In this document: positions 1 through 64,000 of the stretch, in pieces
Layout of the letters: every line of letters begins with the position of its first letter
Numbering within the stretch: position 1 is the first letter of the stretch
Sequence record: MK962756
DNA from: Shigella phage JK42
DNA length: 64,000 bases
Direction: 5' to 3' (one strand)
Translations under genes and position numbers: made by a program
The notes under the pieces: generated by a model
The model's input: only the letters and a program-made list of their open reading frames with translations
What the model was told of the DNA's origin: nothing
The model's database searches: none

Positions 1-2214
1 TTATTTGGCCGCTTCCACGGCCTTCATGAATTTAACGATTTGAGCGACCTGTTCTTTTGAAAGAGTACCACGTCGTCCCATGTAGTCTGACACAATATGA
101 TAATTGGTTTCGAATTCAATAACCATTTTATCATCATTATCGTAAGCATTATCTTTAAGCTTATCGAAAATTTTAGCACACAATTCTAACTTCTTATTCA
201 GGTCTGTATTAGTAGCACCTGCGAATCGATTCCATCCCCAACGATTATTTACTGTTGAGAGTTTTGCAAAGTCTTTACTGATTTCTTTGTTCTTAGAGCT
301 AAAATACTTACTAAGGAAGTTAAGCTCTTCATTACGAGTAATATGATTCAAATAAGGCTGTGCTCTACGACTTGGTGATACATACTCATCATAATCCACT
401 TTATCGATTAGCGTAATATAGTCATTAATTGATTTTTCGAACAAGCATTCTACTTCACCAAGTTTACGAACTTTCTTAGCAATCTGTGGACGAACTACAG
501 TGAACTCTTTAATACCTGACAAATCAGCAATACGGGTCAAGAAATTGGAGTCATAGTTCAACCAACCTTTATCTGCGTCAAGACATTCAGCATTAGAACG
601 ATTACGAACTATAGCATAACCTTGGATTTCATCAGCTTCACTCGCTGGAATAAAGAGATCTTCTGATACCCAAACATCGTTTTCATTCTTAAAGAACCGA
701 TGAGCACTCGGGGATTTAGGACGAGGCCCATTAGAACGAGTCTTGACTTCAATCCATGGCTTAACGATTTGTAAAAGCTCTGAAGTCTTGTACATGTTAA
801 TGTTGTCGCCATCAAAGATAACTTTAAGACGTTCCAGAAGTTTCATTGCATCTTCGTCTGTAGGGTCAACGAATAGTACGCTTTTACCAAAACCGCGTGG
901 AACTTTACCGGTTAATTTAACCTCGTCTTTAGACATTTCAATTGAATTAAGAGCTCGCATTAATGGAACGCGTCCCTTAACGTCGTCAATAACAATTTCA
1001 ACGTTTTTAATGTTAATGCCAATCAGACTGTTAATTGAAATAGTTGTCGATGAGCTACCACTTTCACGAATACGACGAAGACGAGGGGATTCAACGATAT
1101 CGTATACGACACCAAGATTACACCACTCAGGCCCCATTTTAAAACGTTTGTACAACTCAGAATAAGTTAGTTGTTCTTTAGAGTATTTCAGTGATTCAAT
1201 ATTAGACCCAGCCTTTTCCATGTATTTACGAGCGGTATAACCAAGAGAATCAATTTCACGGAACACATGACGCGGGTATTTACAATCAATCCATTTCTTA
1301 GAATCTTCAGCGAACAATTTAGCATCGATTTCTGCAACGCGTTTATGGATATTTGCTACTGTACGTTTATCAAATGACAATGCTTCACGAGACGGGGCTA
1401 CATCTAGTTCACCCATAGGGAATTTAATATAAGCTGTAGTGCATCGCGTCATCATCCATGTTTGTTCTTTAATAACACTTCCGATTGGATATACAATACC
1501 ACCATAAACAGCCATGATATTACCACGTTCACCCCATGGAGCTTCCTTGGCCAAATATACATCGTCAAATTCAGGAAAGTATTTAATATCTTTAACACCA
1601 CGAACTTCTGCAATATCACCTAGAGGACGCATAACATATGCAATTTCGGATGCGAACTTTTCAAAATCTTCCGGGTTAACCGGTACAACTACTTCTACAC
1701 CCGTACGGTCATCAGGGCCCATCTTATCTACAAAGGTTGGCTTAATTTGTGGACCCGTGTCATCTTGGTAGATTACGTAACCACGAACTTCACCGTTGTG
1801 ATAAGACGTAAGGTTAAACGTATCGGTATATGCTAGTGGAGCTTTAGAGCCGAGTCCGAATCCACCAATGAAATCGTTACTCGATGTTTTAGTTGAAGCA
1901 AAATATGAGTTATAGATTCCTGGCTCTTCATCATTACCTCGAATGGTGAAATCGCTCATACCAGGACCAAAGTCTCGAACTACAAAACGTGGGTCTAAAC
2001 GACCTGGAGCCTGAACAATAAACTTATCAGTGCAACCATTAAGAATTTGTCCATCAATACAGTTTGTGATTAATTCACGTACACAAGCCAATTCTTTGTT
2101 TGTATAAAGGTCATTAGACAAAATCTTATAAACTTTGCTATTGCCTTGAATAGTGAATGCTGTGCTTTTACCACCAGAACCAATAATCGTTTCTTTAGCC
2201 GTTTCAATAATCAT
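1..2214 (-). CDS. rIIA: rIIA membrane-associated protein (GHKL-type ATPase-like N-terminus)
   Basis: 737-aa complete ORF with stop at 1..3; N-terminal sequence and length match remembered T4 rIIA (725 aa); first gene of the canonical T4 map. Confidence 0.85.
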   Translation of the reverse strand: MIIETAKETIIGSGGKSTAFTIQGNSKVYKILSNDLYTNKELACVRELITNCIDGQILNGCTDKFIVQAPGRLDPRFVVRDFGPGMSDFTIRGNDEEPGIYNSYFASTKTSSNDFIGGFGLGSKAPLAYTDTFNLTSYHNGEVRGYVIYQDDTGPQIKPTFVDKMGPDDRTGVEVVVPVNPEDFEKFASEIAYVMRPLGDIAEVRGVKDIKYFPEFDDVYLAKEAPWGERGNIMAVYGGIVYPIGSVIKEQTWMMTRCTTAYIKFPMGELDVAPSREALSFDKRTVANIHKRVAEIDAKLFAEDSKKWIDCKYPRHVFREIDSLGYTARKYMEKAGSNIESLKYSKEQLTYSELYKRFKMGPEWCNLGVVYDIVESPRLRRIRESGSSSTTISINSLIGINIKNVEIVIDDVKGRVPLMRALNSIEMSKDEVKLTGKVPRGFGKSVLFVDPTDEDAMKLLERLKVIFDGDNINMYKTSELLQIVKPWIEVKTRSNGPRPKSPSAHRFFKNENDVWVSEDLFIPASEADEIQGYAIVRNRSNAECLDADKGWLNYDSNFLTRIADLSGIKEFTVVRPQIAKKVRKLGEVECLFEKSINDYITLIDKVDYDEYVSPSRRAQPYLNHITRNEELNFLSKYFSSKNKEISKDFAKLSTVNNRWGWNRFAGATNTDLNKKLELCAKIFDKLKDNAYDNDDKMVIEFETNYHIVSDYMGRRGTLSKEQVAQIVKFMKAVEAAK

Positions 2215-2226
2215 ATTTTTCTCTCA

Positions 2227-2427
2227 TCACAAGTTACGTTTAAAAATTTCTGCCACTTCGAGAAGTTCTTCTTTAGTAGCTGTATCGGTTTGTATTTTAT
2301 ATCGAATTTCTTTAAAGCGTTCTTTAAAGGACTCTGCTGACTCGATATCAAAAAATCTTTGGATAAGCCGGAATTCCCGGAGCACTGCTTTATCAAAAAG
2401 TTCCAAGTCCACGTTATATGTTCTCAT
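2227..2427 (-). CDS. small hypothetical protein at the rIIA.1 position
   Basis: 66-aa ORF directly downstream of rIIA on the same strand; assigned by position only. Confidence 0.45.
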   Translation of the reverse strand: MRTYNVDLELFDKAVLREFRLIQRFFDIESAESFKERFKEIRYKIQTDTATKEELLEVAEIFKRNL

Positions 2428-2452
2428 AATATTCTCTTCAGTAGATTCCTAG

Positions 2453-2503
2453 GGCACTATTACTAAAGACCATATAATCTATCATCTTATGTGTAATAGT
2501 GCC
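2453..2503. repeat. 11-bp perfect inverted repeat (GGCACTATTAC ... GTAATAGTGCC) with 29-nt A/T-rich loop
   Basis: Read directly: arms at 2453-2463 and 2493-2503; lies between the glycosyltransferase stop and the rIIA.1-like start. Confidence 0.4.
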
Positions 2504-2519
2504 TCAGGCTATTCAGGAT

Positions 2520-3620
2520 TTACGCTGTGAAGATTTTATCCCACATCGCAACAACTGCATCTCGGTTATACTTCTTCCATACTGCTTCAGCACGTTTAAC
2601 TCGAGCTTCGTATGTGTCAGTGAATTCTAATACAGCTTTTGTGTAAAGCGCAACTACTTCTTTCTTAGGAGTAGATGAATCAATTTCTACACGCACAGTA
2701 TCTGGGTCGTATTCAAATGTCGCATGAGGATAATCCTTAAAAACTAACTGGATTACAGGGACACCTTTAGAGATGGCTTCAATAGAACTATTCTCTACCG
2801 TACCTGTGTCAGGACAAGTATTAATAAGTGCTTTAGCTGTTTTAAGACGTTCCATGATTTCACTGTGTGGAGCATCAATAATAACAGGATATTTAGCCGG
2901 TGGCGCCCATTTGCTTGGACAGTATCCTGCACCATTTTCGCCTAGTGCTTTAATCGCTTCAAGAGCAACATCAGTACGACGCATTTTAGTGTCATAACGT
3001 TGTGCACTAATAATCAGATCCGTCGCCGGAAGAACTTCTGGCTTTTCAGTCAAACAAATAACCGGATAATCTTCGGCTTCAAACAACGGATTTGCTCGCC
3101 AATAATCATAATCAATTTTGTCAGTCAGACCTGAAGTCATATAACAATATTTACGTTCAAATTCACGGAAGGCTTTAGTAGGAGCATAACTCTTACCACC
3201 ATTCTTATGAATTTGAATAGTCTGGTCCCAAATTTGAACAATGCCACGAGATACCGGTTCAAATGGTGTTGCCATAAAATTCTTATGAACTTTAGAGAGA
3301 CCTGCGTCTTTAATTGCCTGAACGGTTAGTTTAGTCGGTTCCATAGTAACAACAAAATCGTATTCATGAATGCCGGCTAGTTCAACAATCTTACGAGCCA
3401 TAGTATAACTCATACCTAGACTGAATTTAGTCAGATGACCAACAGGATGATGATTAACCTTCCAATCACCAAATGTGTCATTATCAAAGCCGATATAATC
3501 AATATCAGCACCGATGGACACAAGATATTTCAACACATTTAAATGTACTGCTTCAAGACCACCTTGTACACGTTCTGGGTTAAATGGGACTGCGCGAGAT
3601 GGGATAAACATAACTTTCAT
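2520..3620 (-). CDS. GT-B fold glycosyltransferase (GT4-like); candidate DNA hmC sugar transferase
   Basis: 366 aa; N-terminus MKVMFIPSRAVPFNPERVQGGLEAVHLNVLKYL and C-terminal ...TGTVENSSIEAISKGVPVI resemble retaining GT-B enzymes; inserted between rIIA.1 and gene 39 where T4 has gene 60/mobA. Confidence 0.6.
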   Translation of the reverse strand: MKVMFIPSRAVPFNPERVQGGLEAVHLNVLKYLVSIGADIDYIGFDNDTFGDWKVNHHPVGHLTKFSLGMSYTMARKIVELAGIHEYDFVVTMEPTKLTVQAIKDAGLSKVHKNFMATPFEPVSRGIVQIWDQTIQIHKNGGKSYAPTKAFREFERKYCYMTSGLTDKIDYDYWRANPLFEAEDYPVICLTEKPEVLPATDLIISAQRYDTKMRRTDVALEAIKALGENGAGYCPSKWAPPAKYPVIIDAPHSEIMERLKTAKALINTCPDTGTVENSSIEAISKGVPVIQLVFKDYPHATFEYDPDTVRVEIDSSTPKKEVVALYTKAVLEFTDTYEARVKRAEAVWKKYNRDAVVAMWDKIFTA

Positions 3621-3646
3621 AATTAAGCCTTATTAAAATTAAAATG

Positions 3647-3664
3647 AAGCTCCCGAAGGAGCTT
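3647..3664 (-). terminator. hairpin AAGCTCC-CGAA-GGAGCTT followed on the minus strand by a U-rich tract
   Basis: 7-bp stem with 4-nt loop overlapping the gene 39 stop codon; minus-strand reading gives hairpin then CAUUUUAAUUUUAAU. Confidence 0.5.
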
Positions 3665-5480
3665 AGGACATCCATTCTTTACGAAGTTCTGAATCATCAC
3701 CCATCAACATTTCAAAGAGTTCTTTCCAATTTTCAGGAAGTTTAACTACGTCGTACACAGGGTTCTGAATCATTTCACGATATTCTGACTTTTCAAGGGA
3801 GCCTAATCCCTTGATGTATCTAATACTATGCTTAGGCAGTGTATCTTTAACTTCTTCATACTCAGCTACAGTATAAAACCATTTTTGAGTTTTGCCAATT
3901 TGTGCAATAATTACAGGTGTTTTAACAAAGCGAATACGTCCTTGTTCAAACAATTCAGGCCAATTACTAAAGAAAGCAAGCAAAGCCGGATAAATACTTC
4001 CAAGGCCGTCATGATCGGCATCGGTCATAATTGCAATATTACGGTAGTTCGTATTCTCTGCCTTTTCACCAAGAATAAGACCTGTGATAGCACAGATATC
4101 AAAGAGCTCTTTGTTCTTCATCATATCAGCATATGACATACCCCAGCTATTCATCACCTTACCACGTAATGGGAATCCACCGTGTAGTTCACGGTCACGA
4201 ACATCAATGAGATAACCAATTGCAGAATCACCTTCTGTTAAGAACAATGTCGTATCTGCATCTTTACCACATTGGTTAGCTTTAATATGCTTATGAACCT
4301 TAGCTTTAGTTGCCTTTTTAGCTGCTTTAGTTTCTGCAGCCTTTTCTGCCGCCAATTTACGAGCTAATGCTGCTTCAACAATAGGCATAATCAAGGCTTC
4401 GTTTTTAAGAAGTGCCTGAGCAATTTTCTTAGCATCTAATTGGATATGATTACGAATATCACCATACGTTGACGTTAAACGTTCTTTAGTCTGAGAATCA
4501 AAACGCATGTTGCTCATGTCTCTAATAAACATCAACATTGTGAGACATTCTTTAACACGAGCTTTAGTGACTTCAATACCCTTATATTTCTTTTTAATAC
4601 CGGGCAAAAGATGTTCGCAGATATCATCCATTACACATTCAACATGATGACCACCATTTTTAGTATGGATGTTATTCACATAAGTTAAATGACGGAAGCC
4701 ATCTGGTGATGTTGTGAATGCTATAGAGACTTTATCATTTTCTTGAATGATGTTATCTTCACCAAATTGTTTAGCAAATCGTTTAAAATTACCATCAACC
4801 TTTTTACCATTAAATGTGAACTTGATATCAGGATAAACGACTGCCAATGTTTGAAGTCTGTCTAAAGTAATATCTAAATAAATTTGAGATAAATTATGCT
4901 CTTCAAATGAAGAGAAATCAGGAGTGAAGATTACTTTAGTGCCTTTACATTTAGATTTCTTAGAAGACCATGATTTGTTTTCCATTCCGTTTGAACAGTT
5001 AACAGTGATTTCATTTTCGCCATCTGACGTGATGCCTGTAAACAACGTAGAGAAGATATTAGTTAAACTACTCCCGACGCCGTTCATACCACCAGTCTTG
5101 CGTTCAGAATCATCACCAAAGTTACCACCAGCCTTTGGAATAGTCCAGGCTGCTACAGGCCCAGGAATTTGTTCACCTGTTTGGTCGGTAACTAAACCTT
5201 GAGGAATACCACGTCCGTTATCTTCCACCGAAACTTGATTATTTTTAATTTGCACATCAATTTTATTTGCAAACTTAAATGATGTACGAATAGATTCATC
5301 AACCGAGTTGTCAATAATCTCATCGATTAATTTAACCAGACCAGGAACATATTCAACTTGTTGATATTTACCAAACAAAAAACGCTCATGTGCTTCTTTA
5401 GCAGAAGAACCAATATACATACCACTACGTTTCTTAATATGTTCTACATCTGACAATACCTTAATTTCATTTTTAATCAT
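3663..5480 (-). CDS. 39: DNA topoisomerase II large (ATPase, GyrB-like) subunit, fused 39/60 form
   Basis: 605 aa, GyrB-like sequence (…KKRSGMYIGSS…); the length fits the unsplit form of gp39 and no gene-60 bypass element is present. Confidence 0.9.
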   Translation of the reverse strand: MIKNEIKVLSDVEHIKKRSGMYIGSSAKEAHERFLFGKYQQVEYVPGLVKLIDEIIDNSVDESIRTSFKFANKIDVQIKNNQVSVEDNGRGIPQGLVTDQTGEQIPGPVAAWTIPKAGGNFGDDSERKTGGMNGVGSSLTNIFSTLFTGITSDGENEITVNCSNGMENKSWSSKKSKCKGTKVIFTPDFSSFEEHNLSQIYLDITLDRLQTLAVVYPDIKFTFNGKKVDGNFKRFAKQFGEDNIIQENDKVSIAFTTSPDGFRHLTYVNNIHTKNGGHHVECVMDDICEHLLPGIKKKYKGIEVTKARVKECLTMLMFIRDMSNMRFDSQTKERLTSTYGDIRNHIQLDAKKIAQALLKNEALIMPIVEAALARKLAAEKAAETKAAKKATKAKVHKHIKANQCGKDADTTLFLTEGDSAIGYLIDVRDRELHGGFPLRGKVMNSWGMSYADMMKNKELFDICAITGLILGEKAENTNYRNIAIMTDADHDGLGSIYPALLAFFSNWPELFEQGRIRFVKTPVIIAQIGKTQKWFYTVAEYEEVKDTLPKHSIRYIKGLGSLEKSEYREMIQNPVYDVVKLPENWKELFEMLMGDDSELRKEWMS

Positions 5481-5529
5481 GTTGTCTCCTCGTTATGAAG
5501 GTATTCTATCATCCGAAATCTAAAGCAAA

Positions 5530-5545
5530 AAGGGCCGAAGCCCTT
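5530..5545 (-). terminator. hairpin AAGGGC-CGAA-GCCCTT plus U tract
   Basis: 6-bp stem with 4-nt loop overlapping the stop of the 140-aa ORF; minus strand continues UUUUGCUUU. Confidence 0.5.
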
Positions 5546-5966
5546 ATTTAAATTTAATTTTCTGAAGTGCATCAATTGCAGCCAAACGCCCTTGTTCACT
5601 TTTAACTGTAATGACCACATCACCTGATACGATCACCGAACCATCAACAAATTCTATAGAGCCTTTTTTGAAATCTACGGCTGTATCTGATTCAGGAACT
5701 TCTTCAAAGAATTTAAATTCTGCACCGTAAATTAGAATATCACCTTGCATACTAATGATTGTACGTCCAGGTCCATCGGTTTCAGCGGCAATCATTGAAA
5801 CACCGTAACCAATCATCTCTTCCACAATAAAATCTTTGGACAATAAAGTAGTATGCAGATTAGTATTAAGACGTTTACCAGTCGTATTAAGAATTCTCAA
5901 GAAATTATCTTCCTGTCCTTTGATAATACGATATTTCTTACCAACTTCAAAACCTTTAAAAGACAT
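5544..5966 (-). CDS. hypothetical protein
   Basis: 140-aa ORF between terminator hairpin and coupled small ORF; no recognised motif. Confidence 0.5.
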   Translation of the reverse strand: MSFKGFEVGKKYRIIKGQEDNFLRILNTTGKRLNTNLHTTLLSKDFIVEEMIGYGVSMIAAETDGPGRTIISMQGDILIYGAEFKFFEEVPESDTAVDFKKGSIEFVDGSVIVSGDVVITVKSEQGRLAAIDALQKIKFK

Positions 5967-5968
5967 AA

Positions 5969-6148
5969 TTAACCCTTCTTAAGTAAGTCGTAAAAACCAC
6001 CGTTCACATGTTTAGGAGCAGAAACCCGACGAGTAGACAGACGATGACATTCAGGGCAAACATCGTTTTCTCGTTCAGAAATTCTTTTAATTTTTTCATA
6101 TTCATGACCACAATCTTCAGATTGACATTTATAGTCGTATAACGGCAT
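5969..6148 (-). CDS. small zinc-ribbon protein (FmdB-like CxxC...CxxC)
   Basis: Hand translation: [59 protein letters not shown]; start overlaps upstream stop (TAATG), stop abuts next ATG; below the ORF-track length cutoff. Confidence 0.5.
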   Translation of the reverse strand: MPLYDYKCQSEDCGHEYEKIKRISERENDVCPECHRLSTRRVSAPKHVNGGFYDLLKKG

Positions 6149-6579
6149 TATTGTTCCTTAAAATGTGCTTTCAACATTTGATATAAAGACCATGCCTGGT
6201 CGTTATTTTCGATAGTAATCTTCATCACAGGAAATTCAGACAATTCATCAAGTTCACCAGAATCTTGCTCTTCGGACGCTTGATATGGATTTCCAACTTC
6301 GTCAAAGAATTCTGCTTCATTCGTGGAGAGCCAGATAAAGTTTTCATCAAGGATATCACCACCTGTTGCGTATCCAACCATGCCGGTAGATGTCACAATT
6401 TTAGTAGGACGACCAAGATGGTCAACATCTAATACTTTAAATGGTTCCATGCCAAGACGTCGTGCATAAATCCCATTATCAGTGTGGTCTTTAATAAACT
6501 CTTCTTGGGCACGTTTATCTTTAAATTGGTACCATGAGTTAACGCGGAATTTATTAGCCATTAGTAAGTTTCCTTCCAA
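6148..6579 (-). CDS. hypothetical protein
   Basis: 143-aa ORF, acidic C-terminal half. Confidence 0.5.
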
Positions 6580-6833
6580 TAAGTTGTACCATTTTCAGTG
6601 ATTTCACGGAAGATACCATAGATAGGCATTTCATCACCGAGTTTTTCGTAAACGTAAACCACTTCAGTGTAGCATAAAAATTCGGTCCAGTTTTTCTGTA
6701 CAACAACTAAATCAGGATTAAACAGAACATCTTCAAACTCATCGATGTTTGAATCAGTAGTTACGTTTTTAATGATTTGACGTTTCATAATATTCTCCTC
6801 TTGTTTTGATATGTCTATAGTATCATAGACCAT
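6561..6833 (-). CDS. hypothetical protein
   Basis: 90-aa ORF in the gene chain. Confidence 0.45.
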
Positions 6834-6845
6834 AGTTGTTGTACA

Positions 6846-7370
6846 TCATTTTAGCAAAATAAAATCAACTTGTTCTGCTAATGAACGTCTGAACATTAAT
6901 TGACAACTTCCGAGTATGAAATCAGGTGCTTCATAGACCGCGATGTAGTATCCTTTAGCTTTCAAGAGTTCAACATCCACCTGGTCATCAAACCATGCAT
7001 AAACCGCGTCAACACTTTCAAATCCAAAATAGAACCCTTGAGCCCAATCTTCACTCAATTCAAATGTGTGCTCAATTCTATAGTATCTTAAGATATTTTG
7101 TTCAAGGAGTTTGTCTTCATTTACTGTAGGACGATTAGGGACATTATAGTTGTCGCCGTGATGGTAGAAGTTACCTGAGAGTATTCCATGCTTATCAAGG
7201 AACTCCCATGTTTCTTCAGAGTTGTCAGTGCCTGACCAACCGTACGGCGAGCGAGGTTCTTTATTCCAAGAGGTTTCCCAAATTCTGACGGCTTTACCGT
7301 CTTCGATAGCAATTCCGGGTAATGATTCACGTTGAGTACAAAAACTACGTTCTACGCGGTAAACTAACAT
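6846..7370 (-). CDS. hypothetical protein
   Basis: 174-aa ORF with an early-promoter-like element just upstream (7391-7426). Confidence 0.55.
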   Translation of the reverse strand: MLVYRVERSFCTQRESLPGIAIEDGKAVRIWETSWNKEPRSPYGWSGTDNSEETWEFLDKHGILSGNFYHHGDNYNVPNRPTVNEDKLLEQNILRYYRIEHTFELSEDWAQGFYFGFESVDAVYAWFDDQVDVELLKAKGYYIAVYEAPDFILGSCQLMFRRSLAEQVDFILLK

Positions 7371-7390
7371 ATTATTCTCCTCTGGTTGAT

Positions 7391-7426
7391 ATGGTTATAA
7401 TATCAAAACCAGAGGAGAAGTAAACT
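7391..7426 (-). promoter_or_regulatory. sigma70-type early promoter (GTTTAC -35; A/T -10)
   Basis: Plus strand shows ttataatatc ... gtaaac; minus strand reads GTTTAC, ~16-17 nt, TATTATAA; sits in the intergenic gap. Confidence 0.4.
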
Positions 7427-7429
7427 ACT

Positions 7430-7849
7430 TTATGCAAAAGATGCTTGGCTATATCCTTTGATTTGGAATTCAGGAACTACCATGAACTGTCCGGCGAAAA
7501 CGATGTTATAAAGCTTAACACCATCTTCAACCCATTGGTCTGAAATAAAACCAGCGACTTGATTCGTTGTCCATGGAGACCCATCAGTTGCGGCAGCAAT
7601 AGTAAATTCATGATCTTTTACAACTAAAACTGACCTGCACAGTTTCCATTTGAATGCTTTTTCTTCTGGTTCAATGAACTGACTTGAGACGTAACCAATG
7701 TTACCATTAACATCTCGAACTTTAACTTCGTTACGTCCAAAAACCGGATCACTCACAGAAAGAACTTCAACCAACTTCCCGGCAACTTTAGAGCGAGAAG
7801 CAACAGATACATATACGTAATCACCTGTAGAGAGATTTACAATATTCAT
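7430..7849 (-). CDS. hypothetical protein, tandem paralog A
   Basis: 139 aa; shares ASRSKxAGKLVEV, FKWxLC and GFISDQWVEDGxKLYNIVF with the adjacent ORF. Confidence 0.55.
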   Translation of the reverse strand: MNIVNLSTGDYVYVSVASRSKVAGKLVEVLSVSDPVFGRNEVKVRDVNGNIGYVSSQFIEPEEKAFKWKLCRSVLVVKDHEFTIAAATDGSPWTTNQVAGFISDQWVEDGVKLYNIVFAGQFMVVPEFQIKGYSQASFA

Positions 7850-7858
7850 AATAATTCC

Positions 7859-8320
7859 TTAAGCTTTACGAGGAGACACATAGCGAGTGATTTCAGATTC
7901 TTTAACAACTCGGAAGTCACCTAAGAATACGATATTGTATAACTTTTCACCATCTTCAACCCATTGGTCGCTAATGAAGCCACACATAGTATCAGTTTTG
8001 CTTGAACCGTATTCATCGATGAAGTCAAATTCTTTATCAGTCTGGAATTCAACACCTTTACACAAGGCCCATTTGAACTGTGTAGTAGGCTCAACGATAT
8101 CGCTTGAAGCAAAGTGGGCACTTACACGAGTTTCCAAGAATTTAGGACTTACATAGGCGAACTGAGTTTCAGTTTTTCCAGAACTAGGAATGATTCGAAC
8201 TTTAACTTCTTTAATACGGCCCATGCCATTAGTACGAAGTCCTACTACTTCAACCAGCTTTCCTGCAGCTTTAGAACGAGACGCTGTCGATACACGCTTA
8301 ATTTCACCAATATTAATCAT
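7859..8320 (-). CDS. hypothetical protein, tandem paralog B
   Basis: 153 aa; paralog of 7430..7849 (same conserved blocks). Confidence 0.55.
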   Translation of the reverse strand: MINIGEIKRVSTASRSKAAGKLVEVVGLRTNGMGRIKEVKVRIIPSSGKTETQFAYVSPKFLETRVSAHFASSDIVEPTTQFKWALCKGVEFQTDKEFDFIDEYGSSKTDTMCGFISDQWVEDGEKLYNIVFLGDFRVVKESEITRYVSPRKA

Positions 8321-8351
8321 ATTTTTTTCTCTCTTTGTTTAAGTTGAATTC

Positions 8352-8380
8352 ATTATACTCCATCCATCCTTGGTTGTAAA
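8352..8380 (-). promoter_or_regulatory. early promoter TTTACA-N17-TATAAT, copy 1 of a repeated 31-bp element
   Basis: Plus strand cattatactccatccatccttggttgtaaac; minus strand gives -35 TTTACA, 17-nt spacer, -10 TATAAT. Confidence 0.5.
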
Positions 8381-8386
8381 CCGGTT

Positions 8387-9064
8387 TTATCGCTGTTTTA
8401 CACTTAACGGGTCAGGATTCTCAGGGACATCTTCAAGGCCAAGCGCATAACGCTGAGCATATTTTAACATCAAAATATCTTTAGCACAATCATGAATACT
8501 ATCATGGGCAACGAATCCTTTTAGCGTACCCATCGGTAATGGACACATACTTAATCCTCGTGTCAACGAGTAAGCTTCGATTGCCGTACGAATATCACGT
8601 TGAGCCCAGAATTTAACCGGTTCTAATTTATCAGTATCAATATCTGGTTCAAGAACACCTTCATCACGATAGAGGTCACGAATCAAATCGACCAAGATCG
8701 GGAAGTCAAAGCTCATACCACGGCACCACATCTGTGATTTCCATTGGTCAACTTTATTAGCTCGACAATAATCTAAAAAGATTTTAATGCCTTCAAGCGT
8801 AGTGACATCGTCTTCAGACGGAGCCAGGTTTTTACGCGCTTCTGCTGACTGTTCTTTCCACCATTTCATAGTGGATTTAGCGAAAACTCGCTTCCCTTTC
8901 TGAGAAGCTAAATTAAATTTAATTCGCTTACCTCGTTGAACAAGTTCTTCAAATGATTCAACAACTTCAGGGTCGGAATTATATGCAATAACCGCAAGGT
9001 CAATAACAGCCGCTTTTGATGTATTGCCGAATGTTTCAAAATCTATAATAACATCAGTGCTCAT
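8387..9064 (-). CDS. dexA: exonuclease A (DEDDh 3'-5' exonuclease)
   Basis: 225 aa; N-terminal ...IIDFETFGN... exonuclease motif; size and position after dda as in T4. Confidence 0.8.
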   Translation of the reverse strand: MSTDVIIDFETFGNTSKAAVIDLAVIAYNSDPEVVESFEELVQRGKRIKFNLASQKGKRVFAKSTMKWWKEQSAEARKNLAPSEDDVTTLEGIKIFLDYCRANKVDQWKSQMWCRGMSFDFPILVDLIRDLYRDEGVLEPDIDTDKLEPVKFWAQRDIRTAIEAYSLTRGLSMCPLPMGTLKGFVAHDSIHDCAKDILMLKYAQRYALGLEDVPENPDPLSVKQR

Positions 9065-9073
9065 AATTTTCTC

Positions 9074-10387
9074 TCAAATAAAATGGACGTCAAAACGACC
9101 ACGAGTTGTGCCGACATACAATAACTGTTTAGCTAATTCTGAATCAGCATAATGGATACACGGTGTATAAACAAAGGCCGTGTCAACAGACATACCCTGG
9201 GCCTTATGGAAGGTTGATACTGGTAGTGCCTTCACCTTAGTGAACATACGTTTAGCATCCCAGAATTCGCTCCATGGAGCTTTACCGCCTTTATTCCAGA
9301 ATTTGTATGTTTCTGCGGTCTTAGCCAAAAACAAATTGAATTTATAAAGCTCTTCTTCAGAAGAAATAACCTTTATATCTTCGCGGATGTATTCTTCATC
9401 ATCCCCATATGTTTCTACTGTAAGATTCCAGTATCGTATCATATATTCGCCTGAAACACCACGTGCTTTAACGAATGTAGACGTTTCTACAGCATCTCGA
9501 ATACGAACGAATTGCCCATTATTGAAAAGCATTTCAGTCATATTTTTGCCATCTAGCTTGTACGTCTTAGTAAACGGCTCTTGTAGAACAATGACTTCGT
9601 CTTTAATAAATGGTTTTTCTGTTTCAAGAAGTTTTCGGCGAATAATTGAATTTAACTTGTCCACCGACTTATTTGTGAATGCCATCATTCGATTTTCGAA
9701 AAGGTCTTCAGGAGTTTTAACGACGTTAAAATAGTTCATCATATACGATTTAAGGTCTGTATATCCGTGAACACCGTGTCCATCAACTACTTTATCGTAA
9801 ATCCATTTGCCATTACGAATATCAGTCGCAACATCAATAATTGGTGCATTGCTACGTTTAACTTCTGTAAGGTTGCATTGCACGAAGTCTTTGTGAGTGA
9901 AGAAAGGACTTAGATATGCAGTTGATTCGCCTGGGTCTACCGGTCGAATCTGGCATCGGTCGCCGATTCCAATTACTGTGCACCATTTAGGGATACTAGC
10001 TAACATTATTTTAAACAGAGAACGGTCGCACATTGACGCTTCATCAAATAACAGTACACGACACAAGGCTAAGTCGGGAACCTTTTTCTGTTCAAACAAT
10101 ACGTTTTCTTCGTATGTAGTTGGGTTGATTTTAAGAATGCTATGAATAGTCGATGCTTCTTGACCTGCAAGTTTGCTTAGAACCTTTTTAGCAGCATGTG
10201 TAGGGGCTGCTAAAATAATACCTGATTCTCCGGCAGAAATAAGAGCTTCAACGATGAATCTAGTAAGGGTTGTTTTACCTGTACCAGCAGGCCCATTAAT
10301 AGTTACATGATGTTTCTTTTCTTTAATAGCGTTCATAACAACGTTGAAGGCGTTTTTCTGGCCTTCAGTCAAATCATCAAATGTCAT
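9074..10387 (-). CDS. dda: Dda DNA helicase (SF1B)
   Basis: 437 aa; MTFDDLTEGQKNAFNVVMNAIKEKKHHVTINGPAGTGKTT... matches remembered T4 Dda closely, including Walker A. Confidence 0.92.
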   Translation of the reverse strand: MTFDDLTEGQKNAFNVVMNAIKEKKHHVTINGPAGTGKTTLTRFIVEALISAGESGIILAAPTHAAKKVLSKLAGQEASTIHSILKINPTTYEENVLFEQKKVPDLALCRVLLFDEASMCDRSLFKIMLASIPKWCTVIGIGDRCQIRPVDPGESTAYLSPFFTHKDFVQCNLTEVKRSNAPIIDVATDIRNGKWIYDKVVDGHGVHGYTDLKSYMMNYFNVVKTPEDLFENRMMAFTNKSVDKLNSIIRRKLLETEKPFIKDEVIVLQEPFTKTYKLDGKNMTEMLFNNGQFVRIRDAVETSTFVKARGVSGEYMIRYWNLTVETYGDDEEYIREDIKVISSEEELYKFNLFLAKTAETYKFWNKGGKAPWSEFWDAKRMFTKVKALPVSTFHKAQGMSVDTAFVYTPCIHYADSELAKQLLYVGTTRGRFDVHFI

Positions 10388-10695
10388 CGTAAAGTCCCTG
10401 CAATTGGAATACTAACAATATGGCCTGTGTCCAGAATTCGTTGATACAATCTTTGCGTCTCCGCATCTAGTTTAACGTGTTTCATTTCAAGCTTATTAAA
10501 CCAGAACTTACGCGGAGTTTCGACCATTCTTAGAACTCCCATTTTTAAATCTGTTTTATACTGTGTTTTCAAAGTATCGAAAACTTTATCTGCAATATCC
10601 TTTCTAAAAAATACTGCAGGACGATGTTCATCAAGTGGAACTGGGACAGTAAATCCTTCCATATCTCGATAAACTATTGCATATACATAAACCAT
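10384..10695 (-). CDS. hypothetical protein at the dda.1 position
   Basis: 103-aa ORF overlapping the dda start by 4 nt. Confidence 0.5.
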   Translation of the reverse strand: MVYVYAIVYRDMEGFTVPVPLDEHRPAVFFRKDIADKVFDTLKTQYKTDLKMGVLRMVETPRKFWFNKLEMKHVKLDAETQRLYQRILDTGHIVSIPIAGTLR

Positions 10696-10697
10696 AA

Positions 10698-11444
10698 TTA
10701 ACCTTTAATCAGTTGGAATAATGATGCGCTAAGTGGTAAGCCACGTTTCAATTTTAATTTACCAATGAAACCAATCTTTTCAAAACGTTGCAGACCTTGG
10801 ATAACTTTATCATATGTATCGAAAAGCGATTCAGCGTCAGTTAATTTAGTTTTAGTTTTCCAGTCAGAGCCTTTAAGAAGAACGTTGAGTTTAGTAAGTT
10901 CATGGCCTTCTGCTTGATGTGAGCCATTAATGCGTGCTTTCAAAGCAACAATTCTAAGTTTAGATTCGTTAGATAAAGGTTGATTTTTCATCATGTTCGC
11001 CATATGCTTAACACGATTTTCACGTTTTGCTCGGATTTTTAAAATAGTATCATAAACCTTTTTAATTTGGGCCCATTTCTTCTCGTCGAGATTAAGTTTC
11101 TCTACTTTACAGGCAGAAGGATTAGCGATACGTCTTGCAACAGCGTCACGTTTCTCAATAAGTTCTTCTAATGTTAAATCAGAACGAGCCGTGTTATATT
11201 TTTTCTTAACCGGGATAACATTACCTTTAATGTAGCCGATATCGTTATTAAAACGTTCTAAGGATAATTTCTCACCTTCAACAGAGTTATTGAAAGATTC
11301 ACCTGAGTAAGCGCAGACCTTTTGATCAAGAATGTTTTTAAGGTAATTAAAGTCTAAGTTAAAATCCTTAGAGCGTCTCTTCGCAGAAGCTCTGGTGTGG
11401 TCAAGACGACGATTGATTTTGTTAATTTTATTATTTGATAACAT
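10698..11444 (-). CDS. srd: Srd-like protein (by position)
   Basis: 248 aa, basic and helical; position between dda.1 and modA as in T4; no motif-level confirmation. Confidence 0.45.
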   Translation of the reverse strand: MLSNNKINKINRRLDHTRASAKRRSKDFNLDFNYLKNILDQKVCAYSGESFNNSVEGEKLSLERFNNDIGYIKGNVIPVKKKYNTARSDLTLEELIEKRDAVARRIANPSACKVEKLNLDEKKWAQIKKVYDTILKIRAKRENRVKHMANMMKNQPLSNESKLRIVALKARINGSHQAEGHELTKLNVLLKGSDWKTKTKLTDAESLFDTYDKVIQGLQRFEKIGFIGKLKLKRGLPLSASLFQLIKG

Positions 11445-11597
11445 AATATTTTCCTCTGTCTTACGGACGTTAAGGTCATTTAGCTGATAAGCTTATAATA
11501 TCATGCCCTCAGGTAGTGTACACTCTTTTTTCGTAAAATGCTTTAATTTTTTATGTGTTATAATGGTTCTGAGTTCCATCCGGTTATTCCAATTCAG

Positions 11598-12206
11598 TCA
11601 GTAACTGACAATAGACAGATTCCAGATTGTATAACGTCCATCTTGAATAATAGAATCTACACGCAGTGTAGTCCCTATAGGGAGCATAAATTCACATTCG
11701 TCGGATATAAGTCTAGCATTAGACCGTCTTGTCGCTTCAGGGAAAGCTCCATTGAACTCACAAGATGGCGCAGCCAGAATCATGTTAAGCATATGTTCAC
11801 GGAAGTTGAAAGCAAATGGTGCATCTTTGATGCAGAACATATTAAATGTTCCGTAAAAATTATACGAAGCAAAGTTACGTGCTACACCGAACACTGGGCT
11901 GAAGCTCATTACTCTGTCAAATTTAATAATACTACCAATGCCTTTATCATCAAGTGTGGCCATAGTTTTCTTAGAGATTCCACGATACATTGTCTCAGGA
12001 ACAGAAGACGTCCAATTTCTACGAACGATTGAACTTAACTCCTGTTGAATACAGTCTGGCTTGTTTTCCATACACTGCCAAAGGATGCTTTGTTCATTAT
12101 CGTTGAATTGACTATCAATTTCGTACTGCAATACATCTTGATATTCGGGGTTTTGAGCACGACGAACCATTTCTTCAATTTCACACTCGTTATACGGCAT
12201 AAACAT
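11598..12206 (-). CDS. modA: ModA-like ADP-ribosyltransferase
   Basis: 202 aa; paralogous to the next ORF; T4 gene order srd-modA-modB; contains YRG ... S-rich ... E pattern. Confidence 0.6.
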   Translation of the reverse strand: MFMPYNECEIEEMVRRAQNPEYQDVLQYEIDSQFNDNEQSILWQCMENKPDCIQQELSSIVRRNWTSSVPETMYRGISKKTMATLDDKGIGSIIKFDRVMSFSPVFGVARNFASYNFYGTFNMFCIKDAPFAFNFREHMLNMILAAPSCEFNGAFPEATRRSNARLISDECEFMLPIGTTLRVDSIIQDGRYTIWNLSIVSY

Positions 12207-12263
12207 TTAGGTTTCTCCTGTGGTTGATAAAGGTATAATATCATCATCGGAAGAGTTTGTACA

Positions 12264-12845
12264 CTAAAAATTCAACATTTTCAAATGAATGATTTTGTAT
12301 AATCGAGATAAAGGGTCATATTCTAAGTCTTCAATTTCCACAATCTCAAATCGAGAGATGCCTGAGACCATGTACTCTTGTTCAGATTCAATCATATCTA
12401 GTACATCGATACGAGTTTCTTCCATAACATGCTTAGGGTTCTTTCCGGCGAGTACAATGTTAACCATATTTTGGTAGTAATCAAAAATGAATGGAGCATT
12501 CCTGAGACTAAGAATAGTGTACGTCTGATATTCCCATCTCCCGGAGAATTGACGAGCTGTACTGAAATCAGTTGTGAACGACGTTACTCGTCCAGGAGAC
12601 CAATGGCAACCAACAGAAAGAAGTGAAAGACGTTCTACTTCTTCTGGAGTTACACCCCGGTAGAGTTCTACTGGTACTGTAGAAGTCATATGCTTACGAA
12701 CAAGATGGTCTAATTCATAGTGGAAATCCGGGTCTTCCTTAGAATCGGTGCAAGCCCAGAGAATGTTTTGTTCTTGGCGGGTGAATTTACTATCAATAAG
12801 ATTTGTTAGATATTCACGTTCTTGAAGTTCAGATTGACATGTCAT
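12264..12845 (-). CDS. modB: ModB-like ADP-ribosyltransferase
   Basis: 193 aa; shares blocks with the modA-like ORF (QNILWxC, VPxxLYRG); early promoter upstream at ~12869-12906. Confidence 0.6.
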   Translation of the reverse strand: MTCQSELQEREYLTNLIDSKFTRQEQNILWACTDSKEDPDFHYELDHLVRKHMTSTVPVELYRGVTPEEVERLSLLSVGCHWSPGRVTSFTTDFSTARQFSGRWEYQTYTILSLRNAPFIFDYYQNMVNIVLAGKNPKHVMEETRIDVLDMIESEQEYMVSGISRFEIVEIEDLEYDPLSRLYKIIHLKMLNF

Positions 12846-13061
12846 GATAGACCTCCATTTAAAGATAAGCCTATCATAACACGAGAGGAGGGAATGTAAA
12901 CTACTTTTTAAGCTTTCCTACTAAAGGACCATCAGGACCAGGTTGTTCTAACATGAATAAGGATGCTTTAAAAAGCAATGTCAGCCCTTTCACCATTCGA
13001 TACCATGTCTCAAAGTCTTTTTCCTTGATTTCTAGTAAGAATTTCTCTTTCAATTTCTCTT

Positions 13062-13250
13062 TCATTTCCAAGGGCTCCATGGTGGAGGGTCATCATAATA
13101 AGAGGCGAGGTCTTTCAGGACATCTAATGGTAAACTAAAGCCATGACGCTGTATAATACTATCTAGTTCATCAACAAGTTCACTACGATGCACTTTAGGA
13201 GCCTCAACTTCAGGCTCGTCAAACATACTCATAAGGTCCATATTATTCAC
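13062..13250 (-). CDS. hypothetical acidic small protein
   Basis: 62-aa ORF ending ...PPPWSPWK. Confidence 0.4.
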   Translation of the reverse strand: MNNMDLMSMFDEPEVEAPKVHRSELVDELDSIIQRHGFSLPLDVLKDLASYYDDPPPWSPWK

Positions 13251-13707
13251 CTAAATAAAAACTAGGCTGCTCGGAGAATGTTTCTAGCGCTACACCTTTT
13301 GTCTTAAAAAATTTCCAAATAGCTCGTTGCAAATGGGTTAAATCTGCTAATGATGTAATAAAGTATTTTTTGGCAAAATACTTGTGGTCTCGCTTTTCAA
13401 ACAAGTCTAAACGCTTTTCAGGATTCGCATAAACGGCATTTTCTGTAGATTCATACCCTAAGTCCTTTATGCCTTCTTCAAGACTAAACGGAGAATTTTT
13501 AGAATGAGTAATAGCTCCAACTCGCTCTACACGAATTTTGTAACCTTTAGGAATCTGCAATTTGCAGAATTCTTCTACGATATATTGCGGATTATTTAGA
13601 CTTTTGTTAATGAGAATAGCTATTTCTAGTGGAGTCTTATCTTCTACTGGTATATGTTTAAACGACTTGGCTTCAAGCAAATACATTTTAAATAACATAG
13701 CATCCAT
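13243..13707 (-). CDS. hypothetical protein (mrh-region position)
   Basis: 154-aa ORF; positional guess only. Confidence 0.45.
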   Translation of the reverse strand: MDAMLFKMYLLEAKSFKHIPVEDKTPLEIAILINKSLNNPQYIVEEFCKLQIPKGYKIRVERVGAITHSKNSPFSLEEGIKDLGYESTENAVYANPEKRLDLFEKRDHKYFAKKYFITSLADLTHLQRAIWKFFKTKGVALETFSEQPSFYLGE

Positions 13708-13913
13708 TATAATTTCCTCGATGGTTCACCCATATAAAGTTTTACAATACGTTCGCCTTCATCTTCGACGAGCTTTTCTTCATGTTTCTGGAATTCTTTA
13801 GCCATATTCTCTTCAAGAACATCCAGCCAATCTTCTGGACCGACACCATCGTCCCAGCTTTTAAACCATTTAACTATCTTGTTCATTCGCAGCTCCCTGA
13901 GCTTGAACCACAA
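13707..13913 (-). CDS. hypothetical protein
   Basis: 68-aa ORF, start-stop coupled with neighbours. Confidence 0.4.
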   Translation of the reverse strand: MWFKLRELRMNKIVKWFKSWDDGVGPEDWLDVLEENMAKEFQKHEEKLVEDEGERIVKLYMGEPSRKL

Positions 13914-14096
13914 TCAGAATAACTTGACCCAGAATCACCAGGCCAAGACGATACGTATGAATGATTATAACTTGAAGAGCTTGAAGCATTAACCTGTTTT
14001 GTTTTTGGACGAACAACTTCTTCCATCATTCCGTCACCGATATATTCCCAACTTTTTTCGTGTGTATCAGGAATAGGCATCATACCTTCGCCTGGT

Positions 14097-14324
14097 TTAA
14101 CAGCAAACAACTTCTTCAGTATCGTAAGCATTAATTGTTCCTCGAACAAAACGAACACCACCGTCATCCCAGCGGATTTCGGCATTAAATTTGACGTCTT
14201 CACCATCCATCATGAATGAGTGTACGACTACATCATCGTAATATCCAAGACCGTATTTCAACGAAACTTCTTGAGCAATCAAAGCACCTAATGTGTTATT
14301 AGGTTTAATCCAACGATTTAACAT
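14097..14324 (-). CDS. hypothetical protein (shortened from ORF-track 14097..14432)
   Basis: Internal ATG at 14324..14322 is preceded by GAGGAG; the longer ORF would run through the soc terminator hairpin. Confidence 0.45.
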   Translation of the reverse strand: MLNRWIKPNNTLGALIAQEVSLKYGLGYYDDVVVHSFMMDGEDVKFNAEIRWDDGGVRFVRGTINAYDTEEVVCC

Positions 14325-14398
14325 ATTGTTCTCCTCTTGAGTAAGTAAGAATATCTTAACACAGTTTTTAGTGGTTGTAAACTGTAGAAACAAAAAAA

Positions 14399-14416
14399 GG
14401 AATCCCGAAGGATTCC
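14399..14416 (-). terminator. intrinsic terminator GGAATCC-CGAA-GGATTCC plus U7
   Basis: 7-bp stem, 4-nt loop, followed on the minus strand by UUUUUUU; 9 nt downstream of the soc stop. Confidence 0.65.
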
Positions 14417-14424
14417 TTGAATTA

Positions 14425-14661
14425 TTAACCACCTATTTGTGTAGGCGTAAACATTGCAGCATTCTTAGTTTTCCAGTCAGCTGCATCAGAAACTACAGTA
14501 GAATATGCCGCCTTTTCAGAAGGAAAGGTCTGATAATGAGAATCTGCAATCCGATGTTCGTTTGAATAAATTTCAAACGGTACAGAAACTTCCATACCTT
14601 TAACTTCTTTACCTTCACCAGCCGGACGTGTAAAGGTTTTGATATTAACGTAACCACCCAT
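14425..14661 (-). CDS. soc: small outer capsid protein Soc
   Basis: 78 aa; GYVNIKTF...HYQTFPSEKAAYSTV matches remembered T4 Soc. Confidence 0.8.
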   Translation of the reverse strand: MGGYVNIKTFTRPAGEGKEVKGMEVSVPFEIYSNEHRIADSHYQTFPSEKAAYSTVVSDAADWKTKNAAMFTPTQIGG

Positions 14662-14692
14662 AATTAACTCCTTTGTTGTTTAATTACAGGTG

Positions 14693-14700
14693 TATTTATA
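14693..14700 (-). promoter_or_regulatory. late promoter motif TATAAATA
   Basis: Plus-strand tatttata, i.e. TATAAATA on the minus strand, ~32 nt upstream of the soc ATG; soc is a late gene. Confidence 0.45.
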
Positions 14701-14706
14701 ACTTAA

Positions 14707-15228
14707 TCAGTAACCATTATCCTGACGTTCAAAGTTGTGTTGGTTTTTCAAGTAGTAAAGTTTAAAGATTTCTTCAGCCGAAAGACCTAGACCTTGGAAC
14801 ATATTTAGAACGAAATGCAGAATATCAATCATTTCAAATTTAATTTCAAGCTGGTCTTCAGGAGACAGTTCATCGATACGACGATTTCGATATTCAGCAT
14901 GTTGTGCCTTCCACGGCTTCCATACACTGCTGGCGGCTTTTTCACCATTGCTCATACCGCCAAGTGAAGTCAGCAGTTCACGGAATTCATCGTCAATATA
15001 ATCTTTCTGATTCCGCAGCCAATCAACAACATCACCAGCAGTGGCCAAATCATCAGGATGTTTGTTATGTTCAGGCTTGTCATTTGCCAGACGAACCTGT
15101 AAAGATTTCTGCATATCAAGCATTACCTGCAATGGGTCTTTATCTTCGTGAATCAGAGCATTAAAATAAGCTTCTTCTGCTTTATCAACACCAGAAATAA
15201 GTTGTGAACATTCGTTAAAGTGTGCCAT
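14707..15228 (-). CDS. 56: dCTPase/dCDPase (MazG-like dCTP pyrophosphatase)
   Basis: Matches remembered T4 gp56 (MAHFNEC...DPLQVMLDMQ...IDDEFRELLTSLG...YYLKN); start taken at the second ATG, the upstream in-frame ATG is part of an AAAGGA ribosome-binding context. Confidence 0.85.
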   Translation of the reverse strand: MAHFNECSQLISGVDKAEEAYFNALIHEDKDPLQVMLDMQKSLQVRLANDKPEHNKHPDDLATAGDVVDWLRNQKDYIDDEFRELLTSLGGMSNGEKAASSVWKPWKAQHAEYRNRRIDELSPEDQLEIKFEMIDILHFVLNMFQGLGLSAEEIFKLYYLKNQHNFERQDNGY

Positions 15229-15316
15229 TATTTTTCCTTTCAATTCAGTATAAGAGAGTTAATTCTACCATTAATTTTATAAAGCGTAATAAATAATAGG
15301 TAACTAAGGAGATATT

Positions 15317-15514
15317 ATGTTTAAACTTCCATCGTTAATCAACGCTATTAAAGGCAATAAAAAGAAAACTGCTATAGCTGCAATAGTTGTAGGTGGCATT
15401 ATTTCATGGAACTTCGGGATTGCACCGTTGTTAGTTGCCCATGGTGTTATGGTTCCTTCTGTTCCTTTGGATACTGTAGTTGATTTGGCCTTTGCTATTA
15501 TAGGGCTTGTTTAA
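15317..15514 (+). CDS. small hydrophobic (membrane) protein, plus strand
   Basis: 65 aa, largely hydrophobic; strong SD TAAGGAGA 6 nt upstream of ATG; convergent with gene 61, divergent from gene 56. Confidence 0.45.
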   Translation: MFKLPSLINAIKGNKKKTAIAAIVVGGIISWNFGIAPLLVAHGVMVPSVPLDTVVDLAFAIIGLV

Positions 15515-16533
15515 ATCTTCGAATAACGAGATAATCTCATTTTAGCATGCAACCCACTTGAAATATTCTGTTTCATATATTCTAAAATTTCTTGTGGTGT
15601 TGCATTTTCTTTCATTACCATATCATTCACATCCTTTGATCTCCATGGAGCTCGGTCCCAGAACATGACACGTTCGCCTGCATCAACTAATCGCTTCATG
15701 CGAGCTATAGTATCTGGATGCCTAGGTTCATTATCCATTACCCATACCCGACGTTCTTTAAATGGTACCACATCTAAATCTATCGAGCCGCCTGTAATAG
15801 CGATTGCATTGGGTATGAATAAACTATCAATAGGGCCTTCCATTACCCAGACGTCCCCTTCCTTAACACGTTCAACACCATAAATTTTTGTTGCAGACTC
15901 AAACGCTTTAATAGTGATATATTTCTGAGGAGCATCTTTACGAAGTGCACGTCCTTGGAATGACTCGGCCTTCCCATCTTTATTAAAAATAGGAATAACT
16001 AAACGTGGTTCGGGAATCTCTTTCTTATACGTACCAGGTTGAATCTTGTTGACCAATTTGGGCCATTCTAATGTGAACCATAATCTGTTCCACGATTCTT
16101 TAGGAATACACCGAGACTTAACATATTTCACAATAGGATGCTCTTCAGGCAACTTGTCCAGACGAGAACAAGACGGCAAAGAATTTATAGTCTTTTTCTC
16201 CGGTTCTGGTTTATGTTCATGAACCTTTTCAATCTTTGGTTCCATTCTAGCTTTTTCTTTACGAACTTCCATTAGATATTCGCGATAAAGCTCTTCATCA
16301 TACTCTTTTAAGTATCCGGAAATTGTATTGTGGTATTGACAGTTATAGCAATGTACATTACCAGGAGTACCACCGTAATACCATCCGCGGGCTTTCATTG
16401 CATCTGTCTGGGAGTCGCCACAAACTGGACAACGAAACGTTAATTTAAATGTGCTTGAATTATTGATTTGTCTAAAACGAGGGAGGTGAGAAAACGCACG
16501 ATAAGCAAATTCATTATCTATCCATTCAGCCAT
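15511..16533 (-). CDS. 61: DNA primase
   Basis: 340 aa; N-terminal zinc ribbon CPVCGD...CYNCQYH; matches T4 gp61 in length and position. Confidence 0.9.
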   Translation of the reverse strand: MAEWIDNEFAYRAFSHLPRFRQINNSSTFKLTFRCPVCGDSQTDAMKARGWYYGGTPGNVHCYNCQYHNTISGYLKEYDEELYREYLMEVRKEKARMEPKIEKVHEHKPEPEKKTINSLPSCSRLDKLPEEHPIVKYVKSRCIPKESWNRLWFTLEWPKLVNKIQPGTYKKEIPEPRLVIPIFNKDGKAESFQGRALRKDAPQKYITIKAFESATKIYGVERVKEGDVWVMEGPIDSLFIPNAIAITGGSIDLDVVPFKERRVWVMDNEPRHPDTIARMKRLVDAGERVMFWDRAPWRSKDVNDMVMKENATPQEILEYMKQNISSGLHAKMRLSRYSKI

Positions 16534-16572
16534 AGTATTCTCCAGAGGCCTTAAATTAATAAGGCCATCTTA

Positions 16573-17067
16573 TCACAACTTATTAATATTTACTTTAATT
16601 CGCTTTCTTTTCTTGGAAGGAATTTGTTCGGGACCTTTATTTACAATTGCACCTGTAGTAGTTCCTGATGCAATAGCTTGAGGGCTGCCACCTGAATCGC
16701 CAGCAACCATATCCTCAAATAAAGGGAGCTCTTTAAATATTTCTTTCTGTTGTTCTTCCGTAATGTTATAGCGTGAAGCTACAGCACTCCAGGCAGACAT
16801 CATTGAGGCCATTCCATTAAGACCTGGAACAGTGCTCATCATTCGCTTCATTGAACGAACTGAAGCATGAAAAGGTGTATAAGCCGCTTTCTCTTCAGGA
16901 GTAGAAGGACGTTTAAGAACACTTCCACGTTCATCGATGATTTTGGCTTCGTATGCTTTCCATTCGGTAAAAGGTTTTTGCATTAGTCGAATAAACTTAT
17001 ATGCGTAAACAGAATCTATTGCAGTGTTAATAATACCCATAGGTACCTCCTGAGTATATTTAATCAA
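16573..17067 (-). CDS. hypothetical protein (61.1 region)
   Basis: 164-aa ORF. Confidence 0.5.
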   Translation of the reverse strand: MIKYTQEVPMGIINTAIDSVYAYKFIRLMQKPFTEWKAYEAKIIDERGSVLKRPSTPEEKAAYTPFHASVRSMKRMMSTVPGLNGMASMMSAWSAVASRYNITEEQQKEIFKELPLFEDMVAGDSGGSPQAIASGTTTGAIVNKGPEQIPSKKRKRIKVNINKL

Positions 17068-17257
17068 TTACAAAGATTGCTTTGTCACCATTTATATCTG
17101 TGACTTCATATGTAGTGCCTTCATACTGTGGAATATTCCAAATTACACCATCATTAGCTTTTACGCTAATATGGCATTGGTGTTTTGAAACAACTTCATA
17201 ATCTTCAAAACTTGTAAAAACACTAATTTTAGAACCAGTGCAAATTGCAGTAGTCAT
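17060..17257 (-). CDS. hypothetical small protein
   Basis: 65-aa ORF. Confidence 0.4.
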   Translation of the reverse strand: MTTAICTGSKISVFTSFEDYEVVSKHQCHISVKANDGVIWNIPQYEGTTYEVTDINGDKAIFVID

Positions 17258-17258
17258 T

Positions 17259-17918
17259 TTAACCTCGATTCATAAATGCATTAAATATTTGGTCATCAAC
17301 AGAAATTTCTAATTCGACTTCAATTGCTTCAGCCTTTTCTTCAGGTGGTAATTCGTATCCACACACTACAATTTTTTCATCGATATCAAAATATATAGAA
17401 GCAATACGATTAATGTTATTTTCAGTTAAGTCCAAATCAACATCAACATCTTTTTGGCCTACACTTAGAGGATAACTAATACGGGTTATTTTATTATCTT
17501 TAACAAAGAGTCCACCAACATACTCTGTACTACGTTTGAAGTTTACACGTTTCCGAATTGAAAGATATGATACATCTTTACCGTGAGCTCGGCTCATAGG
17601 ACATAATGAATAGCTAGAATAAGAGATGTCAAATCCTACACCTTCAATATGAGCCAACGTGTCATGATTAAACCAATTATAATCATATGCCAAATCCATT
17701 ATATTGTAATATGTGAAAGGCACAGGATTAACATCATATGTTGTACCTTTAAAATCTGCCCAGGCAACGATTTCGTTATCTTTAACAATTACAAAAATTA
17801 CACCAATATGGTATCCGTTATTATTTTCATTCGGCGTTATATTATAACATTGTGCATTAGGAAATTTACCATATTTAAATGGCGCATTTTTGTGCATATA
17901 ATAAATCATATTATTCAC
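17259..17918 (-). CDS. hypothetical protein
   Basis: 219-aa ORF. Confidence 0.5.
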   Translation of the reverse strand: MNNMIYYMHKNAPFKYGKFPNAQCYNITPNENNNGYHIGVIFVIVKDNEIVAWADFKGTTYDVNPVPFTYYNIMDLAYDYNWFNHDTLAHIEGVGFDISYSSYSLCPMSRAHGKDVSYLSIRKRVNFKRSTEYVGGLFVKDNKITRISYPLSVGQKDVDVDLDLTENNINRIASIYFDIDEKIVVCGYELPPEEKAEAIEVELEISVDDQIFNAFMNRG

Positions 17919-18204
17919 CTGTGATTTCGGTTACGATATCTTTGTTATCGAAATTAGGGTCACAATACAAAACATAGTTGTACTGCATGATACCGCCAGA
18001 CTTAAGTTGTTCAACAACTTTATTAACCATATTAGGACGGTCTCGTTTAGTGATGTTCATGATATCAGAGAAGATTTGTTGTTCAACATCTTCTTGATTT
18101 GCAGTCATTGACCACTCACAGAGGTCTTTATCATAACCTGCCGTAACTGGAGCCGGTGCACATGATACTGCAAGTAAGATTGCTGCCAATGATAACTTTT
18201 TCAT
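17911..18204 (-). CDS. sp: Spackle periplasmic protein (superinfection exclusion / lysis inhibition)
   Basis: 97 aa with signal peptide; GYDKDLCEWSMTA...IMNI.KRDRP...LKSGG.MQYNYVLYCD matches remembered T4 Sp. Confidence 0.75.
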   Translation of the reverse strand: MKKLSLAAILLAVSCAPAPVTAGYDKDLCEWSMTANQEDVEQQIFSDIMNITKRDRPNMVNKVVEQLKSGGIMQYNYVLYCDPNFDNKDIVTEITGE

Positions 18205-18267
18205 TTTAACTCCTTAGTTGATTTGATAGGACTACTATACTATAGTCCATCTATAATGTAAACAAGT

Positions 18268-18516
18268 TTATTCTTTTTCGCGAATAATAATTACTTGTTG
18301 AGGCTGCTGAGCCGATTTCTTTTCGGCAACGATAGACCAAATTAAAGTTCCAATCCAACCAACCATCGTCCAGTTAAAGAGTAAAGATACAAAGAAGATT
18401 GCTGTTGTGCTTTTTGTGCCACGAATAAGTGCGATTACCCAAGGCAACATGTAAATGATGATTGAACCAATACCTGCGATTAAAACTGCTACTGAACTAG
18501 CTACGAATAATTCCAT
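18268..18516 (-). CDS. small membrane protein (two predicted TM helices)
   Basis: 82 aa, two long hydrophobic segments. Confidence 0.5.
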   Translation of the reverse strand: MELFVASSVAVLIAGIGSIIIYMLPWVIALIRGTKSTTAIFFVSLLFNWTMVGWIGTLIWSIVAEKKSAQQPQQVIIIREKE

Positions 18517-18577
18517 GTTAATTTCCTCTTGATTTGTTATGTTTATAGTATCTTGTTTTAACTTTGGTGTAAACCAA

Positions 18578-18946
18578 TTAATTAAATTTGTTTAAACGTT
18601 CAATACACTGGACGTAGTTATTCGCGATTTGTTTCTGGGTAGGCTCTTTACCAGTTGTTTCAACATAGCGAATGAATGCGATTTCAGTAGCCTGTAGACA
18701 ATGTTCTTTAACGCGTTGTTCTTTTGACAATGCTACGGTATCAGAGTCACGATAACGTTGAGCATGGGCATCAGCTTGAATCATTCGATTACCTACAGTA
18801 ACCGGGTCTTCCACTTCAACTTTAGGTTGGTCGTACTGTTTAACATTCGGATTGTAAATCAATTGGCCGACGTTATTAGGGATAAAGCCATGGGCACCAC
18901 ATCCGGTTAATCCAAACACCATTGCTAAAGCGATTAATTTTTTCAT
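18578..18946 (-). CDS. putative lipoprotein
   Basis: 122 aa; signal peptide with lipobox LTGC; early promoter upstream (18978-19014). Confidence 0.55.
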   Translation of the reverse strand: MKKLIALAMVFGLTGCGAHGFIPNNVGQLIYNPNVKQYDQPKVEVEDPVTVGNRMIQADAHAQRYRDSDTVALSKEQRVKEHCLQATEIAFIRYVETTGKEPTQKQIANNYVQCIERLNKFN

Positions 18947-19017
18947 TTCAATTTCCTCTGTAGTTGATAGAAAGATAGTAACACAGTATGTGGGGCTTGT
19001 AAACAGTTATTTTAAAA

Positions 19018-19206
19018 TTATCGAAAATCTGCTTCGAAAACTTTCTCGTCATTAACAAATGCTTTAACTAATGCTTTGTTCACTTCAGCAAGTTGTACCG
19101 TAACCCACTCGATTTCTTCGCGATCACCTGATAACATGATATCTTTAGTGAACATCTCACCGCTTTTAAACCAACCGATAAAAGTAACTTTAGTTAATTT
19201 GCTCAT
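19018..19206 (-). CDS. dmd: Dmd-like antitoxin (discriminator of mRNA degradation)
   Basis: ...VTFIGWFKSGEMFTKDIM...AEVNKALVKAF... resembles remembered T4 Dmd; start taken at the internal ATG overlapping the upstream stop (ATGA). Confidence 0.55.
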   Translation of the reverse strand: MSKLTKVTFIGWFKSGEMFTKDIMLSGDREEIEWVTVQLAEVNKALVKAFVNDEKVFEADFR

Positions 19207-19520
19207 ATTTCCTCGCAAAATGCCCATTCAGCGTGATAAACTGTAGCGCCTTTAGTATCATTCATTTGAACTACATCTACCGGAGAAATTACTCGATAGA
19301 GACGTGGTTCACCTCCATAAGAGCGTGCTGCTCGTCCTGCATAAATCTTTGCTAAACCGATATCTTCAGTAAAGAATACACGATCCAAGTTTTTCTTACG
19401 TCCAGTTTCAGACAGAACTCCTGTTTCTTCAGGAGGACAAAGCATGTTTTCGATGTTAGCTGAACTACTTGAACCGTGATAAAAAATCTTAAATTCTGCT
19501 TTACAATCGATGGTTTTCAT
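19203..19520 (-). CDS. hypothetical protein
   Basis: 105-aa ORF with early promoter upstream (~19543-19583). Confidence 0.45.
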   Translation of the reverse strand: MKTIDCKAEFKIFYHGSSSSANIENMLCPPEETGVLSETGRKKNLDRVFFTEDIGLAKIYAGRAARSYGGEPRLYRVISPVDVVQMNDTKGATVYHAEWAFCEEI

Positions 19521-19575
19521 TTTGTTCTCCAGTAGTTGATAGGTCTATAATAACACAACTACTGGAGAAGTAAAC

Positions 19576-19950
19576 TTAAAAACGTAATTTAGATATATCC
19601 GCGTTGATTTCGTTTTGGTTTGCGTCGTATGCAATTAAACGAACCGCTTTAGATGGGTCATTCAATGCATAGAAATGATGGAACATTGCTCGAACGATAT
19701 CACCATTTACGAGTTCTACCTGGATAGGAGAACCTTTTTCGAGTTGGAAATGTTCATAAGCTTTGATGGTTCGTAGATAATCAAGTTTTTGATTTCCAGC
19801 TCCAACTATTTGTACGATACGTTTGCCTGTGTTTTCCATACGAGATACAATAGTTTTAGGAGCAAGAATAACGTAGGTTGCCAGCGGAGAAACTACTTCA
19901 ACAGTTGTGTTTTCGGTGATTGCAGTAAAAATTGCTTGAGACATATTCAT
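19576..19950 (-). CDS. hypothetical protein
   Basis: 124-aa ORF with early promoter upstream (~19979-20010). Confidence 0.5.
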   Translation of the reverse strand: MNMSQAIFTAITENTTVEVVSPLATYVILAPKTIVSRMENTGKRIVQIVGAGNQKLDYLRTIKAYEHFQLEKGSPIQVELVNGDIVRAMFHHFYALNDPSKAVRLIAYDANQNEINADISKLRF

Positions 19951-20015
19951 AATGTTTTCCTCTTGGTTTGTGTAAGTACATCATATCATGCCTAGAGGAA
20001 GATGTAAACCCCGAA

Positions 20016-20033
20016 AGGAGACCGAAGTCTCCT
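20016..20033. terminator. hairpin AGGAGAC-CGAA-GTCTCCT; T-tract follows on the plus strand
   Basis: 7-bp stem; plus strand continues TTTTTATT (canonical for the plus orientation); minus strand continues UUCGGGGUUU (weaker); immediately 3' of gene 41. Confidence 0.4.
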
Positions 20034-20038
20034 TTTTA

Positions 20039-21481
20039 TTAAAATTTTAACTCATTGGCTAAGCTATCTAGGTCAGCACGTGTTGCTTTGGCTTTACCTA
20101 CGCGTTCCGTACGATTCACCTCTGCCTGACGCATCTGAGCACCTGCGTTTTCATTTACTGTGTTAGGTGTGTTCATGCCTTCTTGCTCAATCTCAACCCA
20201 TTTCTGATTGCCTTTACGTACACCCATCAGGAATTTATTCCACTTATTCTTATCGCCGTATCGTGATTTGATTTGTTTGATAAGTTGTTGTTCAGCTTGT
20301 GCAAGTTCTTCGGTTTCAATTACAGCCAACATGAAATCTGCCGTTGCTGGTAAACCTGCTGATTCTGCGATATCACTCATGTTCATGTCTGAAGCATCCC
20401 ATGCTGCACGTCCTACTTGAGCTGCAGTCCATAGAACTGTTTCAGATTCTACTGCTAATGCACGAAGTTCTTCTGCGATAGCTTTAACTAATGTGTAGCT
20501 ATTTTCAGTGTAAACTCTGATACGACAAGACCCACAAATACCTAAGTAATCAACCATGATTACAGATGGCACAAAGTTCTTCTTAAGTTTTAACTCATTA
20601 AGCAATGCACGGAATGTATTAGCATTAGCTCCGCCAGTAGGATACTGTTTAACTACTAAACGTCCTAATGTTGTTTTTGAACGCCATTTTTCCATCTTGG
20701 CTTTATATTCAGCATAAGATACGTTACCATCATCGATATCATCGAGTGATACGTCAAGCATGTTTGCATCTATACGCTTAGCACAAACTTCTTCAGCCAT
20801 TTCCATGGAAATATAAAGAACATTATGCCCTGTTTGAAGATAATCTGCAGCAAGTGAACAAAGGCCTAAAGATTTACCGACGTTAACACCAGCCATTAAA
20901 ACGTTTAGTGTACCGGTTTCAGCACCACCTTTAGTGATTTTATTCAAAATGTTTAATTTGAACGGGACCTTACGTGCTTTATTTAGATAAGAAAGCCAAC
21001 GTGCTTCATAGTCTTCCATCCAGTCATGCCCAACATAACTATCGAACGAAATTGAAAGTGCTTGACGCATAATATCAGGAATAGCTCCTACGTCAGGCAT
21101 TTTCTTGTTACGTTGTTCTGGAGGTAGTTCAGCATTAGACTGAATCTCAATGATTTTGGATGTAGCATTATACATCGCTTTTTGCTGGACATATTTCTCA
21201 GTTTCTTTAACCAACCATTCGTGGTCTTCAGGAGTATCAGCCAATTTTTCAATTAGGTCTGAAGTTCCTTTATATTCGGCTTCAGTTAAAGAACTGTTAT
21301 CTAAAGCCACCTTTAACGCATTGATAGATGGCATTGCATTATATTCGTTAACGTGGCTCTTTATAATTTTAAAGACATTTTTTGCCGGTCCACGCTCAAA
21401 ATACTCAGAATCCATATAAGGCCAGACCTTAGAAAAATAAGCCTGGTCGTATACTAGATGAGACAAAATAATTTCTACCAC
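20039..21481 (-). CDS. 41: replicative DNA helicase (DnaB-like)
   Basis: 480 aa; MVEIILSHLVYDQAYFSKVWPYMDSEYFE... matches remembered T4 gp41. Confidence 0.92.
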   Translation of the reverse strand: MVEIILSHLVYDQAYFSKVWPYMDSEYFERGPAKNVFKIIKSHVNEYNAMPSINALKVALDNSSLTEAEYKGTSDLIEKLADTPEDHEWLVKETEKYVQQKAMYNATSKIIEIQSNAELPPEQRNKKMPDVGAIPDIMRQALSISFDSYVGHDWMEDYEARWLSYLNKARKVPFKLNILNKITKGGAETGTLNVLMAGVNVGKSLGLCSLAADYLQTGHNVLYISMEMAEEVCAKRIDANMLDVSLDDIDDGNVSYAEYKAKMEKWRSKTTLGRLVVKQYPTGGANANTFRALLNELKLKKNFVPSVIMVDYLGICGSCRIRVYTENSYTLVKAIAEELRALAVESETVLWTAAQVGRAAWDASDMNMSDIAESAGLPATADFMLAVIETEELAQAEQQLIKQIKSRYGDKNKWNKFLMGVRKGNQKWVEIEQEGMNTPNTVNENAGAQMRQAEVNRTERVGKAKATRADLDSLANELKF

Positions 21482-21490
21482 GATAACTCC

Positions 21491-21853
21491 TTAAAAGAAT
21501 TTAAATTTTTTCTTGGTTCGTTCATTAAAAGCTTGTTGTACTTGCATTGTAACACATTTTTCAACGTGTGGTGCAAGTTCTGCTTTTCTGTCCTGGTCAA
21601 GAACTGCAAAGTCCATTACGATTTTACCATCAACCCAGTCTAGTTTTGTAATATAGACTATATGATGGGAACCGTCTTCAAGTGTAATCAGAATCTCTTG
21701 AATGACATTTTCCATTGCTGAACGGATAATTTTAAGAGATTCATTAAACACTCGTTCTTTGCGAATGTCTTCCCCTTCCGAAGAAGGGGATTCATCAACG
21801 ATTTCTAGATTTAAATCATCGAGATTATTCATCGAAATCTTCCATTTCGTCAA
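21491..21853 (-). CDS. 40: gp40-like protein (by position)
   Basis: 120 aa between 41 and uvsX as in T4; no motif confirmation. Confidence 0.45.
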   Translation of the reverse strand: MTKWKISMNNLDDLNLEIVDESPSSEGEDIRKERVFNESLKIIRSAMENVIQEILITLEDGSHHIVYITKLDWVDGKIVMDFAVLDQDRKAELAPHVEKCVTMQVQQAFNERTKKKFKFF

Positions 21854-22997
21854 GGTCGTTTTCTATATCTGCTGCAGATGGAGCATCAGAAGTTTTAACC
21901 GGAACTTTAGTTGTTGCTTTGCAATTAATAAGGTCGTTAACAGCGTCATCAACTTCTTTAATAGAAGAGATAGCACCTAGTTTATATTTAGTTTCAATTG
22001 CATCTCGGAAAGGTTTGTGTTTAAACAAAGGTCCCCAGAATTCTACACAATCAGTAGCTTTAGCACGCCATGATTTCTCTTCACGAATCATTTCACCTGT
22101 TTCTTCGTCAAGGAATTCACGAGCATACCACCCAGCTTTAGGCTTAACTACAAAACCAATTTCAGTTGCCATTTCTAACAAGCCACTGAATGGGTCGATA
22201 CCACCATCAAAATTAACTGTGATTGGGAAAGTAGATTTCTCTTTAACTGTACGAGATTTTTCTGCTTTCAGTGTGAAATCGTACCCAGTCAATTCTGTAC
22301 CTTCTTTAACCTGACGTTTAGAGATAAAGAATACAGTGTTAGCCGAGTAAAGAATACCTGTACCACCGCCCATAATCTCTTTAGGATACAATCCGCCGAT
22401 TTCCATTGCTGTATGGTTAATTGCAACACACGGAATATCTTTAATAGTCAGATAAGGAGTCACAATGCGGAACAAAGATTTAAGTGCCTTAGCACGAGAC
22501 ATATCACCTACAACTTTCTCGTTCAACGCATCTTCGGTTTCTTTCTTAGATGCAGTATTACCGATTGAATCGATAAAGATAATAACTTTATCACCGCGTT
22601 CAATCGCGTCAAGCTGATTAGTCATATCAACTTTAAGTTGTTCGACAGATTGAATCGGAGTATGAACTACACGGTCTAAATCAACACCCATTGAACGAAA
22701 ATAAGATTCTGAAGCACCGAATTCTGAGTCATAAAACAAACAGATTGCATCTTTATATTTCTTCATATATGCTGCAACCATGGTCAGCCCAAACAATGTT
22801 TTAAAGTGTTTAGAAGGAGCAGCAAAAATAGTTAAGCCTGATTGCAACCCGGCATTCAGTGCACCACCTAGTGCAATATTCAACATCGGAATACGAGTAG
22901 GGACTTCATCACGATTATTAAACAGCTTAGACTTAGTCAAGTCTGCAGTCATTTTAGAAGTAGAAGCTTTAATCAGACGAGATTTTAAATCAGACAT
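21825..22997 (-). CDS. uvsX: UvsX recombinase (RecA-like)
   Basis: 390 aa; MSDLKSRLIKASTSK... and ...GWYAREFLDEETGEMIREEKSWRAK... match remembered T4 UvsX. Confidence 0.92.
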   Translation of the reverse strand: MSDLKSRLIKASTSKMTADLTKSKLFNNRDEVPTRIPMLNIALGGALNAGLQSGLTIFAAPSKHFKTLFGLTMVAAYMKKYKDAICLFYDSEFGASESYFRSMGVDLDRVVHTPIQSVEQLKVDMTNQLDAIERGDKVIIFIDSIGNTASKKETEDALNEKVVGDMSRAKALKSLFRIVTPYLTIKDIPCVAINHTAMEIGGLYPKEIMGGGTGILYSANTVFFISKRQVKEGTELTGYDFTLKAEKSRTVKEKSTFPITVNFDGGIDPFSGLLEMATEIGFVVKPKAGWYAREFLDEETGEMIREEKSWRAKATDCVEFWGPLFKHKPFRDAIETKYKLGAISSIKEVDDAVNDLINCKATTKVPVKTSDAPSAADIENDLDEMEDFDE

Positions 22998-23095
22998 TGT
23001 ATTTTTCCATAGGCATCATTATATTTTACTCATGTTTAAAAGATAAGATGATTATATACTAAGGGTTATACAGCATTTAAAACTTTAAATGGCTC

Positions 23096-23644
23096 TTAAC
23101 GAGCCCATTTGATAATTTCTGTAATCAAATAATTACGTTCGCTTGCATTAAATCCTATAACTTTGTTAGCACCATCATGATTAAGTAATTGATACGTTTG
23201 GATTTTGTTATGAATTGCAAACTCTTCAAAATGTGAAATGACTGTATTAAAACCGAATGAAGACAAAGTAATAAGGTCGTCTTCAAAACTTTCAGTCATT
23301 TCGTTACGTGTTAAAATAATTGTGAACACATCATGGTTTTGGCAAAGACGAACATAGTCCTGTTCATAAACGTCAAGAATCGAGTCCGCATCTTGTCGAA
23401 TACGTCCATAAACCCAGTTACTAATATATCCACGGTCTAACAGATAAATCTTAGTAGGGTCTAAATAATTCAACATCGTTTCGAAACAGCCAACTTCATT
23501 TCGAGACTTAACATCGAAACGTCCATCAACTGTTCGTTTAGGGAAATCAATCTTTACATATCTTTCACTAATTTCCATTATGTCATTAATGAAAGTTGTT
23601 TTACCAGCATTATCCGGGCCATCTACTAAAATAATTTTAGCCAT
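23096..23644 (-). CDS. P-loop nucleotide/nucleoside kinase-like protein
   Basis: 182 aa; Walker A ILVDGPDNAGKTT in the thymidylate-kinase/deoxynucleoside-kinase style; occupies the T4 beta-gt locus. Confidence 0.5.
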   Translation of the reverse strand: MAKIILVDGPDNAGKTTFINDIMEISERYVKIDFPKRTVDGRFDVKSRNEVGCFETMLNYLDPTKIYLLDRGYISNWVYGRIRQDADSILDVYEQDYVRLCQNHDVFTIILTRNEMTESFEDDLITLSSFGFNTVISHFEEFAIHNKIQTYQLLNHDGANKVIGFNASERNYLITEIIKWAR

Positions 23645-23645
23645 T

Positions 23646-24545
23646 TTATTCCTCGATTACGACATCTTCATATTTAGGTATATTATACGGCGAAGAAATT
23701 AAAGCATTAAAGTAGATGAACTCACCAAGACCTGGATGGAATACTTCTTCAGGATTTTCGAAATATTGAATTTTCGGACGTCCTTTAAGAATTTGATAGT
23801 ACTCAGTTTTAGTTGGTTTAAAAATTCGAATCAGCGCTTCTTCAGGATACTTATTTCTGTCGAAGCTATTATTTGGATCGGTTATATAAAGCGGTTGACC
23901 TAATTGAATTGCGCATTCAACAACTTGTTCAAAACGATAGCATGGGTCACTAATTCGAAATGGATGAAAAATACCATCTAGATGAATAGGAGCCAAATCA
24001 CCTACAAGACGCTGCATGATGGAAGGACGTATAACTTTCTGCGTTACGATAATCTTATTACCATCTGCACCAGCGTTAACCAGCACTTCTTTTTGACGTT
24101 CATTCAACACAGTAGTTTGAAGTGAACGATTAACCGACAACATATCGGTTTTTAAGAATTCGTCAATATAAAAACGTGGTTTATTAGGGTCTGCAGTGAT
24201 ATTGAAATTGAATTCCACATCAAAAGCGCCGTCATATCCAGTGATATCTGTGATTAGAAAATCACAATCATAATAAGCAATTAATGAATCAACCACAAAT
24301 TCATTTTCAGACCAGAAATATTTACGAGTGTTATACGCGTTATCTTTATACCATAATGGAACAAACTTAAATTCTGGAAAAAGACGTTCGCATTCTTTAA
24401 TATCAGATGCATTACGTGGATATGTAATCACATCACCCGGATTAGCACGGTGCAAATGAAGTTGGAAGTTGCCATCCTTAAGGATAGCATACTGTCCAGT
24501 TTCATAAGACCGCATACTCAAGATAGGTACGCGGAAAATAGCCAT
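23646..24545 (-). CDS. hypothetical protein (beta-gt positional replacement)
   Basis: 299-aa ORF between the kinase-like gene and gene 42; no recognisable motif. Confidence 0.5.
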   Translation of the reverse strand: MAIFRVPILSMRSYETGQYAILKDGNFQLHLHRANPGDVITYPRNASDIKECERLFPEFKFVPLWYKDNAYNTRKYFWSENEFVVDSLIAYYDCDFLITDITGYDGAFDVEFNFNITADPNKPRFYIDEFLKTDMLSVNRSLQTTVLNERQKEVLVNAGADGNKIIVTQKVIRPSIMQRLVGDLAPIHLDGIFHPFRISDPCYRFEQVVECAIQLGQPLYITDPNNSFDRNKYPEEALIRIFKPTKTEYYQILKGRPKIQYFENPEEVFHPGLGEFIYFNALISSPYNIPKYEDVVIEE

Positions 24546-25261
24546 TAGTCAAGGAATCCTTTAACATAATCAAAATCACGTTCAAACACATGGGCACTTA
24601 CCATGGTATGAGTATAATCACCAACTTCTACACCACATTCATTAGCGATATAATGAAGTAATTTTCCTTGGAGATAAAAATCCAACTGCATAACAACAGC
24701 ACAGTTCTGAGAACGCATATGACAGTGGGTATAAAGCTTACCATCACGAATATAATAAGTCACTGAGTCAGTACATGGATATTCAAGCGTTTCGTCCGAA
24801 TCAAGCAAAGCCTGATCAGAACTTTCTAGAATTTGGAACACAACTCTTCGAGAGTTAGGCTTCTCTTTAAGTTCTTTTAGAAGAGCTGGTAATTGAGCCG
24901 CAATGCGAGGACCATAGAAAGTGTTGAAGTTCGCCGGCAAAACATCTGATTTTGGTTTAGAAATAAATTTAGCGACATTAGGATATGCCTTAAACGCTTC
25001 TTCTGCGTTGGTACCACCAGAAATCATAAACTTCCAGAAGTCTTCGGCATATTCATAAGAGATGCGGTTAATACGTGGGTCGGTCATTTTGAATGATGAT
25101 GGAGTGTCAACAACTACTGTCATAGACCCAATTTCATTACAACGTCCAATACGAGAATCAGTTACGAATTCCGGGTTTTCTAAAATTTCACGATTGACTG
25201 CTTTAAATGCGGTTTGAAAATCTGCGGCTTTGATATATTTCATTGTGTTATGTTTTCCCAT
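24545..25261 (-). CDS. 42: dCMP hydroxymethylase (thymidylate-synthase fold)
   Basis: 238 aa; SRRVVFQIL...YPCTDS...YIRDGKLY...HMRSQN aligns by eye with the T4 gp42 / thymidylate synthase active-site region. Confidence 0.7.
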   Translation of the reverse strand: MGKHNTMKYIKAADFQTAFKAVNREILENPEFVTDSRIGRCNEIGSMTVVVDTPSSFKMTDPRINRISYEYAEDFWKFMISGGTNAEEAFKAYPNVAKFISKPKSDVLPANFNTFYGPRIAAQLPALLKELKEKPNSRRVVFQILESSDQALLDSDETLEYPCTDSVTYYIRDGKLYTHCHMRSQNCAVVMQLDFYLQGKLLHYIANECGVEVGDYTHTMVSAHVFERDFDYVKGFLD

Positions 25262-25302
25262 GTTTACCTCAATACAATTATTATATACTCAATTCGTAAA
25301 GC

Positions 25303-25542
25303 TTATTTGAATTTCTTGGCAATGTTGATATAACGTAAAGCTTCAGCATCGATACTTCCAAGAACACTATGAAGAAATGCATCAGCGTAGTATTCCAATT
25401 GAACAGGTTCTTTAATCACTTTAGCCGCTTTAGTTTCAAACAGGCCCATCAGGGCCTTTTTAAGAATTTGTTCATTAGTGTTCAGTTTCATAGTCAAAAT
25501 CTCTTCATTAAGTTGGTGGTTAAAAGTTTTTCTAGAAATCAT
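25303..25542 (-). CDS. hypothetical small protein
   Basis: 79-aa ORF. Confidence 0.4.
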   Translation of the reverse strand: MISRKTFNHQLNEEILTMKLNTNEQILKKALMGLFETKAAKVIKEPVQLEYYADAFLHSVLGSIDAEALRYINIAKKFK

Positions 25543-26714
25543 TCCGGGTACCTCAAAGCGTCATCAGAGTTAGTTATATCAATAATAGATATAGAGTTTT
25601 CTGCTAACCCGTTTTTAGATAATTGACGTTTATAATATCTTTCACAATATGTACACGTCGTCCCGCAGATTTCATTAGCACAATCGAAATCTGGATGTCT
25701 GAACCACCTTTTTTCTAAAAAGCCATCTAACAAAGAGGTTTCAATATTTACTGTATGTGAAAACTCAGTTTCGTTTTCAAGAGTGAAAATAGTCTCTAAA
25801 GGCTTCCACAGTTCTAACAAATTACCTTCAAACTTTTCAGAAGCGTATGCTTCAAGAACTTTCAAAATGTAGTCTGTGCTACCTGTACGTCCTGAAACTT
25901 TGAATTGAGTGATACCAATATCATTATAAAGTTTCAAATCTTGAGGACGAACAAAACGAGTTCTCAGCCAGTTAAATGGGTCTGTATCACGAGCTTTAAT
26001 GCAGTGTTGCATTGGATATCCATTTAAGGATTTAGCATCATCAGCGGTAACATCAGTACTATGGAAAATATAGCAAGAGTCACGATAGCTACAATGTGTT
26101 GTATACCCTTTACCAGCATTAGAACAGAACTCATTTACAAGAACTTCAAATATTATATTGTTCTTATTGCAAAACTCTGCTGCACGCTTCAGGAAAGAAA
26201 CTGAACGGTTCTTATGAATTCCACAGCAGACCTTTTTGATATTATATTGGTCATGCAAGTATTTGATTTGAGTTACAGCATCGACATGTAGAATTGTTGA
26301 AACTTCAATCTCAATGTCTTTATTGACTTCACGAACAATTTCCATAACAACAGGGTTAGCGATAGTAATACGCCATACGCCTATTGACCAAAGATACTGA
26401 ACATAATCCTGAATAGCTTTCTTCTTCCACTCAACTAGTTCTCTTTTTGAACCAGGATTTATCGTGTTGAGTGTATAGTTAAAGCAAATACCTAATTCGT
26501 TACAACGTTTAACGTAATCTTCTAACATCTTTTTGTCAACGTCAGGAAGCCTAAAATCAGGTCTGGCTGCTACAAAAGCCATTTCTCTTGTAGAGCCGTA
26601 TACTTCGTTTATCAAGCTATTAGGATAAGTTTTATTGAGCTCTACGATTTTATCAAGAAGAGCTAAATCAAAATTCGTTCCGATTTTAAAAGTATTCATT
26701 TTTTTGCATCTCAC
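25539..26714 (-). CDS. Cys-rich protein with C-terminal CX4CX3CX2C cluster (possible Fe-S enzyme)
   Basis: 391 aa; ...FCSNAGKGYTTHCSYRDSCYIFH... and ...DFDCANEICGTTCTYCERYY... ; the CGTTCTYC segment fits the CX3CX2C pattern with an aromatic residue before the last Cys. Confidence 0.45.
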   Translation of the reverse strand: MRCKKMNTFKIGTNFDLALLDKIVELNKTYPNSLINEVYGSTREMAFVAARPDFRLPDVDKKMLEDYVKRCNELGICFNYTLNTINPGSKRELVEWKKKAIQDYVQYLWSIGVWRITIANPVVMEIVREVNKDIEIEVSTILHVDAVTQIKYLHDQYNIKKVCCGIHKNRSVSFLKRAAEFCNKNNIIFEVLVNEFCSNAGKGYTTHCSYRDSCYIFHSTDVTADDAKSLNGYPMQHCIKARDTDPFNWLRTRFVRPQDLKLYNDIGITQFKVSGRTGSTDYILKVLEAYASEKFEGNLLELWKPLETIFTLENETEFSHTVNIETSLLDGFLEKRWFRHPDFDCANEICGTTCTYCERYYKRQLSKNGLAENSISIIDITNSDDALRYPE

Positions 26715-26755
26715 GTTAATTGATGCGATGGTTTTTGCAGGTCTTACTTAAATTA

Positions 26756-27157
26756 TTATAGATTTGGTTTATATGATTTAAATGTTTCGAATTCGCCTTT
26801 ATTCATAAGAGCTTTGAATTCATCAGGACGCATAGCTTTGTCGTCGATAATCCAATCATATACTGGTTTATGTGTTAGCAAATTATGGTACTTCAAACCA
26901 ATGTTTTCCAAGTTCTGAATCAGACTTGGGAGAATGTCAATTGCTATACGACCAGGACCTACTGACTTCATACCACGAGCAGTGTAAAGCGTTATGGTAT
27001 GCCCTGCATCATACAGGGCATTAATGGCAGACACCATTTCGACGTCTGGTTTGAAGTTCACGTAATCACGATTGTTATTCCATTCCGTGATGCAATCATC
27101 GACATCAAAACAAAGATTAAGCATGTTTTCTACACGGTGCATTAGATTCGTTCCCAT
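26756..27157 (-). CDS. HAD-superfamily phosphatase-like protein
   Basis: 133 aa; motif I-like FDVDDCIT, later T, K and IIDDK acidic motif. Confidence 0.5.
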   Translation of the reverse strand: MGTNLMHRVENMLNLCFDVDDCITEWNNNRDYVNFKPDVEMVSAINALYDAGHTITLYTARGMKSVGPGRIAIDILPSLIQNLENIGLKYHNLLTHKPVYDWIIDDKAMRPDEFKALMNKGEFETFKSYKPNL

Positions 27158-28827
27158 TGATGAGTGATATCGCCACCGATTGGACGATAGGAAACACCAG
27201 TTTCTTTATCAGTTAGTACCCATTTACCAGGATTTTTTGTAATCAGAGTAGCCGTTACAGGTTCTGCTACGTCATAACTAATAGAGCCGTCCTGAAGTAC
27301 ACGGCCCATGTTACGTAATTGCTTAGTCAGAAGTTCCATACCTTTATAATATGCGGCTACCGCTTTAAGTGGATTATTCTTGAAATAACCACCTAATGCA
27401 ATCCAGATAATTGCCACTGCCAAATGATGATACTCGTTAAACGAACTCATCTTTCCATATTTGTAAACTAATGGATTGATGTTAATAGTCACATTACAAG
27501 TTGTTTCATCAATAGTAAACTGCCCCCAGGTCGGATTAGCATTGAATTCATCATAACCTGAAACAGCATAAAGCACTTTAGCTTCATCATACAATTTTGG
27601 CCCGTAAATCTTGGTTTCGCCAAAATATCCACGAGGGTCGATAAACTTGACTTCGCCGTTATCAGTAATCATAGTATTACTGAAGTTCGGGTCACCATGA
27701 ATAACAGAGTACTGTCCCTGAGAACGGTTATGATAACGAATAAGGTGTTCTAAAGCTTGTTTCAGCATTGGCTTCAGACGTCCAATCTTAGTGTAGTTCA
27801 CATGTGTGATTTTACCAAATGAATCAATCAATGGTTGAATGCTTTCACAACGATCAATAACTTTCGTATAGAATTCTTTAGTGAAATCACGACGAACAGT
27901 TTCAGGACTTACAAAATAAGTGTCTGTGCTGAATTTCAGTGCATCTAAAATTGCATCAATAATTTGTGGACGAGCAAGACTTGATTTTGATTTAATATAT
28001 TCAAATGCCGGCTTACCTTTAATGCGTTCCATTTCAAAGTTATTTTCATTAACAGAAACTAACTGAGGAACTGAATCTGATTTCACTTTCAAATACCACG
28101 AAATCTCATCTTTCTGAAGAGCTCGACCATGTTCGGTTAATGCGAATTTAGTTACAGTTTCTTCGCCAATTTCAACTGCATTAAAACTACGATTAAGTTC
28201 ACGAACTTCATGAGCCTTTTCAAGTTTAGGCATATCACCTAAATCAATTATATTCATAAGCTCTGATTTATTGAATGCGCTGCCGTAAAGGAATTCTACG
28301 AAATCACGTCCTTTGCAGTATTCATGAATTTCCTCATCGGTAGAACCCATATAGAATTCCCAGTCTTTGAACTGATAAATTCCTACAACATTACCACCTG
28401 TTGAACCTACGTTAGTGATATTTTCACCGTCGAAATTATATCGACATTCGTCACCCTTAACATAGATTGCGTTAACATTCCAAGACCATGAACCAAAATC
28501 AGGAATAATATCACACCAGTTAACAATTACATTATGGCCGTCTAAATCTTTGTGTAATTTAGCAAGAGCATAAGCAGAACCATACGCTTCATCAACTGTA
28601 CGAATAGTCACATTGAACCCTTCTTGCTCACAATAAGCTCGAACAGTTTCAGCAAATTTTGAATGAACTACTACAATAATTTCATCTGCGCCAAGGTCAG
28701 AATAAATTGTATACAAATTGCTCAGAATAGTGTCTTGTTTATAATTAACAAGCACCTTAGGAATATGATGCGTTATTGGATACAAACGAGTTGCCAGTCC
28801 AGCACCAAGAATAACAGCTTTTTTCAT
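27142..28827 (-). CDS. bifunctional sugar-1-phosphate nucleotidyltransferase (N-term) / APH-fold anomeric sugar kinase (C-term)
   Basis: 561 aa; N-term MKKAVILGAGLATRLYPITHHIPKVLV resembles RmlA/MurU-type NTases; C-term ...VIHGDPNFSNTMITDNGEVKFIDPRGYFG is the HGDxxxxN...D kinase motif of APH/choline-kinase/AmgK-type kinases. Confidence 0.7.
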   Translation of the reverse strand: MKKAVILGAGLATRLYPITHHIPKVLVNYKQDTILSNLYTIYSDLGADEIIVVVHSKFAETVRAYCEQEGFNVTIRTVDEAYGSAYALAKLHKDLDGHNVIVNWCDIIPDFGSWSWNVNAIYVKGDECRYNFDGENITNVGSTGGNVVGIYQFKDWEFYMGSTDEEIHEYCKGRDFVEFLYGSAFNKSELMNIIDLGDMPKLEKAHEVRELNRSFNAVEIGEETVTKFALTEHGRALQKDEISWYLKVKSDSVPQLVSVNENNFEMERIKGKPAFEYIKSKSSLARPQIIDAILDALKFSTDTYFVSPETVRRDFTKEFYTKVIDRCESIQPLIDSFGKITHVNYTKIGRLKPMLKQALEHLIRYHNRSQGQYSVIHGDPNFSNTMITDNGEVKFIDPRGYFGETKIYGPKLYDEAKVLYAVSGYDEFNANPTWGQFTIDETTCNVTININPLVYKYGKMSSFNEYHHLAVAIIWIALGGYFKNNPLKAVAAYYKGMELLTKQLRNMGRVLQDGSISYDVAEPVTATLITKNPGKWVLTDKETGVSYRPIGGDITHQWERI

Positions 28828-28868
28828 GTTGAAGTCCTCATTGGTAAGTAGGAGTATTGTACACTATT

Positions 28869-29012
28869 CTAGTTAAAGCATTCATACTTTGCTTGTAGTC
28901 CAATCATAATCCATCCAATTACAAGTGTTGGAATCATTACCGGAGCCGTTAAGCTCCAGTAGATAGTCATGACAAGCATCAATAGTAAAAGTCCTATTGT
29001 TATTGCTTTCAT
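28869..29012 (-). CDS. small predicted membrane protein
   Basis: Hand translation: MKAITIGLLLLMLVMTIYWSLTAPVMIPTLVIGWIMIGLQAKYECFN (47 aa); start overlaps the SIS gene stop (ATGA); below the ORF-track cutoff. Confidence 0.3.
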   Translation of the reverse strand: MKAITIGLLLLMLVMTIYWSLTAPVMIPTLVIGWIMIGLQAKYECFN

Positions 29013-29644
29013 TGTTCGCCTCGTAACATGGCACCTAGTGCACCGCCTGGATGGAACTTAAGGAAATCATTAGAGGTAAATCCACGTTCAGACGAAAGGT
29101 TGATAGCAAACGTATCGATAAGTGCTAACAACAATGTAGTGGACATCGTCGGAGCTAAAGAGTTCTCGTCAACTTCTACCGCGATACCGGTGCAGAACGT
29201 ATAATCAAAAAGAGCTTCGTATTCTTGTGGAATGTCAGGGTTACAATGTAACAGAATCTGTTTAACCTGAGGACGAATCATACGAAGATGTTTAGCAACA
29301 CCTATCATTTCTTCAGTTTTACCAGAACGACTAATATGAATCAACACGTCATTAGGCGCAATAAATCCTGCGTCACCATGAGAATAATGCCCGGTGTTCA
29401 AATACATGCTAGGAATACCTAGTGAAGCAAAAGTCTCGGAAGCTTTAGTTGCGATATTAGCATTCTTACCAACACCTGTAATAATTACCCGGCTTTCATA
29501 ATTACTAAGTCCAGGGCGTCGAAGAGTTTCTAGAATAGCATTATAACGAGCAGGGTTTTGACTAATTACTTTAGCCATAGTGGCAAGAGATGAAGCTTGT
29601 TTTACGATTGCGTCAATAGCGATAGTAATAGGAGTAGTTTTCAT
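29009..29644 (-). CDS. SIS-domain sugar-phosphate isomerase, KdsD/GutQ-like (arabinose-5-phosphate isomerase) without CBS domains
   Basis: 211 aa; VIITGVGKNANIATKASETFASLGIPSMYLNTGHYSHGDAGFIAPNDVLIHISRSGKTEE aligns with the remembered KdsD SIS core (GMGKSGHIGKK...HGDLGMV...ISNSGES). Confidence 0.7.
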   Translation of the reverse strand: MKTTPITIAIDAIVKQASSLATMAKVISQNPARYNAILETLRRPGLSNYESRVIITGVGKNANIATKASETFASLGIPSMYLNTGHYSHGDAGFIAPNDVLIHISRSGKTEEMIGVAKHLRMIRPQVKQILLHCNPDIPQEYEALFDYTFCTGIAVEVDENSLAPTMSTTLLLALIDTFAINLSSERGFTSNDFLKFHPGGALGAMLRGEQ

Positions 29645-29684
29645 ATTTCTCTCATTTAATTAGTTGGCCGTCCTTGGCATTATA

Positions 29685-30114
29685 TCAAAAATCAAACATA
29701 TCGAACAGAGATGCTTTCTTCTCGTAATCGAGTTTAGCTGCTGATGTGAATCCTTCAAGTGGTTTAATAAATGTCTTCTCAAGGAGAACAGTGTAGTCCA
29801 TCCAATGAAGTACATCGTCTTTAATTAAATCTGTGATTTCAGTACCAGAAGGCCATGCGATACATTTATCACCGAATGGGTTTCCTTCACGTAAAGGCAG
29901 AACATATACTTTTTCACCTTCTACAACTTGTGGTGCATCAATATTACCTTTGATAGCTCGGTTATATGTCAGAATTCCACGTATATGGAACGGGCATTTA
30001 GGACCCGGGAATCCACCTACGTCGTATTTAGCAATGTTATTCGCAGAAGATACCGACGCGATGCTAATATAATTCAATTGACGGAATTCTTTTTCAAACT
30101 CTTTAAAATATTCT
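29685..30114 (-). pseudogene. detached 3' segment of gene 43 encoding the polymerase C-terminal region and clamp-binding tail
   Basis: In the polymerase frame this segment encodes ...EGFTSAAKLDYEKKASLFDMFDF, the expected gp43 C-terminus; separated from the main ORF by the duplication. Confidence 0.6.
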
Positions 30115-30502
30115 ACTTCATTGGATGGCTGATGTGAATCCTTCAAGTGGTTTAATAAATGTCTTCTCAAGGAGAACAGTGTAGTCCATCCAATGAAGTA
30201 CATCGTCTTTAATTAAATCTGTGATTTCAGTACCAGAAGGCCATGCGATACATTTATCACCGAATGGGTTTCCTTCACGTAAAGGCAGAACATATACTTT
30301 TTCACCTTCTACAACTTGTGGTGCATCAATATTACCTTTGATAGCTCGGTTATATGTCAGAATTCCACGAATATGGAACGGGCATTTAGGACCCGGGAAT
30401 CCACCTACGTCGTATTTAGCAATGTTATTCGCAGAAGATACCGACGCGATGCTAATATAATTCAATTGACGGAATTCTTTTTCAAACTCTTTAAAATATT
30501 CT
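29740..30502. repeat. 375-bp direct repeat, two copies (29740-30114 and 30128-30502), joined by a 13-bp spacer
   Basis: Read directly: copies identical except one mismatch (t/a near 29986/30374); the spacer acttcattggatg is the reverse complement of catccaatgaagt found inside the repeat; period 388 bp is not a multiple of 3. Confidence 0.9.
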
Positions 30503-32784
30503 TGTAATGATTCTTCACCTTCTTGAAGCATACGACGAATACATTCTTTAAGAGCTTTCTGTACTGCTTTAGGGGTCGAAGATTTCTGAGTCTCTAGACC
30601 CATGATTTTGAGTTTAGGCTCAGCGTATCTGGTTCCTTCCATATCCCACACGTTTAATGCATAACGTTTCTTACCAGTCCAGAATCCACCAATACCTTTA
30701 GAACCGAGCGGAGGACCAGCGATAGCTTCTCGGTCCATGAACATTAAGTGTTGTTTATTGTTCATGTATTCACACATTTCACGGAAACCTTTATCAATAG
30801 CTGGTTCCATACGTTCACGAGCGAACTTATCTAAGAAGTCTACCCAATGGTTGGTATCACGGAATTTAGATTCACCAACCTTATCAATAATTTTATCTGC
30901 AGATACGTAAATGGAGTCTGTATCACCATATAGAACGAAAGCTTCACCTTCTGTACCACAAACTTCATTCAGATATTCATTAACTTTACGTTCAATCCAC
31001 TGTAAAGCCATTTGTCCGAATGTTGTGATTGCAGTAGCATTACGCAAATCATAATAACGGAACCAAACGTTGCCAAGTGCACCATAAAGTGAGTTGATAA
31101 GCAATTTACGGTTAATTTGTGCGGTCATACCTGCAACTTCAGTACGTTGAGCTCTAAACAACATTTCATTAAGAGATTTAGCAGACAACTTTTTAATCTT
31201 TTCTTTAATCTCATCACTGAAGTCGAAACGATAATCAACATCTAATGGTTCGTCAACAGAAAGATTAGGATTATGCAATGCCTCTTTAATTATTTCGCCG
31301 TTACGTTGAGCCGCAAGCATGTAACCTTTATGTTCTTTACGTTGATTAAAGACCTTAGTGATTTCAGTTGGAACTACACCATCACGGTCTTTATAATACA
31401 TCATGCCGTTAGGAGAGCAACTGTACACATCTGAAGGACGTTCAGCGATTGCGTTAATATAATCATGCAGTGGAGCTACTTTAAACGTTCCTGCTATTGT
31501 TTCCGGGCTAATATTCACTTGGCGAATAATACTTGGATACAGAGATGTAAGGTCGAAACTCATTACATATTTGTATCGATTTGGAATAGGTTCCTTAACA
31601 AAAGCGCCAGGATAAGGTTGAACCGGGTGAGAACGACCTTGTGGAATCACCTTGTTTTGTTCTTTAAGGCTATTAAAAATAATAGCATCCCAAGTTTTAA
31701 TTGGACTGAACACAGATTGAATCTGAATTTTAGCATAATAACCCATGTCCAAGCTCAAGTTGATGAACTGACGCTTAGAATCAATTTGCAATACACGATA
31801 CACGTCGATAATGTTATAAGAAATATATCGTTGGTGATTGCTTTCACGAAGCTTAGAAATAGGGCCGTCATATTTCAGTTTACCAACGTTCAATTCAAAT
31901 TCTGAAATGTAATCCAGAGAATACGACGGTTGATTGGTAAAAGAGAATTTTTTGTAAAGGTCAATGTAATCAAGAACAGAGATACCGAACAATGTAATGA
32001 TTTCACGAGAACCATACATGTTTTCGATAACTTTAACACGAGTTTTACGATGTGGCGATAAACGTTTCGCAGTAGATTCGCCAAAAATATTCTTGATTCG
32101 GTTATACACATATGGAATATCAAATGACTCAACGTTCCATCCAGTCAAAATGACAGGAGTTTTCTGTTGCCAGAAGTTGAGATATTCCATCAACAATTCT
32201 TTTTCGTTATCGAACGGCATATAAATGATTTTATCGATAATTTCAGATGGAACTTCATCACCGCCTTGTTCTTGAAGCTTAGCAGCGATTTCAATAGACC
32301 ATTCTTCTACATTACCATATGGAGAATTCAATAGATCAAATACGTAGAACCTGTCGTCAATTGAGTCATAATGGGTGATAGCATCAATCGGATGTTTTGC
32401 TTGTGACGGCTCAGGGAACCCATCCGGAGATGTTACTTCGATGTCGAAGTTAGCCACACGAATTTTTGTATGGTCGTATTTGATTTCATAGTTATAAGTG
32501 TCAGACAAATACGCCAATTTGAAATCGTCCATGCCAAGTGCTTCAAGTCCGATATCTTCCATGCGTTTAATCCATTGGGAGGCATCACGCATATTAGCGA
32601 ACAGCTTACGAGTACACGGCTTACCGTAGATATCGAAATATTTCGTAGCCTGACTTTCTGGACAATGAGCAAACAGTGATGGTTTATATTCTACTTCACG
32701 AGTACGTTCACGGCCATTAGAATCGATGTAACGTTCAAAAATTGAATCACCAATCTGTTCAACCGTTAAGTAAAATTCTTTCAT
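30118..32784 (-). CDS. 43: DNA polymerase (family B), C-terminally truncated by the duplication frameshift
   Basis: 888 aa; MKEFYLTVEQIGDSIFERYIDSNGRERTREVEYKP... matches remembered T4/RB69 gp43; the ORF ends ...EGFTSAIQ instead of the clamp-binding tail. Confidence 0.9.
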   Translation of the reverse strand: MKEFYLTVEQIGDSIFERYIDSNGRERTREVEYKPSLFAHCPESQATKYFDIYGKPCTRKLFANMRDASQWIKRMEDIGLEALGMDDFKLAYLSDTYNYEIKYDHTKIRVANFDIEVTSPDGFPEPSQAKHPIDAITHYDSIDDRFYVFDLLNSPYGNVEEWSIEIAAKLQEQGGDEVPSEIIDKIIYMPFDNEKELLMEYLNFWQQKTPVILTGWNVESFDIPYVYNRIKNIFGESTAKRLSPHRKTRVKVIENMYGSREIITLFGISVLDYIDLYKKFSFTNQPSYSLDYISEFELNVGKLKYDGPISKLRESNHQRYISYNIIDVYRVLQIDSKRQFINLSLDMGYYAKIQIQSVFSPIKTWDAIIFNSLKEQNKVIPQGRSHPVQPYPGAFVKEPIPNRYKYVMSFDLTSLYPSIIRQVNISPETIAGTFKVAPLHDYINAIAERPSDVYSCSPNGMMYYKDRDGVVPTEITKVFNQRKEHKGYMLAAQRNGEIIKEALHNPNLSVDEPLDVDYRFDFSDEIKEKIKKLSAKSLNEMLFRAQRTEVAGMTAQINRKLLINSLYGALGNVWFRYYDLRNATAITTFGQMALQWIERKVNEYLNEVCGTEGEAFVLYGDTDSIYVSADKIIDKVGESKFRDTNHWVDFLDKFARERMEPAIDKGFREMCEYMNNKQHLMFMDREAIAGPPLGSKGIGGFWTGKKRYALNVWDMEGTRYAEPKLKIMGLETQKSSTPKAVQKALKECIRRMLQEGEESLQEYFKEFEKEFRQLNYISIASVSSANNIAKYDVGGFPGPKCPFHIRGILTYNRAIKGNIDAPQVVEGEKVYVLPLREGNPFGDKCIAWPSGTEITDLIKDDVLHWMDYTVLLEKTFIKPLEGFTSAIQ

Positions 32785-32865
32785 TTAATTTCCTTTAGAC
32801 GAGTTATTGTCTTTTGTTTGTTGATGAACTTATTATACTCCAAATGGGACCGAAGTCCCATTGCT

Positions 32866-33243
32866 TTAATTACCAATTGTATATTTTGCTTTCAAAGTCC
32901 AGTCATCTTTCTGTTTAAAAGATATAACACGGAAGTTATTAGTCAGGCCAAACAGATCTTCACGAGCAGAGTCTTCAATAACAATCAAGCCCCAGTCTTC
33001 AAGCAACTGAGCAATCGAATCACGTCGTTGGTAGTCTTCACCATCAATATCAACCTGACGTCCGTCCATACGCAACATTTCTTTAAAGTGGACGATGTAG
33101 TATTTACCTTGCTTTTGGAGGATATGACAGGACTGATAAAGAACTTTATCCTTGTTATTAGCGATGCCCATACGGGTCAAAGTCTCTTTGACTTTCAGAA
33201 AATCTTCAGGGTTCTTCAATTTAATTTCAATCATTTTTACCAT
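32866..33243 (-). CDS. regA: RegA translational repressor
   Basis: 125 aa; ...[35 protein letters not shown]...[11 protein letters not shown]... matches remembered T4 RegA. Confidence 0.9.
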
Positions 33244-33800
33244 TCCAATGCTAATTTTTTAAATTGTTTTTGTTCTTTCACATTTTTTGTAACTTCTTTG
33301 AGAAACTCATCAGTGACCATGGCCTTCAGTTCTTTAAGGACTATTGGCAACTTGTTATTTTTTTCAAGGAGCCGCTTATACTCGGTAGCATCATTCATGT
33401 TGATTGTGTAATGTTTCATCAACAGTTTGATAACTAGTAACTCTGAAGTGTCTTCAACTAGTTTAGCCCATTTAGAGAATCGACGACCACGCGGAATTGC
33501 AGCCATCATATAGTTGAAGTGCGCTTCATCACTTAATTCAGAACCGACTAAGTTCATCATGTAAACAGCTGGCATACATTCCGGGAACTGGGATAATGAG
33601 TTCTCAACCATAAATTTTGAGTAGTCGACCTGAGCAATTGACATAGATTTCTTTTCATTAATAGCATTAATGATTTTAAAGAATTCATTCTCAGGTTTTT
33701 CTTTAAACATATCAGCACATTTTTGAATCGCATCAGCGTCATTAGACTTCCATGCAATTTGGTGCTCGTTAAGCTGGACGTCATCATCGAATAAGTTCAT
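33237..33800 (-). CDS. 62: clamp loader small subunit
   Basis: 187 aa, same length as T4 gp62; position between regA and 44. Confidence 0.8.
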
Positions 33801-33801
33801 A

Positions 33802-34764
33802 TTATTTCCAAGTTAGTTCGCAGGTCAGTTGAAGAAGCATATACATAACATGTAATTCAATATTACTTGCTAATCCATGAAACTTATTATTTTCGCCTGC
33901 AATTTCATAAAGCGAAATAATACTTTTACCTGGTGCAACTTTGTCATAACACTCAGAAACTAATTTATCGATGAACCATGAATAATCTGCGGCATATTTT
34001 GGAGCTAATGCACGAAGCTGTTTGATATCTTTGTTCTTCATTGCTTCGATAACATCAGAGACTGTGCCACGGTCATTAGTTACGATAGACAAAATACCCG
34101 CATCAAGAACACCTTTAGATGAGTACTGGTCTAATTGGCCAATTGTACGACGAAAGTCCGGGAAGTTCTTTTTAACCAGAGCTGCAACAACTTTCATATC
34201 AGCGATTTCGATATTTTCGTTCTTACAGATTTCAACCATGCGATGAATCATTTTCTTCATCATTGAGATTTTATCTTCTTCGGTTGGACGTCCGAATTCG
34301 ATAACTCGACAACGACTACGTAACGGTTCGATAATTCCATCGATGTTGTTGGCAGTAATAATAATAGAACAGTTACTAGAGAATTCTTCCATGAATGTAC
34401 GAAGGTGACGTTGTGATTCGGCGAGGCCACTACGGTCAAATTCATCAATAACAATAACTTTAGGCTTGCCTTCCATTGAGACTGAACGAGCGAATGCAGT
34501 TAACGGACCACGCACAAAATCAATCTTACAATCAGAACCGTTGACGAACATCATTTCGGCATTGATATCATTACATAATGCTTTTGCTACGGTTGTTTTA
34601 CCTGTACCAGGAGATGGAGAGTGTAAAATAATATGAGGAAGTTTTCCTTTAGATACTAAAGACTTGAATGTTTCATGGTCATACGCAGGCAGAATACATT
34701 CGTCAATGGAAGAAGGACGATATTTCTGTTCTAGAATGTGTTCTTTGGAATTGATAGTAATCAT
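33802..34764 (-). CDS. 44: clamp loader AAA+ ATPase subunit
   Basis: 320 aa; Walker [11 protein letters not shown]; Walker B VIVIDEFD; position. Confidence 0.9.
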
Positions 34765-34839
34765 GTAATTTTCCTCATTATCATTAAACTGGAGGATTTC
34801 TCCTCCATAATCGTATCACAATAAACGTAAAGCTTTGAC

Positions 34840-35526
34840 TTAGAAGTCGTGAGTAGAATCGGCTTCCATCGCAATAACATAACTTACTTGAGAGCTTTCA
34901 AACTTAGCTGCAACTTTATCACCAGCTCCCCACAACATTACTTTATAGTTACCTGGCTGGATTTTCATATTAGCCATATTGATTACGAAGTTAAAGTTAT
35001 TAGAACCGTCATAATCAGTAAGAGTCAAAGAATACTTAGGACGAGTTAGTCCGGAATCTTCAACTTTATTATAGCCATTGATAACAATTTTACCATCTTT
35101 ATTTGTAATAGCAATTGTATCAATCTGAAGTCCACGTGAAACTCGAAGCAATTGTTGAAGGTCTTCAGCTTTAATTTCAGTAATCACAGAAGCCACTGGG
35201 AATTGAATTGGCTTATTAGGAAAAACAATGGTGCTCTTGTCAGCGGCAGGCCAATAAACTGTGGAACGTGTATCTGCAATTTTAATATTGCCATCAGTAT
35301 GCATTGAAATTTCGGCATCATCAGACACTAGACTCAAAATGCTTAAGAAGCTATTCAAATCATAAAGTGCTACGTCAAAATCAATTTCATCAGAGATATT
35401 TGCTTCCGCATAAGTGGTGCCATTAACTGCACGAGTCATAATAAATTTACCTTGACTCAGCAGAATGCCAGAGTTAATAGAGGCAAAGTTTTTCAGAATA
35501 GCGATAGTATCTTTAGACAGTTTCAT
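34840..35526 (-). CDS. 45: sliding clamp
   Basis: MKLSKDTIAILKNFASINSGILL... matches remembered T4 gp45; start taken at the second ATG. Confidence 0.88.
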   Translation of the reverse strand: MKLSKDTIAILKNFASINSGILLSQGKFIMTRAVNGTTYAEANISDEIDFDVALYDLNSFLSILSLVSDDAEISMHTDGNIKIADTRSTVYWPAADKSTIVFPNKPIQFPVASVITEIKAEDLQQLLRVSRGLQIDTIAITNKDGKIVINGYNKVEDSGLTRPKYSLTLTDYDGSNNFNFVINMANMKIQPGNYKVMLWGAGDKVAAKFESSQVSYVIAMEADSTHDF

Positions 35527-35568
35527 TTTATTTCCTTTCAAGACAATTCAAAGTTTATAACAAATTTA

Positions 35569-35985
35569 TTATGCAGCAACCATCTGCTTTTTAATAGCTT
35601 CAGGCAGTGATTCAATATATTCTGGAATTTTAGAAGCAACAATTTCGCCAGCTGCAATTAGTTGTTCGTCGGCATCAACACAGTAAAAATCTTCAAGGCG
35701 TTCAGAACCGTCTTTATCAAGAACGATTTTAGCACCTGCTTCGATAGAATCTTTATAGTGCTTACGCATCAAATGAATCCACATATCCGACACATCGTTA
35801 TCAATAAAACCATAAATCATAAAACGAGTTTCTTGTGGCAAAGATTGGAGTTTTTTAGCACTTGCGTCATCACAATGCAGGACCCATGCTTTACGAACAC
35901 GATTATGGTTATGCGGGTTAGCGTCAGTACGGATAGAAGTAACTTTCAGATCAGCAGCGGTAAAACCTTTAGCAGTAGTAAACAT
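35569..35985 (-). CDS. rpbA: RpbA-like RNA polymerase-binding protein (by position)
   Basis: 138-aa ORF between 45 and 46. Confidence 0.45.
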   Translation of the reverse strand: MFTTAKGFTAADLKVTSIRTDANPHNHNRVRKAWVLHCDDASAKKLQSLPQETRFMIYGFIDNDVSDMWIHLMRKHYKDSIEAGAKIVLDKDGSERLEDFYCVDADEQLIAAGEIVASKIPEYIESLPEAIKKQMVAA

Positions 35986-35997
35986 ATTATTTCTCTC

Positions 35998-36198
35998 TTA
36001 TTCGTAGAAGTCGGTAACTGTCCATGCGGAATTGCGATTAGACATTATTTTATTATACTCATCTTTAAAAGCAGATTTGAGCATTTGTTCAGTGACAATA
36101 TGTTCTTCACCTGAAAACGTATTGGTCAAAACATATTTTTTAATTTCAGGGACAACGAGAAGATGTTGTCCAGTTGAATACTCCATGTTGTTCTCCAT
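35998..36198 (-). CDS. hypothetical small protein
   Basis: 66-aa ORF. Confidence 0.4.
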   Translation of the reverse strand: MENNMEYSTGQHLLVVPEIKKYVLTNTFSGEEHIVTEQMLKSAFKDEYNKIMSNRNSAWTVTDFYE

Positions 36199-36240
36199 TT
36201 AATTTGATGTGGTCATTATAACCACATCGTGTTAAAGCGT

Positions 36241-37929
36241 TTATGAAACAGTCATTACAGTAAATCGTCCAACTTTGCTCATTTGCAAATGTTGTCCATA
36301 ACGTTGAGGGTCATGGTCCCTATGAGAAATAATGAACACGTTAGTATTTTGTAAACTTCCAAGAATGGTATCTATAGCCTTAACAGCTTCAGAATCAACT
36401 GCCCCATCAAAAACCTCATCAAGAATCAGAGTGTTGATTTTAACACCAGAGACCTTTTCAGCAATATCTCGCCATGTAAACAACAACGCGATATCAATGC
36501 GTGCTTTTTCACCTTGACTAAATGAAGCATAACTAAAATCTTCACGACCACGTGATTTTATAGATTCATTGAATTCTTCATCAATAGAAAACACGTAATC
36601 GGCTTCCATAATTTTAAGATAATGGTTAATCTGCTTGTTGAACAGAGGCACATATTTTTTAATGATAGCACCTTTAATACCAGAATCTTTTAACATATCT
36701 GTGATAATACCACGATGGTATTTTTCAAGAACGATATCCGATTTTGTTTTAATGATTTTATCAAGTTCTTTTTGAAGCAAAGCTATCTCATCGGCATGGT
36801 CGATAAATTCTGCTGAGGCTTGCTCTATTGCAGCTTTAACTTTCTTAGCTTTATCAATAGTGGCAATCATTGCTTGTTTCTTGGTACGAATATCAGATGC
36901 AAGGTCCTGCTTAGTCTTAACATTAGCTCTATATTCATCAACTAGGACACTCAGGTTATCTCTGTGACATGTAAGTTGCTCGAATGAGTGATTACATTCG
37001 TGAAGCTTATCGGTAATCTTAGAGACAATAGGGTCACCCTGGTGCAACTGTGATGCGCAAGTAGGACATGTACCGCCATCGTGATACATCTTAATAACTT
37101 TGTTGTATGAGTCGATTTTAGATTTAATCAAGAATGCTTCTTGTCCTATCTTGTTGAATGCCTCAGTAGGGTCTTCATCAAGAACGATATTAAGTAGTCG
37201 CTCATTAGCTTCTTCGATTTCTGCTTTTAATGAACGAGCTTCTTTGGCTAGGTCGTCATACATATTCTGTAGACGCGCTACATTATCACCAGATAATTTC
37301 TTTTGACGTTCGATATTCTCGTTATAAATCTTAATTTGTTGGATAACACCATCTTTCTTAGCATCGAGAACTTGTCCCTGGGAATTAAGTTCTCGAACTT
37401 GAGACTTATTGATTTTATCCATTTCAGCGAGTGTGCCGACTTCTAAAAGGTCTTCGACAAGTTTTCTACGAGCAGGGGTGCTAAGAGCCATGAAAGGGGT
37501 ATACCCTGCCGTCCCAAGCACAACGATCTGTTTAAAAGACGCGTATGACATTCCGATGCTACGTTCAAATTCTTCTTGGAAGTCACGACTGCTGGCAGAT
37601 TCATCGAGACGAACACCGTCAACGGAGATTTCGAAAATATTGGGCTTTTGGCCGCGTCTAATGAAGTATTTTTTATCATCGAATTCCATCCAAAGCTCAA
37701 CTAAGAGCTCTTTCTTGTTCGTGCTATTAATGATTTGTCCTTTCTTAACATCACGAAATGGTTTACCGAAAAGTCCGAAAGTAATGGCTTCTAACATCGT
37801 AGATTTACCACCGCCATTTTTACCAGTGATTAATGTCTTTTGGACTTTATCTAATTGGATATCAATAGGATTCCCACCTACCGACATGATGTTTTGATAA
37901 CGAACACGATTTAATTTAAATGATTTCAT
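36241..37929 (-). CDS. 46: recombination endonuclease subunit (Rad50/SbcC-like ATPase)
   Basis: 562 aa; Walker A GKNGGGKST, coiled-coil middle, CPTC zinc hook, C-terminal ABC signature region. Confidence 0.88.
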   Translation of the reverse strand: MKSFKLNRVRYQNIMSVGGNPIDIQLDKVQKTLITGKNGGGKSTMLEAITFGLFGKPFRDVKKGQIINSTNKKELLVELWMEFDDKKYFIRRGQKPNIFEISVDGVRLDESASSRDFQEEFERSIGMSYASFKQIVVLGTAGYTPFMALSTPARRKLVEDLLEVGTLAEMDKINKSQVRELNSQGQVLDAKKDGVIQQIKIYNENIERQKKLSGDNVARLQNMYDDLAKEARSLKAEIEEANERLLNIVLDEDPTEAFNKIGQEAFLIKSKIDSYNKVIKMYHDGGTCPTCASQLHQGDPIVSKITDKLHECNHSFEQLTCHRDNLSVLVDEYRANVKTKQDLASDIRTKKQAMIATIDKAKKVKAAIEQASAEFIDHADEIALLQKELDKIIKTKSDIVLEKYHRGIITDMLKDSGIKGAIIKKYVPLFNKQINHYLKIMEADYVFSIDEEFNESIKSRGREDFSYASFSQGEKARIDIALLFTWRDIAEKVSGVKINTLILDEVFDGAVDSEAVKAIDTILGSLQNTNVFIISHRDHDPQRYGQHLQMSKVGRFTVMTVS

Positions 37930-38180
37930 ATGTATTCTCTTCGAATGAAGTCCTCTACATATTTTAACATGTCATCTCTATCAGCAAAATATTCATCTAG
38001 TTCCGCATACATAACAACACCTGGTGCATACTCGCAAGTAACATACATTGTTCCAAAGAAACGAGGAGTTGATTCCTCGTAATTCTCAGTCCATTCAACG
38101 ATACCAATATAACCGTCACCAATACTAAATTCATGACGATGGATTTCATAATCAGTCTTCGCCATTATACGCATCCTCAA
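37926..38180 (-). CDS. hypothetical small protein
   Basis: 84-aa ORF. Confidence 0.4.
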   Translation of the reverse strand: MRMRIMAKTDYEIHRHEFSIGDGYIGIVEWTENYEESTPRFFGTMYVTCEYAPGVVMYAELDEYFADRDDMLKYVEDFIRREYI

Positions 38181-38409
38181 TACACGCTTCAGCCATTTTA
38201 AGAATAGAGCCGGGAGTATCGTTGTCCATTATATTAAAGCTAAATTCAATAGCCCAGTCGGTGCAGACATGAACTGCTTTAACTTCATTGCCTTCAACGC
38301 GTAATGGCTCAATCCAATACTTGATAGTGTTCTCGAATCCATCATCGTCTTTAACGTCCATTTCAACTTCAAGTCCAAGCCCAGCATTATTAAATTCATC
38401 TAAAGTCAT
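38152..38409 (-). CDS. hypothetical small acidic protein
   Basis: 85-aa ORF. Confidence 0.4.
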   Translation of the reverse strand: MTLDEFNNAGLGLEVEMDVKDDDGFENTIKYWIEPLRVEGNEVKAVHVCTDWAIEFSFNIMDNDTPGSILKMAEACIEDAYNGED

Positions 38410-39425
38410 TGTGTTGCCTCAATATAAAGTTCGTTGGAATATTTGACCAGCGCTTCTCTGTCTTCGTCTGAGATATCTGGAATCGCGTCAATATATTCTT
38501 TAATGATATCTTGAAGTGATTTAATCTCGATTTCCTGGTCATCATCAGATTCAACACTGTTATCAACTTTAGAAACCATACGAAGAGAGTGAACTACTTT
38601 TTCAAGTTCAGATTCAAACTTAGTCAACTCTGAATCAATTTCTGATACTATAACACGTACGGCTAGATTAGTATAATCAGAATAATTAATTTTGCCTTTA
38701 AACGGATAAGTGATTCGTCGATGCCATGTTGTTTCATTAGGAATAAATTCCATACGTTCAACATCAGTGTCAAATACCCAGAATCCGCGTGGGTCGTTCT
38801 CATCGCCTGCAGTAAGGGTCCATGGTGTCCCAATATATTTGACGTTAGCAGCTTCAGAGATTGTGTGGAAGTGGCCGGACCAGACTTGTTTATAGGTCTT
38901 TAAGAAATCAGGTTCAAGCCCATGAGACTTCATTCCTTTATAGAAATAAAAGCCATTCAGTTCCCAGTGCCCAACACAATACGCTGCGGAAGAAGTCTTG
39001 ATGTGCTCTAAGATTTCACCTGTATTTTCTTCACACATCCATGGAACGATATCAATCAGACATCCGTCAAAATCTACAGTAGTTGGATGTTCATAAATAG
39101 TAAAGTTTTCAAATTGAGTTAACAATTCAGAAACAGTGTTAGGTGTTATTGTATTCTTAAACGCCATGTCATGGTTTCCTATCGTGACATGAACGTGAAT
39201 GCCTGCTTTAGAAATCATATCAACGATTTCACGATTGAATTCCATTGTACGATGTGTTATTGCTTTACGGACGTCAAACCAATCACCGTACTGAATCCAA
39301 GTTTTAATCCCGTGTTTCTTAGAGTATTCAATTGCTTGACGAATACCATCACGTTGAATATCTTGAACCCATGGGTCGTCTTGTTTGACTCCGATATGGA
39401 AGTCGCCTAAGTGCAAAATTTTCAT
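38406..39425 (-). CDS. 47: recombination endonuclease subunit (Mre11/SbcD-like)
   Basis: 339 aa; MKILHLGDFHIGVK... phosphoesterase motifs GDWFD, GNHD; matches remembered T4 gp47. Confidence 0.9.
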   Translation of the reverse strand: MKILHLGDFHIGVKQDDPWVQDIQRDGIRQAIEYSKKHGIKTWIQYGDWFDVRKAITHRTMEFNREIVDMISKAGIHVHVTIGNHDMAFKNTITPNTVSELLTQFENFTIYEHPTTVDFDGCLIDIVPWMCEENTGEILEHIKTSSAAYCVGHWELNGFYFYKGMKSHGLEPDFLKTYKQVWSGHFHTISEAANVKYIGTPWTLTAGDENDPRGFWVFDTDVERMEFIPNETTWHRRITYPFKGKINYSDYTNLAVRVIVSEIDSELTKFESELEKVVHSLRMVSKVDNSVESDDDQEIEIKSLQDIIKEYIDAIPDISDEDREALVKYSNELYIEATQ

Positions 39426-39477
39426 ATTATTTCCTCATTAGTTAATTCATTTTATCATCCATTTATAAAGCAAAAAA

Positions 39478-39495
39478 GGAACTCCGAAGAGTTCC
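39478..39495 (-). terminator. intrinsic terminator GGAACTC-CGAA-GAGTTCC plus U6
   Basis: 7-bp stem; minus strand continues UUUUUUGCU. Confidence 0.55.
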
Positions 39496-39668
39496 TATCC
39501 ACATAGTACACCGTACAGAGGCTCATTTGAACTTTTAAATCGAATGGGCTTGTATGTAATAGTTCCTTCGGCTTTAGCTTTATCATAAGACTCTTTAAAA
39601 CGTCTCATTCTTTCTGCTTTGCCTTTACGGATTTTATCGAAATTTTCAGAAGTCGGGATGTTCGTCAT
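39495..39668 (-). CDS. small hypothetical protein
   Basis: Hand translation: MTNIPTSENFDKIRKGKAERMRRFKESYDKAKAEGTITYKPIRFKSSNEPLYGVLCG (57 aa); stop abuts the terminator. Confidence 0.3.
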   Translation of the reverse strand: MTNIPTSENFDKIRKGKAERMRRFKESYDKAKAEGTITYKPIRFKSSNEPLYGVLCG

Positions 39669-39707
39669 GCATAAGCACCTCTCAGAAAATACCTAAATCG
39701 ATTTCTC

Positions 39708-39914
39708 TCATCGTTTCCACCATTTCTTAACTTGAAATGAATCGACCCATACGAGTTGTTTTGGGTCTGCCTTTACAATAGGCGGACAAATTTCTGTAAT
39801 AGAACCGTCGTGATATTCCTTTTCAGAAATTTTAACGCAAAGAGGACCACTCAATTTAAGGGTGAACCCTGCGTTCAGCTTCAGACGTTTAAACTTTGTT
39901 TGAACTAGCGCCAT
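39708..39914 (-). CDS. hypothetical small protein
   Basis: ORF-track 39708..39929 shortened to an internal ATG to avoid overlap. Confidence 0.35.
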   Translation of the reverse strand: MALVQTKFKRLKLNAGFTLKLSGPLCVKISEKEYHDGSITEICPPIVKADPKQLVWVDSFQVKKWWKR

Positions 39915-40212
39915 TAATGATGTCCTCAATAGCCTGACGAGTAGTAATCCACTGGATTTTAATTAACTTGTCATTATATGGTTGTCGTAGAATATCCCGA
40001 GATTTCTTAATAGCATATTCATAAGCTTCGAAGTTGTTTTGAATTGCTGCTTCTTGAGCATGAGCATAAAGACGGTTTAGTTCAAAACGATTCTTTTTAA
40101 GAATCTTTTCAGATTTTTTACGTGCTTCAGCTTCATTTTTCTTTTGGATTTCTTGTAGCATTTTAGCTACTGCATCTTCTGCTTCTTTATTTTCAATAAT
40201 CTCGGTAGTCAT
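39889..40212 (-). CDS. hypothetical protein
   Basis: 107-aa ORF, Lys/Glu-rich. Confidence 0.45.
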   Translation of the reverse strand: MTTEIIENKEAEDAVAKMLQEIQKKNEAEARKKSEKILKKNRFELNRLYAHAQEAAIQNNFEAYEYAIKKSRDILRQPYNDKLIKIQWITTRQAIEDIINGASSNKV

Positions 40213-40213
40213 A

Positions 40214-40423
40214 TTATCTCATTAAATTAAAATAAAAACGTCCGTCCTCTTCAATACAGAACTCGTACTCAACCGGGGTCCCATTTATCGAAAATGACAC
40301 GTCATGTGGGTTCAAAGGGTCGATGTCAAAATTAATTTTAAATTCTCGACCCAACAGTTTTACCAAATAAGGGATTGCTTCGTCAAAAGGTTCTTCTAAG
40401 TAGTTAGAGATGTCAATTGTCAT
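40214..40423 (-). CDS. hypothetical small protein
   Basis: ORF-track 40214..40507 shortened to an internal ATG near the gene 55 stop. Confidence 0.35.
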
Positions 40424-40970
40424 CCTCATATAAAAAATCCAAACTAGGCGAATCGCTAACAACTTCCTTCTTTTCAGCCCCAGGAGCTTTATAAGCGGAT
40501 TCTTCATAATGCGTCATTTTATCGTAGATGTCTTGAATAAACGTTTCATCTACCAACGCTACCATATCATCGTCATGACTGTCGTAGACATTATGAACGA
40601 AGTAACTATATTTCTTTGCAACTTCCTTACGTTCTTTTTTGATACGTTGGACAAAAGCATTAAAACAAGCTCGAGTTATGTATGCATGTGGGTTATTGTA
40701 CTTAGTTTCGTCGAAATTATGAAGTCCCTTAATAGAGGCTTCAATCCCATCTGCAATCATCTCCTGCTTCCAAGACTGGGTATATCCTGAAAAGTTGAAA
40801 CGTTTGGACAGGCCTTCGGCGATAAGCATAATTGCTAAACCGATGGTATCATTCTGACGAATAATTTTGTTTGGGTCTTTATTATTTAAGAGCTCCTTTT
40901 TCCACTCGATTATAGCGGCGAGAAGCTCTTTATTATTCACATAGTTATTTTTAGGTTTTTGTTCAGTCAT
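40413..40970 (-). CDS. 55: late-transcription sigma factor
   Basis: ...[74 protein letters not shown]... matches remembered T4 gp55 nearly residue for residue; start set at the Met aligning with the T4 start. Confidence 0.88.
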
Positions 40971-41042
40971 AAGTACCTCTTGGCTCAATTCATAGGTCTA
41001 TTATATCATAATATTTAGAGACCTATCTTAAAGCACGAGATA

Positions 41043-41312
41043 CTATCGGAGCAAACAATAAGCCTGAAACACTTTTTCCATTAAACGTTTGAACTCATGG
41101 ATATCGATATAAAGCTCAGTAAGACCGGCATTATAAAGAAAATCTAAAAAGTTCTCATGTGTTTCGTTATAGTCGCCTTCGTTTAATTGAGATACATGAG
41201 TTTCCCAAAAACCAACACCTTTAACGAATGGAAAATACGTGACTTTCATGTATTCGTCAACATAAAATTCGCCCAGCTTTTCTTCAGTTATACTGATTCG
41301 AGTTAATTTCAT
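41043..41312 (-). CDS. hypothetical small protein
   Basis: 89-aa ORF. Confidence 0.4.
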   Translation of the reverse strand: MKLTRISITEEKLGEFYVDEYMKVTYFPFVKGVGFWETHVSQLNEGDYNETHENFLDFLYNAGLTELYIDIHEFKRLMEKVFQAYCLLR

Positions 41313-41536
41313 TCTAGTTCCTTTGCTGCTTCAAGAGCAGCATCCAGCGAATCAAATTGGTCAACGAAATCAATATTCAACGCATCGTCAACCGTAGCAT
41401 ATAACCACCATTGTTTGAATTCGTATTCTAGAATAAATCCAGGACCTTCAATCTGAGGAAGACCTAGACTATTTGTACCAACTTCGTAACCAGCTAGACG
41501 CAGGTCATTAATCAAAGTTTCTGTTAATACGCTCAT
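41309..41536 (-). CDS. hypothetical small acidic protein
   Basis: 75-aa ORF. Confidence 0.4.
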   Translation of the reverse strand: MSVLTETLINDLRLAGYEVGTNSLGLPQIEGPGFILEYEFKQWWLYATVDDALNIDFVDQFDSLDAALEAAKELE

Positions 41537-41913
41537 TTTACCGCCTTAACAATTTTAAGGTCAACGAATTTTTTCTTACGTTGATTTTTCATACGACGGA
41601 TAGTCTTTTCAGAGATTTCATGTTTCTGATAAGCTTTAGATTCAACACCAAATGCAGCAACGTCAAATTCAGAAAGAATATATTGTACTAGAATTTCACG
41701 AATAGAATTACGTCCAATTTTCTGGTTGTGTTTTTGCATGATTTCATAAAGACGGAATTCCCATGCGTCAAGAACTTGAGGAGTAACAATATTGCCAGAT
41801 TCCAGAAGAGCAACAACTTTATCGAAAGCGAAAGAATTAACTACGTTTTTGATTTTAGTAGACATATTATTTTCCTCGGTTATTTTATTATCCAACGAGA
41901 GAATTATACTCAT
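41533..41913 (-). CDS. hypothetical protein
   Basis: 126-aa ORF, basic C-terminus. Confidence 0.45.
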   Translation of the reverse strand: MSIILSLDNKITEENNMSTKIKNVVNSFAFDKVVALLESGNIVTPQVLDAWEFRLYEIMQKHNQKIGRNSIREILVQYILSEFDVAAFGVESKAYQKHEISEKTIRRMKNQRKKKFVDLKIVKAVK

Positions 41914-41931
41914 CTCTCAAGAGTTTGTATA

Positions 41932-42171
41932 CTATTTTTTAAGCATGAAAAGTAAGTAATTTGTATCACGTGGAGTAATATCAACACCCATATCAAAGAT
42001 GCCTTTATAGATTGGGTATTTGTTTTCGGTTGTATCGAAGCTGAAACTATTTCCATCACATCTAACAGTAATAGCATCTGTTAAAATGTCATACTCAATC
42101 CTAACAATTGAATCCCCAATTTTAACGTCGAGGTGTTTTTTGAATTTGATAAAATCTAATTCTTGGGCCAT
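41932..42171 (-). CDS. hypothetical small protein
   Basis: 79-aa ORF. Confidence 0.4.
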   Translation of the reverse strand: MAQELDFIKFKKHLDVKIGDSIVRIEYDILTDAITVRCDGNSFSFDTTENKYPIYKGIFDMGVDITPRDTNYLLFMLKK

Positions 42172-42234
42172 GATATTTTCCTCATTTTAAGACGATAGGA
42201 AGTCATGTTATTATCTTCCTATCGTTGTACATTA

Positions 42235-42447
42235 TTAACCGAACTTTTTAGCGCCTTTCCAGCCTTCGTACATAACTGCGCAAGTCAATAGCACGGCATG
42301 TTGGCATTCTTTGTATTTGTAAATCCAGAACCAGCGTAAAAAGTCTTCATCCTCAACACCGTTGAGTTTCATATTGGCAAAGAATTCGGCACGTTCTTCA
42401 CGAAGCTTTTGCGATAACATAGATTCAGGATTCATTTTGTGTTCCAC
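42235..42447 (-). CDS. hypothetical small protein
   Basis: 70-aa ORF. Confidence 0.4.
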   Translation of the reverse strand: MEHKMNPESMLSQKLREERAEFFANMKLNGVEDEDFLRWFWIYKYKECQHAVLLTCAVMYEGWKGAKKFG

Positions 42448-42566
42448 GCCCCATTTTCATCGATGAACTTAATCCAGTCATTTACAGACCATTTAGTTGT
42501 ATCACCCTTTGGATTAACATTTAAAGTATATAATCCCTGCTTAAAAAGCATTCGTTTGATATTCAT
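42432..42566 (-). CDS. hypothetical small protein
   Basis: ORF-track 42432..42659 shortened to the internal ATG at 42566, which has GAGGA upstream. Confidence 0.3.
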   Translation of the reverse strand: MNIKRMLFKQGLYTLNVNPKGDTTKWSVNDWIKFIDENGAWNTK

Positions 42567-42573
42567 AATTTCC

Positions 42574-42867
42574 TCAACTGTAACGATAACATTCGTTAGC
42601 TTTACGTTTGGCTTCAGTATGAGAAGTATTATAATCATACTCTTCTTTACTGTAAACATCTTTTTTCAACTTACGAACTTCTTTGCGGAGTTGTCGATTC
42701 ATTTCGTTCTTGACTTCAGAATCAACGCCTTTCATACGTTTCCATTTATCTGAGCGGAAGATGTTTTCAACCATGTCTTTGTGGCTAACACCGTCAGGAG
42801 CTTTACGCTTACCAAAATAGTCGTAATCGCGAACTTTCAAATCTTTACGACGATATGTTTTACCCAT
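42574..42867 (-). CDS. hypothetical basic protein
   Basis: 97-aa ORF, Lys/Arg-rich. Confidence 0.4.
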   Translation of the reverse strand: MGKTYRRKDLKVRDYDYFGKRKAPDGVSHKDMVENIFRSDKWKRMKGVDSEVKNEMNRQLRKEVRKLKKDVYSKEEYDYNTSHTEAKRKANECYRYS

Positions 42868-42874
42868 AAGTACC

Positions 42875-43123
42875 TCAGAGGTTGATTGATACGATGCGTT
42901 TGATAAAATTCACTTCACTTACTGAAAGGTCTTTAAGACCGATTGATTCTAAACGCTGAGTAAGCGTCAACATCGGGATATAATCCCAATGAGTTTTATT
43001 TGCTTGATAAGTACGAACGCCATTAGCAATTTCAACATGCAAATCGGAAATGGTAATGAATACCGGATGCTCGTCGTTAACTTTAAGGGTTAGAACAACC
43101 TTCTTTGAATCTAAACTAATCAT
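42875..43123 (-). CDS. hypothetical small protein
   Basis: 82-aa ORF. Confidence 0.4.
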   Translation of the reverse strand: MISLDSKKVVLTLKVNDEHPVFITISDLHVEIANGVRTYQANKTHWDYIPMLTLTQRLESIGLKDLSVSEVNFIKRIVSINL

Positions 43124-43302
43124 GGCTTAATTTCCTTCGCAATTGAACAGAAGATACCACGGTCACAAAGCATTTCACCAATTTCTGGATATTTGATTGA
43201 ACGGTACCAAACATCCAGGCTTGAAACTCTGGTTATCTGTACGGCATTACCATTGACAGAATAGTACTGGTCAACCTTAATTTCTTTATCTTCAATTGTC
43301 AT
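43120..43302 (-). CDS. hypothetical small protein
   Basis: 60-aa ORF. Confidence 0.4.
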   Translation of the reverse strand: MTIEDKEIKVDQYYSVNGNAVQITRVSSLDVWYRSIKYPEIGEMLCDRGIFCSIAKEIKP

Positions 43303-43453
43303 TTTATTTTCCTCTATAGTAGATGGTTTATAATCTTAACACATTTATTGAGGATGTAAACTGTTTTATGAAAATATTTTTTGATTTGAGAGGGGCACAA
43401 GGAGGTAGTGAAGTGAAGATTCCAATGGATTATATTAGAAATGAGATAAAGAA

Positions 43454-43472
43454 GACCAGGCGGCACCTGGTC
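43454..43472 (-). terminator. hairpin GACCAGG-CGGCA-CCTGGTC
   Basis: 7-bp stem overlapping the stop of the nrdH-like gene; a moderately U-rich tract follows on the minus strand. Confidence 0.4.
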
Positions 43473-43797
43473 AATCTTCTATGATATCAGAGTCATATCC
43501 TAATGAAATCAAGGACTTTTTAAACTCTGCAATATTCTTTTGTTTCTTATCATTTAAAAATATGACAGGATAACGAATATTAAGTGAAGTGAATCCTGCA
43601 CGTTTAGCAAGAGATACGATTAAAGGACGGTCATATTCAATCTTACCATTATTAGTGAGGACTTTATAAAATGTATAAGGAGCATTGAGCTCCTTTAAAA
43701 GTTTTGTAACAGTATAACATCCTGGACAACGTCCAACTTCTTCAGGGATGCCATAAATTTCAATCTTGTTCTTTAAGTTCGAGTTTTGTTCCACGAG
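43471..43797 (-). CDS. nrdH: glutaredoxin-like protein (CPGC redox motif)
   Basis: Contains IEIYGIPEEVGRCPGCYTV...; position upstream of nrdG/nrdD as for T4 nrdH; probable GTG start at ~43797 with AAGGA upstream. Confidence 0.5.
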   Translation of the reverse strand, partial: LVEQNSNLKNKIEIYGIPEEVGRCPGCYTVTKLLKELNAPYTFYKVLTNNGKIEYDRPLIVSLAKRAGFTSLNIRYPVIFLNDKKQKNIAEFKKSLISLGYDSDIIED

Positions 43798-44077
43798 AAA
43801 TAATTCCTTGGTAAGCCCAATAAGGAGGATTAACAGAATCCTCACCAGAGTTTTCTTCAGGAAAATAAACCTGGATAACGAAGCCGGATTCATCAAAGGT
43901 AAAATAAACCGTAGGCAGTTCACCTAACAAATCGGCACGAGCGTTGATTTCTTCGAGGTCTTGTTCACGTCCAGCCCAGAAGCTTGGGTTCAGACTACAT
44001 TCATAGAAATAATAGTCATTACCGAACATATCAAAACCATTCCAACTCTCTACTACATACCGCTCAAAACTAATCAT
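43760..44077 (-). CDS. hypothetical protein
   Basis: 105-aa ORF. Confidence 0.45.
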   Translation of the reverse strand: MISFERYVVESWNGFDMFGNDYYFYECSLNPSFWAGREQDLEEINARADLLGELPTVYFTFDESGFVIQVYFPEENSGEDSVNPPYWAYQGIISRGTKLELKEQD

Positions 44078-44079
44078 AA

Positions 44080-44295
44080 TTAAGCCTTTTTATCAAGAAC
44101 AGAATTCAGTTTATTAGTAATTTTGTCCAAACGTTCATTGAATTCGCTGGAGGATAAACCCTTTTCTGGAGAAATTAAACTAATCACGAAAAATACACCA
44201 GTAAAAGGAATAAGAAAAATAGCTCCAACTGCCATAAACAAAAAGAACGTTACAGTTGTAAGAAAATCAGCTAAACCTTTACGAAATTTGTACAT
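44080..44295 (-). CDS. small membrane protein
   Basis: 71 aa with a long hydrophobic segment. Confidence 0.45.
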   Translation of the reverse strand: MYKFRKGLADFLTTVTFFLFMAVGAIFLIPFTGVFFVISLISPEKGLSSSEFNERLDKITNKLNSVLDKKA

Positions 44296-44405
44296 ATTTA
44301 CCCTTAATTAACTAAGCATTGATAATCATTAAACTATATTGCGAATAAAATTCTGGACCAAAACGAAAAATCATATCATTTATAGTATCCATAATGTAAT
44401 TCAAT

Positions 44406-44876
44406 TTAATCATGTTTCCACACCCCATCGGTATTTGACCAAAGTCGCTGATTATCTGATCCTCGCCACAGCTTTTTAGTCGGAAGATTTTTCTCATACT
44501 TCCCATCAATAATAACATCAACATATTTAAGCATTTCTAGTTGTTTAATATCTTCAAACTTATATCCTGTCCACAACCAAATGCTTTTATTGGGATAAAG
44601 ATTTTTTACTGTTTGAGCAATGCAATGAATAACATCTCGGTTATCAGGATAGAGAGGGTCACCTCCGGTTATAGTTAATCCTTCTATATAATCATTATTC
44701 AAACATTCAATTAACTGTTCTAGTGTTTCACCAGTGAATGGAACACCATTTCTAGCATTCCATGTTGATTTATTATAACACCCTTCGCATTTATGCAAAC
44801 AACCCGTAACGAAAAGAACGACCCTGCATCCAGGGCCATTCACAAAATCGCAAGGATAAAATCTATCATAATTCAT
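44406..44876 (-). CDS. nrdG: anaerobic ribonucleotide reductase activating protein (radical SAM)
   Basis: 156 aa; Cys cluster CLHKCEGCYN and overall NrdG-like sequence. Confidence 0.88.
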   Translation of the reverse strand: MNYDRFYPCDFVNGPGCRVVLFVTGCLHKCEGCYNKSTWNARNGVPFTGETLEQLIECLNNDYIEGLTITGGDPLYPDNRDVIHCIAQTVKNLYPNKSIWLWTGYKFEDIKQLEMLKYVDVIIDGKYEKNLPTKKLWRGSDNQRLWSNTDGVWKHD

Positions 44877-46690
44877 TGGTGTTTAACCCTATGCATGATT
44901 TCTTTATTTTTACCGAGATTAAATCCGCGTTCGTTCGGATTTCCCAAATAACCACATGTTCTTCTTATTGTGTTCATCTTTTTAGGATCAGTTTCTCCAC
45001 AAATAGAACAAACAAATCCGTTTTCAGTAGGAGTCATTTCATGGGTACTTCCACATGTAAAACATTTATCCACTGGCATATTAACACCAAAATAATCTAA
45101 ATGTTGTGCAGCATAATCCCAGACGGCCTCAAGTCCCTTTAAATTGTTTTTCATATCTGGAAGTTCAACATAAGAAATGTGACCACCTGTCGCTATGAAA
45201 TGATATGGCGCTTCACGAGAAATCTTTTCAAACGGAGTAATATTTTCTTCTACTGAAACATGGAAACTATTAGTGTACCAACCTTTATCAGTAACATCCT
45301 TTACACTTCCATATTTTTCTGTATCAAGTTTACAGAAGCGGTAACAAAGGTTTTCAGCAGGAGTAGAATACAAACTAAAAGCAAATCCAGTTCTTTCGGA
45401 CCACTGTTTAAGATGAGCATTCATTTTAGTTAAAATTTCTTGCCCAATATCACGACCGACAAGAATATTCAATTCGTGAATACCAATGTATCCTAAAGAC
45501 ACTGAACTTCTACCGTTTTTAAATAACTCAATTATGTCGTCATCAGGTTTAAGACGAACCCCGAATGCACCTTCTTGGTAAAGAATAGGAGCAACAGTCG
45601 CTTTAACTCCTTTTAAGGAACTAATTCTACACATCAAAGCTTCAAAACACAGATCCATTCGTTCATTGAACAATTCGATAAATTTCTGTTCATTGAACTG
45701 TGTTCCAATATAAGAATCTAGCGCAATACGAGGAAGATTTAATGTTACAACACCGAGATTATTACGTCCATCAAGAATTTCATTACCAGTCGAATCTTTC
45801 CATACGCTCAAGAAACTACGGCAACCCATCGGAGAAACAGGAACTGAAGAACCGGTAATAGCTTTATTATTCTTAACCGAAATAATGTCAGGATACATTC
45901 TTTTGCTTGCACATTCTAACGCAAGTTGTTTAATATCATAGTTTGGATCATCTTTATAAAGATTAACACCTTCTTCAACAAACATAACAAGTTTAGGAAA
46001 AATAGGAGTTATTCCATCACGACCAAGACCTTTAATGCGGTTTTTAAGAATTGCCTTCTGAATCATTCGTTCAGTCCAGTCAGTTCCCGTACCAAATGTA
46101 ATTGTTACAAAAGGCGTTTGTCCGTTTGAACTAAAGAGAGTATTTACTTCGTATTCATAAGCTTGGAATGCGTCATAGACATCTTTTTCTGTTTTAGATT
46201 GAGCATAATTCAACGCATCAGCGATTTGCCATTTTTCTGCATCTTCAACATGTTTAGCGTATGTGCGTTTAACATAAGGAGAAAGAACTTTATCTACATT
46301 CGCAAATGTAGTTCCGCCATACTGGTGTGAAGCAACTTGTGCGGTAATTTGTGCCATAATTGCAGTAGCAACACCAATCGATTTAGGCGTTTCAATTTGA
46401 GCATTGCCTAATTTAAATCCGTTCTCAAGCATTCCCTTTAAATCTACTAAACAGCAATTAGTAAAAGGCAATGATATACTGTAATCTAAATCGTGAAAAT
46501 GAATTAACCCGGCATTATGAGCATTTACAATATGGCTCGGAAGAATACTACAAGCGATATGTTTAGAAACAATACCGGCCATTAAATCTCTTTTTGTTGG
46601 AAAGACACGAGAATCTTTGTTGGCATTTTCGGTATTTAATTCTTTATCTTTATTTGAAATAAAATTTAAAACATCTTTCTCTAAAGACAT
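44873..46690 (-). CDS. nrdD: anaerobic ribonucleoside-triphosphate reductase
   Basis: 605 aa; C-terminal zinc ribbon CFTCGSTHEMTPTENGFVCSICG and glycyl-radical region RTCGYLG; uninterrupted (no intron). Confidence 0.9.
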   Translation of the reverse strand: MSLEKDVLNFISNKDKELNTENANKDSRVFPTKRDLMAGIVSKHIACSILPSHIVNAHNAGLIHFHDLDYSISLPFTNCCLVDLKGMLENGFKLGNAQIETPKSIGVATAIMAQITAQVASHQYGGTTFANVDKVLSPYVKRTYAKHVEDAEKWQIADALNYAQSKTEKDVYDAFQAYEYEVNTLFSSNGQTPFVTITFGTGTDWTERMIQKAILKNRIKGLGRDGITPIFPKLVMFVEEGVNLYKDDPNYDIKQLALECASKRMYPDIISVKNNKAITGSSVPVSPMGCRSFLSVWKDSTGNEILDGRNNLGVVTLNLPRIALDSYIGTQFNEQKFIELFNERMDLCFEALMCRISSLKGVKATVAPILYQEGAFGVRLKPDDDIIELFKNGRSSVSLGYIGIHELNILVGRDIGQEILTKMNAHLKQWSERTGFAFSLYSTPAENLCYRFCKLDTEKYGSVKDVTDKGWYTNSFHVSVEENITPFEKISREAPYHFIATGGHISYVELPDMKNNLKGLEAVWDYAAQHLDYFGVNMPVDKCFTCGSTHEMTPTENGFVCSICGETDPKKMNTIRRTCGYLGNPNERGFNLGKNKEIMHRVKHQ

Positions 46691-47502
46691 AATTCTAATT
46701 TATCCTTTTGAAATTCTTCGTCTAAATATGGGTTCCAACCCATTTTAAACCTTTTGATGAAATTATCAATTCTAAATTTCGGTAAGTTTAAATCCGCAAA
46801 AATAGATGATTTACTTTTAAAATCTGGACCTAAATAATCATATAAAATTTCTGCGTATTTTAACCATAATATATAAGTACCAGATTTAATTGCTCTCGGA
46901 GTTTTCCAAGGTTTTACGCCGTACATCGGATTTCCACTTCCTTTATGCCTGATAGAAGATGAAATTCCAATTTTAATTTTAGCTTCCTTTGTGTGCGAAA
47001 ATCCATGATGTGGATTTTCTTTCCAGTATTTTTTAGAAGCTTCTGATATTTTCTTTCTGGCTAAATTAGTATGATGCTTTCCATAAAATCCATGATTTTT
47101 ACCTTTATTACGATTTCTTTTAATCATGGTTATTGATTGCTTTTCTCTAGTTTCTTTAGAAGGAGAAACACCGTACGTTGTAAATTGACCATTAGCATAT
47201 GCTAAATTAAAATACTCTTTATTCCATATATCTTTTTCTATATTCTTTTGAAATTCAGCTTCAATGCTAGTTATTTGTTCATCTCCGACTAATTGAAAAT
47301 ATAATATTTCAACTTTCGGTGTTTCTTTCAACAGAGCTTTTTGAAATTCGGAAGATGACGAAGACGAATAATAAAATTTACCATTTTTATCAATAATATT
47401 CGTTCCGTCAAAAGTGCAATTGGTTTTACTTCCAATATAATAATATGGCGGGGTTTTAGCATTAATTCTACTAATAAATGATAGTTTATATACTACATTC
47501 AT
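46681..47502 (-). mobile_element. free-standing GIY-YIG homing endonuclease (Seg-like)
   Basis: 273 aa; N-terminal VYKL...YYIGSKT GIY-YIG-type motif, basic C-terminal region; wedged between 49 and nrdD, overlapping both. Confidence 0.55.
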
Positions 47503-47972
47503 TTTAAACTCTTTCTAAGCTGCTTTTTGAATGAAGCTATTAATTGTGTTTTAGTATCAGATTCATTATATTCAAATCCTCTTTGAAGCATCTCAGCCAT
47601 CATTTCCTCTTTACCTAGTCTTGAGAACTCTTTAGTTTTGTCTGGAACAAAATTAGGATGGATATTATTATCAGAATAATCTTGTTTCAAATAAGCAAGA
47701 AGAGATTCAAGCCATTCGAGGTAGTCGACATCACGACCTTTAAGACCAGAACGGTTGAACTTATGCTTCATTTGGCCTTCTGCTGCGTTGCACAGATTAC
47801 AGAGTAACCCACGAACTCTACCTGCTTTTGGCCCGTTTAATTCGTGGTCGTGGTCAAGATGGTTACCTTGAACATCAGGGTCTAATTCACGGTGGCAAAT
47901 AGGACACTTACCATTCTGTGCATCATAAAATTTTTGTTTTTCTTCTTTATATTTTGCGCCTGATAATAACAT
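47499..47972 (-). CDS. 49: endonuclease VII (Holliday junction resolvase)
   Basis: 157 aa; MLLSGAKYKEEKQKFYDAQNGKCPIC...HLDHDHELNGPKAGRVRGLLCNLCNAAEG... matches remembered T4 gp49. Confidence 0.92.
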   Translation of the reverse strand: MLLSGAKYKEEKQKFYDAQNGKCPICHRELDPDVQGNHLDHDHELNGPKAGRVRGLLCNLCNAAEGQMKHKFNRSGLKGRDVDYLEWLESLLAYLKQDYSDNNIHPNFVPDKTKEFSRLGKEEMMAEMLQRGFEYNESDTKTQLIASFKKQLRKSLK

Positions 47973-48007
47973 GATAAACCCTTACCTTAAATAGATAAGG
48001 GTATTTA

Positions 48008-48433
48008 TTAACTTAAACGTCTTTCTAAATATTCAATGTATTCTGCGGCTGCTTGCATCAGGTTACCTTCATAGCCGTCGTTATTTTCTTGTCCGGCTAA
48101 TTTAGCTAATGCATAAGAAATTCGTTCACCTTCGAATTCACCAAGTTTACTACCTAGCACATCCGAAATATCAGCCGAATCAATTTCTTCAAGTTCATCT
48201 ATTGAATGTGATTCCCAGAAGCACCAAAGAGAAGTATCACGGTCATAGATGCAAAGTTTCTCACCAGTGTTCAACATCACTTCAATAATGCCATGGTCGC
48301 CATAACCATCTTCGGTCGTAGTACCAATTACCTTGATGATTGTATCTTTCTTTAATTCAGGAAACTTATCTTGGAGTTCTTCGTCATCTTTAACAATCTT
48401 GAACCACTTACCACGTGTGTCAGAAATATTCAT
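48008..48433 (-). CDS. hypothetical acidic protein
   Basis: 141-aa ORF. Confidence 0.5.
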   Translation of the reverse strand: MNISDTRGKWFKIVKDDEELQDKFPELKKDTIIKVIGTTTEDGYGDHGIIEVMLNTGEKLCIYDRDTSLWCFWESHSIDELEEIDSADISDVLGSKLGEFEGERISYALAKLAGQENNDGYEGNLMQAAAEYIEYLERRLS

Positions 48434-48434
48434 A

Positions 48435-48632
48435 TCAATATCCTCTATAAAAGTTGCGATGCGTGCGTTTCGCTTTGCGAAGCTGACGTTTAGTTGGTCG
48501 AACCGTAAATGGTCGTCCGGAGAAAAAATTTGGTTCAGTTTTAATCAACACATACCAATCGTGTTCGCCACTTTTTAATAAACGGTATAACAATTTAACT
48601 TGCATAATAATCTCTTCCCATTTCCAAATCAA
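48435..48632 (-). CDS. hypothetical small basic protein
   Basis: 65-aa ORF. Confidence 0.35.
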   Translation of the reverse strand: MIWKWEEIIMQVKLLYRLLKSGEHDWYVLIKTEPNFFSGRPFTVRPTKRQLRKAKRTHRNFYRGY

Positions 48633-48733
48633 TCATATCGTTTACTGTAGGTTCATCATAACACGTTTCTTCGTCGTTGTAAACTGTTTCGACGTCTGGC
48701 TCGACTGTCTCCCATCGAGCCGAATACCATGGC

Positions 48734-49090
48734 TTAACCCCGGAGTTTATTGAGCTCTTCATAATCAATCCAGGATTCTAGCCCTGACGGCAGGTCACAT
48801 TCAATGTTCCACAGAAGCTCTTCAATGGCTTGCAGGCGATTATATTCTTCAACGGTAATGGTAACCATTGGTGCAACCGGTTCTGCCTTTTTAACCATCA
48901 TGTCGTTCATCAGGACGTAAAGGTCATCACGAACGACAGTGTCGTTCCATCCCCATGATTTGGCTTCGTAAGCTAATGATGAAGGGAGCACATTTAAAAC
49001 TTCAATAATAGTTGGAGCATCAGGACCAAGTTCATTGGCACAAACTTCGTATACATCTTGGAAATCTTTAAGATTTAATGAATATGTCAT
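48734..49090 (-). CDS. hypothetical protein
   Basis: 118-aa ORF. Confidence 0.45.
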   Translation of the reverse strand: MTYSLNLKDFQDVYEVCANELGPDAPTIIEVLNVLPSSLAYEAKSWGWNDTVVRDDLYVLMNDMMVKKAEPVAPMVTITVEEYNRLQAIEELLWNIECDLPSGLESWIDYEELNKLRG

Positions 49091-49108
49091 TTAAAATTTT
49101 CTCGCAGG

Positions 49109-49405
49109 TTATTGTTCTACCCATGAACAAGAGACTTCAAAATCAGGACCACCGTATTCCCAGTGATATTCACCAACAGGAATCCAGTCACCGTGCTCGT
49201 TTTCTTCATAGTCCTCAGGCTCAAGGCCAACGAATCGCCATTGGACACCGATGATTCGATTACCCATCATTACTCGAAATTCGCCCCATGGATTATCTAT
49301 AGCATACTGAATATCGTTCTTGGCACGAGAGCACATTTCTTGATATAATAAAGCTTCTAATTCACCCTGGTCATAAGGGCCAGGGAAAGTTAAATCAATA
49401 CTCAT
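49109..49405 (-). CDS. hypothetical protein
   Basis: 98-aa ORF. Confidence 0.45.
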   Translation of the reverse strand: MSIDLTFPGPYDQGELEALLYQEMCSRAKNDIQYAIDNPWGEFRVMMGNRIIGVQWRFVGLEPEDYEENEHGDWIPVGEYHWEYGGPDFEVSCSWVEQ

Positions 49406-49665
49406 TTAAAATATTCTCGTAGTTGGTCAAATCCACCAATGTGACTTCCGTCAGGAGCAAACACCTGAGGCATAGTCAATCCAACTTGTGATTCACGTCC
49501 AAGCTTAACCAGAAGCTCAGTAATTTTCTCATCATCGAACACACCTTTTTCCGGCATAACATTAATGAATTCGAATGGTTGTTTCTTAACAGTCAGCAAT
49601 CGTTTCGCATTATCACAATAAATGCATTTATGAATAGTAGAGTCATACCCGTACACTTTAAACAT
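49402..49665 (-). CDS. nrdC: thioredoxin/glutaredoxin
   Basis: MFKVYGYDSTIHKCIYCDNAKRLLTVKKQPFEFINVMPEKGVFDDEKI... matches remembered T4 NrdC; start at the second ATG. Confidence 0.85.
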   Translation of the reverse strand: MFKVYGYDSTIHKCIYCDNAKRLLTVKKQPFEFINVMPEKGVFDDEKITELLVKLGRESQVGLTMPQVFAPDGSHIGGFDQLREYFK

Positions 49666-50071
49666 TATTTTTCCTTTCATCGATTAAATATGCAATGCCA
49701 AATACAATACATGTAATAAAACCTGTGATACAGATAGAAACCAACAATACTGTACCAAAGAACCAAATCAAGTTATCTTTGGTAGTTTGTTTGATATCCA
49801 TCTCACGAATTTCTATAGCTATCGTATCACCTTTATTCAGAAGAGTATAAAACGACGGTGATACACGCCTGTCAAAAACTCGTCCTTGCTCATCTTTATA
49901 GACTGCAATAAATTCTAATTTAGAATATTTTCCTGTAGATTGACCTGAGATTAATTCCACTACCTCCACAGGAATTACTTTAGTTTCCATGTAAGTATTC
50001 TGGCTGTTCCAAATGAATGGAATAATAGCAAAAACTAAAGCTGTGATAAAACAACGAAGGCTATATCTCAT
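49658..50071 (-). CDS. membrane protein (two TM segments)
   Basis: 137 aa; N- and C-terminal hydrophobic helices. Confidence 0.45.
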   Translation of the reverse strand: MRYSLRCFITALVFAIIPFIWNSQNTYMETKVIPVEVVELISGQSTGKYSKLEFIAVYKDEQGRVFDRRVSPSFYTLLNKGDTIAIEIREMDIKQTTKDNLIWFFGTVLLVSICITGFITCIVFGIAYLIDERKNNV

Positions 50072-50376
50072 TATAATGTTCTCTCAAATTTGTGGAAGCA
50101 TTTACGGCATTTCAATTTCAAGTTATCACTGGTCCAGTTAACCAGTTGGACTTGGATAGTTCCACATTCCGGGCATGGATGTTTTGCTGCCGATTTGGCA
50201 GCATTTTCACGTCGTTCAACCATTTTCATTATTTCGTTCCATGCTGGAGGAACAAACTCTTCTTCACCGTGGATTTTATCTCGCTGAACAAATTCAATCT
50301 TTGAACTATCATCAATAAACTTAACCAAGCCATGATTAGTGCTCATATCAATATCCTCTAAAAGACGTAGTTTCAT
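50071..50376 (-). CDS. zinc-ribbon protein
   Basis: 101 aa; C-terminal CPECG...CRKC. Confidence 0.45.
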   Translation of the reverse strand: MKLRLLEDIDMSTNHGLVKFIDDSSKIEFVQRDKIHGEEEFVPPAWNEIMKMVERRENAAKSAAKHPCPECGTIQVQLVNWTSDNLKLKCRKCFHKFERTL

Positions 50377-51326
50377 TATAACACCTCAATGGCATTTCGT
50401 AAACCATCCGCTTTCGCATTCAGAGCTTTTAACGATTTAGTTTGTTCTGCAATCTGGGCTTCGACTTCTTTCAGACGAGATTTGAGATATTCGCGTTCTT
50501 CTCTTAAGTTATCAACTTTTTCTGCTTTAGGCTCTTTAATAGGCTTAGGCTTATACTCGTTAGGGTTCTTCAACTTAATTTGAATGCGAGAACTGTATAA
50601 CATTGAACCATTATCTTCGGTTTCATCATACATTTCTACCACGTCCATGATTCTTAACATCATGCGAAGTTTATAAGACAGCGAACGAATGGTTTTATTG
50701 TGCTTCTTAATTTCTTCAGCTTTCATGGTGCCGAGATTACGTGAGTAATAATAAGGAACCTGAATATCAATTGATAATGATGCGGTACCATTACCGGTTG
50801 GTTTGAACACTGCAGTAACCCAATCTTTAGCATGAACTGTATTTGTACGATCATCGCCGCCTGTGAATAATTTACGAGAATGTTTAAAAAGCATATTCAC
50901 TTGGTTATTGAATTCACAAGCAAATTTATCAGCAAATTTAGTTTCAGGAATGGTAGTTAACCAATCAGCCAAATGAGTCTTTTTAACATCATTAACAATA
51001 GTGAATTCAACCAAATCGGTTTTAGATGTCACAGATTTAATAAAGCTCGGCTTCATAAAGTTTTTAATGTTATCGCGAGCTACAGTAGAAGATAATAAAC
51101 GAGAACGTTTGAACCATTGAAGCAGTGTCCCTAATGAATGAGAATATGCATTTTGAGTATCTTTACAGATATGATTTTCTTGGCCTATGTATGTACCAAA
51201 ATCTCGAAGAATACCACTTACTACATCTCGGTGTGGAACATCAAATCCTAGTACACCAGAAGCACGTTGGGCATGAACGTTAGCGATAAGGCCTGCAAAG
51301 TATTCAATGTAATGTGAACGTGTCAT
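50376..51326 (-). CDS. hypothetical protein with C-terminal coiled coil
   Basis: 316 aa; C-terminus ...REEREYLKSRLKEVEAQIAEQTKSLKALNAKADGLRNAIEVL; driven by repeated promoter copy 2. Confidence 0.5.
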   Translation of the reverse strand: MTRSHYIEYFAGLIANVHAQRASGVLGFDVPHRDVVSGILRDFGTYIGQENHICKDTQNAYSHSLGTLLQWFKRSRLLSSTVARDNIKNFMKPSFIKSVTSKTDLVEFTIVNDVKKTHLADWLTTIPETKFADKFACEFNNQVNMLFKHSRKLFTGGDDRTNTVHAKDWVTAVFKPTGNGTASLSIDIQVPYYYSRNLGTMKAEEIKKHNKTIRSLSYKLRMMLRIMDVVEMYDETEDNGSMLYSSRIQIKLKNPNEYKPKPIKEPKAEKVDNLREEREYLKSRLKEVEAQIAEQTKSLKALNAKADGLRNAIEVL

Positions 51327-51355
51327 AATATTTTCCTCTCGTTAAGATAAATTCA

Positions 51356-51384
51356 TTATACTCCAACCATCCTTGGTTGTAAAC
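51356..51384 (-). promoter_or_regulatory. early promoter TTTACA-N17-TATAAT, copy 2 of the repeated element
   Basis: Plus strand attatactccaaccatccttggttgtaaa; spacer contains the inverted repeat CAACCA-TCCT-TGGTTG. Confidence 0.5.
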
Positions 51385-51388
51385 TGAT

Positions 51389-52348
51389 TTATGATTTTAA
51401 CGCATTCATTGCGTTAAAAAGTTTAGAATACTGCAACTGGAGATTCGTTACAACACTTTGAGCATCACGAAGCTTAGCTTGTGCTTTGTCAAGTTCAACA
51501 GACAGTTGGTCCATAGTGGCCTTGATTTGATTGTAATGGTAATCTTCGACCGGAAGAAGGTCATTAGAAACATTTAGTTTTACTGCAGACAGTTTGCACA
51601 CATTTGGCAAACCTTTAAACATTGATTTACCCGAAGTAGAATAAGCACTTAGGACTTCGGCCTGTTCAATTGGGGTCCCAGTAAGCGATGCTTCAAACAA
51701 TGCATTTTCCTTTTTAAGATTTTGATAGTATTCAGAGTCTTTGTGCCACCACGGCGCAGGAACCTTTTTACCAATAGATACACGAGCCTGGATAGCGATA
51801 TTGCCCTTATTCTTGATAGGGTCGATAATATTAAGCTCACGAGAATAAATTGCTTTAATCTGGTGAATATTATCACCTAAAACTTCCAACGCTTGGTGGA
51901 ATACACGAGCAACGTTATCATTCTTAGGTTTATACGTGAGAGTGAACTCGTTCTCACTGATAACCATGATTTCCAACTTATCGTAAGTATATTTCAAATG
52001 TTTCATGTTAATTGCTTGAGGACGAATACGAGAAGCAATGGCCATCAGATTGTTAAGGTTATTCCGGAACTGCTTAGCGAAATATTGTCCTTCACCGCCA
52101 ATACAAAAATTACGAAGTTTCTGTTTGGCCAATAAACGGCTGAACTCGCCATTTTTAATGAACTCTTTAACGGGTGTGTTAGTAACGCATTCAAATTGAG
52201 TAAACTTACGAGAAGTAATCCCATAATATGAACAGATTTCCTCAATCTCTTCAGGAGTCTTTACAGGCATACGGATAGGATTAGGTCCTGGAGTATATGC
52301 GTTCGAGGTAAATTCTTTGATAAGTTCTCTACGTGTAATAAAAGCCAT
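51389..52348 (-). CDS. hypothetical protein with C-terminal coiled coil
   Basis: 319 aa; C-terminus ...LSVELDKAQAKLRDAQSVVTNLQLQYSKLFNAMNALKS; driven by repeated promoter copy 3. Confidence 0.5.
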   Translation of the reverse strand: MAFITRRELIKEFTSNAYTPGPNPIRMPVKTPEEIEEICSYYGITSRKFTQFECVTNTPVKEFIKNGEFSRLLAKQKLRNFCIGGEGQYFAKQFRNNLNNLMAIASRIRPQAINMKHLKYTYDKLEIMVISENEFTLTYKPKNDNVARVFHQALEVLGDNIHQIKAIYSRELNIIDPIKNKGNIAIQARVSIGKKVPAPWWHKDSEYYQNLKKENALFEASLTGTPIEQAEVLSAYSTSGKSMFKGLPNVCKLSAVKLNVSNDLLPVEDYHYNQIKATMDQLSVELDKAQAKLRDAQSVVTNLQLQYSKLFNAMNALKS

Positions 52349-52374
52349 TTTATATTCCTCATGTTGAAAAATTT

Positions 52375-52403
52375 ATTATACTCCAACCATCCTTGGTTGT
52401 ACA
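52375..52403 (-). promoter_or_regulatory. early promoter TGTACA-N17-TATAAT, copy 3 of the repeated element
   Basis: Plus strand attatactccaaccatccttggttgtaca; identical spacer palindrome. Confidence 0.45.
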
Positions 52404-53399
52404 TCATTCCTTAAGAAGTTTTACTACCTGAATAAGATTAGCTCGTTCTGTTTTATTTTTACCATTTAAGCCTGCTAATCGTGAGATTTCATCGTCAGTC
52501 TGTTGAATAGTTACATTAAGTTCGTTAATCAAAGCTTCAAAGTATTTGATTTGCTCAGCATGTTTTGATTCAAATTTCTGAACCGGAATAACGTCTTGGT
52601 TCAGTTCATCAATAAGGTCTTTAAGAGCATCTTCTTGGTTGATATCATATTCAACTTCTTTTATTTCTTCAACGAGCTCGTCTTTATATCTAACGTCTTT
52701 TAGTCCTGGAGCTGGTCCTGAAATCTCTTCTTTAAGAGTACAAACATACCCAATACGGTATCCAACGCCGTCTCGCTTGATATCAACTTCGTCGATAAAT
52801 CCACAATGTTTAAGTCCAGAGCCGATTATGTCAAAATATCCTTGACGTCGTCCTTCAAACGTTACACGAACTACTAAGACGGTTTTGCCACCGACCTTTT
52901 GAAGCTCACATTTATAAAAGTTTGTTGAACCTGAATAACATGGATGAGTTTTAAAGTTCATCTGACGATCTAGGCCCATTTGTAAACGTGCTGTTACGGC
53001 CATAAAACGTGTTTGGTTCTCGTTAAGATGAGCAACAATCCATTTCAAAGGCATTTTACCCTGTTCACGGCCGAACAAATCAGTACGTCCTAGATTACGC
53101 AGGATGTTGTTAGAGTTAATCATCGACAGAACGTTAAGTTTATTCAGCGCGCTGAAGATTCCATCAGCCATTGATTTTCCATAACCTTTACACGCTTTAA
53201 TAAGTGCTCGCGGCAGATTAGTATAGATTTCAGACGGCATATGAAAATCAAATTTACTAGTCAGTAATTGATGAACTTGGATAGCAATTTGCTCATAATT
53301 AAGTGCTCTGCGATCGTTATGGTCTTTAAACCATACTTTAATCTGTGAAGCACATAAACCGTTAATTTCATGTTTTACCGCATCAGATGTAATGCTCAT
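52404..53399 (-). CDS. hypothetical protein with C-terminal coiled coil
   Basis: 331 aa; C-terminal heptad-like region. Confidence 0.5.
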   Translation of the reverse strand: MSITSDAVKHEINGLCASQIKVWFKDHNDRRALNYEQIAIQVHQLLTSKFDFHMPSEIYTNLPRALIKACKGYGKSMADGIFSALNKLNVLSMINSNNILRNLGRTDLFGREQGKMPLKWIVAHLNENQTRFMAVTARLQMGLDRQMNFKTHPCYSGSTNFYKCELQKVGGKTVLVVRVTFEGRRQGYFDIIGSGLKHCGFIDEVDIKRDGVGYRIGYVCTLKEEISGPAPGLKDVRYKDELVEEIKEVEYDINQEDALKDLIDELNQDVIPVQKFESKHAEQIKYFEALINELNVTIQQTDDEISRLAGLNGKNKTERANLIQVVKLLKE

Positions 53400-53461
53400 A
53401 ACTATTTCCTCAGATTGAATTGGAACTCAAAACCATTATAACCCGTCCTTGGGTAAAGCGT

Positions 53462-53989
53462 TTATGCGTGAACCGTCTTTAAACGTTCTTCAAATTTCCG
53501 AAGAGTACTAATACGTTCTGCTTTCTGTTTTGTATAGTTTGCAATACGTTCTGAAGTGAGAGCGTATCGTTCGTTTACTGTTTCTTTCATGAAGTCAGGG
53601 ATTTCACGAGAAGCTTTAATTTCATCAAACTTATCGAGTACTGCCTGGTCTTCAGCAATTAAATTTTCGTACATCTCGATATCTTTCTTGATGAAGTCGA
53701 TATCTTCCTGGGTTACTTTGGATAAACGAGATGCTTTATCCTTTTTGTACTGCTCGTTAGTTTCACGAGACCAGAATAATGTACGTTTTTTGTTAGTGTT
53801 TTTGTAGACTTCCACAATTCCAACTGAATCGATGATAACAATCCAATTCCAGCGAGATTTGAAAATCTGACCTCCGTCCACGGTAATCTCGTTACCATAA
53901 GCAATGTCATTAAAGAACTTACTTTGTGCTTCAGATTTAAATTTACCGTCGTTATAATTTACCAGGTTGAAAATATCTTTAGCGTTCAT
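53462..53989 (-). CDS. hypothetical protein
   Basis: 175-aa ORF; early promoter upstream at ~54011-54045. Confidence 0.5.
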   Translation of the reverse strand: MNAKDIFNLVNYNDGKFKSEAQSKFFNDIAYGNEITVDGGQIFKSRWNWIVIIDSVGIVEVYKNTNKKRTLFWSRETNEQYKKDKASRLSKVTQEDIDFIKKDIEMYENLIAEDQAVLDKFDEIKASREIPDFMKETVNERYALTSERIANYTKQKAERISTLRKFEERLKTVHA

Positions 53990-54047
53990 GTTTTACCTCC
54001 AGTAGTTGATAGGTCTATAATAACATAACCATAGACCTTGTAAACAA

Positions 54048-54335
54048 CTAAAAGAAACTTTTTTCGGTATTTTTTCCACTGAACCAAACAGACTTCGGGA
54101 TTTTTTGTAATTTTTCAGATTTAAGTTTCTCTTCCTGTTCTTTCTTATATACACCCTTGTCGTACTGGAGCATCTCTATGGCATTCTTTTGCAAACGATC
54201 TAAGGTAATTAAGGCTTTAGTTTTTCCTTTCAAGGAAGAATCCTGGCGAACCTCCTCGCTATATTGCATTGTAGAACTAACCATACGATGAGCATAGAGT
54301 TCGACTGCGGCTTTAATTTTTTGCATAAAATCCAT
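54048..54335 (-). CDS. hypothetical small protein
   Basis: 95-aa ORF. Confidence 0.4.
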   Translation of the reverse strand: MDFMQKIKAAVELYAHRMVSSTMQYSEEVRQDSSLKGKTKALITLDRLQKNAIEMLQYDKGVYKKEQEEKLKSEKLQKIPKSVWFSGKNTEKSFF

Positions 54336-54472
54336 AACATATCCTCTTTGATTTGTACATCATTATTTTAAATATTTCTATGCCCTCAGTAGGTTCCTGG
54401 TGTCCTTCTTTGAGGTAAGCCATATGATTATTCATCTTTATGGCTTTTGTTACCTCAGAACTTCCTATAAGC

Positions 54473-55474
54473 TTATTTCAGTAAAGTTACTTCAGAGATT
54501 TCCTCCCAACCATCTTTATCAGTTGAAATAAAATCTGCTACATAAAGAGCCGTACGTAATGATACATTGCGAAGACGAGATACGTTAGCCTTCATCCAGG
54601 ACAATGCTTTATACGTTTCTGCATCCGTCAGACCACGTTTCTGCATCATGTCAGTAGATAATATTACATCTTCAACTCGAACCATAATCTCTTCATTAGA
54701 GTGTACTCCAAGGTCGAGATACACTGAACGAGATACTAAAGCTTGAAGATGTGGAGCAAGTTTCGAACCCCGTTCTAACTCTTTATCGATATCAACGTTT
54801 GTAATGAAAACGATAGTACCTTCAAACTCAAATTCTTTATCAATACCCTTATCCTCGAGATAAGATGACGCAGTGCTCCAACAAACTTTGCGTTTATCTC
54901 CGGTATCTAATGCTGCTTTAAGAAGGTTCAGGATGTCCATATCTGAGAATACGTCAACGTCATCGATTAAGAGAACGCTGTCTGCATCACGGTTGAGCCA
55001 AAGTTGTTCGTAAAGGCCAATACCAGAGATTTTACCATTAATGCTTTTGTATTTGATGAAACCATTATCATTAGCATTATTAAGTGCTTTATCCAGAGAA
55101 TACGTCTTACCAATACCAGCTGCACCTGAAATAATGAGTGAACGAATTTTGCCATCGATAATACCATTCGTCATCATGTTCATTACTTTAAAGCGTTTGT
55201 TGATACGGGTTTTCATATCTTCAGTGCTTTCAACAACTGCAACTGGTGATGTCTCAACTCCTTCCGTTACGATGTCTGATTTGAAGACCCATACTCCACG
55301 TTCAGAACCATCAATAATAACGAAAATTTTACCATCACCTAAGTGGGAACATTCAGGATTAAGCTTTGCCGGGAACCATGTCTTTGTGGCAACATAAGAA
55401 CCAGAGATTTCGTTATTACGATAGATACCTTTTTTGATTTGAACGTTGAACATTTTATTCTCCAATTTACTCAT
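54473..55474 (-). CDS. P-loop ATPase (AAA-like)
   Basis: 333 aa; Walker A GAAGIGKT, Walker B-like VLLIDDVD. Confidence 0.55.
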   Translation of the reverse strand: MSKLENKMFNVQIKKGIYRNNEISGSYVATKTWFPAKLNPECSHLGDGKIFVIIDGSERGVWVFKSDIVTEGVETSPVAVVESTEDMKTRINKRFKVMNMMTNGIIDGKIRSLIISGAAGIGKTYSLDKALNNANDNGFIKYKSINGKISGIGLYEQLWLNRDADSVLLIDDVDVFSDMDILNLLKAALDTGDKRKVCWSTASSYLEDKGIDKEFEFEGTIVFITNVDIDKELERGSKLAPHLQALVSRSVYLDLGVHSNEEIMVRVEDVILSTDMMQKRGLTDAETYKALSWMKANVSRLRNVSLRTALYVADFISTDKDGWEEISEVTLLK

Positions 55475-55552
55475 TTCGTTTCGATAGGTCTATAATAACA
55501 TATCCTAAAAGCATGTACACTACTTTTTTTAAAAATATTTTAACCCCCTAAA

Positions 55553-55568
55553 GGGACCCGAAGGTCCC
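55553..55568 (-). terminator. hairpin GGGACC-CGAA-GGTCCC
   Basis: 6-bp GC-rich stem 6 nt past the stop of 55574..55840; weak U tract. Confidence 0.4.
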
Positions 55569-55573
55569 CGCAT

Positions 55574-55840
55574 TTACTTATCGCACTTAGCAACATAATT
55601 AGGCATATCACAGAATACGGAGCGAGTAACTATTCGTCCCTTTGACCATGCTTCAGTTGCTTGTCCGGCCGTGCTATTAATATAGCTTGATTTGATATTC
55701 TCAATACCCTGAGAATGTGATGCATTTACCGAACCGTTGGAAGGCCCAGAAGACTGGTTACCACCAGCTCCTGTACCTGTGGTAGCACCAACAGAGAATG
55801 CCATCATTACTGCGAATAAACCAATTACTAATTTTTTCAT
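55574..55840 (-). CDS. secreted small protein (signal peptide)
   Basis: 88 aa; N-terminal MKKLVIGLFAVMMAFSVGA; TATAAATA late motif ~33 nt upstream. Confidence 0.5.
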   Translation of the reverse strand: MKKLVIGLFAVMMAFSVGATTGTGAGGNQSSGPSNGSVNASHSQGIENIKSSYINSTAGQATEAWSKGRIVTRSVFCDMPNYVAKCDK

Positions 55841-55871
55841 ATTTACCTCAAGTTAAGAGTTATTTATCTAC

Positions 55872-56861
55872 TTATTTATAGTAAGAATTATGATTTTCGA
55901 GATAGACTTGCTCAAGGAAATCATCCCAGAAACTCATATCTACTTTTTGTTGCATACCGTTCTTAGCGGCTTGTTCTGACGCATGTTCAACTTGGTCAAC
56001 GATATCTTCTAGGAATTCTTGTACAGTTTTAAACGTATGTTTACCAAGCTTAACATCGAGAATAAATGGAGCATCCTGAAGTGGGTAAACCAGGTCGCCG
56101 GTTTTGTAAATTTCCAATAATTGAAGTCCACCACGACATGCATGACTCAATGCTTTCCAGTCAATACCTTCGTTGGCTTCTGCCTTACGAGCACGTTCGC
56201 CATAGTTCTCTTCCAGTTTAACCAGGATGGCATTGAACTCTTTATTGGTTAACGTATCTTGGAATTTACGGTCTAACAGATTATAGAATGTTTGCTTACC
56301 TGTTTTCTCGTTTTCGGTTTCAACCCACGAAGCAAATTCACCTACGGGCAGAACATTCTTCATATGTGATAAACGAATTACTGCACCATTATCAAAGTAT
56401 TGTCCCCATTCATTAGAACGTTTAAGGGCTTGACGAAGAACAGCCAGTCGAGAACCCTTAACACCGTATTTAGAAGCTTGCTTACGGACATACCCTAAAT
56501 AAGATTTCATGTTAGTGGTATAGAAACGAGACCTGTTATCTTGAATATACTTCCATACATCAGGCAAATCAGATTTAACTACTAGACTTTGTGGAGTGTG
56601 AAGCATATCTAATGCGACGGTTTCACCATCCGCAGCTAGTTTAAAGAAATATTTGAGACTATACAACTCATGGTCCACGTCGTCTTTTGTGTTCTTAGAA
56701 GATGTGTTATTCGTGTTCTTGCTCATGTGTTCTTTAACGTTACCGGTCAAGATATCACGAGCATGAGGGACATAAATTTCTTTAAAATCGACATCAGATT
56801 CAGGAGTAGACGTTCCATAAAGGTGGCTACCAAAGTAGCCTTTCATAATTGTTTTCATCAT
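55872..56861 (-). CDS. polymerase-beta-type nucleotidyltransferase-fold protein
   Basis: 329 aa; N-terminal ...GYFGSHLYGTSTPESDVDF... fits the GS-x9-13-DxD minimal NTase motif; helical C-terminal domain. Confidence 0.5.
   Translation of the reverse strand: MMKTIMKGYFGSHLYGTSTPESDVDFKEIYVPHARDILTGNVKEHMSKNTNNTSSKNTKDDVDHELYSLKYFFKLAADGETVALDMLHTPQSLVVKSDLPDVWKYIQDNRSRFYTTNMKSYLGYVRKQASKYGVKGSRLAVLRQALKRSNEWGQYFDNGAVIRLSHMKNVLPVGEFASWVETENEKTGKQTFYNLLDRKFQDTLTNKEFNAILVKLEENYGERARKAEANEGIDWKALSHACRGGLQLLEIYKTGDLVYPLQDAPFILDVKLGKHTFKTVQEFLEDIVDQVEHASEQAAKNGMQQKVDMSFWDDFLEQVYLENHNSYYK
55873..55880 (-). promoter_or_regulatory. late promoter motif TATAAATA
   Basis: Plus-strand tatttata upstream of the secreted-protein gene. 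Confidence 0.4.
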
Positions 56862-57331
56862 TTAGCCTTATATTCAAGAGTAGGACAGACTTTTTCTTTA
56901 CGAGCTTTAAGGTATTCACCTATTAATGATTTCTTACGTTCAATAGGCTCAAGTCCATTTTTAATTCGTTCTTGGTTTTGCGCAATGAGCTCAATTTCTT
57001 TATAATATTTTCTGTCGTTATATTTGTCTAACAGCCAAGACGGACCAATTACTAACCCTGTAGCAATAAAAGCCATGACTGCTACAATTAAAATGCCTAC
57101 ACCAATTGAGGCCGGAACTAATGTCCATAGACTGCTAAAAACAAAGAATTTAGTTAAAATTTCCTGGCCAATAATTGTGACTGCTGCTAAAATCGCAAAT
57201 CCAATAATTGAAACAGCCAATACCGGGATTAACGTTTTCCAAAAATAAGCACACAACGTTTTCGGGCGATTCCATGTACTATTGAACGCGGCATAAATTT
57301 TAAAGTGCCAAGAGTTTTCATTGATAATCAT
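56858..57331 (-). CDS. membrane protein (multiple TM segments)
   Basis: 157 aa with several long hydrophobic stretches. Confidence 0.5.
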   Translation of the reverse strand: MIINENSWHFKIYAAFNSTWNRPKTLCAYFWKTLIPVLAVSIIGFAILAAVTIIGQEILTKFFVFSSLWTLVPASIGVGILIVAVMAFIATGLVIGPSWLLDKYNDRKYYKEIELIAQNQERIKNGLEPIERKKSLIGEYLKARKEKVCPTLEYKAK

Positions 57332-57340
57332 AATAATTCC

Positions 57341-57871
57341 TTATTTCAAAGTTGGGATAATAGAATCGAGATAAGCTTTAAGAGCAACTGCTTCATCTTT
57401 GTCTAATGTAATGATATGCTGACGAAGGTCATCAATTTGGCGAATAACTACGACATCACCGTCTTCATAAGAAGGATTAACGCCTAGGACTGTTGTATAG
57501 TCAGGGCGGTCCTGATTTGTAATAAAAGCATTACGGCATTTAGCCCATTGAAGTTTGGCCTTTTTGGCAGTTTCAGATTCTATGAATTCTTTCACCTTAG
57601 TGACGAATGTTTTCCAATTATTGATAGAAAGGCATTCATCTTCTGTTTCGATATTAACCCCACTATAAAGACCGTGATAAAAACGAACTTGAAGGTCTTC
57701 ATCAATGTTAATTACAGATGCATGGCCGGGCGGATTGAGTTTCAAAATCTTGTCCAGTTCCATAGGAAGAATAGTAACAGCATCATCTTCTTGTGTCAGA
57801 ACGTAAGCATAACCACGTTTTTCGATACATAAATCGCCAAACAACTCGGTTGTTTCAATTACAGTTTTCAT
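57341..57871 (-). CDS. hypothetical protein
   Basis: ORF-track 57341..57883 trimmed to the first ATG (the track start is TTG). Confidence 0.5.
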   Translation of the reverse strand: MKTVIETTELFGDLCIEKRGYAYVLTQEDDAVTILPMELDKILKLNPPGHASVINIDEDLQVRFYHGLYSGVNIETEDECLSINNWKTFVTKVKEFIESETAKKAKLQWAKCRNAFITNQDRPDYTTVLGVNPSYEDGDVVVIRQIDDLRQHIITLDKDEAVALKAYLDSIIPTLK

Positions 57872-57872
57872 A

Positions 57873-58052
57873 TTATTCACCAATTAAAGTTTCAACAAAA
57901 TTCACCAAAGCATTCTGGCAAGCGTCAACCTGATTTTCATAAAAATCTCCGTTATCATTTACCGCATGATAAGCTACATCATTCAAATCTGAATCAGCTT
58001 CACGTAAGTCACGGATAAGGTCCATCAATTTATTAGCTTGTTCACGGGTCAT
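57873..58052 (-). CDS. small hypothetical acidic protein
   Basis: Hand translation: MTREQANKLMDLIRDLREADSDLNDVAYHAVNDNGDFYENQVDACQNALVNFVETLIGE (59 aa); coupled to the upstream small ORF by ATGA. Confidence 0.3.
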   Translation of the reverse strand: MTREQANKLMDLIRDLREADSDLNDVAYHAVNDNGDFYENQVDACQNALVNFVETLIGE

Positions 58053-58159
58053 TTTACCATACTCGTTTCAATAAGATTCACTATGCCGTTTACCATGTTA
58101 TAAGTAAACATCGGATAATTGTATTGTACTACAACATAAGCGATAAGCAAAAGTTTCAT
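58049..58159 (-). CDS. small hydrophobic peptide
   Basis: Hand translation: MKLLLIAYVVVQYNYPMFTYNMVNGIVNLIETSMVK (36 aa); GGAGA 5 nt upstream; early promoter at ~58171-58210. Confidence 0.3.
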   Translation of the reverse strand: MKLLLIAYVVVQYNYPMFTYNMVNGIVNLIETSMVK

Positions 58160-58216
58160 TTTGTTCTCCGTTTGTTTTGATAGGACTACTATAACATAGT
58201 CCTACCAAGATGTAAA

Positions 58217-58450
58217 CTACCGATTGTGTTTTAAATGTTGATAAAGTTCTTCAACTTGTTTAGGGTCCAAAACAATTAAGTCATTTTCTTGACGAAGATA
58301 AATCCATCCCTTATCCCCAGGGCCATTTTTACAAAACATCACCACCATATCATCATCTTCAGCGCTTTCAGGTAAAAGTTCAAGTACACCGTCTTCAGAT
58401 TTTCCAGTATAATCGTAAAGCATAATATCCTCACATAATCTCGTTAACAT
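58217..58450 (-). CDS. hypothetical small protein
   Basis: 77-aa ORF. Confidence 0.4.
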   Translation of the reverse strand: MLTRLCEDIMLYDYTGKSEDGVLELLPESAEDDDMVVMFCKNGPGDKGWIYLRQENDLIVLDPKQVEELYQHLKHNR

Positions 58451-58679
58451 ACATTTGCAATTCGGTGTGGGCTTCGGCCATCTTTTTCATAGCTCTGTTA
58501 ATGTCGATGTCTCCATCTTCGCAACCATGAGCATTTTCCCAATCAGATACCGCATTAGCGTACTCTTCAATCAAAAACATTAACTTAGAAATTTTTTCTT
58601 TACGTGACATAACGTTCTCCTCTAGTAAGTAAGGTTTACTATAACACAACCTGAGGAGAAGTAAACTGATAGATGCCAA
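58431..58679 (-). CDS. hypothetical small protein
   Basis: 82-aa ORF; early promoter at ~58631-58669. Confidence 0.4.
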   Translation of the reverse strand: MASISLLLLRLCYSKPYLLEENVMSRKEKISKLMFLIEEYANAVSDWENAHGCEDGDIDINRAMKKMAEAHTELQMYVNEIM

Positions 58680-58680
58680 A

Positions 58681-58704
58681 AAGCCCCGACCTTTCGGAAG
58701 GGGC
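58681..58704 (-). terminator. intrinsic terminator AGCCCC-(12-nt loop)-GGGGCT plus U5
   Basis: 6-bp GC stem; minus strand continues UUUUUGG; immediately after the stop of 58704..59015. Confidence 0.55.
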
Positions 58705-59015
58705 TAGTAAATTAGATAGATGTAGGCTCTAATTTTATTTTCATGAACTCGGCAAATTGTCTGGCAGTTTTTAATGCCTTGTTCATGACATTCAAATGCA
58801 TCATCACAGGGACTATTTTTGTAATGCTTTGCCATATACTTATAGAATTTTTCAGAATTCTCGACATTTTGAATTTCAAACAAAGTATATACGTTTTTAA
58901 TCCCTGATTCCATAAAGTTATCAAAATATGGGTCAATATGCGCAGTACCAACGATAGGAGTTGTTGCTGCAAAAAACCCCAGCATCGCTATGACAGCTAT
59001 CGCTCTTAAGGCCAT
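58704..59015 (-). CDS. secreted Cys-containing small protein
   Basis: 103 aa; signal peptide MALRAIAVIAMLGFFAATTPIVGTA; four Cys in the mature part. Confidence 0.5.
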   Translation of the reverse strand: MALRAIAVIAMLGFFAATTPIVGTAHIDPYFDNFMESGIKNVYTLFEIQNVENSEKFYKYMAKHYKNSPCDDAFECHEQGIKNCQTICRVHENKIRAYIYLIY

Positions 59016-59027
59016 ATAGGCCTCCTG

Positions 59028-59240
59028 TTAATTTTGGCCAGTATTTATTTTTCGCCTTTGGACGGCCTTAACATCTGCGAGGTATTTTTCCAGCTTGCGC
59101 TTGCGTGTATAATCAGCTTTAGAACCAGTTTGACGGATATCCTCGTTTAAATGAGAAATAGAATGTCCTAATTCTCTTCGGATTTCATCTAATTGGGTTA
59201 CAGTAAGATTACGAAGTTGTCTTTCGTTTAATTGCTGCAT
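59028..59240 (-). CDS. hypothetical small basic protein
   Basis: 70-aa ORF; TATAAATA late motif at 59265-59272. Confidence 0.45.
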
Positions 59241-59264
59241 ATATACCTCTTGGTTAGATATTAG

Positions 59265-59272
59265 TATTTATA
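59265..59272 (-). promoter_or_regulatory. late promoter motif TATAAATA
   Basis: Plus-strand tatttata ~25 nt upstream of the 59240 start; overlaps the tk stop. Confidence 0.4.
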
Positions 59273-59849
59273 ACAACCCTGTCAAATCATTCCAATGCTT
59301 CCGGCATAATGACACATATCTATCGGTATCACCAATTTCAATTTGACTGCCATCTGTAATTGGAAGTCCGTCTTCCGTGACTCTAGCTACCATTGTGGCC
59401 TTTTTACCACAATGACAGACACCTTTAAGTTCAACAAGCTTATCGGCAATAGCCATTAATGCTTGAGAACCTTCAAATAGATTACCTTTAAAATCTGTTC
59501 GTAGTCCATATGCCATTACCGGCACATTGTACACGTCAACAATACGACTAAGTTGATACACCTTTTCAGTAGTTAAGAACTGAGCTTCGTCAACAAATAC
59601 ACAATGAATATCCTTTTGTGCTGCAGCCCATTTATAAAATTCAAAGATATCCATGTCTTTTGTAATTATATTGGCATCCTGACGAATACCAATACGAGAG
59701 ACTATTTCACCTTTTGAATCGCGAGTATCAATAGCCGGTTTAAGAACTAATACACCCATGCCACGTTCTTTATAGTTATGTGCAGCAGTAAGTAATGAAG
59801 CAGACTTACCAGCGTTCATAGCGGCATAGGTAAAAATTAAACTAGCCAT
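59268..59849 (-). CDS. tk: thymidine kinase
   Basis: 193 aa; Walker A AAMNAGKS, zinc ribbon CHCGKKA...CRKHW; typical type II TK. Confidence 0.9.
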   Translation of the reverse strand: MASLIFTYAAMNAGKSASLLTAAHNYKERGMGVLVLKPAIDTRDSKGEIVSRIGIRQDANIITKDMDIFEFYKWAAAQKDIHCVFVDEAQFLTTEKVYQLSRIVDVYNVPVMAYGLRTDFKGNLFEGSQALMAIADKLVELKGVCHCGKKATMVARVTEDGLPITDGSQIEIGDTDRYVSLCRKHWNDLTGLL

Positions 59850-59858
59850 AAGAGTCCC

Positions 59859-60041
59859 TTATAGTGAATTCACATAGTCAATGAGTTCTTGTTCTTTCCT
59901 GTCAAATGATTCCAACAATGCTTGATATTCTTCGTCCGTCAAAGGAGCATATTCATCGTACGCATTGGTGGCTGCTTGCTCATCCAATAGGTCATGGATA
60001 AGTTCGAACAGTTTAGTTTTCTCTTCTTTAGTCAATTTCAT
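59859..60041 (-). CDS. hypothetical small acidic protein
   Basis: 60-aa ORF. Confidence 0.4.
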   Translation of the reverse strand: MKLTKEEKTKLFELIHDLLDEQAATNAYDEYAPLTDEEYQALLESFDRKEQELIDYVNSL

Positions 60042-60265
60042 TTAGGTTCACCTTCTTTAACGAAATCTGGGTAAGGGTAAAATCCTGAGTAAAACCCTTC
60101 ACCTTTATGATTGCTACAACCTTTGTTCGAACAGTAACACCAATAATCAAAATCACAAGCCATTTCGTCATTGCATAAAGCAAAAACTACAGGCCATTCG
60201 CATTTTTCGCATTTAGCACCTGTAAGAATTTTTGTTTGACTCATAGCCATGTCACCTTTAAGCAA
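60038..60265 (-). CDS. small Cys-rich (zinc-binding?) protein
   Basis: 75 aa; CEKCEW...C...C...CYC...C cluster. Confidence 0.4.
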   Translation of the reverse strand: MLKGDMAMSQTKILTGAKCEKCEWPVVFALCNDEMACDFDYWCYCSNKGCSNHKGEGFYSGFYPYPDFVKEGEPK

Positions 60266-60468
60266 TATTCTTCTACATGTTGTTTACGGCCTTTCTTATC
60301 AATAAAGGTATATTCAACGAATGTTCCGATGTAGTCTTTATCTACATCATGTGGACTATTAATTGGACATTTAGTACGACAAATGCGTTCCCATTGACGA
60401 ATAATTACTGCCTTATTCTTTGGATCGTATGGATGTGGATAATGTATATTCATAATAACGGTTCCCAA
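60241..60468 (-). CDS. hypothetical small protein
   Basis: 75-aa ORF. Confidence 0.4.
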   Translation of the reverse strand: MGTVIMNIHYPHPYDPKNKAVIIRQWERICRTKCPINSPHDVDKDYIGTFVEYTFIDKKGRKQHVEEYCLKVTWL

Positions 60469-60947
60469 TCAACAATCACAATTTCTAGTTTAGTAGAATA
60501 CGTATCTAAAATCTCTTCGATGACATCCCAGTTTCCACCACCAATACCTGCACCAATTCTTGGCATATAAATTACAGGCTTTATTATCTTATTCTTTCCG
60601 AATTCATTTAATTCTATTATACAATTCATTAAAGCAGAGTACTCAAAATTAGGTCCCGGCTCAAACTGTGTATAAAGATTAAAGCAATAAGCTTTATGGG
60701 TCTTAAAATATTTTTCATAAACCGAATAAGTCCCGAGTTTAGACTTGTCTCCGAATTCGGTTTGAAGTTTATCGGCTTCTAAAATTTTTGGATAAGCCTT
60801 TGCTAATTGGCCTGCTACACCGGCGCCCATTGTATGAAAACAATTACACCCATGAGCAATATTATTACCTTTAGAAAACAGGGCGACAATATCGCCCTTG
60901 ATATAGTTTTTAATCACTTGCTGCAAGTCCTCTATTATAAGAGTCAA
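60450..60947 (-). CDS. macro-domain protein (ADP-ribose binding/processing)
   Basis: 165 aa; NIAHGCNCFHTMGAGVAGQL fits the macrodomain N-x6-GGGVA-type motif; later IGAGIGGG glycine-rich loop. Confidence 0.65.
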   Translation of the reverse strand: MTLIIEDLQQVIKNYIKGDIVALFSKGNNIAHGCNCFHTMGAGVAGQLAKAYPKILEADKLQTEFGDKSKLGTYSVYEKYFKTHKAYCFNLYTQFEPGPNFEYSALMNCIIELNEFGKNKIIKPVIYMPRIGAGIGGGNWDVIEEILDTYSTKLEIVIVDWEPLL

Positions 60948-61257
60948 CTAGACGGTCCACCATAGAATTGCATGCTGCCTTATCTTTAGGTTCCGCCACC
61001 GAGCATTCTAATATTTGCCATTTTTTATAGTATCTTTTAATTAAGGTAGACGCCTTGAACCTACTAGACGCCCCGTCTTTTTCTCCGTCTTTATACGCAT
61101 ATAACAATTTTTGTGAAAAATCTACTTTACACTCTTGACTTTTACCACAGTAATCAGACGCCGTTCTGTTTGTATACTCCGTTACATCAGTATATGTAGT
61201 ATTAGCAAGAGCGTTAAATGAAACCAAGCCAACTATTAAAGCCAACATTTTGGTCAT
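60910..61257 (-). CDS. secreted Cys-containing protein
   Basis: 115 aa; signal peptide MTKMLALIVGLVSFNALA. Confidence 0.45.
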   Translation of the reverse strand: MTKMLALIVGLVSFNALANTTYTDVTEYTNRTASDYCGKSQECKVDFSQKLLYAYKDGEKDGASSRFKASTLIKRYYKKWQILECSVAEPKDKAACNSMVDRLVDSYNRGLAASD

Positions 61258-61796
61258 TCTTTTATTTCCAGTAGTTTATTTGATTTAAGGTAATTAGCCT
61301 TTTCTAGGACTTCAGAAGCATATTTACTTCCGGCACTTGTCTTCCATCCCGCATTATATGAGGATATAGCTTTTCTTATATCCCCGTTATGTATATTTAA
61401 CCAATAAGAAAATTCGATATAAGCCCATCTGGCTGAATTAGACCGCTTAGATAGCATTTTCTTAATTTGGGCATCAGTCATATTATAACCAAGCTGGTTA
61501 ATTCTTGCCCTCATTGTCGGTAGATAATTTTGGAACATTCCATACGCATGGTGACCTTTCTTATCTTTAAGATTAATACCGGCAGATGATTCCTGCCATA
61601 GTATTGCGGCCATTATGTATCCAAGTCCTTTCTTATGCATATTTTCATGCGTTTTAAATTTTCCATCCTTAGAAAACTGTTCCCCAAACTGATAAGCATA
61701 ATTCAAGTTATCGAGTTGGACATTACTAAAAGTATGCTCGGAGCTATGTGCTGATAATGAAAGAGCAAATAGACCAGCGAGTAGTGCTTTTCTCAT
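61254..61796 (-). CDS. secreted lytic-transglycosylase-like protein
   Basis: 180 aa; signal peptide; ...IMAAILWQESS...AYGMFQ resembles the SLT-domain catalytic ES and GLMQ-type motifs. Confidence 0.5.
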   Translation of the reverse strand: MRKALLAGLFALSLSAHSSEHTFSNVQLDNLNYAYQFGEQFSKDGKFKTHENMHKKGLGYIMAAILWQESSAGINLKDKKGHHAYGMFQNYLPTMRARINQLGYNMTDAQIKKMLSKRSNSARWAYIEFSYWLNIHNGDIRKAISSYNAGWKTSAGSKYASEVLEKANYLKSNKLLEIKE

Positions 61797-61804
61797 GTTT
61801 ACCT

Positions 61805-62263
61805 CTAGATTTTAATCACTGCTTTAGAAGCTTTTCCTGGTAGTCGTTTGTTGTTAATAATAGCCATTCTGCATTGAAGAGTCTTCATTTTGAATGCCGG
61901 ATTTTCGCGACAAACTGTAAGTCCTAACCAAAGATTTCCATCAGTTATTTCTAAACGACCCGGGCGATATTCGACACCTTCGACAAAATCTTCATCAACA
62001 TCTGGACGTGCCGGCATTGATAAAAATTCTGCAACTTCTTTAACATGATTTTTTACTTTATGAAATAATTCAAAAACGTAATTCTCATCTATTTCTCTCT
62101 GGATGGCACGATCTAAGAGATGTTGAGAATACTTGATATGAAAGCCTGGTAGTCCAAGAGACTTTGCAGCATCTTTTATACCGGCATTTATTTTGCGGAA
62201 CTCCGTTTCAAAGATTCGACGGAGTTTATTACGGCGGATAAAAACGTCTGAATTGATAGTCAT
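61805..62263 (-). CDS. regB: RegB site-specific endoribonuclease
   Basis: 152 aa; MTINSDVFIRRNKLRR...HIKYSQHLLDRAIQREIDENYVFELFHK...RLEITDGNLWLG...QCRMAIIN..RLPGKASKAVIK matches remembered T4 RegB. Confidence 0.9.
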   Translation of the reverse strand: MTINSDVFIRRNKLRRIFETEFRKINAGIKDAAKSLGLPGFHIKYSQHLLDRAIQREIDENYVFELFHKVKNHVKEVAEFLSMPARPDVDEDFVEGVEYRPGRLEITDGNLWLGLTVCRENPAFKMKTLQCRMAIINNKRLPGKASKAVIKI

Positions 62264-62324
62264 TTTGATTTCTCCTCTAGTTGACAGGTCTATAGTAACA
62301 CAACTAGAGGAGAAGTAAACTACT

Positions 62325-62540
62325 TTATTGATAAAATGGAGTTAAAGCCCAAGATTCTTTAGATACCATATTGGCGAAATGCCTCATCTCTTCGATTTGG
62401 CGTCGACGCTGGTCAGCATAGTCTTCTTCGCCTTCTTCCTTACAATCTTCAAGGTCTTCTTCAAGATACTTTAAGTATTCACTACAAATTTTGTTGACCT
62501 TTTCTTGAAAGTCCAATAACCCAGTAATAGTAGAAGCCAT
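62325..62540 (-). CDS. hypothetical small acidic protein
   Basis: 71-aa ORF. Confidence 0.4.
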   Translation of the reverse strand: MASTITGLLDFQEKVNKICSEYLKYLEEDLEDCKEEGEEDYADQRRRQIEEMRHFANMVSKESWALTPFYQ

Positions 62541-62806
62541 TAGTATTTTTCCTCAGGTCGAAATACTGCACGACACGCCCACATGCTGGCTTCTTTTAGA
62601 TGTTGCTTAGCATACTTAAGAGCCTGCACTGCATCCATATCTTCTTTGGTTTGTTGCTCTGTTTCATTTTCTTTCAAGATATATGCTTCTTCAATCAGAG
62701 CATCAAACAACAATCCAAGACGGACTTCTGCATCTTTAATAGCGTTCACTTTACCGATTTTATCATCGGTATGCGGCTTGTAGCCTTTGATGTCTTCAAT
62801 CGACAT
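62540..62806 (-). CDS. hypothetical protein
   Basis: ORF-track 62540..62974 shortened to the internal ATG at 62806, which has GAGGA upstream. Confidence 0.4.
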   Translation of the reverse strand: MSIEDIKGYKPHTDDKIGKVNAIKDAEVRLGLLFDALIEEAYILKENETEQQTKEDMDAVQALKYAKQHLKEASMWACRAVFRPEEKY

Positions 62807-63020
62807 AAGGAATTTCCTCATCGGTGGCAAGGTCATATTCGACCAATTGGATAGGCTCATTAATACCATATCCACGTACAGTGATATCAGTTGTCGGATA
62901 GTTTCCAGTAATATCACCCATTCTAAATGATTCAATGAATGATTGCTCGCCTGAGCAACTAAACCAGGCGGCAAAACATTTTAAAACATCTTCAGACCCT
63001 TCTATAATCAATTTAGCCAT
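62796..63020 (-). CDS. hypothetical small acidic protein
   Basis: 74-aa ORF. Confidence 0.4.
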   Translation of the reverse strand: MAKLIIEGSEDVLKCFAAWFSCSGEQSFIESFRMGDITGNYPTTDITVRGYGINEPIQLVEYDLATDEEIPYVD

Positions 63021-63382
63021 TATAGACTCTCAGTAAAGGTACGAGCGATAACGTCGCGCTGCTGTTCTGGAGTCAGAGAGTTAAAGCGAACTGCATAACC
63101 GGATACACGGATGGTCAGCTGCGGATATTTTTCTGGATGCTTAACTGCATCTTCTAGAGTTTCACGACGCAGAACGTTAACGTTCAGATGTTGACCACCT
63201 TCAATTTTAACTTTAGGGTGATGTTCAATTTCAATTTCACGGGCATGCAAACCGTAGAAAATTTCCGGGTCTACAATAGCGTCTTCTTTAAAAGTCTTAG
63301 AGACAATAATCCGGGCTTGAGTACCGTCTTCAAAATAAATAGTGCCTTTGTGTGTGCCTTCAAGAATTTGATATGCTTTCAT
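63020..63382 (-). CDS. autonomous glycyl-radical cofactor (GrcA/YfiD-like)
   Basis: 120 aa; C-terminal ...[16 protein letters not shown]... is the glycyl-radical signature (RVSGY). Confidence 0.7.
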
Positions 63383-63388
63383 ATAACC

Positions 63389-63687
63389 TCAATTAGAAAA
63401 TAAATTTATCCAAGTTTTTTCTTTAATCAAAAATGGGTCGGAATTAAACGCCATTAAACTTTGAGTGATTAATCCCTTAAATGGCCCATCAATAAATTCC
63501 ATTTTGAAATGTGGAATACTAGTCATCAGTCGTGCATTAGGAGCAGTACAAAGAACCTGCTGACCTGCGAACGGACCTTTAGTCAAACGATATCGTTTAG
63601 GTTTAAAATGGTAAATCTCATAATTTTCTACAAGAGCCCTTTTATTGCATACCGGGCTATTATAACAATATTCAAAAACTTCAATAG
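63389..63687 (-). CDS. hypothetical protein
   Basis: ORF-track 63389..63760 shortened to the ATG overlapping the upstream stop (ATGATGA). Confidence 0.4.
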
Positions 63688-64000
63688 TGGTCATCATTGC
63701 ATTCCAATCACAAAAAATTGAGGACGAGCAATACCGCCGTTGCAATATTTGCTTTTGCAACAGTGTTGGACTGTTTTAATATGTACATTGTAAATCTTAT
63801 CCATATCAGGAGCTTTAATAGGCTCGTCAATTATATACAGAATACGAGAAAGCGTTAATCCACGGAATTTAGAACCTTCATTGCCAATAAAACTACGAAC
63901 AGAATCAGTAAATAAACGGAATCGAATATCGTCGCTAGAATAACGAGAAAATTCTTTTTCAATGTTGCCAGCAGAAATTTTAGCATAAGCTGAAGTATTA
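63682..64000 (-). CDS. hypothetical protein, 5'-truncated by the window edge
   Basis: Open minus-strand frame from the window end to a TGA at 63682-63684; C-terminus ...HCCKSKYCNGGIARPQFFVIGMQ. Confidence 0.4.

What the first reader, a model, noticed from the sequence alone, without database searches (positions are those of the whole stretch)
25539..26714. Cys-rich 391-aa protein with a C-terminal CX4CX3CX2C cluster inside the DNA-sugar module
The protein carries FCSNAGKGYTTHCSYRDSCYIFH and a C-terminal DFDCANEICGTTCTYCERYY; the last segment fits a CX3CX2C pattern with an aromatic residue before the final Cys, as in radical-SAM-type [4Fe-4S] sites, although its C-terminal position is atypical. 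Sitting between gene 42 and the NDP-sugar genes, an Fe-S enzyme here could tailor the sugar (epimerisation, dehydration, C-methylation) or the base. I have no homology evidence.
Basis: inference. Interest (0 to 1): 0.6.

Follow-up and report, generated by a model that had tools for sequence, protein, structure and literature searches.

The report
Phage U32-family Fe-S hydroxylase candidate
This Cys-rich phage protein is a diverged member of the U32 family of oxygen-independent Fe-S hydroxylases, not a radical-SAM enzyme, and most likely lets the phage make the 5-hydroxycytosine base of its sugar-coated DNA when no oxygen is available.

Summary
The ORF and both Cys motifs are real, conserved and under strong purifying selection. 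The window is an RB69-like Mosigvirus, and the protein is RB69 gp50. It matches Pfam Peptidase_U32 and aligns by profile with E. coli TrhP/RlhA/UbiU/UbiV (99%), which are prephenate-dependent, O2-independent [4Fe-4S] hydroxylases; RlhA and TrhP hydroxylate pyrimidine C5. The central Cys cluster sits where the U32 Fe-S site lies. The C-terminal four Cys form a second conserved metal site whose spacing varies, so it is not a radical-SAM signature. RB69 DNA is now known to carry arabinosyl-5-hydroxycytosine, made by the neighbouring ThyA homolog using flavin and O2. Comparative genomics points to gp50 as the anaerobic route. In sister phages and in anaerobe phage or prophage loci the U32 gene is coupled to chorismate mutase or DAHP synthase, which supply prephenate. 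In loci binned to strict anaerobes it sits beside homologs of the same glycosyltransferase and sugar-activation genes, with no ThyA homolog nearby. Phages of obligate aerobes (57 Acinetobacter phage records) carry the ThyA enzyme but no detectable U32. The function is inferred, not demonstrated. I found no published statement of it, but two key papers were not readable.

The parts
25539..26714 (-). U32-family protein gene (RB69 gp50 ortholog). 391 aa from the GTG start; the probable true start is the ATG at 26699 (386 aa).
   Evidence: ORF list and translation. Pfam PF01136 at 42.2 bits against a cut-off of 22.4. hhalign against TrhP/RlhA/UbiU/UbiV gives 99%, E 3.2e-17. AF2 model pLDDT 94, pTM 0.92, and the top PDB fold hit is 5d88, a U32 protein. 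RB69 NC_004928 is 99.5% identical at the protein level.
25842..26420 (-). Region matching the Pfam Peptidase_U32 domain (aa 99-291).
26001..26126 (-). Metal site 1: C197, C208, C214, C238 (CX10CX5CX23C). It occupies the position of the canonical U32 [4Fe-4S] motif, preceded by E190, which aligns with TrhP E162.
   Evidence: The hhalign alignment maps C208 to TrhP C170, C214 to C177, C238 to C197 and E190 to E162. Conservation is C197 99%, C208 100%, C238 100%, position 214 Cys 62% / His 38%. TrhP E162/C170/C177 are essential (PMC6599085).
25644..25682 (-). A second conserved four-Cys site, either a second Fe-S cluster or structural Zn.
   Evidence: Invariant in 121 relatives and 93-94% conserved in the broad family. 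Spacing varies as C-X3-4-C-X2-3-C-X2-C. In the model it is a short beta bridge followed by a helix N-terminus.
25303..25542 (-). 79-aa partner gene ('type B') whose ATG overlaps the U32 stop (ATGA). Function unknown; it is not a detectable chorismate mutase.
   Evidence: Junction sequence. No CM_2 or NCBIfam hit. hhalign against phage CMs gives 0.4%. Only shallow homologs exist, some truncated. AF2 pLDDT 62, four helices.
24545..25261 (-). ThyA-homolog 5-hydroxy-dCMP synthase (RB69 gp48 ortholog): the flavin- and O2-dependent enzyme for which the U32 is proposed to be the anaerobic counterpart.
   Evidence: Pfam Thymidylat_synt. 100% identical to other Mosigvirus copies. Function shown experimentally in PMC13326640.
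23646..24545 (-). DNA arabinosyltransferase 1 (RB69 gp46:47 ortholog, intact here). Its homologs flank the U32 gene in anaerobe-derived phage loci.
   Evidence: PMC13326640 Table 1. tblastn hits in L024, L028, L029 and L030 with E from 5e-8 to 1e-15. Metagenomic GT homologs also hit L031, L033, L034, L036 and L037.
23096..23644 (-). Thymidylate-kinase-like nucleotide kinase (RB69 gp45 ortholog).
   Evidence: PMC13326640 Table 1. Tmk-like kinases recur beside the U32 in metagenomic loci.
26756..27157 (-). HAD-type phosphatase (AfhF-like, RB69 gp51).
27142..28827 (-). Bifunctional kinase / NDP-sugar pyrophosphorylase (AfhE-like, RB69 gp52:53, intact here).
   Evidence: Pfam NTP_transferase plus kinase-like hits
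29009..29644 (-). SIS-domain arabinose-5-phosphate isomerase (RB69 gp55).
   Evidence: Pfam SIS
44406..46690 (-). Context only: NrdG (44406-44876) and NrdD (44873-46690), the anaerobic ribonucleotide reductase pair. They show that the phage already carries an O2-sensitive anaerobic nucleotide enzyme.
   Evidence: Pfam NRDD 571 bits and Gly_radical; Fer4_12 and Radical_SAM

Best explanation
The gene encodes a diverged, single-polypeptide member of the U32 family of O2-independent, prephenate-dependent Fe-S hydroxylases (relatives: RlhA, TrhP, UbiU/UbiV). My proposal is that it hydroxylates C5 of deoxycytidylate, or less likely cytosine already in DNA, to give 5-hydroxycytosine without O2. It would then be the anaerobic counterpart of the neighbouring flavin/O2-dependent 5-hydroxy-dCMP synthase (gp48), so that the phage can still build arabinosyl-5-hydroxycytosine DNA in anoxic hosts. 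Inferred mechanism, following the published proposal for UbiU/UbiV: the pyrimidine is oxidised by two electrons; prephenate decarboxylates and delivers the hydroxyl oxygen, leaving phenylpyruvate and CO2; the electrons leave through the site-1 [4Fe-4S] cluster (C197/C208/C214/C238), possibly onward through the C-terminal four-Cys site, to an unknown acceptor. The product would then follow the known route of dNMP kinase, polymerase and arabinosyltransferases. This Mosigvirus has no chorismate mutase of its own, so prephenate would come from host PheA/TyrA. Shown here: family membership, fold, conservation of the two Cys sites, and the gene-neighbourhood patterns. Inferred: Fe-S content, prephenate use, the substrate and the anaerobic role.
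For: (1) Family. PF01136 scores above its cut-off. hhalign against TrhP/RlhA/UbiU/UbiV gives 99%, E 3e-17, and aligns the essential TrhP residues E162/C170/C177 to E190/C208/C214. The model is a confident TIM barrel whose top PDB match is the U32 structure 5d88. (2) Known family chemistry. RlhA is required for ho5C and TrhP for ho5U; both need prephenate and not O2. UbiU/V bind [4Fe-4S] clusters through the homologous Cys, and prephenate is their O donor. (3) The product fits. RB69 DNA contains arabinosyl-5-hydroxycytosine, and the known synthase gp48 takes its oxygen from O2 (18O2 labelling). (4) Coupling to prephenate supply. An AroQ chorismate mutase (CM_2 above the gathering score) lies between the U32 and the ThyA homolog in 51 phage records, all from U32-bearing genera, out of 50,697 records. 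A DAHP synthase::CM fusion sits directly upstream of the U32 in L034. The order is U32-CM-GT in the Romboutsia loci L036/L037, there is a CM in L031, and a DAHP synthase sits directly downstream in L024. (5) Displacement of the ThyA enzyme. Loci from metagenomes and from MAGs of strict anaerobes carry the U32 beside homologs of gp46:47 GT, SIS, AfhE and HAD, but no ThyA-like gene was found in any of 34 loci. (6) Oxygen-niche pattern. The gp48-type enzyme without a detectable U32 occurs in 57 Acinetobacter and about 25 Rhizobium/Agrobacterium phage records. Both enzymes occur in 221 phages of Enterobacterales and Shewanella. Only the U32 occurs in the anaerobe loci. (7) Nucleotide-level neighbours recur: dCMP deaminase, Tmk-like kinases, dUTPase/DCD, NT5C, dNK. 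(8) The same window encodes NrdD/NrdG, a precedent for an anaerobic nucleotide enzyme in this phage.
Against: There is no biochemical or genetic test of this protein. The canonical U32 Cys spacing (CX6CX15CX3/4C) is not kept: the third canonical ligand aligns to a Pro, and a different Cys (C197) must be assumed as the fourth ligand. I could not measure Cys-Cys distances in the model. The window's own partner gene is not a chorismate mutase, and the window has none elsewhere, so the CM argument comes from relatives. E. coli Dhakaviruses such as Bp7 lack the U32 although their host is a facultative anaerobe, so the gene is accessory rather than required. Absence of a ThyA-type gene in the anaerobe loci was checked only within about 7-8 kb of the U32. 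Even for RlhA and TrhP, direct hydroxylase activity has not been reconstituted in vitro. Taxonomic binning of phage contigs into MAGs can be wrong.
Confidence: 0.6

Rival explanations
1. A U32 hydroxylase with a different substrate. It could hydroxylate cytosine in DNA after replication, or host tRNA/rRNA pyrimidines (as TrhP and RlhA do) to tune translation, rather than acting on free dCMP.
For: All characterised nucleic-acid U32 enzymes act on polymers (RlhA on 23S rRNA, TrhP on tRNA). The family chemistry and the link to prephenate fit equally well.
Against: RB69 replaces all of its cytosine, which the known pathway achieves at the mononucleotide level. Tmk-like kinases, dCMP deaminase, dUTPase/DCD, NT5C and dNK recur next to the gene, which points to nucleotide substrates. 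The gene lies inside the DNA-modification operon next to the GT, which is hard to explain for an RNA target.
Confidence: 0.15
2. A redox enzyme that acts on the sugar or another heterocycle. This covers the 'sugar or heterocycle reductase' label in PMC13326640 Table 1 and the first reader's suggestions of sugar epimerisation, dehydration or C-methylation.
For: The gene is placed between the NDP-sugar genes and the base-modifying gene. The label is given. In L024 it sits next to an RmlD-like epimerase/reductase.
Against: DLP3, which lacks the gene, is experimentally shown to make arabinosyl-5hoC; Konradin and Dhakavirus Bp7 carry the same SIS/AfhE/HAD/GT set without it. Only arabinose was found attached to 5hoC in RB69. 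No U32 member is known to act on sugars. Coupling to CM and DAHP synthase is unexplained by this idea.
Confidence: 0.07
3. A radical-SAM-type enzyme that uses the C-terminal CX3CX2C as its SAM-binding [4Fe-4S] site.
For: C350-X3-C354-X2-C357 with Y356 before the last Cys matches the textbook motif. Radical SAM/SPASM genes lie near some relatives.
Against: There is no Radical_SAM, Fer4_12 or SPASM hit, whereas NrdG in the same window is detected. The fold is U32. A fourth conserved Cys (C345) would occupy the Fe that SAM needs. The spacing is CX2CX2C in about half of the family. The motif lies after the barrel, at the C-terminus.
Confidence: 0.03
4. A real protease (collagenase/PrtC-like), as most GenBank records annotate it, or an Fe-S protein whose role is unrelated to DNA modification.
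For: Database names such as 'peptidase', 'collagenase-like protease' and 'putative protease'.
Against: These names come from an old family label. The characterised U32 members are involved in hydroxylation. The conserved synteny with base- and sugar-modification genes in unrelated phage lineages argues against an unrelated role.
Confidence: 0.05

Closest known systems
RlhA (E. coli YdcP), required for 23S rRNA 5-hydroxycytidine C2501 formation
   Same: U32 domain. Makes 5-hydroxy-cytosine, the same base chemistry as the RB69 modification. Prephenate-dependent. The essential E161/C169/C176 have counterparts in the phage protein.
   Different: RlhA is 653 aa with extra domains, has the canonical CX6CX15CX3C motif, and acts on one rRNA position. 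The phage protein is 386 aa, has CX10CX5CX23C plus a C-terminal four-Cys site, and pairwise similarity is insignificant.
TrhP (YegQ) with TrhO: dual tRNA ho5U34 pathways
   Same: A U32, prephenate-dependent, O2-independent enzyme paired with an unrelated O2-dependent enzyme that makes the same C5-hydroxypyrimidine. The phylogenetic logic matches too: both enzymes in organisms living with and without O2, and U32 alone in anaerobes. TrhP is the reference row of the hhalign match to the combined TrhP/RlhA/UbiU/UbiV profile.
   Different: The substrate is tRNA uridine. TrhP has a C-terminal U32_C domain. The aerobic partner is a rhodanese-family protein rather than a flavin-dependent ThyA homolog.
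UbiU-UbiV, anaerobic ubiquinone hydroxylases
   Same: U32 Fe-S proteins. One [4Fe-4S] per subunit is bound by four Cys at the homologous position. Prephenate is shown to be the O donor. They are the anaerobic counterpart of flavin monooxygenases. The only NCBIfam hit of the phage protein is a weak UbiU match.
   Different: UbiU-UbiV is a heterodimer with two clusters and needs UbiT, and its substrate is a lipid quinone. The phage protein may carry both metal sites in a single chain.
RB69 gp48 / DLP3 gp80 / HY126 homolog: ThyA-family 5-hydroxy-dCMP synthase
   Same: The proposed product is the same (5hodCMP), it is in the same operon, and it uses the same downstream kinase and glycosyltransferases.
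   Different: An unrelated fold (thymidylate synthase), a flavin cofactor, and oxygen taken from O2.
Mk0906 (PDB 5d88), U32 protein from Methanopyrus kandleri
   Same: The best structural match (Foldseek E 8.5e-7, TM 0.69 normalised to the target). PMC13326640 also reports it for RB69 gp50.
   Different: 11% identity, 247 aa, function unknown, and it lacks the C-terminal four-Cys extension.

Membership tests
Peptidase U32 family (PF01136), in the sense of the O2-independent hydroxylases RlhA/TrhP/UbiU/UbiV | Sequence match to the U32 domain above the curated threshold | tested here: met
   PF01136 E 7.5e-11, 42.2 bits against a cut-off of 22.4, aa 99-291. All 120 listed relatives but three carry PF01136.
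Peptidase U32 family (PF01136), in the sense of the O2-independent hydroxylases RlhA/TrhP/UbiU/UbiV | Homology to the experimentally characterised members | tested here: met
   hhalign of the family profile against TrhP/RlhA/UbiU/UbiV gives probability 99.0%, E 3.2e-17, over 323 columns. Pairwise phmmer alone is insignificant.
Peptidase U32 family (PF01136), in the sense of the O2-independent hydroxylases RlhA/TrhP/UbiU/UbiV | U32 TIM-barrel fold | tested here: met
   AF2 pLDDT 94, pTM 0.92. The top PDB hit is 5d88, a U32 protein, and the other hits are generic TIM barrels.
Peptidase U32 family (PF01136), in the sense of the O2-independent hydroxylases RlhA/TrhP/UbiU/UbiV | Residues shown to be essential in TrhP (E162, C170, C177) and RlhA (E161, C169, C176) | tested here: met
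   They align to E190, C208 and C214. E190 is Glu in 93 of 124, C208 is Cys in 124 of 124, and position 214 is Cys in 77 and His in 46 of 124. Essentiality is taken from PMC6599085.
Peptidase U32 family (PF01136), in the sense of the O2-independent hydroxylases RlhA/TrhP/UbiU/UbiV | Canonical four-Cys motif CX6CX15CX3/4C (or the UbiU/UbiV variants) | tested here: not met
   The phage protein has CX10CX5CX23C and the family has C-X3-10-C-X5-[C/H]-X20-25-C. The third canonical Cys aligns to P234, and C197 is a family-specific extra Cys. Four conserved ligand candidates are present at the right place, but with a different arrangement.
Peptidase U32 family (PF01136), in the sense of the O2-independent hydroxylases RlhA/TrhP/UbiU/UbiV | Binds a [4Fe-4S] cluster | not testable with these tools
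   This needs anaerobic purification with UV-vis, EPR and Fe/S analysis.
Peptidase U32 family (PF01136), in the sense of the O2-independent hydroxylases RlhA/TrhP/UbiU/UbiV | Prephenate dependence | not testable with these tools
   There is only indirect support: coupling to CM_2 genes in 51 phage records and in L031, L036 and L037, a DAHP synthase::CM fusion in L034, and a DAHP synthase in L024. The window itself has no CM.
Peptidase U32 family (PF01136), in the sense of the O2-independent hydroxylases RlhA/TrhP/UbiU/UbiV | O2-independent hydroxylation of an aromatic or heteroaromatic carbon | not testable with these tools
   There is only distributional support: relatives are found in strict-anaerobe MAGs, and none was detected in phages of obligate aerobes.
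Radical SAM superfamily | Match to Radical_SAM, Fer4_12/14 or SPASM profiles | tested here: not met
   U32 is the only hit at E<=0.01. As a positive control, NrdG in the same window hits Fer4_12 (163 bits) and Radical_SAM.
Radical SAM superfamily | Conserved three-Cys CX3CX2C motif that leaves one Fe free for SAM, located near the N-terminus of the barrel | tested here: not met
   There are four conserved Cys. The spacing CX3CX2C is found in only about half of the family, with CX2CX2C in the rest. The motif lies at the C-terminus, after the barrel.
AroQ (type II) chorismate mutase, considered for the 79-aa coupled partner gene 25303..25542 | Match to CM_2 / TIGR chorismate mutase profiles | tested here: not met
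   No hit even at E<=10, and hhalign against the phage CMs gives 0.4%. The partners in Entb_45 and Thanatos-2 do match (40.9 and 32.8 bits against a cut-off of 27).

The most novel reading that the evidence does not exclude
A viral clade of U32 enzymes, single-chain and with two metal sites, performs prephenate-dependent, O2-independent C5-hydroxylation of deoxypyrimidine nucleotides. It is the only route to glycosylated 5-hydroxypyrimidine DNA in phages of strict anaerobes, and an anaerobic back-up in phages of facultative anaerobes such as RB69. These phages carry chorismate mutase, or DAHP synthase::chorismate mutase, as auxiliary metabolic genes to supply the organic oxygen donor. This would be the first U32 hydroxylase acting in DNA metabolism, and would imply that hypermodified 5-hydroxypyrimidine DNA is widespread in gut and other anoxic viromes.
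Probability: 0.5. Interest if true: 0.85.

Novelty: new variant of a known kind. Interest (0 to 1): 0.72.

Why it matters
The recently established pathway to arabinosyl-5-hydroxycytosine DNA depends on molecular oxygen, yet RB69-type phages prey on gut Enterobacteria that are often anoxic. An O2-independent hydroxylase in the same operon would explain how the anti-restriction DNA modification is kept up without oxygen. It would extend prephenate-dependent U32 chemistry from RNA and quinones to DNA precursors. It would offer a soluble nucleotide substrate for a family whose activity has never been reconstituted in vitro. It would also give a function to a family with more than 1,000 clusters at 50% identity, found mostly in phages and anaerobes and currently annotated as 'peptidase'. 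Finally, it predicts a new class of phage auxiliary metabolic genes (chorismate mutase, DAHP synthase), and it predicts that phage sensitivity to restriction and other DNA-targeting defences may depend on oxygen, which matters for phage therapy in the gut.

Tried and rejected
(1) Sequence search of the PDB with the single protein and with the family profile found nothing meaningful; the only hit was BIM1 at E 0.015, which I take as chance. (2) Pairwise phmmer against E. coli UbiU/UbiV/RlhA/TrhP was insignificant, and only profile-profile comparison worked. (3) The afdb50 fold library was unavailable. (4) Model coordinates are not exposed, so Cys-Cys distances at the two metal sites could not be measured. 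(5) I tested whether the window's 79-aa partner is a diverged chorismate mutase and rejected it. Its AF2 model was too poor (pLDDT 62) to justify a fold search. (6) An HMM search for a CM elsewhere in the window gave only a weak, fragmented 16-bit hit at 10701-11492(-), which has no Pfam family, so I treat it as spurious. (7) The radical-SAM reading was rejected, as set out under the rival explanations. (8) Mahler et al. 2025 (Cell Host Microbe) and He et al. (phage HY126) could not be read, so I cannot rule out that they comment on this gene. Five full-text searches found no paper linking U32 to phage 5-hydroxycytosine. (9) The Thanatos paper modelled TH1_057-065, which includes the U32 homolog, but reports nothing on it.
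Full report
OBSERVATION. The C-terminal cluster is C345-X4-C350-X3-C354-X2-C357 with Tyr356 before the last Cys. The protein has 3.4% Cys against a median of 1.2% for the window's ORFs, and four Cys within 13 residues has a chance probability of about 0.002. Homologs start at the internal ATG (26699), so the protein is probably 386 aa. I keep the 391-aa numbering here. The gene is under strong purifying selection: 11 synonymous and 0 non-synonymous differences against phage phiE142, and 160 against 42 for a relative with 89% protein identity.

WHERE WE ARE. The window is an RB69-like T4-type phage (Mosigvirus). The protein is 99.5% identical to the RB69 product annotated 'peptidase' (RB69ORF050c / NP_861740), and 179 phage records hold the gene by nucleotide search. 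The gene order on the minus strand is:
- gp43 DNA polymerase
- SIS arabinose-5-P isomerase (29009-29644)
- bifunctional kinase/NDP-sugar pyrophosphorylase (27142-28827)
- HAD phosphatase (26756-27157)
- this gene
- a 79-aa gene whose ATG overlaps this gene's stop codon (25303-25542)
- a ThyA homolog (24545-25261)
- a glycosyltransferase (23646-24545)
- a Tmk-like kinase (23096-23644)
- UvsX

. A 2026 paper (PMC13326640) shows that RB69 DNA carries arabinosylated 5-hydroxycytosine, not arabinosyl-hmC. It also shows that the ThyA homolog (gp48) makes 5-hydroxy-dCMP using a flavin, with the oxygen coming from O2 (18O2 labelling). That paper lists gp50 only in a table, as a putative 'sugar or heterocycle reductase' based on a fold hit to PDB 5d88, and does not discuss it. 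Its Discussion mentions the two tRNA pyrimidine-hydroxylation pathways without connecting them to gp50.

WHAT THE PROTEIN IS. It matches Pfam Peptidase_U32 above the curated cut-off (42.2 bits against 22.4), a call already made in 2006 (PMC1524935). Pairwise similarity to the four E. coli U32 paralogs is insignificant. However, a profile of 124 family members aligns with TrhP/RlhA/UbiU/UbiV at 99% probability, E 3e-17. An AlphaFold2 model is confident (pLDDT 94, pTM 0.92) and is a TIM barrel whose best PDB match is the only solved U32 protein, 5d88. The U32 'peptidases' that have been characterised are in fact involved in O2-independent hydroxylation:
- UbiU/UbiV each bind a [4Fe-4S] cluster through four conserved Cys, and prephenate is their oxygen donor (PMC6747719, PMC10990095).
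- RlhA is required for 5-hydroxycytidine in 23S rRNA, and TrhP for 5-hydroxyuridine in tRNA. Both need prephenate, and E162/C170/C177 of TrhP are essential (PMC6599085).

THE TWO CYS CLUSTERS. In the profile alignment, TrhP E162, C170, C177 and C197 correspond to phage E190, C208, C214 and C238. The third canonical ligand (TrhP C193) aligns to Pro234. The family-invariant C197 lies in a 10-residue insertion that the model shows as a beta-hairpin. Across 124 sequences down to about 28% identity, C197, C208 and C238 are 99-100% conserved, and position 214 is Cys (62%) or His (38%), which is typical of a metal ligand. The C-terminal four Cys are also conserved, invariant in 121 close relatives and 93-94% in the broad set. 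Their spacing drifts, however: (4,3,2), (3,2,2), (4,2,2) and (3,3,2) are about equally common. Combined with the absence of any radical-SAM profile hit, while NrdG in the same window scores strongly, this rules out the radical-SAM analogy. Site 2 is either a second Fe-S cluster, which would give one chain the two clusters found in the UbiU-UbiV heterodimer, or a structural zinc site. I cannot tell which.

COMPARATIVE GENOMICS: LINK TO PREPHENATE. In Enterobacter phage Entb_45 and Shewanella phage Thanatos-2, the small gene that overlaps the U32 stop codon is an AroQ chorismate mutase (CM_2 at 40.9 and 32.8 bits against a cut-off of 27). This phage CM occurs in 51 of 50,697 phage records, all from U32-bearing genera and always inside the U32-ThyA block. 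Yersinia TG1 and Pectobacterium PM2 have the order U32 - 'type B' small gene - CM - ThyA homolog. The window's Mosigvirus lineage keeps only the type-B gene, which is not a detectable CM, and the window has no CM elsewhere. It would therefore have to rely on host PheA/TyrA.

The link recurs in unrelated elements:
- L034 (a contig binned to a Gastranaerophilaceae MAG): AfhE-like - HAD - SIS - DAHP synthase::chorismate mutase fusion - U32 - gp46:47-like GT.
- L036/L037 (Romboutsia MAGs): U32 - CM - GT - AfhE-like.
- L031 (Erysipelotrichales MAG): U32 ... CM - 192-aa gene - GT.
- L024 (a metagenomic phage contig): GT - SIS - AfhE-like - U32 - class I-beta DAHP synthase, which scores 237 bits against 63 for KDO8P synthase.

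COMPARATIVE GENOMICS: DISPLACEMENT AND OXYGEN NICHE. The family is large: 1185 clusters at 50% identity with E<=0.001. Relatives at about 50% identity sit in phage replication and nucleotide modules, next to dCMP deaminase (with overlapping genes), Tmk-like kinases, UDG-family proteins, dUTPase/DCD, NT5C, dNK and PolIII-alpha. In nine loci they lie beside homologs of RB69's first DNA arabinosyltransferase. None of 34 such loci has a ThyA-like gene, by tblastn, iterative HMM search or the precomputed Pfam tables. So the U32 occupies the slot that the ThyA-type hydroxylase holds in T4-like phages.

All 25 hits in species-representative genomes are from strict-anaerobe or gut lineages. Conversely, the gp48-type enzyme is found in 57 Acinetobacter and about 25 Rhizobium/Agrobacterium phage records, all phages of obligate aerobes. 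The U32 search returned 221 records, whose listed hosts are Enterobacterales and Shewanella. The Acinetobacter phage Konradin locus shows HAD directly abutting the ThyA homolog, exactly where the U32 pair is inserted in the window.

The pattern is ThyA-type only in aerobes, both in facultative anaerobes, and U32 only in anaerobes. It mirrors TrhO/TrhP and UbiIHF/UbiUV. The same window also encodes NrdD/NrdG, the anaerobic ribonucleotide reductase pair. One exception is that E. coli Dhakaviruses such as Bp7 have the cluster without the U32, so the gene is accessory.

MOST LIKELY MECHANISM (inferred). gp50 is a prephenate-dependent, O2-independent C5-hydroxylase that makes 5-hydroxy-dCMP (less likely 5hoC in DNA) when O2 is lacking, feeding the same kinase, polymerase and arabinosyltransferase route. 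Following the published proposal for UbiU/V, the pyrimidine is oxidised by two electrons, prephenate decarboxylates and donates hydroxide (leaving phenylpyruvate and CO2), and the electrons leave through the site-1 cluster, and perhaps site 2, to an unknown acceptor. Invariant polar residues (R51, N83, S139, R170, K272, R276, Y290) are candidates for binding the phosphate and the prephenate carboxylates. A nucleotide-level substrate is favoured by the recurrent NMP kinases and deaminases nearby, and by the complete replacement of C in RB69. I put the whole statement at about 0.6. That it is a U32-family metalloprotein is close to certain.

RIVALS. A U32 hydroxylase acting on DNA or host RNA (0.15). 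A sugar or heterocycle redox role (0.07); this is disfavoured because DLP3, which lacks the gene, is shown to make arabinosyl-5hoC, and Bp7 has the same sugar genes without it. Radical SAM (0.03). A protease or an unrelated function (0.05).

NOVELTY. The gene and its Pfam label are known. The functional reading, the coupling to CM and DAHP synthase, the displacement of the ThyA-type enzyme in anaerobe phages, and the two-site Cys architecture were not found in any searchable paper. Two relevant subscription papers could not be read. I classify it as a new variant of a known kind: a viral U32 hydroxylase clade tied to DNA metabolism, with a non-canonical ligand arrangement.

Noticed in passing
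window 29685-30591 (copies 29740-30039 and 30128-30427): A tandem direct duplication with 388-bp spacing at the 3' end of the DNA polymerase gene (gene 43). The repeat finder reports two 300-nt copies at 100% identity, while my exact base-by-base extension ran 242 nt, so the exact extent is unresolved. As a result the 888-aa polymerase ORF ends '...EGFTSAIQ*', and a separate 172-aa ORF (29685-30203) repeats the last ~150 aa and carries the normal C-terminus '...AAKLDYEKKASLFDMFDF'. The duplication is absent from the close relative phiE142 (L003), where the stretch occurs once. It could be an assembly artefact or a real variant that truncates the polymerase's C-terminal tail.
   Followed up: partly
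window 25303-25542 (-); L012:7158-7502, L014:7158-7502: The N-terminus of the 79-aa 'type B' partner (consensus ..INHKLNEE..) resembles the N-terminal extension of the 114-aa chorismate mutases of phages EcS1 and Serratia CBH8 (MRRINHMMNE..). This could be a shared U32-docking peptide or a recombination remnant. Some Mosigviruses carry versions of type B truncated to 47-58 aa, which suggests relaxed constraint.
   Followed up: partly
L022:7185-7982; L032, L035, L038-L043 immediately upstream of the U32 match: In diverse anaerobic bacteria and an archaeon, the U32 relative is paired with a conserved ~265-aa protein (44-53% identity across phyla) that has only a weak AGOG / HhH N-glycosylase hit (E 0.11). 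In L022 the pair sits with NT5C, a PnuC-like transporter, dNK, a radical SAM/SPASM protein, a second very divergent U32 paralog and a nucleoside deoxyribosyltransferase. This looks like a nucleoside or nucleobase salvage or modification cluster of unknown function.
   Followed up: partly
L029:4777-13179: A metagenomic phage contig in which the U32 gene is flanked by a Gly_transf_sug glycosyltransferase, a gp46:47-like GT, a weak TET-associated glycosyltransferase (TAGT) match, dUTPase/dCTP deaminase and UDP-galactopyranose mutase. This suggests a galactofuranosylated hydroxypyrimidine DNA made without a ThyA- or TET-type enzyme.
   Followed up: no
window 23646-24545 and 27142-28827: The glycosyltransferase (299 aa) and the kinase/pyrophosphorylase (561 aa) are single intact ORFs here. 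This agrees with the statement in PMC13326640 that their split into gp46/47 and gp52/53 in the RB69 reference record is a sequencing error.
   Followed up: yes
window 46681-47502 (-): A 273-aa ORF with a NUMOD3 motif, typical of homing endonucleases, lies immediately upstream of nrdD and overlaps it.
   Followed up: no
L002:7001-8391 (Shewanella phage Thanatos-2): In Thanatos-2 the U32-CM pair has moved to the other end of the modification cluster, after the Tmk-like kinase and next to uvsX, but the two genes remain overlapping. This shows that they travel as a unit.
   Followed up: yes

What the first reader, a model, noticed from the sequence alone, without database searches (positions are those of the whole stretch)
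26756..29644. Phage-encoded four-step NDP-pentose (arabinose-type) synthesis module beside dCMP hydroxymethylase
Three adjacent minus-strand genes encode a KdsD-like single-domain SIS isomerase (29009..29644), a fused sugar-1-phosphate nucleotidyltransferase/APH-fold anomeric kinase (27142..28827) and a HAD-type phosphatase (26756..27157). Together they could run ketopentose-5-P to aldopentose-5-P, then dephosphorylation, then anomeric 1-phosphorylation, then NDP-sugar. The module sits where T4 has imm, next to gene 42, in a genome that also has dCTPase (56) but no alpha-gt or beta-gt. This fits a phage making its own activated sugar to decorate hmC DNA. I recall arabinosyl-hmC being reported for RB69-like phages, but the phosphatase/anomeric-kinase route inferred here is not, to my knowledge, biochemically established.
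Basis: partly seen in the sequence, partly recalled or inferred. Interest (0 to 1): 0.85.

Follow-up and report, generated by a model that had tools for sequence, protein, structure and literature searches.

The report
Phage UDP-arabinose pathway for DNA decoration
These three genes are the RB69-type phage pathway that makes UDP-arabinose to sugar-coat the phage's cytosines; it is real but was published and biochemically solved in 2018-2026, and the only fresh lead is an unexplained U32-family gene next door.

Summary
Three co-directional, overlapping minus-strand genes encode a single-domain KdsD-like isomerase, a nucleotidyltransferase/APH-fold kinase fusion and a small HAD phosphatase. The window is an RB69-like Mosigvirus, about 97% identical to RB69. 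The three proteins are 97-99.5% identical to RB69 gp55, gp52:53 and gp51. The phosphatase matches PDB 9iqw at 128 of 129 residues.

The module is already known. It was proposed in 2018 and assigned in 2025-26 (Lee et al. NAR 2026; He et al. Nat Chem Biol 2026; Mahler et al. 2025).

The interpretation needs three corrections:
- The acceptor base is 5-hydroxycytosine, not hmC.
- The neighbouring "gene 42" is a flavin/O2-dependent 5-hydroxy-dCMP synthase. It carries the diagnostic D169N signature and is 99.2% identical to RB69 gp48.
- The published order is isomerase, then 1-kinase (giving the 1,5-bisphosphate), then 5-phosphatase, then UTP transferase. The phosphatase does not act first.

One new lead lies outside the given coordinates. 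The U32 "peptidase" inside the cluster pairs with chorismate mutase or DAHP synthase in other phages. It also occurs with the glycosyltransferase but without any ThyA homologue. It may be an O2-independent, prephenate-dependent pyrimidine hydroxylase.

The parts
29009..29644 (-). D-arabinose-5-phosphate isomerase, single SIS domain without CBS pair (RB69 gp55 homologue): ribulose-5-P to arabinose-5-P
   Evidence: KdsD catalytic residues conserved. 97.2% identical to RB69 gp55.
28869..29012 (-). 47-aa two-helix membrane ORF between isomerase and fusion gene; function unknown
   Evidence: 100% identical to the RB69 region. Conserved in Serratia phage LC53 and Yersinia phage fHe-Yen9-01.
27142..28827 (-). 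Bifunctional enzyme (RB69 gp52:53, HY126 AfhE type). N-terminal sugar-1-P nucleotidyltransferase (about residues 1-200). C-terminal APH/choline-kinase-fold kinase (about residues 200-561, nucleotides 27145-28230).
   Evidence: 99.5% identical to RB69. Function from PMC13326640.
26756..27142 (-). HAD-type phosphatase (RB69 gp51, HY126 AfhF type): arabinose-1,5-bisphosphate to arabinose-1-P. The longest ORF extends to 27157.
   Evidence: (PDB 9iqw, 1xpj). Motifs FDVDDCIT, YTAR, HKP and IIDD are visible in the sequence.
25539..26714 (-). U32-family protein (RB69 gp50); function unassigned; candidate O2-independent hydroxylase (inference)
25303..25542 (-). 79-aa ORF (RB69 gp49). It sits where other straboviruses carry a type II chorismate mutase, but it is not recognisably one.
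24545..25261 (-). Thymidylate-synthase homologue = 5-hydroxy-dCMP synthase (RB69 gp48), not a dCMP hydroxymethylase
   Evidence: (PDB 9iqc/9ir2/9iqu, E 8e-161). Function from PMC13326640.
23646..24545 (-). Putative DNA arabinosyltransferase 1 (RB69 gp46:47, intact here)
   Evidence: 99-100% identical across the RB69 frameshift. Assignment from PMC13326640.
23096..23644 (-). Thymidylate-kinase-like nucleotide kinase (RB69 gp45)
   Evidence: Assignment from PMC13326640.
2520..3620 (-). Putative DNA arabinosyltransferase 2 (RB69 ORF003c homologue)
   Evidence: 99.2% identical. PMC6024577 and PMC13326640.
14707..15243 (-). gp56 dCTPase, removes dCTP from the pool
   Evidence: 96.6% identical to RB69 gp56.

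Best explanation
The three genes are the sugar-activation arm of the RB69/Mosigvirus cytosine-arabinosylation system.

1. The SIS isomerase takes ribulose-5-phosphate from the pentose phosphate pathway and makes D-arabinose-5-phosphate.
2. The C-terminal APH-fold kinase of the fusion protein phosphorylates C1, giving arabinofuranose-1,5-bisphosphate.
3. The small HAD phosphatase removes the 5-phosphate, giving arabinose-1-phosphate.
4. The N-terminal nucleotidyltransferase domain condenses it with UTP to give UDP-arabinofuranose.

Two phage arabinosyltransferases (23646..24545 and 2520..3620) then transfer one or two arabinoses onto 5-hydroxycytosine in DNA. That base enters DNA through the 5-hydroxy-dCMP synthase at 24545..25261, together with dCTPase and nucleotide kinases.

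Shown here: gene structure, folds, catalytic motifs, and near-identity to proteins whose homologues were characterised. Taken from the literature: the enzymatic order, UDP as carrier, and the DNA chemistry. Inferred: that this particular phage's DNA carries the modification.
For: - ORFs and their overlaps indicate one operon (TAATG junction).
- Domain and fold assignments.
- Identity to RB69: gp55 97.2%, gp51 126/128, gp48 99.2%; gp52:53 99.5%; GT1 99-100%, ORF003c 99.2%, gp56 96.6%.
- The phosphatase matches PDB 9iqw at 128/129 residues. The ThyA homologue matches 9iqc/9ir2/9iqu.
- The 5-hydroxy-dCMP synthase signature is present: C146, E143, N169, D177.
- Pathway and chemistry come from PMC13326640, which summarises He et al. 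2026 on HY126 AfhE and AfhF.
- Arabinose was found in RB69 DNA (PMC6024577).
- Mosigvirus NicPhage is 98.8% identical over this region (H6). Its DNA contains 5-ara-dC and 5-ara-ara-dC by HPLC-MS (PMC13390438).
- The module is conserved in 373 phage records.
Against: - No experiment exists on this exact phage.
- I could not read He et al. 2026 or Mahler et al. 2025. The kinase-before-phosphatase order rests on the summary by Lee et al., whose own Table 1 still lists the opposite order.
- The kinase assignment has no significant sequence-level PDB or Pfam support. It rests on motifs, distant homologues carrying PF01636 and a predicted structure with moderate TM-scores of 0.43-0.50.
- HAD motif I reads DVDDC rather than DxDxT.
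Confidence: 0.9

Rival explanations
1. The phosphatase first dephosphorylates arabinose-5-P to free arabinose. The kinase then phosphorylates the anomeric carbon of the free sugar. The transferase finally makes NDP-arabinose.
Against: The text of PMC13326640 reports that HY126 AfhE is an arabinose-5-phosphate kinase and that AfhF dephosphorylates the 1,5-bisphosphate. The phosphatase resembles heptose-1,7-bisphosphate phosphatases. The bacterial nucleotide-heptose pathway uses the same kinase-then-phosphatase logic (established knowledge).
Confidence: 0.06
2. The module feeds a non-DNA target. For example, it could boost host Kdo/LPS or capsule synthesis through arabinose-5-P, or it could be a GmhA-type heptose pathway.
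For: Database names point that way: "capsule biosynthesis phosphatase", "phosphoheptose isomerase", "GlmU".
Against: - The best matches are arabinose-5-P isomerases with KdsD catalytic residues. No GmhA family appears among the listed hits.
- The genes are always embedded between a 5-hydroxy-dCMP synthase, DNA glycosyltransferases and the DNA polymerase.
- Arabinose is found on the DNA of RB69 and NicPhage.
Confidence: 0.02
3. Same pathway but a different carrier nucleotide or sugar form, for example CDP- or GDP-arabinose, or the pyranose form.
For: The nucleotidyltransferase domain matches CTP-, GTP-, UTP- and dTTP-using enzymes about equally well. Specificity cannot be read from the sequence.
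Against: PMC13326640 reports UDP-D-arabinose pyrophosphorylase activity for HY126 AfhE and arabinofuranose in the DNA.
Confidence: 0.03

Closest known systems
RB69 gp55 / gp52:53 / gp51 and phage HY126 AfhE/AfhF (UDP-D-arabinofuranose synthesis for arabinosyl-5-hydroxycytosine DNA)
   Same: Same genes in the same order and position. Proteins are 97-99.5% identical. The phosphatase matches PDB 9iqw at 128/129 residues.
   Different: Essentially nothing. In this window the two RB69 GenBank frameshifts (46/47 and 52/53) are intact ORFs. That agrees with the view of Lee et al. that they were sequencing errors.
Bacterial nucleotide-activated heptose pathway (GmhA, HldE or HddA, GmhB, HddC)
   Same: Same four-step logic: SIS isomerase, anomeric kinase acting on an already phosphorylated sugar, HAD phosphatase removing the distal phosphate, then nucleotidyltransferase. 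HldE also fuses kinase and transferase in one protein (established knowledge).
   Different: Pentose instead of heptose. The kinase here has an APH/choline-kinase fold, not a ribokinase or GHMP fold. The isomerase is KdsD-like rather than GmhA-like. The product goes to DNA, not LPS.
KdsD/KpsF/GutQ arabinose-5-phosphate isomerases
   Same: Same SIS fold and catalytic residues; 36% identity to E. coli KdsD.
   Different: Lacks the C-terminal CBS domain pair. It scores below NCBIfam full-length cut-offs for that reason. A5P is diverted to UDP-arabinose rather than to Kdo.
T4 hydroxymethylcytosine glucosylation (gp42, gp56, alpha-gt, beta-gt, host UDP-glucose)
   Same: Same genomic slot between uvsX and gene 43. 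Same strategy: a modified dCMP made by a ThyA homologue, dCTP removal, then post-replicative glycosylation.
   Different: Hydroxyl rather than hydroxymethyl on C5 (N169 versus D169). The phage must make its own sugar donor. The glycosyltransferases are different.
Eukaryotic arabinose salvage (arabinokinase plus UDP-sugar pyrophosphorylase)
   Different: It starts from free L-arabinose and uses GHMP kinases. According to the literature summary it is not what the phage enzymes do.

Membership tests
RB69/HY126-type UDP-arabinofuranose pathway (arabinosyl-5-hydroxycytosine system) | Single-domain arabinose-5-P isomerase with KdsD catalytic residues | tested here: met
   K59, H88, E111, E152 and H193 invariant in the alignment with E. 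coli KdsD. PDB 3etn 7e-25. 97.2% identical to RB69 gp55.
RB69/HY126-type UDP-arabinofuranose pathway (arabinosyl-5-hydroxycytosine system) | One polypeptide with an N-terminal sugar-1-P nucleotidyltransferase and a C-terminal APH-fold kinase | tested here: met
   PF00483 at residues 3-99. Invariant K/E/HGDxxxxN/IDPRG. Model pLDDT 92.3; top PDB match 3ham. 99.5% identical to RB69 gp52:53.
RB69/HY126-type UDP-arabinofuranose pathway (arabinosyl-5-hydroxycytosine system) | Small HAD phosphatase of the 1xpj/EcbF-BcbF type, translationally coupled to the fusion gene | tested here: met
   PDB 9iqw 128/129 identical; 1xpj 1.5e-10. TIGR01689 1.9e-13. TAATG overlap.
RB69/HY126-type UDP-arabinofuranose pathway (arabinosyl-5-hydroxycytosine system) | Co-located 5-hydroxy-dCMP synthase with the D169N signature, plus DNA arabinosyltransferases | tested here: met
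   C146, E143, N169 and D177. PDB 9iqc E 8e-161. GT1 and ORF003c homologues 99-100% identical to RB69.
RB69/HY126-type UDP-arabinofuranose pathway (arabinosyl-5-hydroxycytosine system) | Enzyme activities (A5P 1-kinase, 1,5-bisphosphate 5-phosphatase, UDP-arabinose pyrophosphorylase) and arabinosyl-5-hydroxy-dC in virion DNA | not testable with these tools
   Known only from the literature on HY126, RB69 and NicPhage.
   The window protein has N169; T4 gp42 has D169. No T4 gp42 structure appears among the best 60 of 69 PDB matches.
   The T4 slots hold other genes. The window is collinear with RB69, and its largest private insert encodes a NUMOD3 endonuclease. Only 64 kb of the genome was visible.
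U32 prephenate-dependent hydroxylases (RlhA, TrhP, UbiU/UbiV), considered for the neighbouring gene 25539..26714 | Membership of Pfam Peptidase_U32 | tested here: met
   PF01136, 42.2 bits against a cut-off of 22.4. hhalign to RlhA: probability 74%, E 2.8e-5; TrhP and UbiU weaker.
U32 prephenate-dependent hydroxylases (RlhA, TrhP, UbiU/UbiV), considered for the neighbouring gene 25539..26714 | Four-cysteine motif that binds the 4Fe-4S cluster | tested here: inconclusive
   Only two of the four Cys align. The second position is Tyr (with a Cys four residues on) and the fourth is His. However, C197, C208, C214 and H218, plus a C-terminal CX4CX3CX2C, are invariant in 31 subfamily members.
U32 prephenate-dependent hydroxylases (RlhA, TrhP, UbiU/UbiV), considered for the neighbouring gene 25539..26714 | Dependence on prephenate and independence from O2 | not testable with these tools
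   Only genomic association. A chorismate mutase follows the U32 gene in five phage lineages. A DAHP synthase follows it in locus L020.
AroQ (type II) chorismate mutase, considered for the 79-aa ORF 25303..25542 | CM_2 profile match and the catalytic Arg/Arg/Lys residues | tested here: not met
   No Pfam hit even at E 1. BLASTP to the LC53 chorismate mutase E 0.15. The conserved LR and xRF arginines are absent.

The most novel reading that the evidence does not exclude
The U32-family gene inside the cluster (25539..26714, RB69 gp50) may be an O2-independent, prephenate-dependent pyrimidine-C5 hydroxylase. Lee et al. label it only "sugar or heterocycle reductase". In RB69-like phages it would back up the O2- and flavin-dependent 5-hydroxy-dCMP synthase during anaerobic infection. 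This would parallel TrhO/TrhP for tRNA and UbiI/H/F versus UbiU/V for ubiquinone. In many uncultured phages it would be the only enzyme making the hydroxyl group that DNA glycosyltransferases decorate.

Support:
- Among E. coli paralogues it is closest to RlhA, the rRNA 5-hydroxycytidine synthase.
- A genuine chorismate mutase follows it in five strabovirus lineages, and the pair stays together when relocated. 54 phage records carry such a chorismate mutase.
- A DAHP synthase follows it in an unrelated phage contig.
- In 4 of 7 metagenomic phage loci it directly abuts a homologue of arabinosyltransferase 1. In one of these the isomerase and kinase/transferase genes are present too. No ThyA homologue was found within 6-10 kb in any of the seven.
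- The Acinetobacter phage inspected lacks it, and no Acinetobacter record appears among its listed hits. Acinetobacter is a strict aerobe.
- RB69 carries anaerobic ribonucleotide reductase genes.

I could not check whether He et al. or Mahler et al. already discuss this.
Probability: 0.35. Interest if true: 0.75.

Novelty: already known. Interest (0 to 1): 0.2.

Why it matters
The module itself matters because it lets a phage build its own activated pentose. That pentose covers every cytosine with arabinose, which blocks many restriction and CRISPR systems. But this is established work, and the window adds only one more near-identical Mosigvirus copy.

What could matter is the neighbouring U32 gene. 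If it hydroxylates cytosine without oxygen, it would explain how these gut phages keep modifying their DNA anaerobically. It would extend the prephenate-dependent hydroxylase family from RNA and quinones to DNA precursors. It would also flag a large set of uncultured phages as carriers of glycosylated hydroxypyrimidines.

Tried and rejected
- He et al. 2026 and Mahler et al. 2025 are not held in the library. Their results are cited only through Lee et al..
- A 7-sequence profile of the kinase half against PDB sequences gave nothing significant, best E 0.23. I replaced it with a structure prediction and fold search.
- The 79-aa ORF as a chorismate mutase: rejected. The 92-aa ORF at the same position in Dhakavirus AnYang is also not a chorismate mutase.
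- A strict rule "U32 present in all phages of facultative anaerobes": rejected. E. coli Dhakavirus AnYang has the pathway without U32.
- GmhA/heptose reading of the SIS protein: rejected.
- Sequence search of the U32 protein against PDB found nothing.
- Literature searches for any link between U32, prephenate and phage DNA modification found none in the held library.
Full report
**1. Observation.** They belong to a tight run of co-directional genes that overlap by one or four bases:
- SIS gene and the 47-aa ORF at 29009-29012
- fusion gene and phosphatase at 27142
- U32 gene and the 79-aa ORF at 25539-25542
- ThyA homologue and glycosyltransferase at 24545

This is an operon-like arrangement. 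The phosphatase most likely starts at the ATG at 27142, which shares its A with the TAA of the fusion gene (TAATG). GenBank annotations of RB69 and JK45 and the crystallised construct 9iqw use that start.

**2. Source of the window.** Megablast finds 152 phage records that cover at least 80% of the region. The best is Escherichia phage APCEc01 at 99.3%. The window is collinear with RB69 from genome position 1 to about 63 kb, at 92-98% identity per aligned block. It is therefore a Mosigvirus.

| Window protein | RB69 counterpart | Identity |
|---|---|---|
| SIS isomerase | gp55 | 97.2% |
| Fusion protein | gp52:53 | 99.5% |
| Phosphatase | gp51 | 126/128 |
| U32 protein | gp50 | 98.5% |
| ThyA homologue | gp48 | 99.2% |
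| Glycosyltransferase 1 | gp46:47 | 99-100% |
| ORF003c homologue (2520..3620) | ORF003c | 99.2% |
| dCTPase (14707..15243) | gp56 | 96.6% |

**3. The proteins.**

*SIS isomerase.*
- It matches Pfam SIS, NCBIfam KpsF/GutQ and KdsD, and solved arabinose-5-phosphate isomerases 3etn, 5uqi and 2xhz.
- Aligned with E. coli KdsD it is 36% identical and keeps K59, H88, E111, E152 and H193. It stops before the CBS pair.

*Fusion protein.*
- The N-terminus has the G-x-G-x-x-T-R-L nucleotidyltransferase signature and matches PF00483 and CTP:phosphocholine cytidylyltransferase 1jyk.
- The C-terminal half is only weakly recognised by sequence profiles.
- Distant homologues carry PF01636.
- A 44-sequence alignment shows an invariant Lys, Glu, H-G-D-x-x-x-x-N and I-D-P-R-G.
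- The AlphaFold model is confident, with mean pLDDT 92.3 and pTM 0.90.
- Its best PDB matches are aminoglycoside 2''-phosphotransferases and choline/ethanolamine kinases. The top hit is 3ham at E 8e-8, the same hit Lee et al. list for RB69.

*Phosphatase.*
- It has no Pfam hit.
- It matches TIGR01689, a capsule biosynthesis phosphatase, and the HAD-like structure 1xpj.
- It matches PDB 9iqw at 128 of 129 residues.
- The four HAD motifs are visible in the sequence: FDVDDCIT, YTAR, HKP and IIDD.

**4. What is already known.**
- Thomas et al. 2018 (PMC6024577) found arabinose in RB69 DNA. They pointed to this gene module between uvsX and gene 43 as the likely UDP-arabinose source.
- Lee et al. 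2026 (PMC13326640) showed that RB69 cytosines are replaced by mono- and di-arabinosylated 5-hydroxycytosine. The sugar is ether-linked at C5.
- They also showed that gp48, a ThyA homologue with a flavin cofactor, makes 5-hydroxy-dCMP using O2.
- They assign gp55, gp52:53 and gp51 to NDP-arabinofuranose synthesis from ribulose-5-P.
- They summarise He et al. 2026 (Nat Chem Biol) on phage HY126. AfhE is both an arabinose-5-phosphate kinase and a UDP-arabinose pyrophosphorylase. AfhF is a Mg-dependent phosphatase acting on arabinose-1,5-bisphosphate.
- I could not read He et al. or Mahler et al. 2025 directly.
- An independent Mosigvirus, NicPhage, is 98.8% identical over this region (H6). It carries 5-ara-dC and 5-ara-ara-dC by HPLC-MS (PMC13390438).

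**5. Corrections to the interpretation.**
- The base is 5-hydroxycytosine, not hmC. I tested the signature of Lee et al. directly. At E. coli ThyA positions 143, 146, 169 and 177 the window protein has E, C, N and D. T4 gp42 has D, C, D and D. N169 marks the hydroxylating branch. The protein is near-identical to PDB 9iqc, 9ir2 and 9iqu, and no T4 gp42 structure appears among the best 60 of its 69 PDB matches.
- The module is not directly beside this gene. The U32 gene and a 79-aa ORF lie between them.
- The reported order is kinase before phosphatase, through a 1,5-bisphosphate. This is the same logic as the bacterial nucleotide-heptose pathway.
- The synteny statements are correct. T4 has 42-imm-imm.1-43, and RB69's own imm lies elsewhere. 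There is no alpha-gt between 47 and 55 and no beta-gt next to the ThyA homologue.

**6. A lead outside the given coordinates: the U32 gene (25539..26714).** Lee et al. label it "sugar or heterocycle reductase". Their text never mentions U32, RlhA or prephenate. Other searches of the held library found no such link either.

The U32 family includes UbiU/UbiV, TrhP and RlhA. These act in O2-independent hydroxylations that depend on prephenate, and RlhA makes 5-hydroxycytidine in 23S rRNA (PMC10990095; annotation).

The evidence gathered here:
- **Family and closest paralogue.** Pfam U32 scores above its cut-off. The best profile match among the E. coli paralogues tested is RlhA, at probability 74% and E 2.8e-5.
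- **Conservation.** All 221 phage homologues are at least 80% identical, which is more conserved than the sugar enzymes in the same phages.
- **Host range.** Hosts are Enterobacterales and Shewanella. No Acinetobacter record is listed. Yet 57-65 Acinetobacter phages carry the fusion protein and the ThyA homologue. In phage AM101 the phosphatase gene abuts the ThyA homologue directly.
- **Chorismate mutase neighbour.** In LC53, P545, fHe-Yen9-01, Pm5461 and Thanatos-2, a type II chorismate mutase above the Pfam cut-off follows the U32 gene directly or after one short ORF. In Thanatos-2 the pair has moved away from the ThyA homologue but stays together. 54 phage records carry such a chorismate mutase.
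- **Metagenomic relatives.** More than 250 homologues at 50-58% identity exist in metagenomic contigs. All seven contexts inspected look like phage nucleotide-metabolism or DNA-modification modules.
- **Neighbours in those loci.** In four, a homologue of arabinosyltransferase 1 sits immediately upstream or nearby. In L020 the order is GT1-like, SIS isomerase, kinase/transferase fusion, U32, then a DAHP synthase (NCBIfam 2.6e-70) and an epimerase. In L022 the neighbours include a TET-associated glycosyltransferase and a UDP-galactopyranose mutase.
- **No ThyA homologue.** None of the seven loci has a ThyA, gp42 or gp48 homologue within 6-10 kb.
- **Possible metal ligands.** The subfamily has invariant C197, C208, C214 and H218, plus C345, C350, C354 and C357. 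Only two of the canonical four U32 cysteines align.
- **Anaerobic lifestyle.** RB69 carries nrdD and nrdG.

Together these observations fit an oxygen-independent hydroxylase that makes the acceptor hydroxyl. They are associations only.

Points against:
- The E. coli Dhakavirus AnYang lacks U32.
- The Mosigvirus 79-aa ORF is not a recognisable chorismate mutase.
- gp48 alone suffices aerobically.

**7. Verdict.** The finding is real and mostly well read, but it is already known. I score it low for novelty. I flag the U32/prephenate hypothesis as the most novel reading not excluded by the evidence.

Noticed in passing
window 29740-30502: The 3' end of the DNA polymerase gene is tandemly duplicated. 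29740-30114 equals 30128-30502 with one mismatch at 29982, and a 13-nt filler (ACTTCATTGGATG) lies between the copies. The main pol ORF (30118..32784) therefore ends at 888 aa as ...TSAIQ and lacks the native C-terminal tail. That tail (...AKLDYEKKASLFDMFDF) is instead carried by a separate 172-aa ORF (29685..30203). From my own knowledge, this tail is the sliding-clamp-binding peptide. None of 154 Mosigvirus records has the junction. It may be an assembly artefact or a real, probably harmful, variant.
   Followed up: partly
window 25303-26714; loci L003, L008-L011, L017-L023: A U32-family gene sits inside the arabinosylation cluster. In other phages it is paired with chorismate mutase or DAHP synthase. 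In metagenomic phages it is linked to GT1-like glycosyltransferases without any ThyA homologue. It is a candidate O2-independent pyrimidine hydroxylase.
   Followed up: yes
window 28869-29012: A 47-aa predicted two-helix membrane protein lies between the isomerase and the fusion gene. It is identical in RB69, where GenBank annotates a shorter ORF054c. It is conserved in Serratia phage LC53 and Yersinia phage fHe-Yen9-01 (motif TIYW...PVMIPTL...LQxK..CFN). Its function is unknown.
   Followed up: partly
window 46681-47502: A 273-aa ORF with a NUMOD3 motif, probably a homing endonuclease, is inserted between nrdD and gene 49. It lies in an 866-bp stretch absent from RB69.
   Followed up: partly
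window 49108-49389, 55514-55873, 60050-60459: Three further short stretches have no counterpart in RB69. Conversely, RB69 segments around 8371-8865, 15256-15487 and 19771-19973 are absent from the window.
   Followed up: no
window 23646-24545 and 27142-28827: The two gene pairs split in the RB69 reference (ORF046c/047c and ORF052c/053c) are single intact ORFs here. This supports the statement that the RB69 splits are sequencing errors.
   Followed up: yes
locus L020 5289-12804: An 80-kb metagenomic phage contig with a PolIII-alpha replicase carries GT1-like, SIS, kinase/transferase, U32, DAHP synthase and epimerase genes in a row. It has no detectable HAD phosphatase homologue. A histidine-phosphatase-family gene lies about 2 kb upstream and might substitute.
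   Followed up: no
one search hits H62-H64: Distant homologues of the kinase/transferase fusion (26-28% identity) occur in Tenacibaculum phage PTm5, Vibrio phage D491s and Synechococcus phage S-SRM01. In S-SRM01 the match lies under features annotated as NDP-sugar synthase and 3' phosphatase. This hints at related sugar-activation modules in unrelated large phages.
   Followed up: no

What the first reader, a model, noticed from the sequence alone, without database searches (positions are those of the whole stretch)
29685..30502. 375-bp near-perfect tandem duplication frameshifts gene 43 and detaches the clamp-binding tail
Two copies (29740-30114 and 30128-30502) are identical apart from one mismatch and are joined by a 13-bp spacer that is an inverted copy of a sequence inside the repeat. 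The 388-bp period breaks the frame: the polymerase ORF ends ...EGFTSAIQ (888 aa), while the native C-terminus (...AAKLDYEKKASLFDMFDF, the sliding-clamp interaction tail) is left on a separate downstream fragment. Removing one copy plus the spacer would restore a ~903-aa polymerase. This is either an assembly or collapse artefact or a real rearrangement with consequences for processive replication.
Basis: seen in the sequence. Interest (0 to 1): 0.7.

Follow-up and report, generated by a model that had tools for sequence, protein, structure and literature searches.

The report
Assembly-join duplication in phage polymerase gene
The 375-base tandem duplication that appears to cut the clamp-binding tail off this phage's DNA polymerase is really in the deposited sequence, but it is almost certainly a genome-finishing error (overlapping contig ends joined without trimming), not biology.

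Summary
Window 29740-30114 and 30128-30502 are 375-nt direct copies with one mismatch. A 13-nt spacer that is an inverted copy of repeat-internal sequence separates them. The 388-nt period frameshifts gene 43 into an 888-aa polymerase and a 172-aa fragment that carries the native tail.

The window is bases 1-64000 of Shigella phage JK42 (MK962756), an RB69-like Mosigvirus. It was sequenced with MiSeq 2x250 reads, assembled with MIRA and edited by hand.

Several results point to an artefact:
- None of about 154 close relatives has the duplication or its junction.
- Removing 388 nt restores a 903-aa protein that differs from RB69 gp43 at 3 residues.
- The one mismatch is an allele found in no other record.
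- JK42 makes the largest plaques reported for the myoviruses of that collection, although the tail is required for clamp binding.
- The two sibling genomes from the same study each carry their own private tandem duplication elsewhere. JK45 has 503 nt beside rIIA.1. JK36 has 845 nt that split the major capsid gene.
- The RB69 reference has no such duplication.
- All three sibling records start at the same base, the rIIA stop codon, so they were rotated.

Best explanation: overlapping contig ends of a circularly permuted genome were joined without trimming when the contig was rotated. This is not a real feature, and interest is low.

The parts
29740..30114 (.). Copy 1 of the 375-nt repeat. On the minus strand it encodes gp43 residues 762-886 again, then continues into the native tail. 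It is the putative 3' end of the original contig and carries the private base T at 29982.
30115..30127 (.). 13-nt spacer ACTTCATTGGATG, the reverse complement of 29799-29811 / 30187-30199. Most likely the inverted tail of a fold-back chimeric read at the contig end (inferred).
   Evidence: (I3, I4)
30128..30502 (.). Copy 2 of the repeat, identical to the single copy in APCEc01 and JK45. It is the putative 5' start of the original contig.
30118..32784 (-). Truncated gene 43 ORF as deposited (888 aa, QEG06168.1). It has 886 native residues plus IQ, with the family B exonuclease and polymerase domains.
29685..30203 (-). 172-aa ORF as deposited (QEG06167.1, 'hypothetical protein'). Its first 30 residues are out-of-frame and spacer-derived. 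Residues 31-172 equal RB69 gp43 762-903, including the clamp-binding tail.
29982..29982 (.). The single mismatch between the copies: T here, A at 30370. It is synonymous (Ile ATA/ATT). No record in the phage collection matched the copy-1 (T) sequence exactly. It lies 132 nt from the join, within one 250-nt read.
29798..29812 (.). Source sequence of the inverted spacer (repeated at 30186-30200).
   Evidence: I3, I4
1..2214 (-). rIIA. The record starts on the first base of its stop codon, exactly as in JK36, JK45 and the RB69 reference. This shows the assembled contig was cut and re-joined to the conventional start.

Best explanation
The duplication is a genome-finishing artefact in the deposited JK42 sequence, not a feature of the phage.

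JK42 is a T4-type phage. By established knowledge its DNA is circularly permuted, so reads assemble as a circle. The assembler (MIRA, 2x250 MiSeq reads) breaks that circle at an arbitrary point and emits a linear contig whose two ends overlap. Here the overlap is 375 nt.

The authors then rotated the contig so that it begins at the rIIA stop codon, as in RB69. To do this they pasted the old 3' end onto the old 5' start without trimming the overlap. The terminal redundancy thereby became an internal tandem duplication inside gene 43.

The ragged contig end explains the two imperfections:
- a private single-base error 132 nt from the join;
- a 13-nt inverted tail, as produced by a snap-back chimeric read. 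In that model the plus-strand 3' end at 30114 primes on 29812 and copies down to 29799.

The true genome is most likely 168,306 - 388 = 167,918 bp, with one intact 903-aa gp43.

Shown: the anatomy, the privacy of the duplication, the rotation, and the recurrence in sibling genomes. Inferred: that the join coincides with the contig ends, and that a chimeric read produced the spacer.
For: 1. Source and method. Exact protein look-up identifies Shigella phage JK42. The paper reports MiSeq 2x250 reads, MIRA 4.0.2, and genomes 'edited using Artemis'. It does not mention circularisation, a duplication or the polymerase.

2. Rotation. The window, JK45 and JK36 start at the identical base, the rIIA stop codon, as does the RB69 reference.

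3. Privacy. A 1501-nt query across the region matches 154 close relatives over only 1110-1113 nt, i.e. a single copy. A 116-nt junction query matches all 154 only as two pieces, without the spacer. The junction is absent from viral contigs and metagenome contigs.

4. Restoration. Removing 388 nt gives a 903-aa ORF that differs from RB69 gp43 at 3 residues. The tail fragment is identical to residues 762-903 of solved RB69 polymerase structures.

5. Mismatch. Copy 2 equals the relatives' sequence. The copy-1 allele is matched exactly by none of 65 records.

6. Batch effect. JK45 has a private, perfect 503-nt tandem duplication at 2412-3417.

7. JK36 has a private 845-nt tandem duplication at 108578-110267 that splits gene 23 into two 'major capsid protein' CDS. 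It has one mismatch, again private, 160 nt from the join.

8. JK36 has exactly one such repeat in its whole genome. The RB69 reference has none.

9. Phenotype. JK42 gives 3-4 mm plaques, the largest reported for the myoviruses of the collection, and JK36 has normal T4-like heads. Yet the gp43 C-terminus is essential for clamp binding (citing Berdis 1996), and gp23 is the capsid shell.

10. Quality elsewhere. No other gene in the window is truncated relative to JK36.

11. General precedent. Assemblers break circular templates at random and leave a repeat at both contig ends.
Against: No reads are available, so the junction cannot be checked directly. The spacer is not random junk. It is a templated inverted copy with 1-nt microhomology on each side, and this is also the signature of a genuine replication template switch. 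The one mismatch is synonymous, as a tolerated mutation would be; a third-position error has roughly a one-in-four chance of that. MIRA's behaviour on this data set and the manual rotation step are inferred from the shared start coordinate and the methods text, not documented by the authors.
Confidence: 0.92

Rival explanations
1. A real, fixed tandem duplication in JK42. It would arise from two replication template switches: a strand switch that copies 13-15 nt of the opposite strand, then a jump 375 nt back. The phage would then have a tail-less polymerase plus a separately encoded thumb-and-tail fragment.
For: The spacer is a templated inverted copy with 1-nt microhomologies at both junctions. 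The mismatch is synonymous. An ATG-initiated ORF reads through the junction into the correct frame of copy 1. Naturally split gp43 (43A/43B) works in Aeromonas phages 25 and 44RR.
Against: Loss of the C-terminus abolishes clamp binding, yet JK42 makes the largest plaques of the collection's myoviruses. The duplication is absent from 154 relatives and from two contig collections. By established knowledge, T4-type recombination would rapidly collapse an unselected 375-nt tandem repeat. The same kind of private duplication occurs in both sibling records, once destroying gene 23 in a phage with normal heads. The natural 43A/43B splits partition the protein without overlap, unlike this case.
Confidence: 0.03
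2. A real but minority variant, for example defective genomes complemented by wild type in a high-titre lysate, that the assembler built into the consensus.
For: The templated spacer looks biological. The private T allele could mark a subpopulation.
Against: It would need the same coincidence three times in one batch, at unrelated loci. A minority junction would not normally win a consensus. There is no independent sighting of the junction.
Confidence: 0.03
3. An artefact of another kind: an internal MIRA misassembly. Chimeric reads, or a polymorphic base treated as a repeat marker, would cause it, rather than the circularisation join.
For: MIRA separates reads that differ at a consistent base into different repeat copies (own knowledge). 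There is exactly one such base here, and a chimeric-looking spacer.
Against: JK36 has exactly one duplication in its whole genome. The clean head-to-tail joins in JK45 and JK36 and the proven rotation of all three records fit a single join per genome better than random internal misassemblies do.
Confidence: 0.05

Closest known systems
Direct terminal repeats left by assemblers on contigs of circular or circularly permuted genomes (as used by CheckV to call closed genomes)
   Same: There are two near-identical copies of an arbitrary stretch of genome, produced because the assembler breaks a circular read graph at a random point. The repeat is private to one record, and its size is of the order of one to a few read lengths.
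   Different: Here the repeat is not at the ends of the record. It was carried into the interior by rotating the contig to the rIIA start. It also has a 13-nt inverted spacer and one base error at the join.
RB69 gp43, family B replicative DNA polymerase with a C-terminal sliding-clamp-binding tail
   Same: After collapse the gene encodes 903 aa that differ from RB69 gp43 at 3 residues. The family B exonuclease and polymerase domains are present. The tail ...KKASLFDMFDF is identical to solved RB69 structures.
   Different: As deposited, the reading frame is broken after residue 886 and the tail lies on a second ORF.
Naturally split gene 43 (43A/43B) of Aeromonas phages 25 and 44RR
   Same: The polymerase is encoded as two ORFs.
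   Different: Those splits partition the protein without overlap. The two genes are separated by an untranslated segment or a homing endonuclease gene, and the products co-purify as an active enzyme. Here the two ORFs overlap by 125 duplicated residues, are separated by 13 nt, and the arrangement is private to one record.
Template-switch tandem duplications with short inverted templated insertions (FoSTeS/MMBIR-type junctions; own knowledge)
   Same: The junction carries an inverted copy of nearby sequence with 1-nt microhomologies.
   Different: There is no independent evidence that the junction exists in DNA. A snap-back chimeric read produces the same sequence.

Membership tests
Finishing artefact: untrimmed contig-end overlap internalised by rotation | Two adjacent, near-identical direct copies of otherwise unique sequence | tested here: met
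   375 nt, 374/375 identical, period 388
Finishing artefact: untrimmed contig-end overlap internalised by rotation | Duplication and junction absent from all close relatives | tested here: met
   154 records have a single copy and none has the junction. There were 0 hits in viral and metagenome contigs.
Finishing artefact: untrimmed contig-end overlap internalised by rotation | The record was rotated after assembly, so that a join of the contig ends must exist somewhere inside it | tested here: met
   The window, JK36, JK45 and RB69 all begin at the same base of the rIIA stop codon. The genomes were 'edited using Artemis'.
Finishing artefact: untrimmed contig-end overlap internalised by rotation | The same defect recurs at unrelated loci in genomes from the same pipeline, but not in an independent control | tested here: met
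   JK45 has 503 nt and JK36 has 845 nt, each private. RB69 has none.
Finishing artefact: untrimmed contig-end overlap internalised by rotation | Predicted gene damage contradicts the phenotype | tested here: met
   JK42 gives 3-4 mm plaques despite a tail-less polymerase. JK36 has normal heads despite a split gp23.
Finishing artefact: untrimmed contig-end overlap internalised by rotation | No reads span the junction; half depth over each copy when reads are mapped to the record | not testable with these tools
   No reads are held. The proteins occur only in the NCBI record, on 1 contig.
RB69-type gp43 family B DNA polymerase | Exonuclease and polymerase domains, and near identity to RB69 gp43 | tested here: met
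   PF03104 and PF00136 are present. There are 3 differences in 903 aa after collapse.
RB69-type gp43 family B DNA polymerase | C-terminal clamp-binding tail contiguous with the polymerase | tested here: not met
   As deposited, the ORF ends at ...EGFTSAIQ and the tail lies on ORF 29685-30203. The feature is met once 388 nt are removed.
Natural split gene 43 (43A/43B) | Non-overlapping partition of the protein, with an intervening untranslated segment or endonuclease gene, shared by related phages | tested here: not met
   The ORFs overlap by 125 duplicated residues, the spacer is 13 nt, and the arrangement is private to JK42.
Real template-switch tandem duplication | Templated inverted insertion with microhomology at the junction | tested here: inconclusive
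   The insertion is present, but a chimeric read gives the same sequence.
Real template-switch tandem duplication | The junction is physically present in phage DNA | not testable with these tools
   This needs PCR or reads.

The most novel reading that the evidence does not exclude
The duplication is physically present in JK42. It would be a two-step replication template switch that created a tandem duplication with a templated inverted insert. The phage would replicate with a polymerase lacking its clamp-binding tail, helped in trans by a separately translated thumb-and-tail fragment or by wild-type genomes in the population.
Probability: 0.04. Interest if true: 0.6.

Novelty: not a real feature. 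Interest (0 to 1): 0.08.

Why it matters
Biologically it does not matter, because the phage almost certainly has an ordinary intact RB69-type polymerase.

It matters for data quality. Three public records from one study carry artefactual tandem duplications: JK42 MK962756, JK36 MK962754, and JK45 MK962757, which is also RefSeq NC_054940.1. These duplications:
- break or pad genes (gp43, gp23, and a spurious ORF beside rIIA.1);
- inflate genome lengths by 388, 845 and 503 bp;
- seed protein databases with a truncated 'DNA polymerase', a 'hypothetical protein' and two half 'major capsid proteins'.

Anyone using these records for phylogeny, pangenomes or phage-therapy dossiers should collapse the duplications.

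The case also gives a reusable diagnostic. The signs are a private, near-perfect tandem repeat a few hundred bases long, in a rotated phage genome, with any errors clustered next to the join.

Tried and rejected
- MK962756 itself is not in the phage collection, so only the 64-kb window of JK42 could be examined. 'One duplication per genome' was verified only for JK36.
- Junction searches in viral contigs and metagenome contigs found nothing.
- The primary paper on the gp43 C-terminus (Berdis 1996, PMC24004) is not held. I relied on a review that cites it.
- A 2026 preprint listed as mentioning JK42 has no JK42 in the held text.
- I rejected a functional split polymerase like 43A/43B, because the fragments overlap and the arrangement is private.
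- I rejected the spacer as adaptor or random junk, because it is an exact inverted copy of repeat-internal sequence.
- I rejected general poor sequence quality, because no other gene in the window is truncated relative to JK36.
- I did not scan genome contigs (bacterial genomes, unlikely to hold this lytic phage). I also did not check the T4-like siblings JK23, JK38 and CM8, or JK32, CM1, JK55 and JK16.

Full report
**The observation**

- Window 29740-30114 and 30128-30502 are 375-nt direct copies. They differ only at 29982 (T) versus 30370 (A).
- Tandem Repeats Finder reports period 388, 2.0 copies and score 1519. It is the only long tandem repeat in the 64-kb window.
- The 13-nt spacer at 30115-30127, ACTTCATTGGATG, is the reverse complement of 29799-29811 and 30187-30199. 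The match is 15 nt if the flanking T and G are included (I3/I4).
- The spacer sequence occurs nowhere else in the window. About 6e-6 chance matches are expected within the repeat, so the spacer is templated, not random.
- On the minus strand, ORF 30118-32784 encodes 888 aa ending ...EGFTSAIQ.
- ORF 29685-30203 encodes 172 aa. Its first 30 residues are out-of-frame and spacer-derived. The rest is the native C-terminus...AAKLDYEKKASLFDMFDF.
- The repeat covers gp43 residues 761-886, and 388 mod 3 = 1.
- Deleting one copy plus the spacer gives a 903-aa ORF.

**What the window is**

An exact-sequence look-up finds both ORFs in GenBank as QEG06168.1 ('DNA polymerase', 888 aa) and QEG06167.1 ('hypothetical protein', 172 aa). 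Both belong to Shigella phage JK42 and occur on a single 168,306-bp contig.

The describing paper (PMC6832132) gives accession MK962756. It reports Illumina MiSeq 2x250 reads, assembly with MIRA v4.0.2, and genomes 'visualized and edited using Artemis'. It mentions no circularisation step, no duplication and nothing about the polymerase.

The window starts at the same base as the sibling genomes JK45 and JK36 and the RB69 reference. That base is the first of the rIIA stop codon. The window is therefore JK42 1-64000, and the assembled contig was cut and re-joined to the conventional start.

The collapsed polymerase differs from RB69 gp43 at 3 of 903 residues. It has the family B exonuclease and polymerase domains. 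The tail fragment is identical to residues 762-903 of solved RB69 polymerase structures.

**Is the duplication seen anywhere else?**

No.
- A 1501-nt query across the region matches 154 close relatives (95-99.5% identity) over only 1110-1113 nt of each record, i.e. a single copy.
- A 116-nt query centred on the junction matches the same 154 records only as two pieces that omit the spacer.
- The junction is absent from IMG/VR viral contigs and from JGI metagenome contigs.
- Copy 2 is identical to the single copy of APCEc01 and JK45.
- The copy-1 allele, T at 29982, is matched exactly by none of 65 records.
- No other gene in the window is truncated relative to JK36, so the consensus is otherwise clean.

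**The decisive evidence: a batch effect**

The two other RB69-like genomes of the same study each carry one private, near-perfect tandem duplication at an unrelated locus.

| Record | Duplication | Position in record | Effect |
|---|---|---|---|
| JK42 (MK962756) | 375 nt + 13-nt spacer, 1 mismatch | 29740-30502 | Splits gene 43 |
| JK45 (MK962757 = RefSeq NC_054940.1) | 503 nt, perfect | 2412-2914 / 2915-3417 | Spurious CDS JK45_00003 |
| JK36 (MK962754) | period 845 nt, 1 mismatch | 108578-109422 / 109423-110267 | Gene 23 annotated as two overlapping 'major capsid protein' CDS |
| RB69 reference (control) | none | - | Only two short dispersed repeats, 65-71 nt at 92-93% |

- For JK45, 152 other records span 998 nt of the 1501-nt query, so its duplication is private.
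- For JK36, other records span 1256 nt of the 2101-nt query. RB69 has a single 1569-nt gene 23.
- In JK36 the single mismatch, C in the left copy, is found in no other record.
- The JK36 mismatch lies 160 nt from the join. The JK42 mismatch lies 132 nt from the join. Both are within one 250-nt read.
- JK36's whole genome has exactly one such repeat.

**Phenotype contradicts the deposited genes**

The gp43 C-terminus is essential for binding the sliding clamp, although not for polymerisation itself (PMC4488733, citing Berdis et al. 1996). Yet JK42 forms 3-4 mm plaques, the largest reported for the myoviruses of the collection, and infects 38% of the test strains.

JK36, whose record splits the major capsid protein, has normal T4-like heads of 112 x 82 nm and 2-3 mm plaques.

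**Mechanism**

T4-type genomes are circularly permuted (established knowledge), so reads assemble as a circle. Assemblers break such circles at a random point and leave the same sequence at both contig ends (PMC8116208 and PMC5418689).

Rotating the contig to the rIIA start pastes the old 3' end onto the old 5' start. If the overlap is not trimmed, it becomes an internal tandem duplication. This step is inferred.

One join per genome, arbitrary position, a size of 1.5 to 3.4 read lengths and errors hugging the join all fit this model.

The 13-nt spacer fits a snap-back chimeric read at the ragged contig end. A plus-strand 3' end at 30114 would prime on 29812, with 1 nt of microhomology, and copy down to 29799. 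The opposite assignment, junk at the contig start, does not fit an intramolecular fold-back. This is my own reasoning from the coordinates.

The true JK42 genome is probably 167,918 bp.

**Rivals**

A genuine template-switch duplication would leave the same junction sequence, and natural split gp43 genes do exist (43A/43B in Aeromonas phages 25 and 44RR). That reading has several problems:
- Those natural splits do not overlap and are not private to one record.
- A tail-less polymerase is at odds with vigorous growth.
- By established knowledge, T4-type recombination would collapse an unselected 375-nt repeat.
- The coincidence of three private duplications in one batch is not credible.

I give about 0.03 each to a real fixed duplication and to a real minority variant, and about 0.05 to a different kind of misassembly.

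**What led nowhere**
- MK962756 is not in the phage collection.
- The Berdis paper is not held.
- A 2026 preprint had no JK42 in its held text.
- The contig-collection scans were negative.

**Verdict**

This is not a real biological feature. Interest is low, apart from the curation value of flagging three public records, one of them in RefSeq, that carry artefactual duplications.

Noticed in passing
L002 (JK45, MK962757 / RefSeq NC_054940.1) 2412-2914 and 2915-3417: A perfect 503-nt tandem duplication beside rIIA.1, private to JK45. It creates the spurious CDS JK45_00003 (2520-2930) and explains the roughly 500-nt coordinate offset to JK42 and JK36.
   Followed up: yes
L005 10578-12267 (JK36, MK962754 record 108578-110267): An 845-nt tandem duplication inside gene 23 with one private mismatch (His/Asp codon). 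The major capsid protein is annotated as two overlapping CDS, JK36_00181 and JK36_00182, although JK36 virions have normal heads.
   Followed up: yes
L002 header (JK45 record taxonomy): JK45 is filed under Tequatrovirus ('Tequatrovirus jaykay'). Yet it is about 99% identical to Mosigvirus genomes (APCEc01, mar005P1, JK36) in every region compared, and its authors call it RB69-like. This is probably a taxonomic misassignment.
   Followed up: no
window 25539-29644 (minus strand): An insert next to gene 43. It holds a SIS-type arabinose-5-phosphate isomerase (29009-29644), a 561-aa nucleotidyltransferase/kinase-like ORF (27142-28827), a 133-aa ORF and a 391-aa U32-like ORF. From my own knowledge this is the RB69-type sugar (arabinosyl-hmC) DNA-modification cluster. 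The 561-aa ORF is a single ORF here and in JK36, JK45 and APCEc01, but is annotated as two overlapping CDS (RB69ORF052c/053c) in the RB69 reference.
   Followed up: no
protein P0007 (Escherichia phage OLB35, AYR03964.1): Another short gp43 annotation (606 aa) in the same 90% cluster of otherwise 903-aa polymerases. It may be another broken record.
   Followed up: no
window 7375-7433 and 62270-62328: A dispersed 60-nt direct repeat at 87% identity. Comparable dispersed pairs occur in JK36 (8896-8968 / 51098-51167) and RB69 (8869-8939 / 50944-51011). They may be shared regulatory elements.
   Followed up: no
L002 46291-47061 (JK45): An I-TevII-like homing endonuclease gene splits nrdD in JK45. 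nrdD is a single CDS in JK36 and RB69, and no nrdD length discrepancy was flagged in the window.
   Followed up: no
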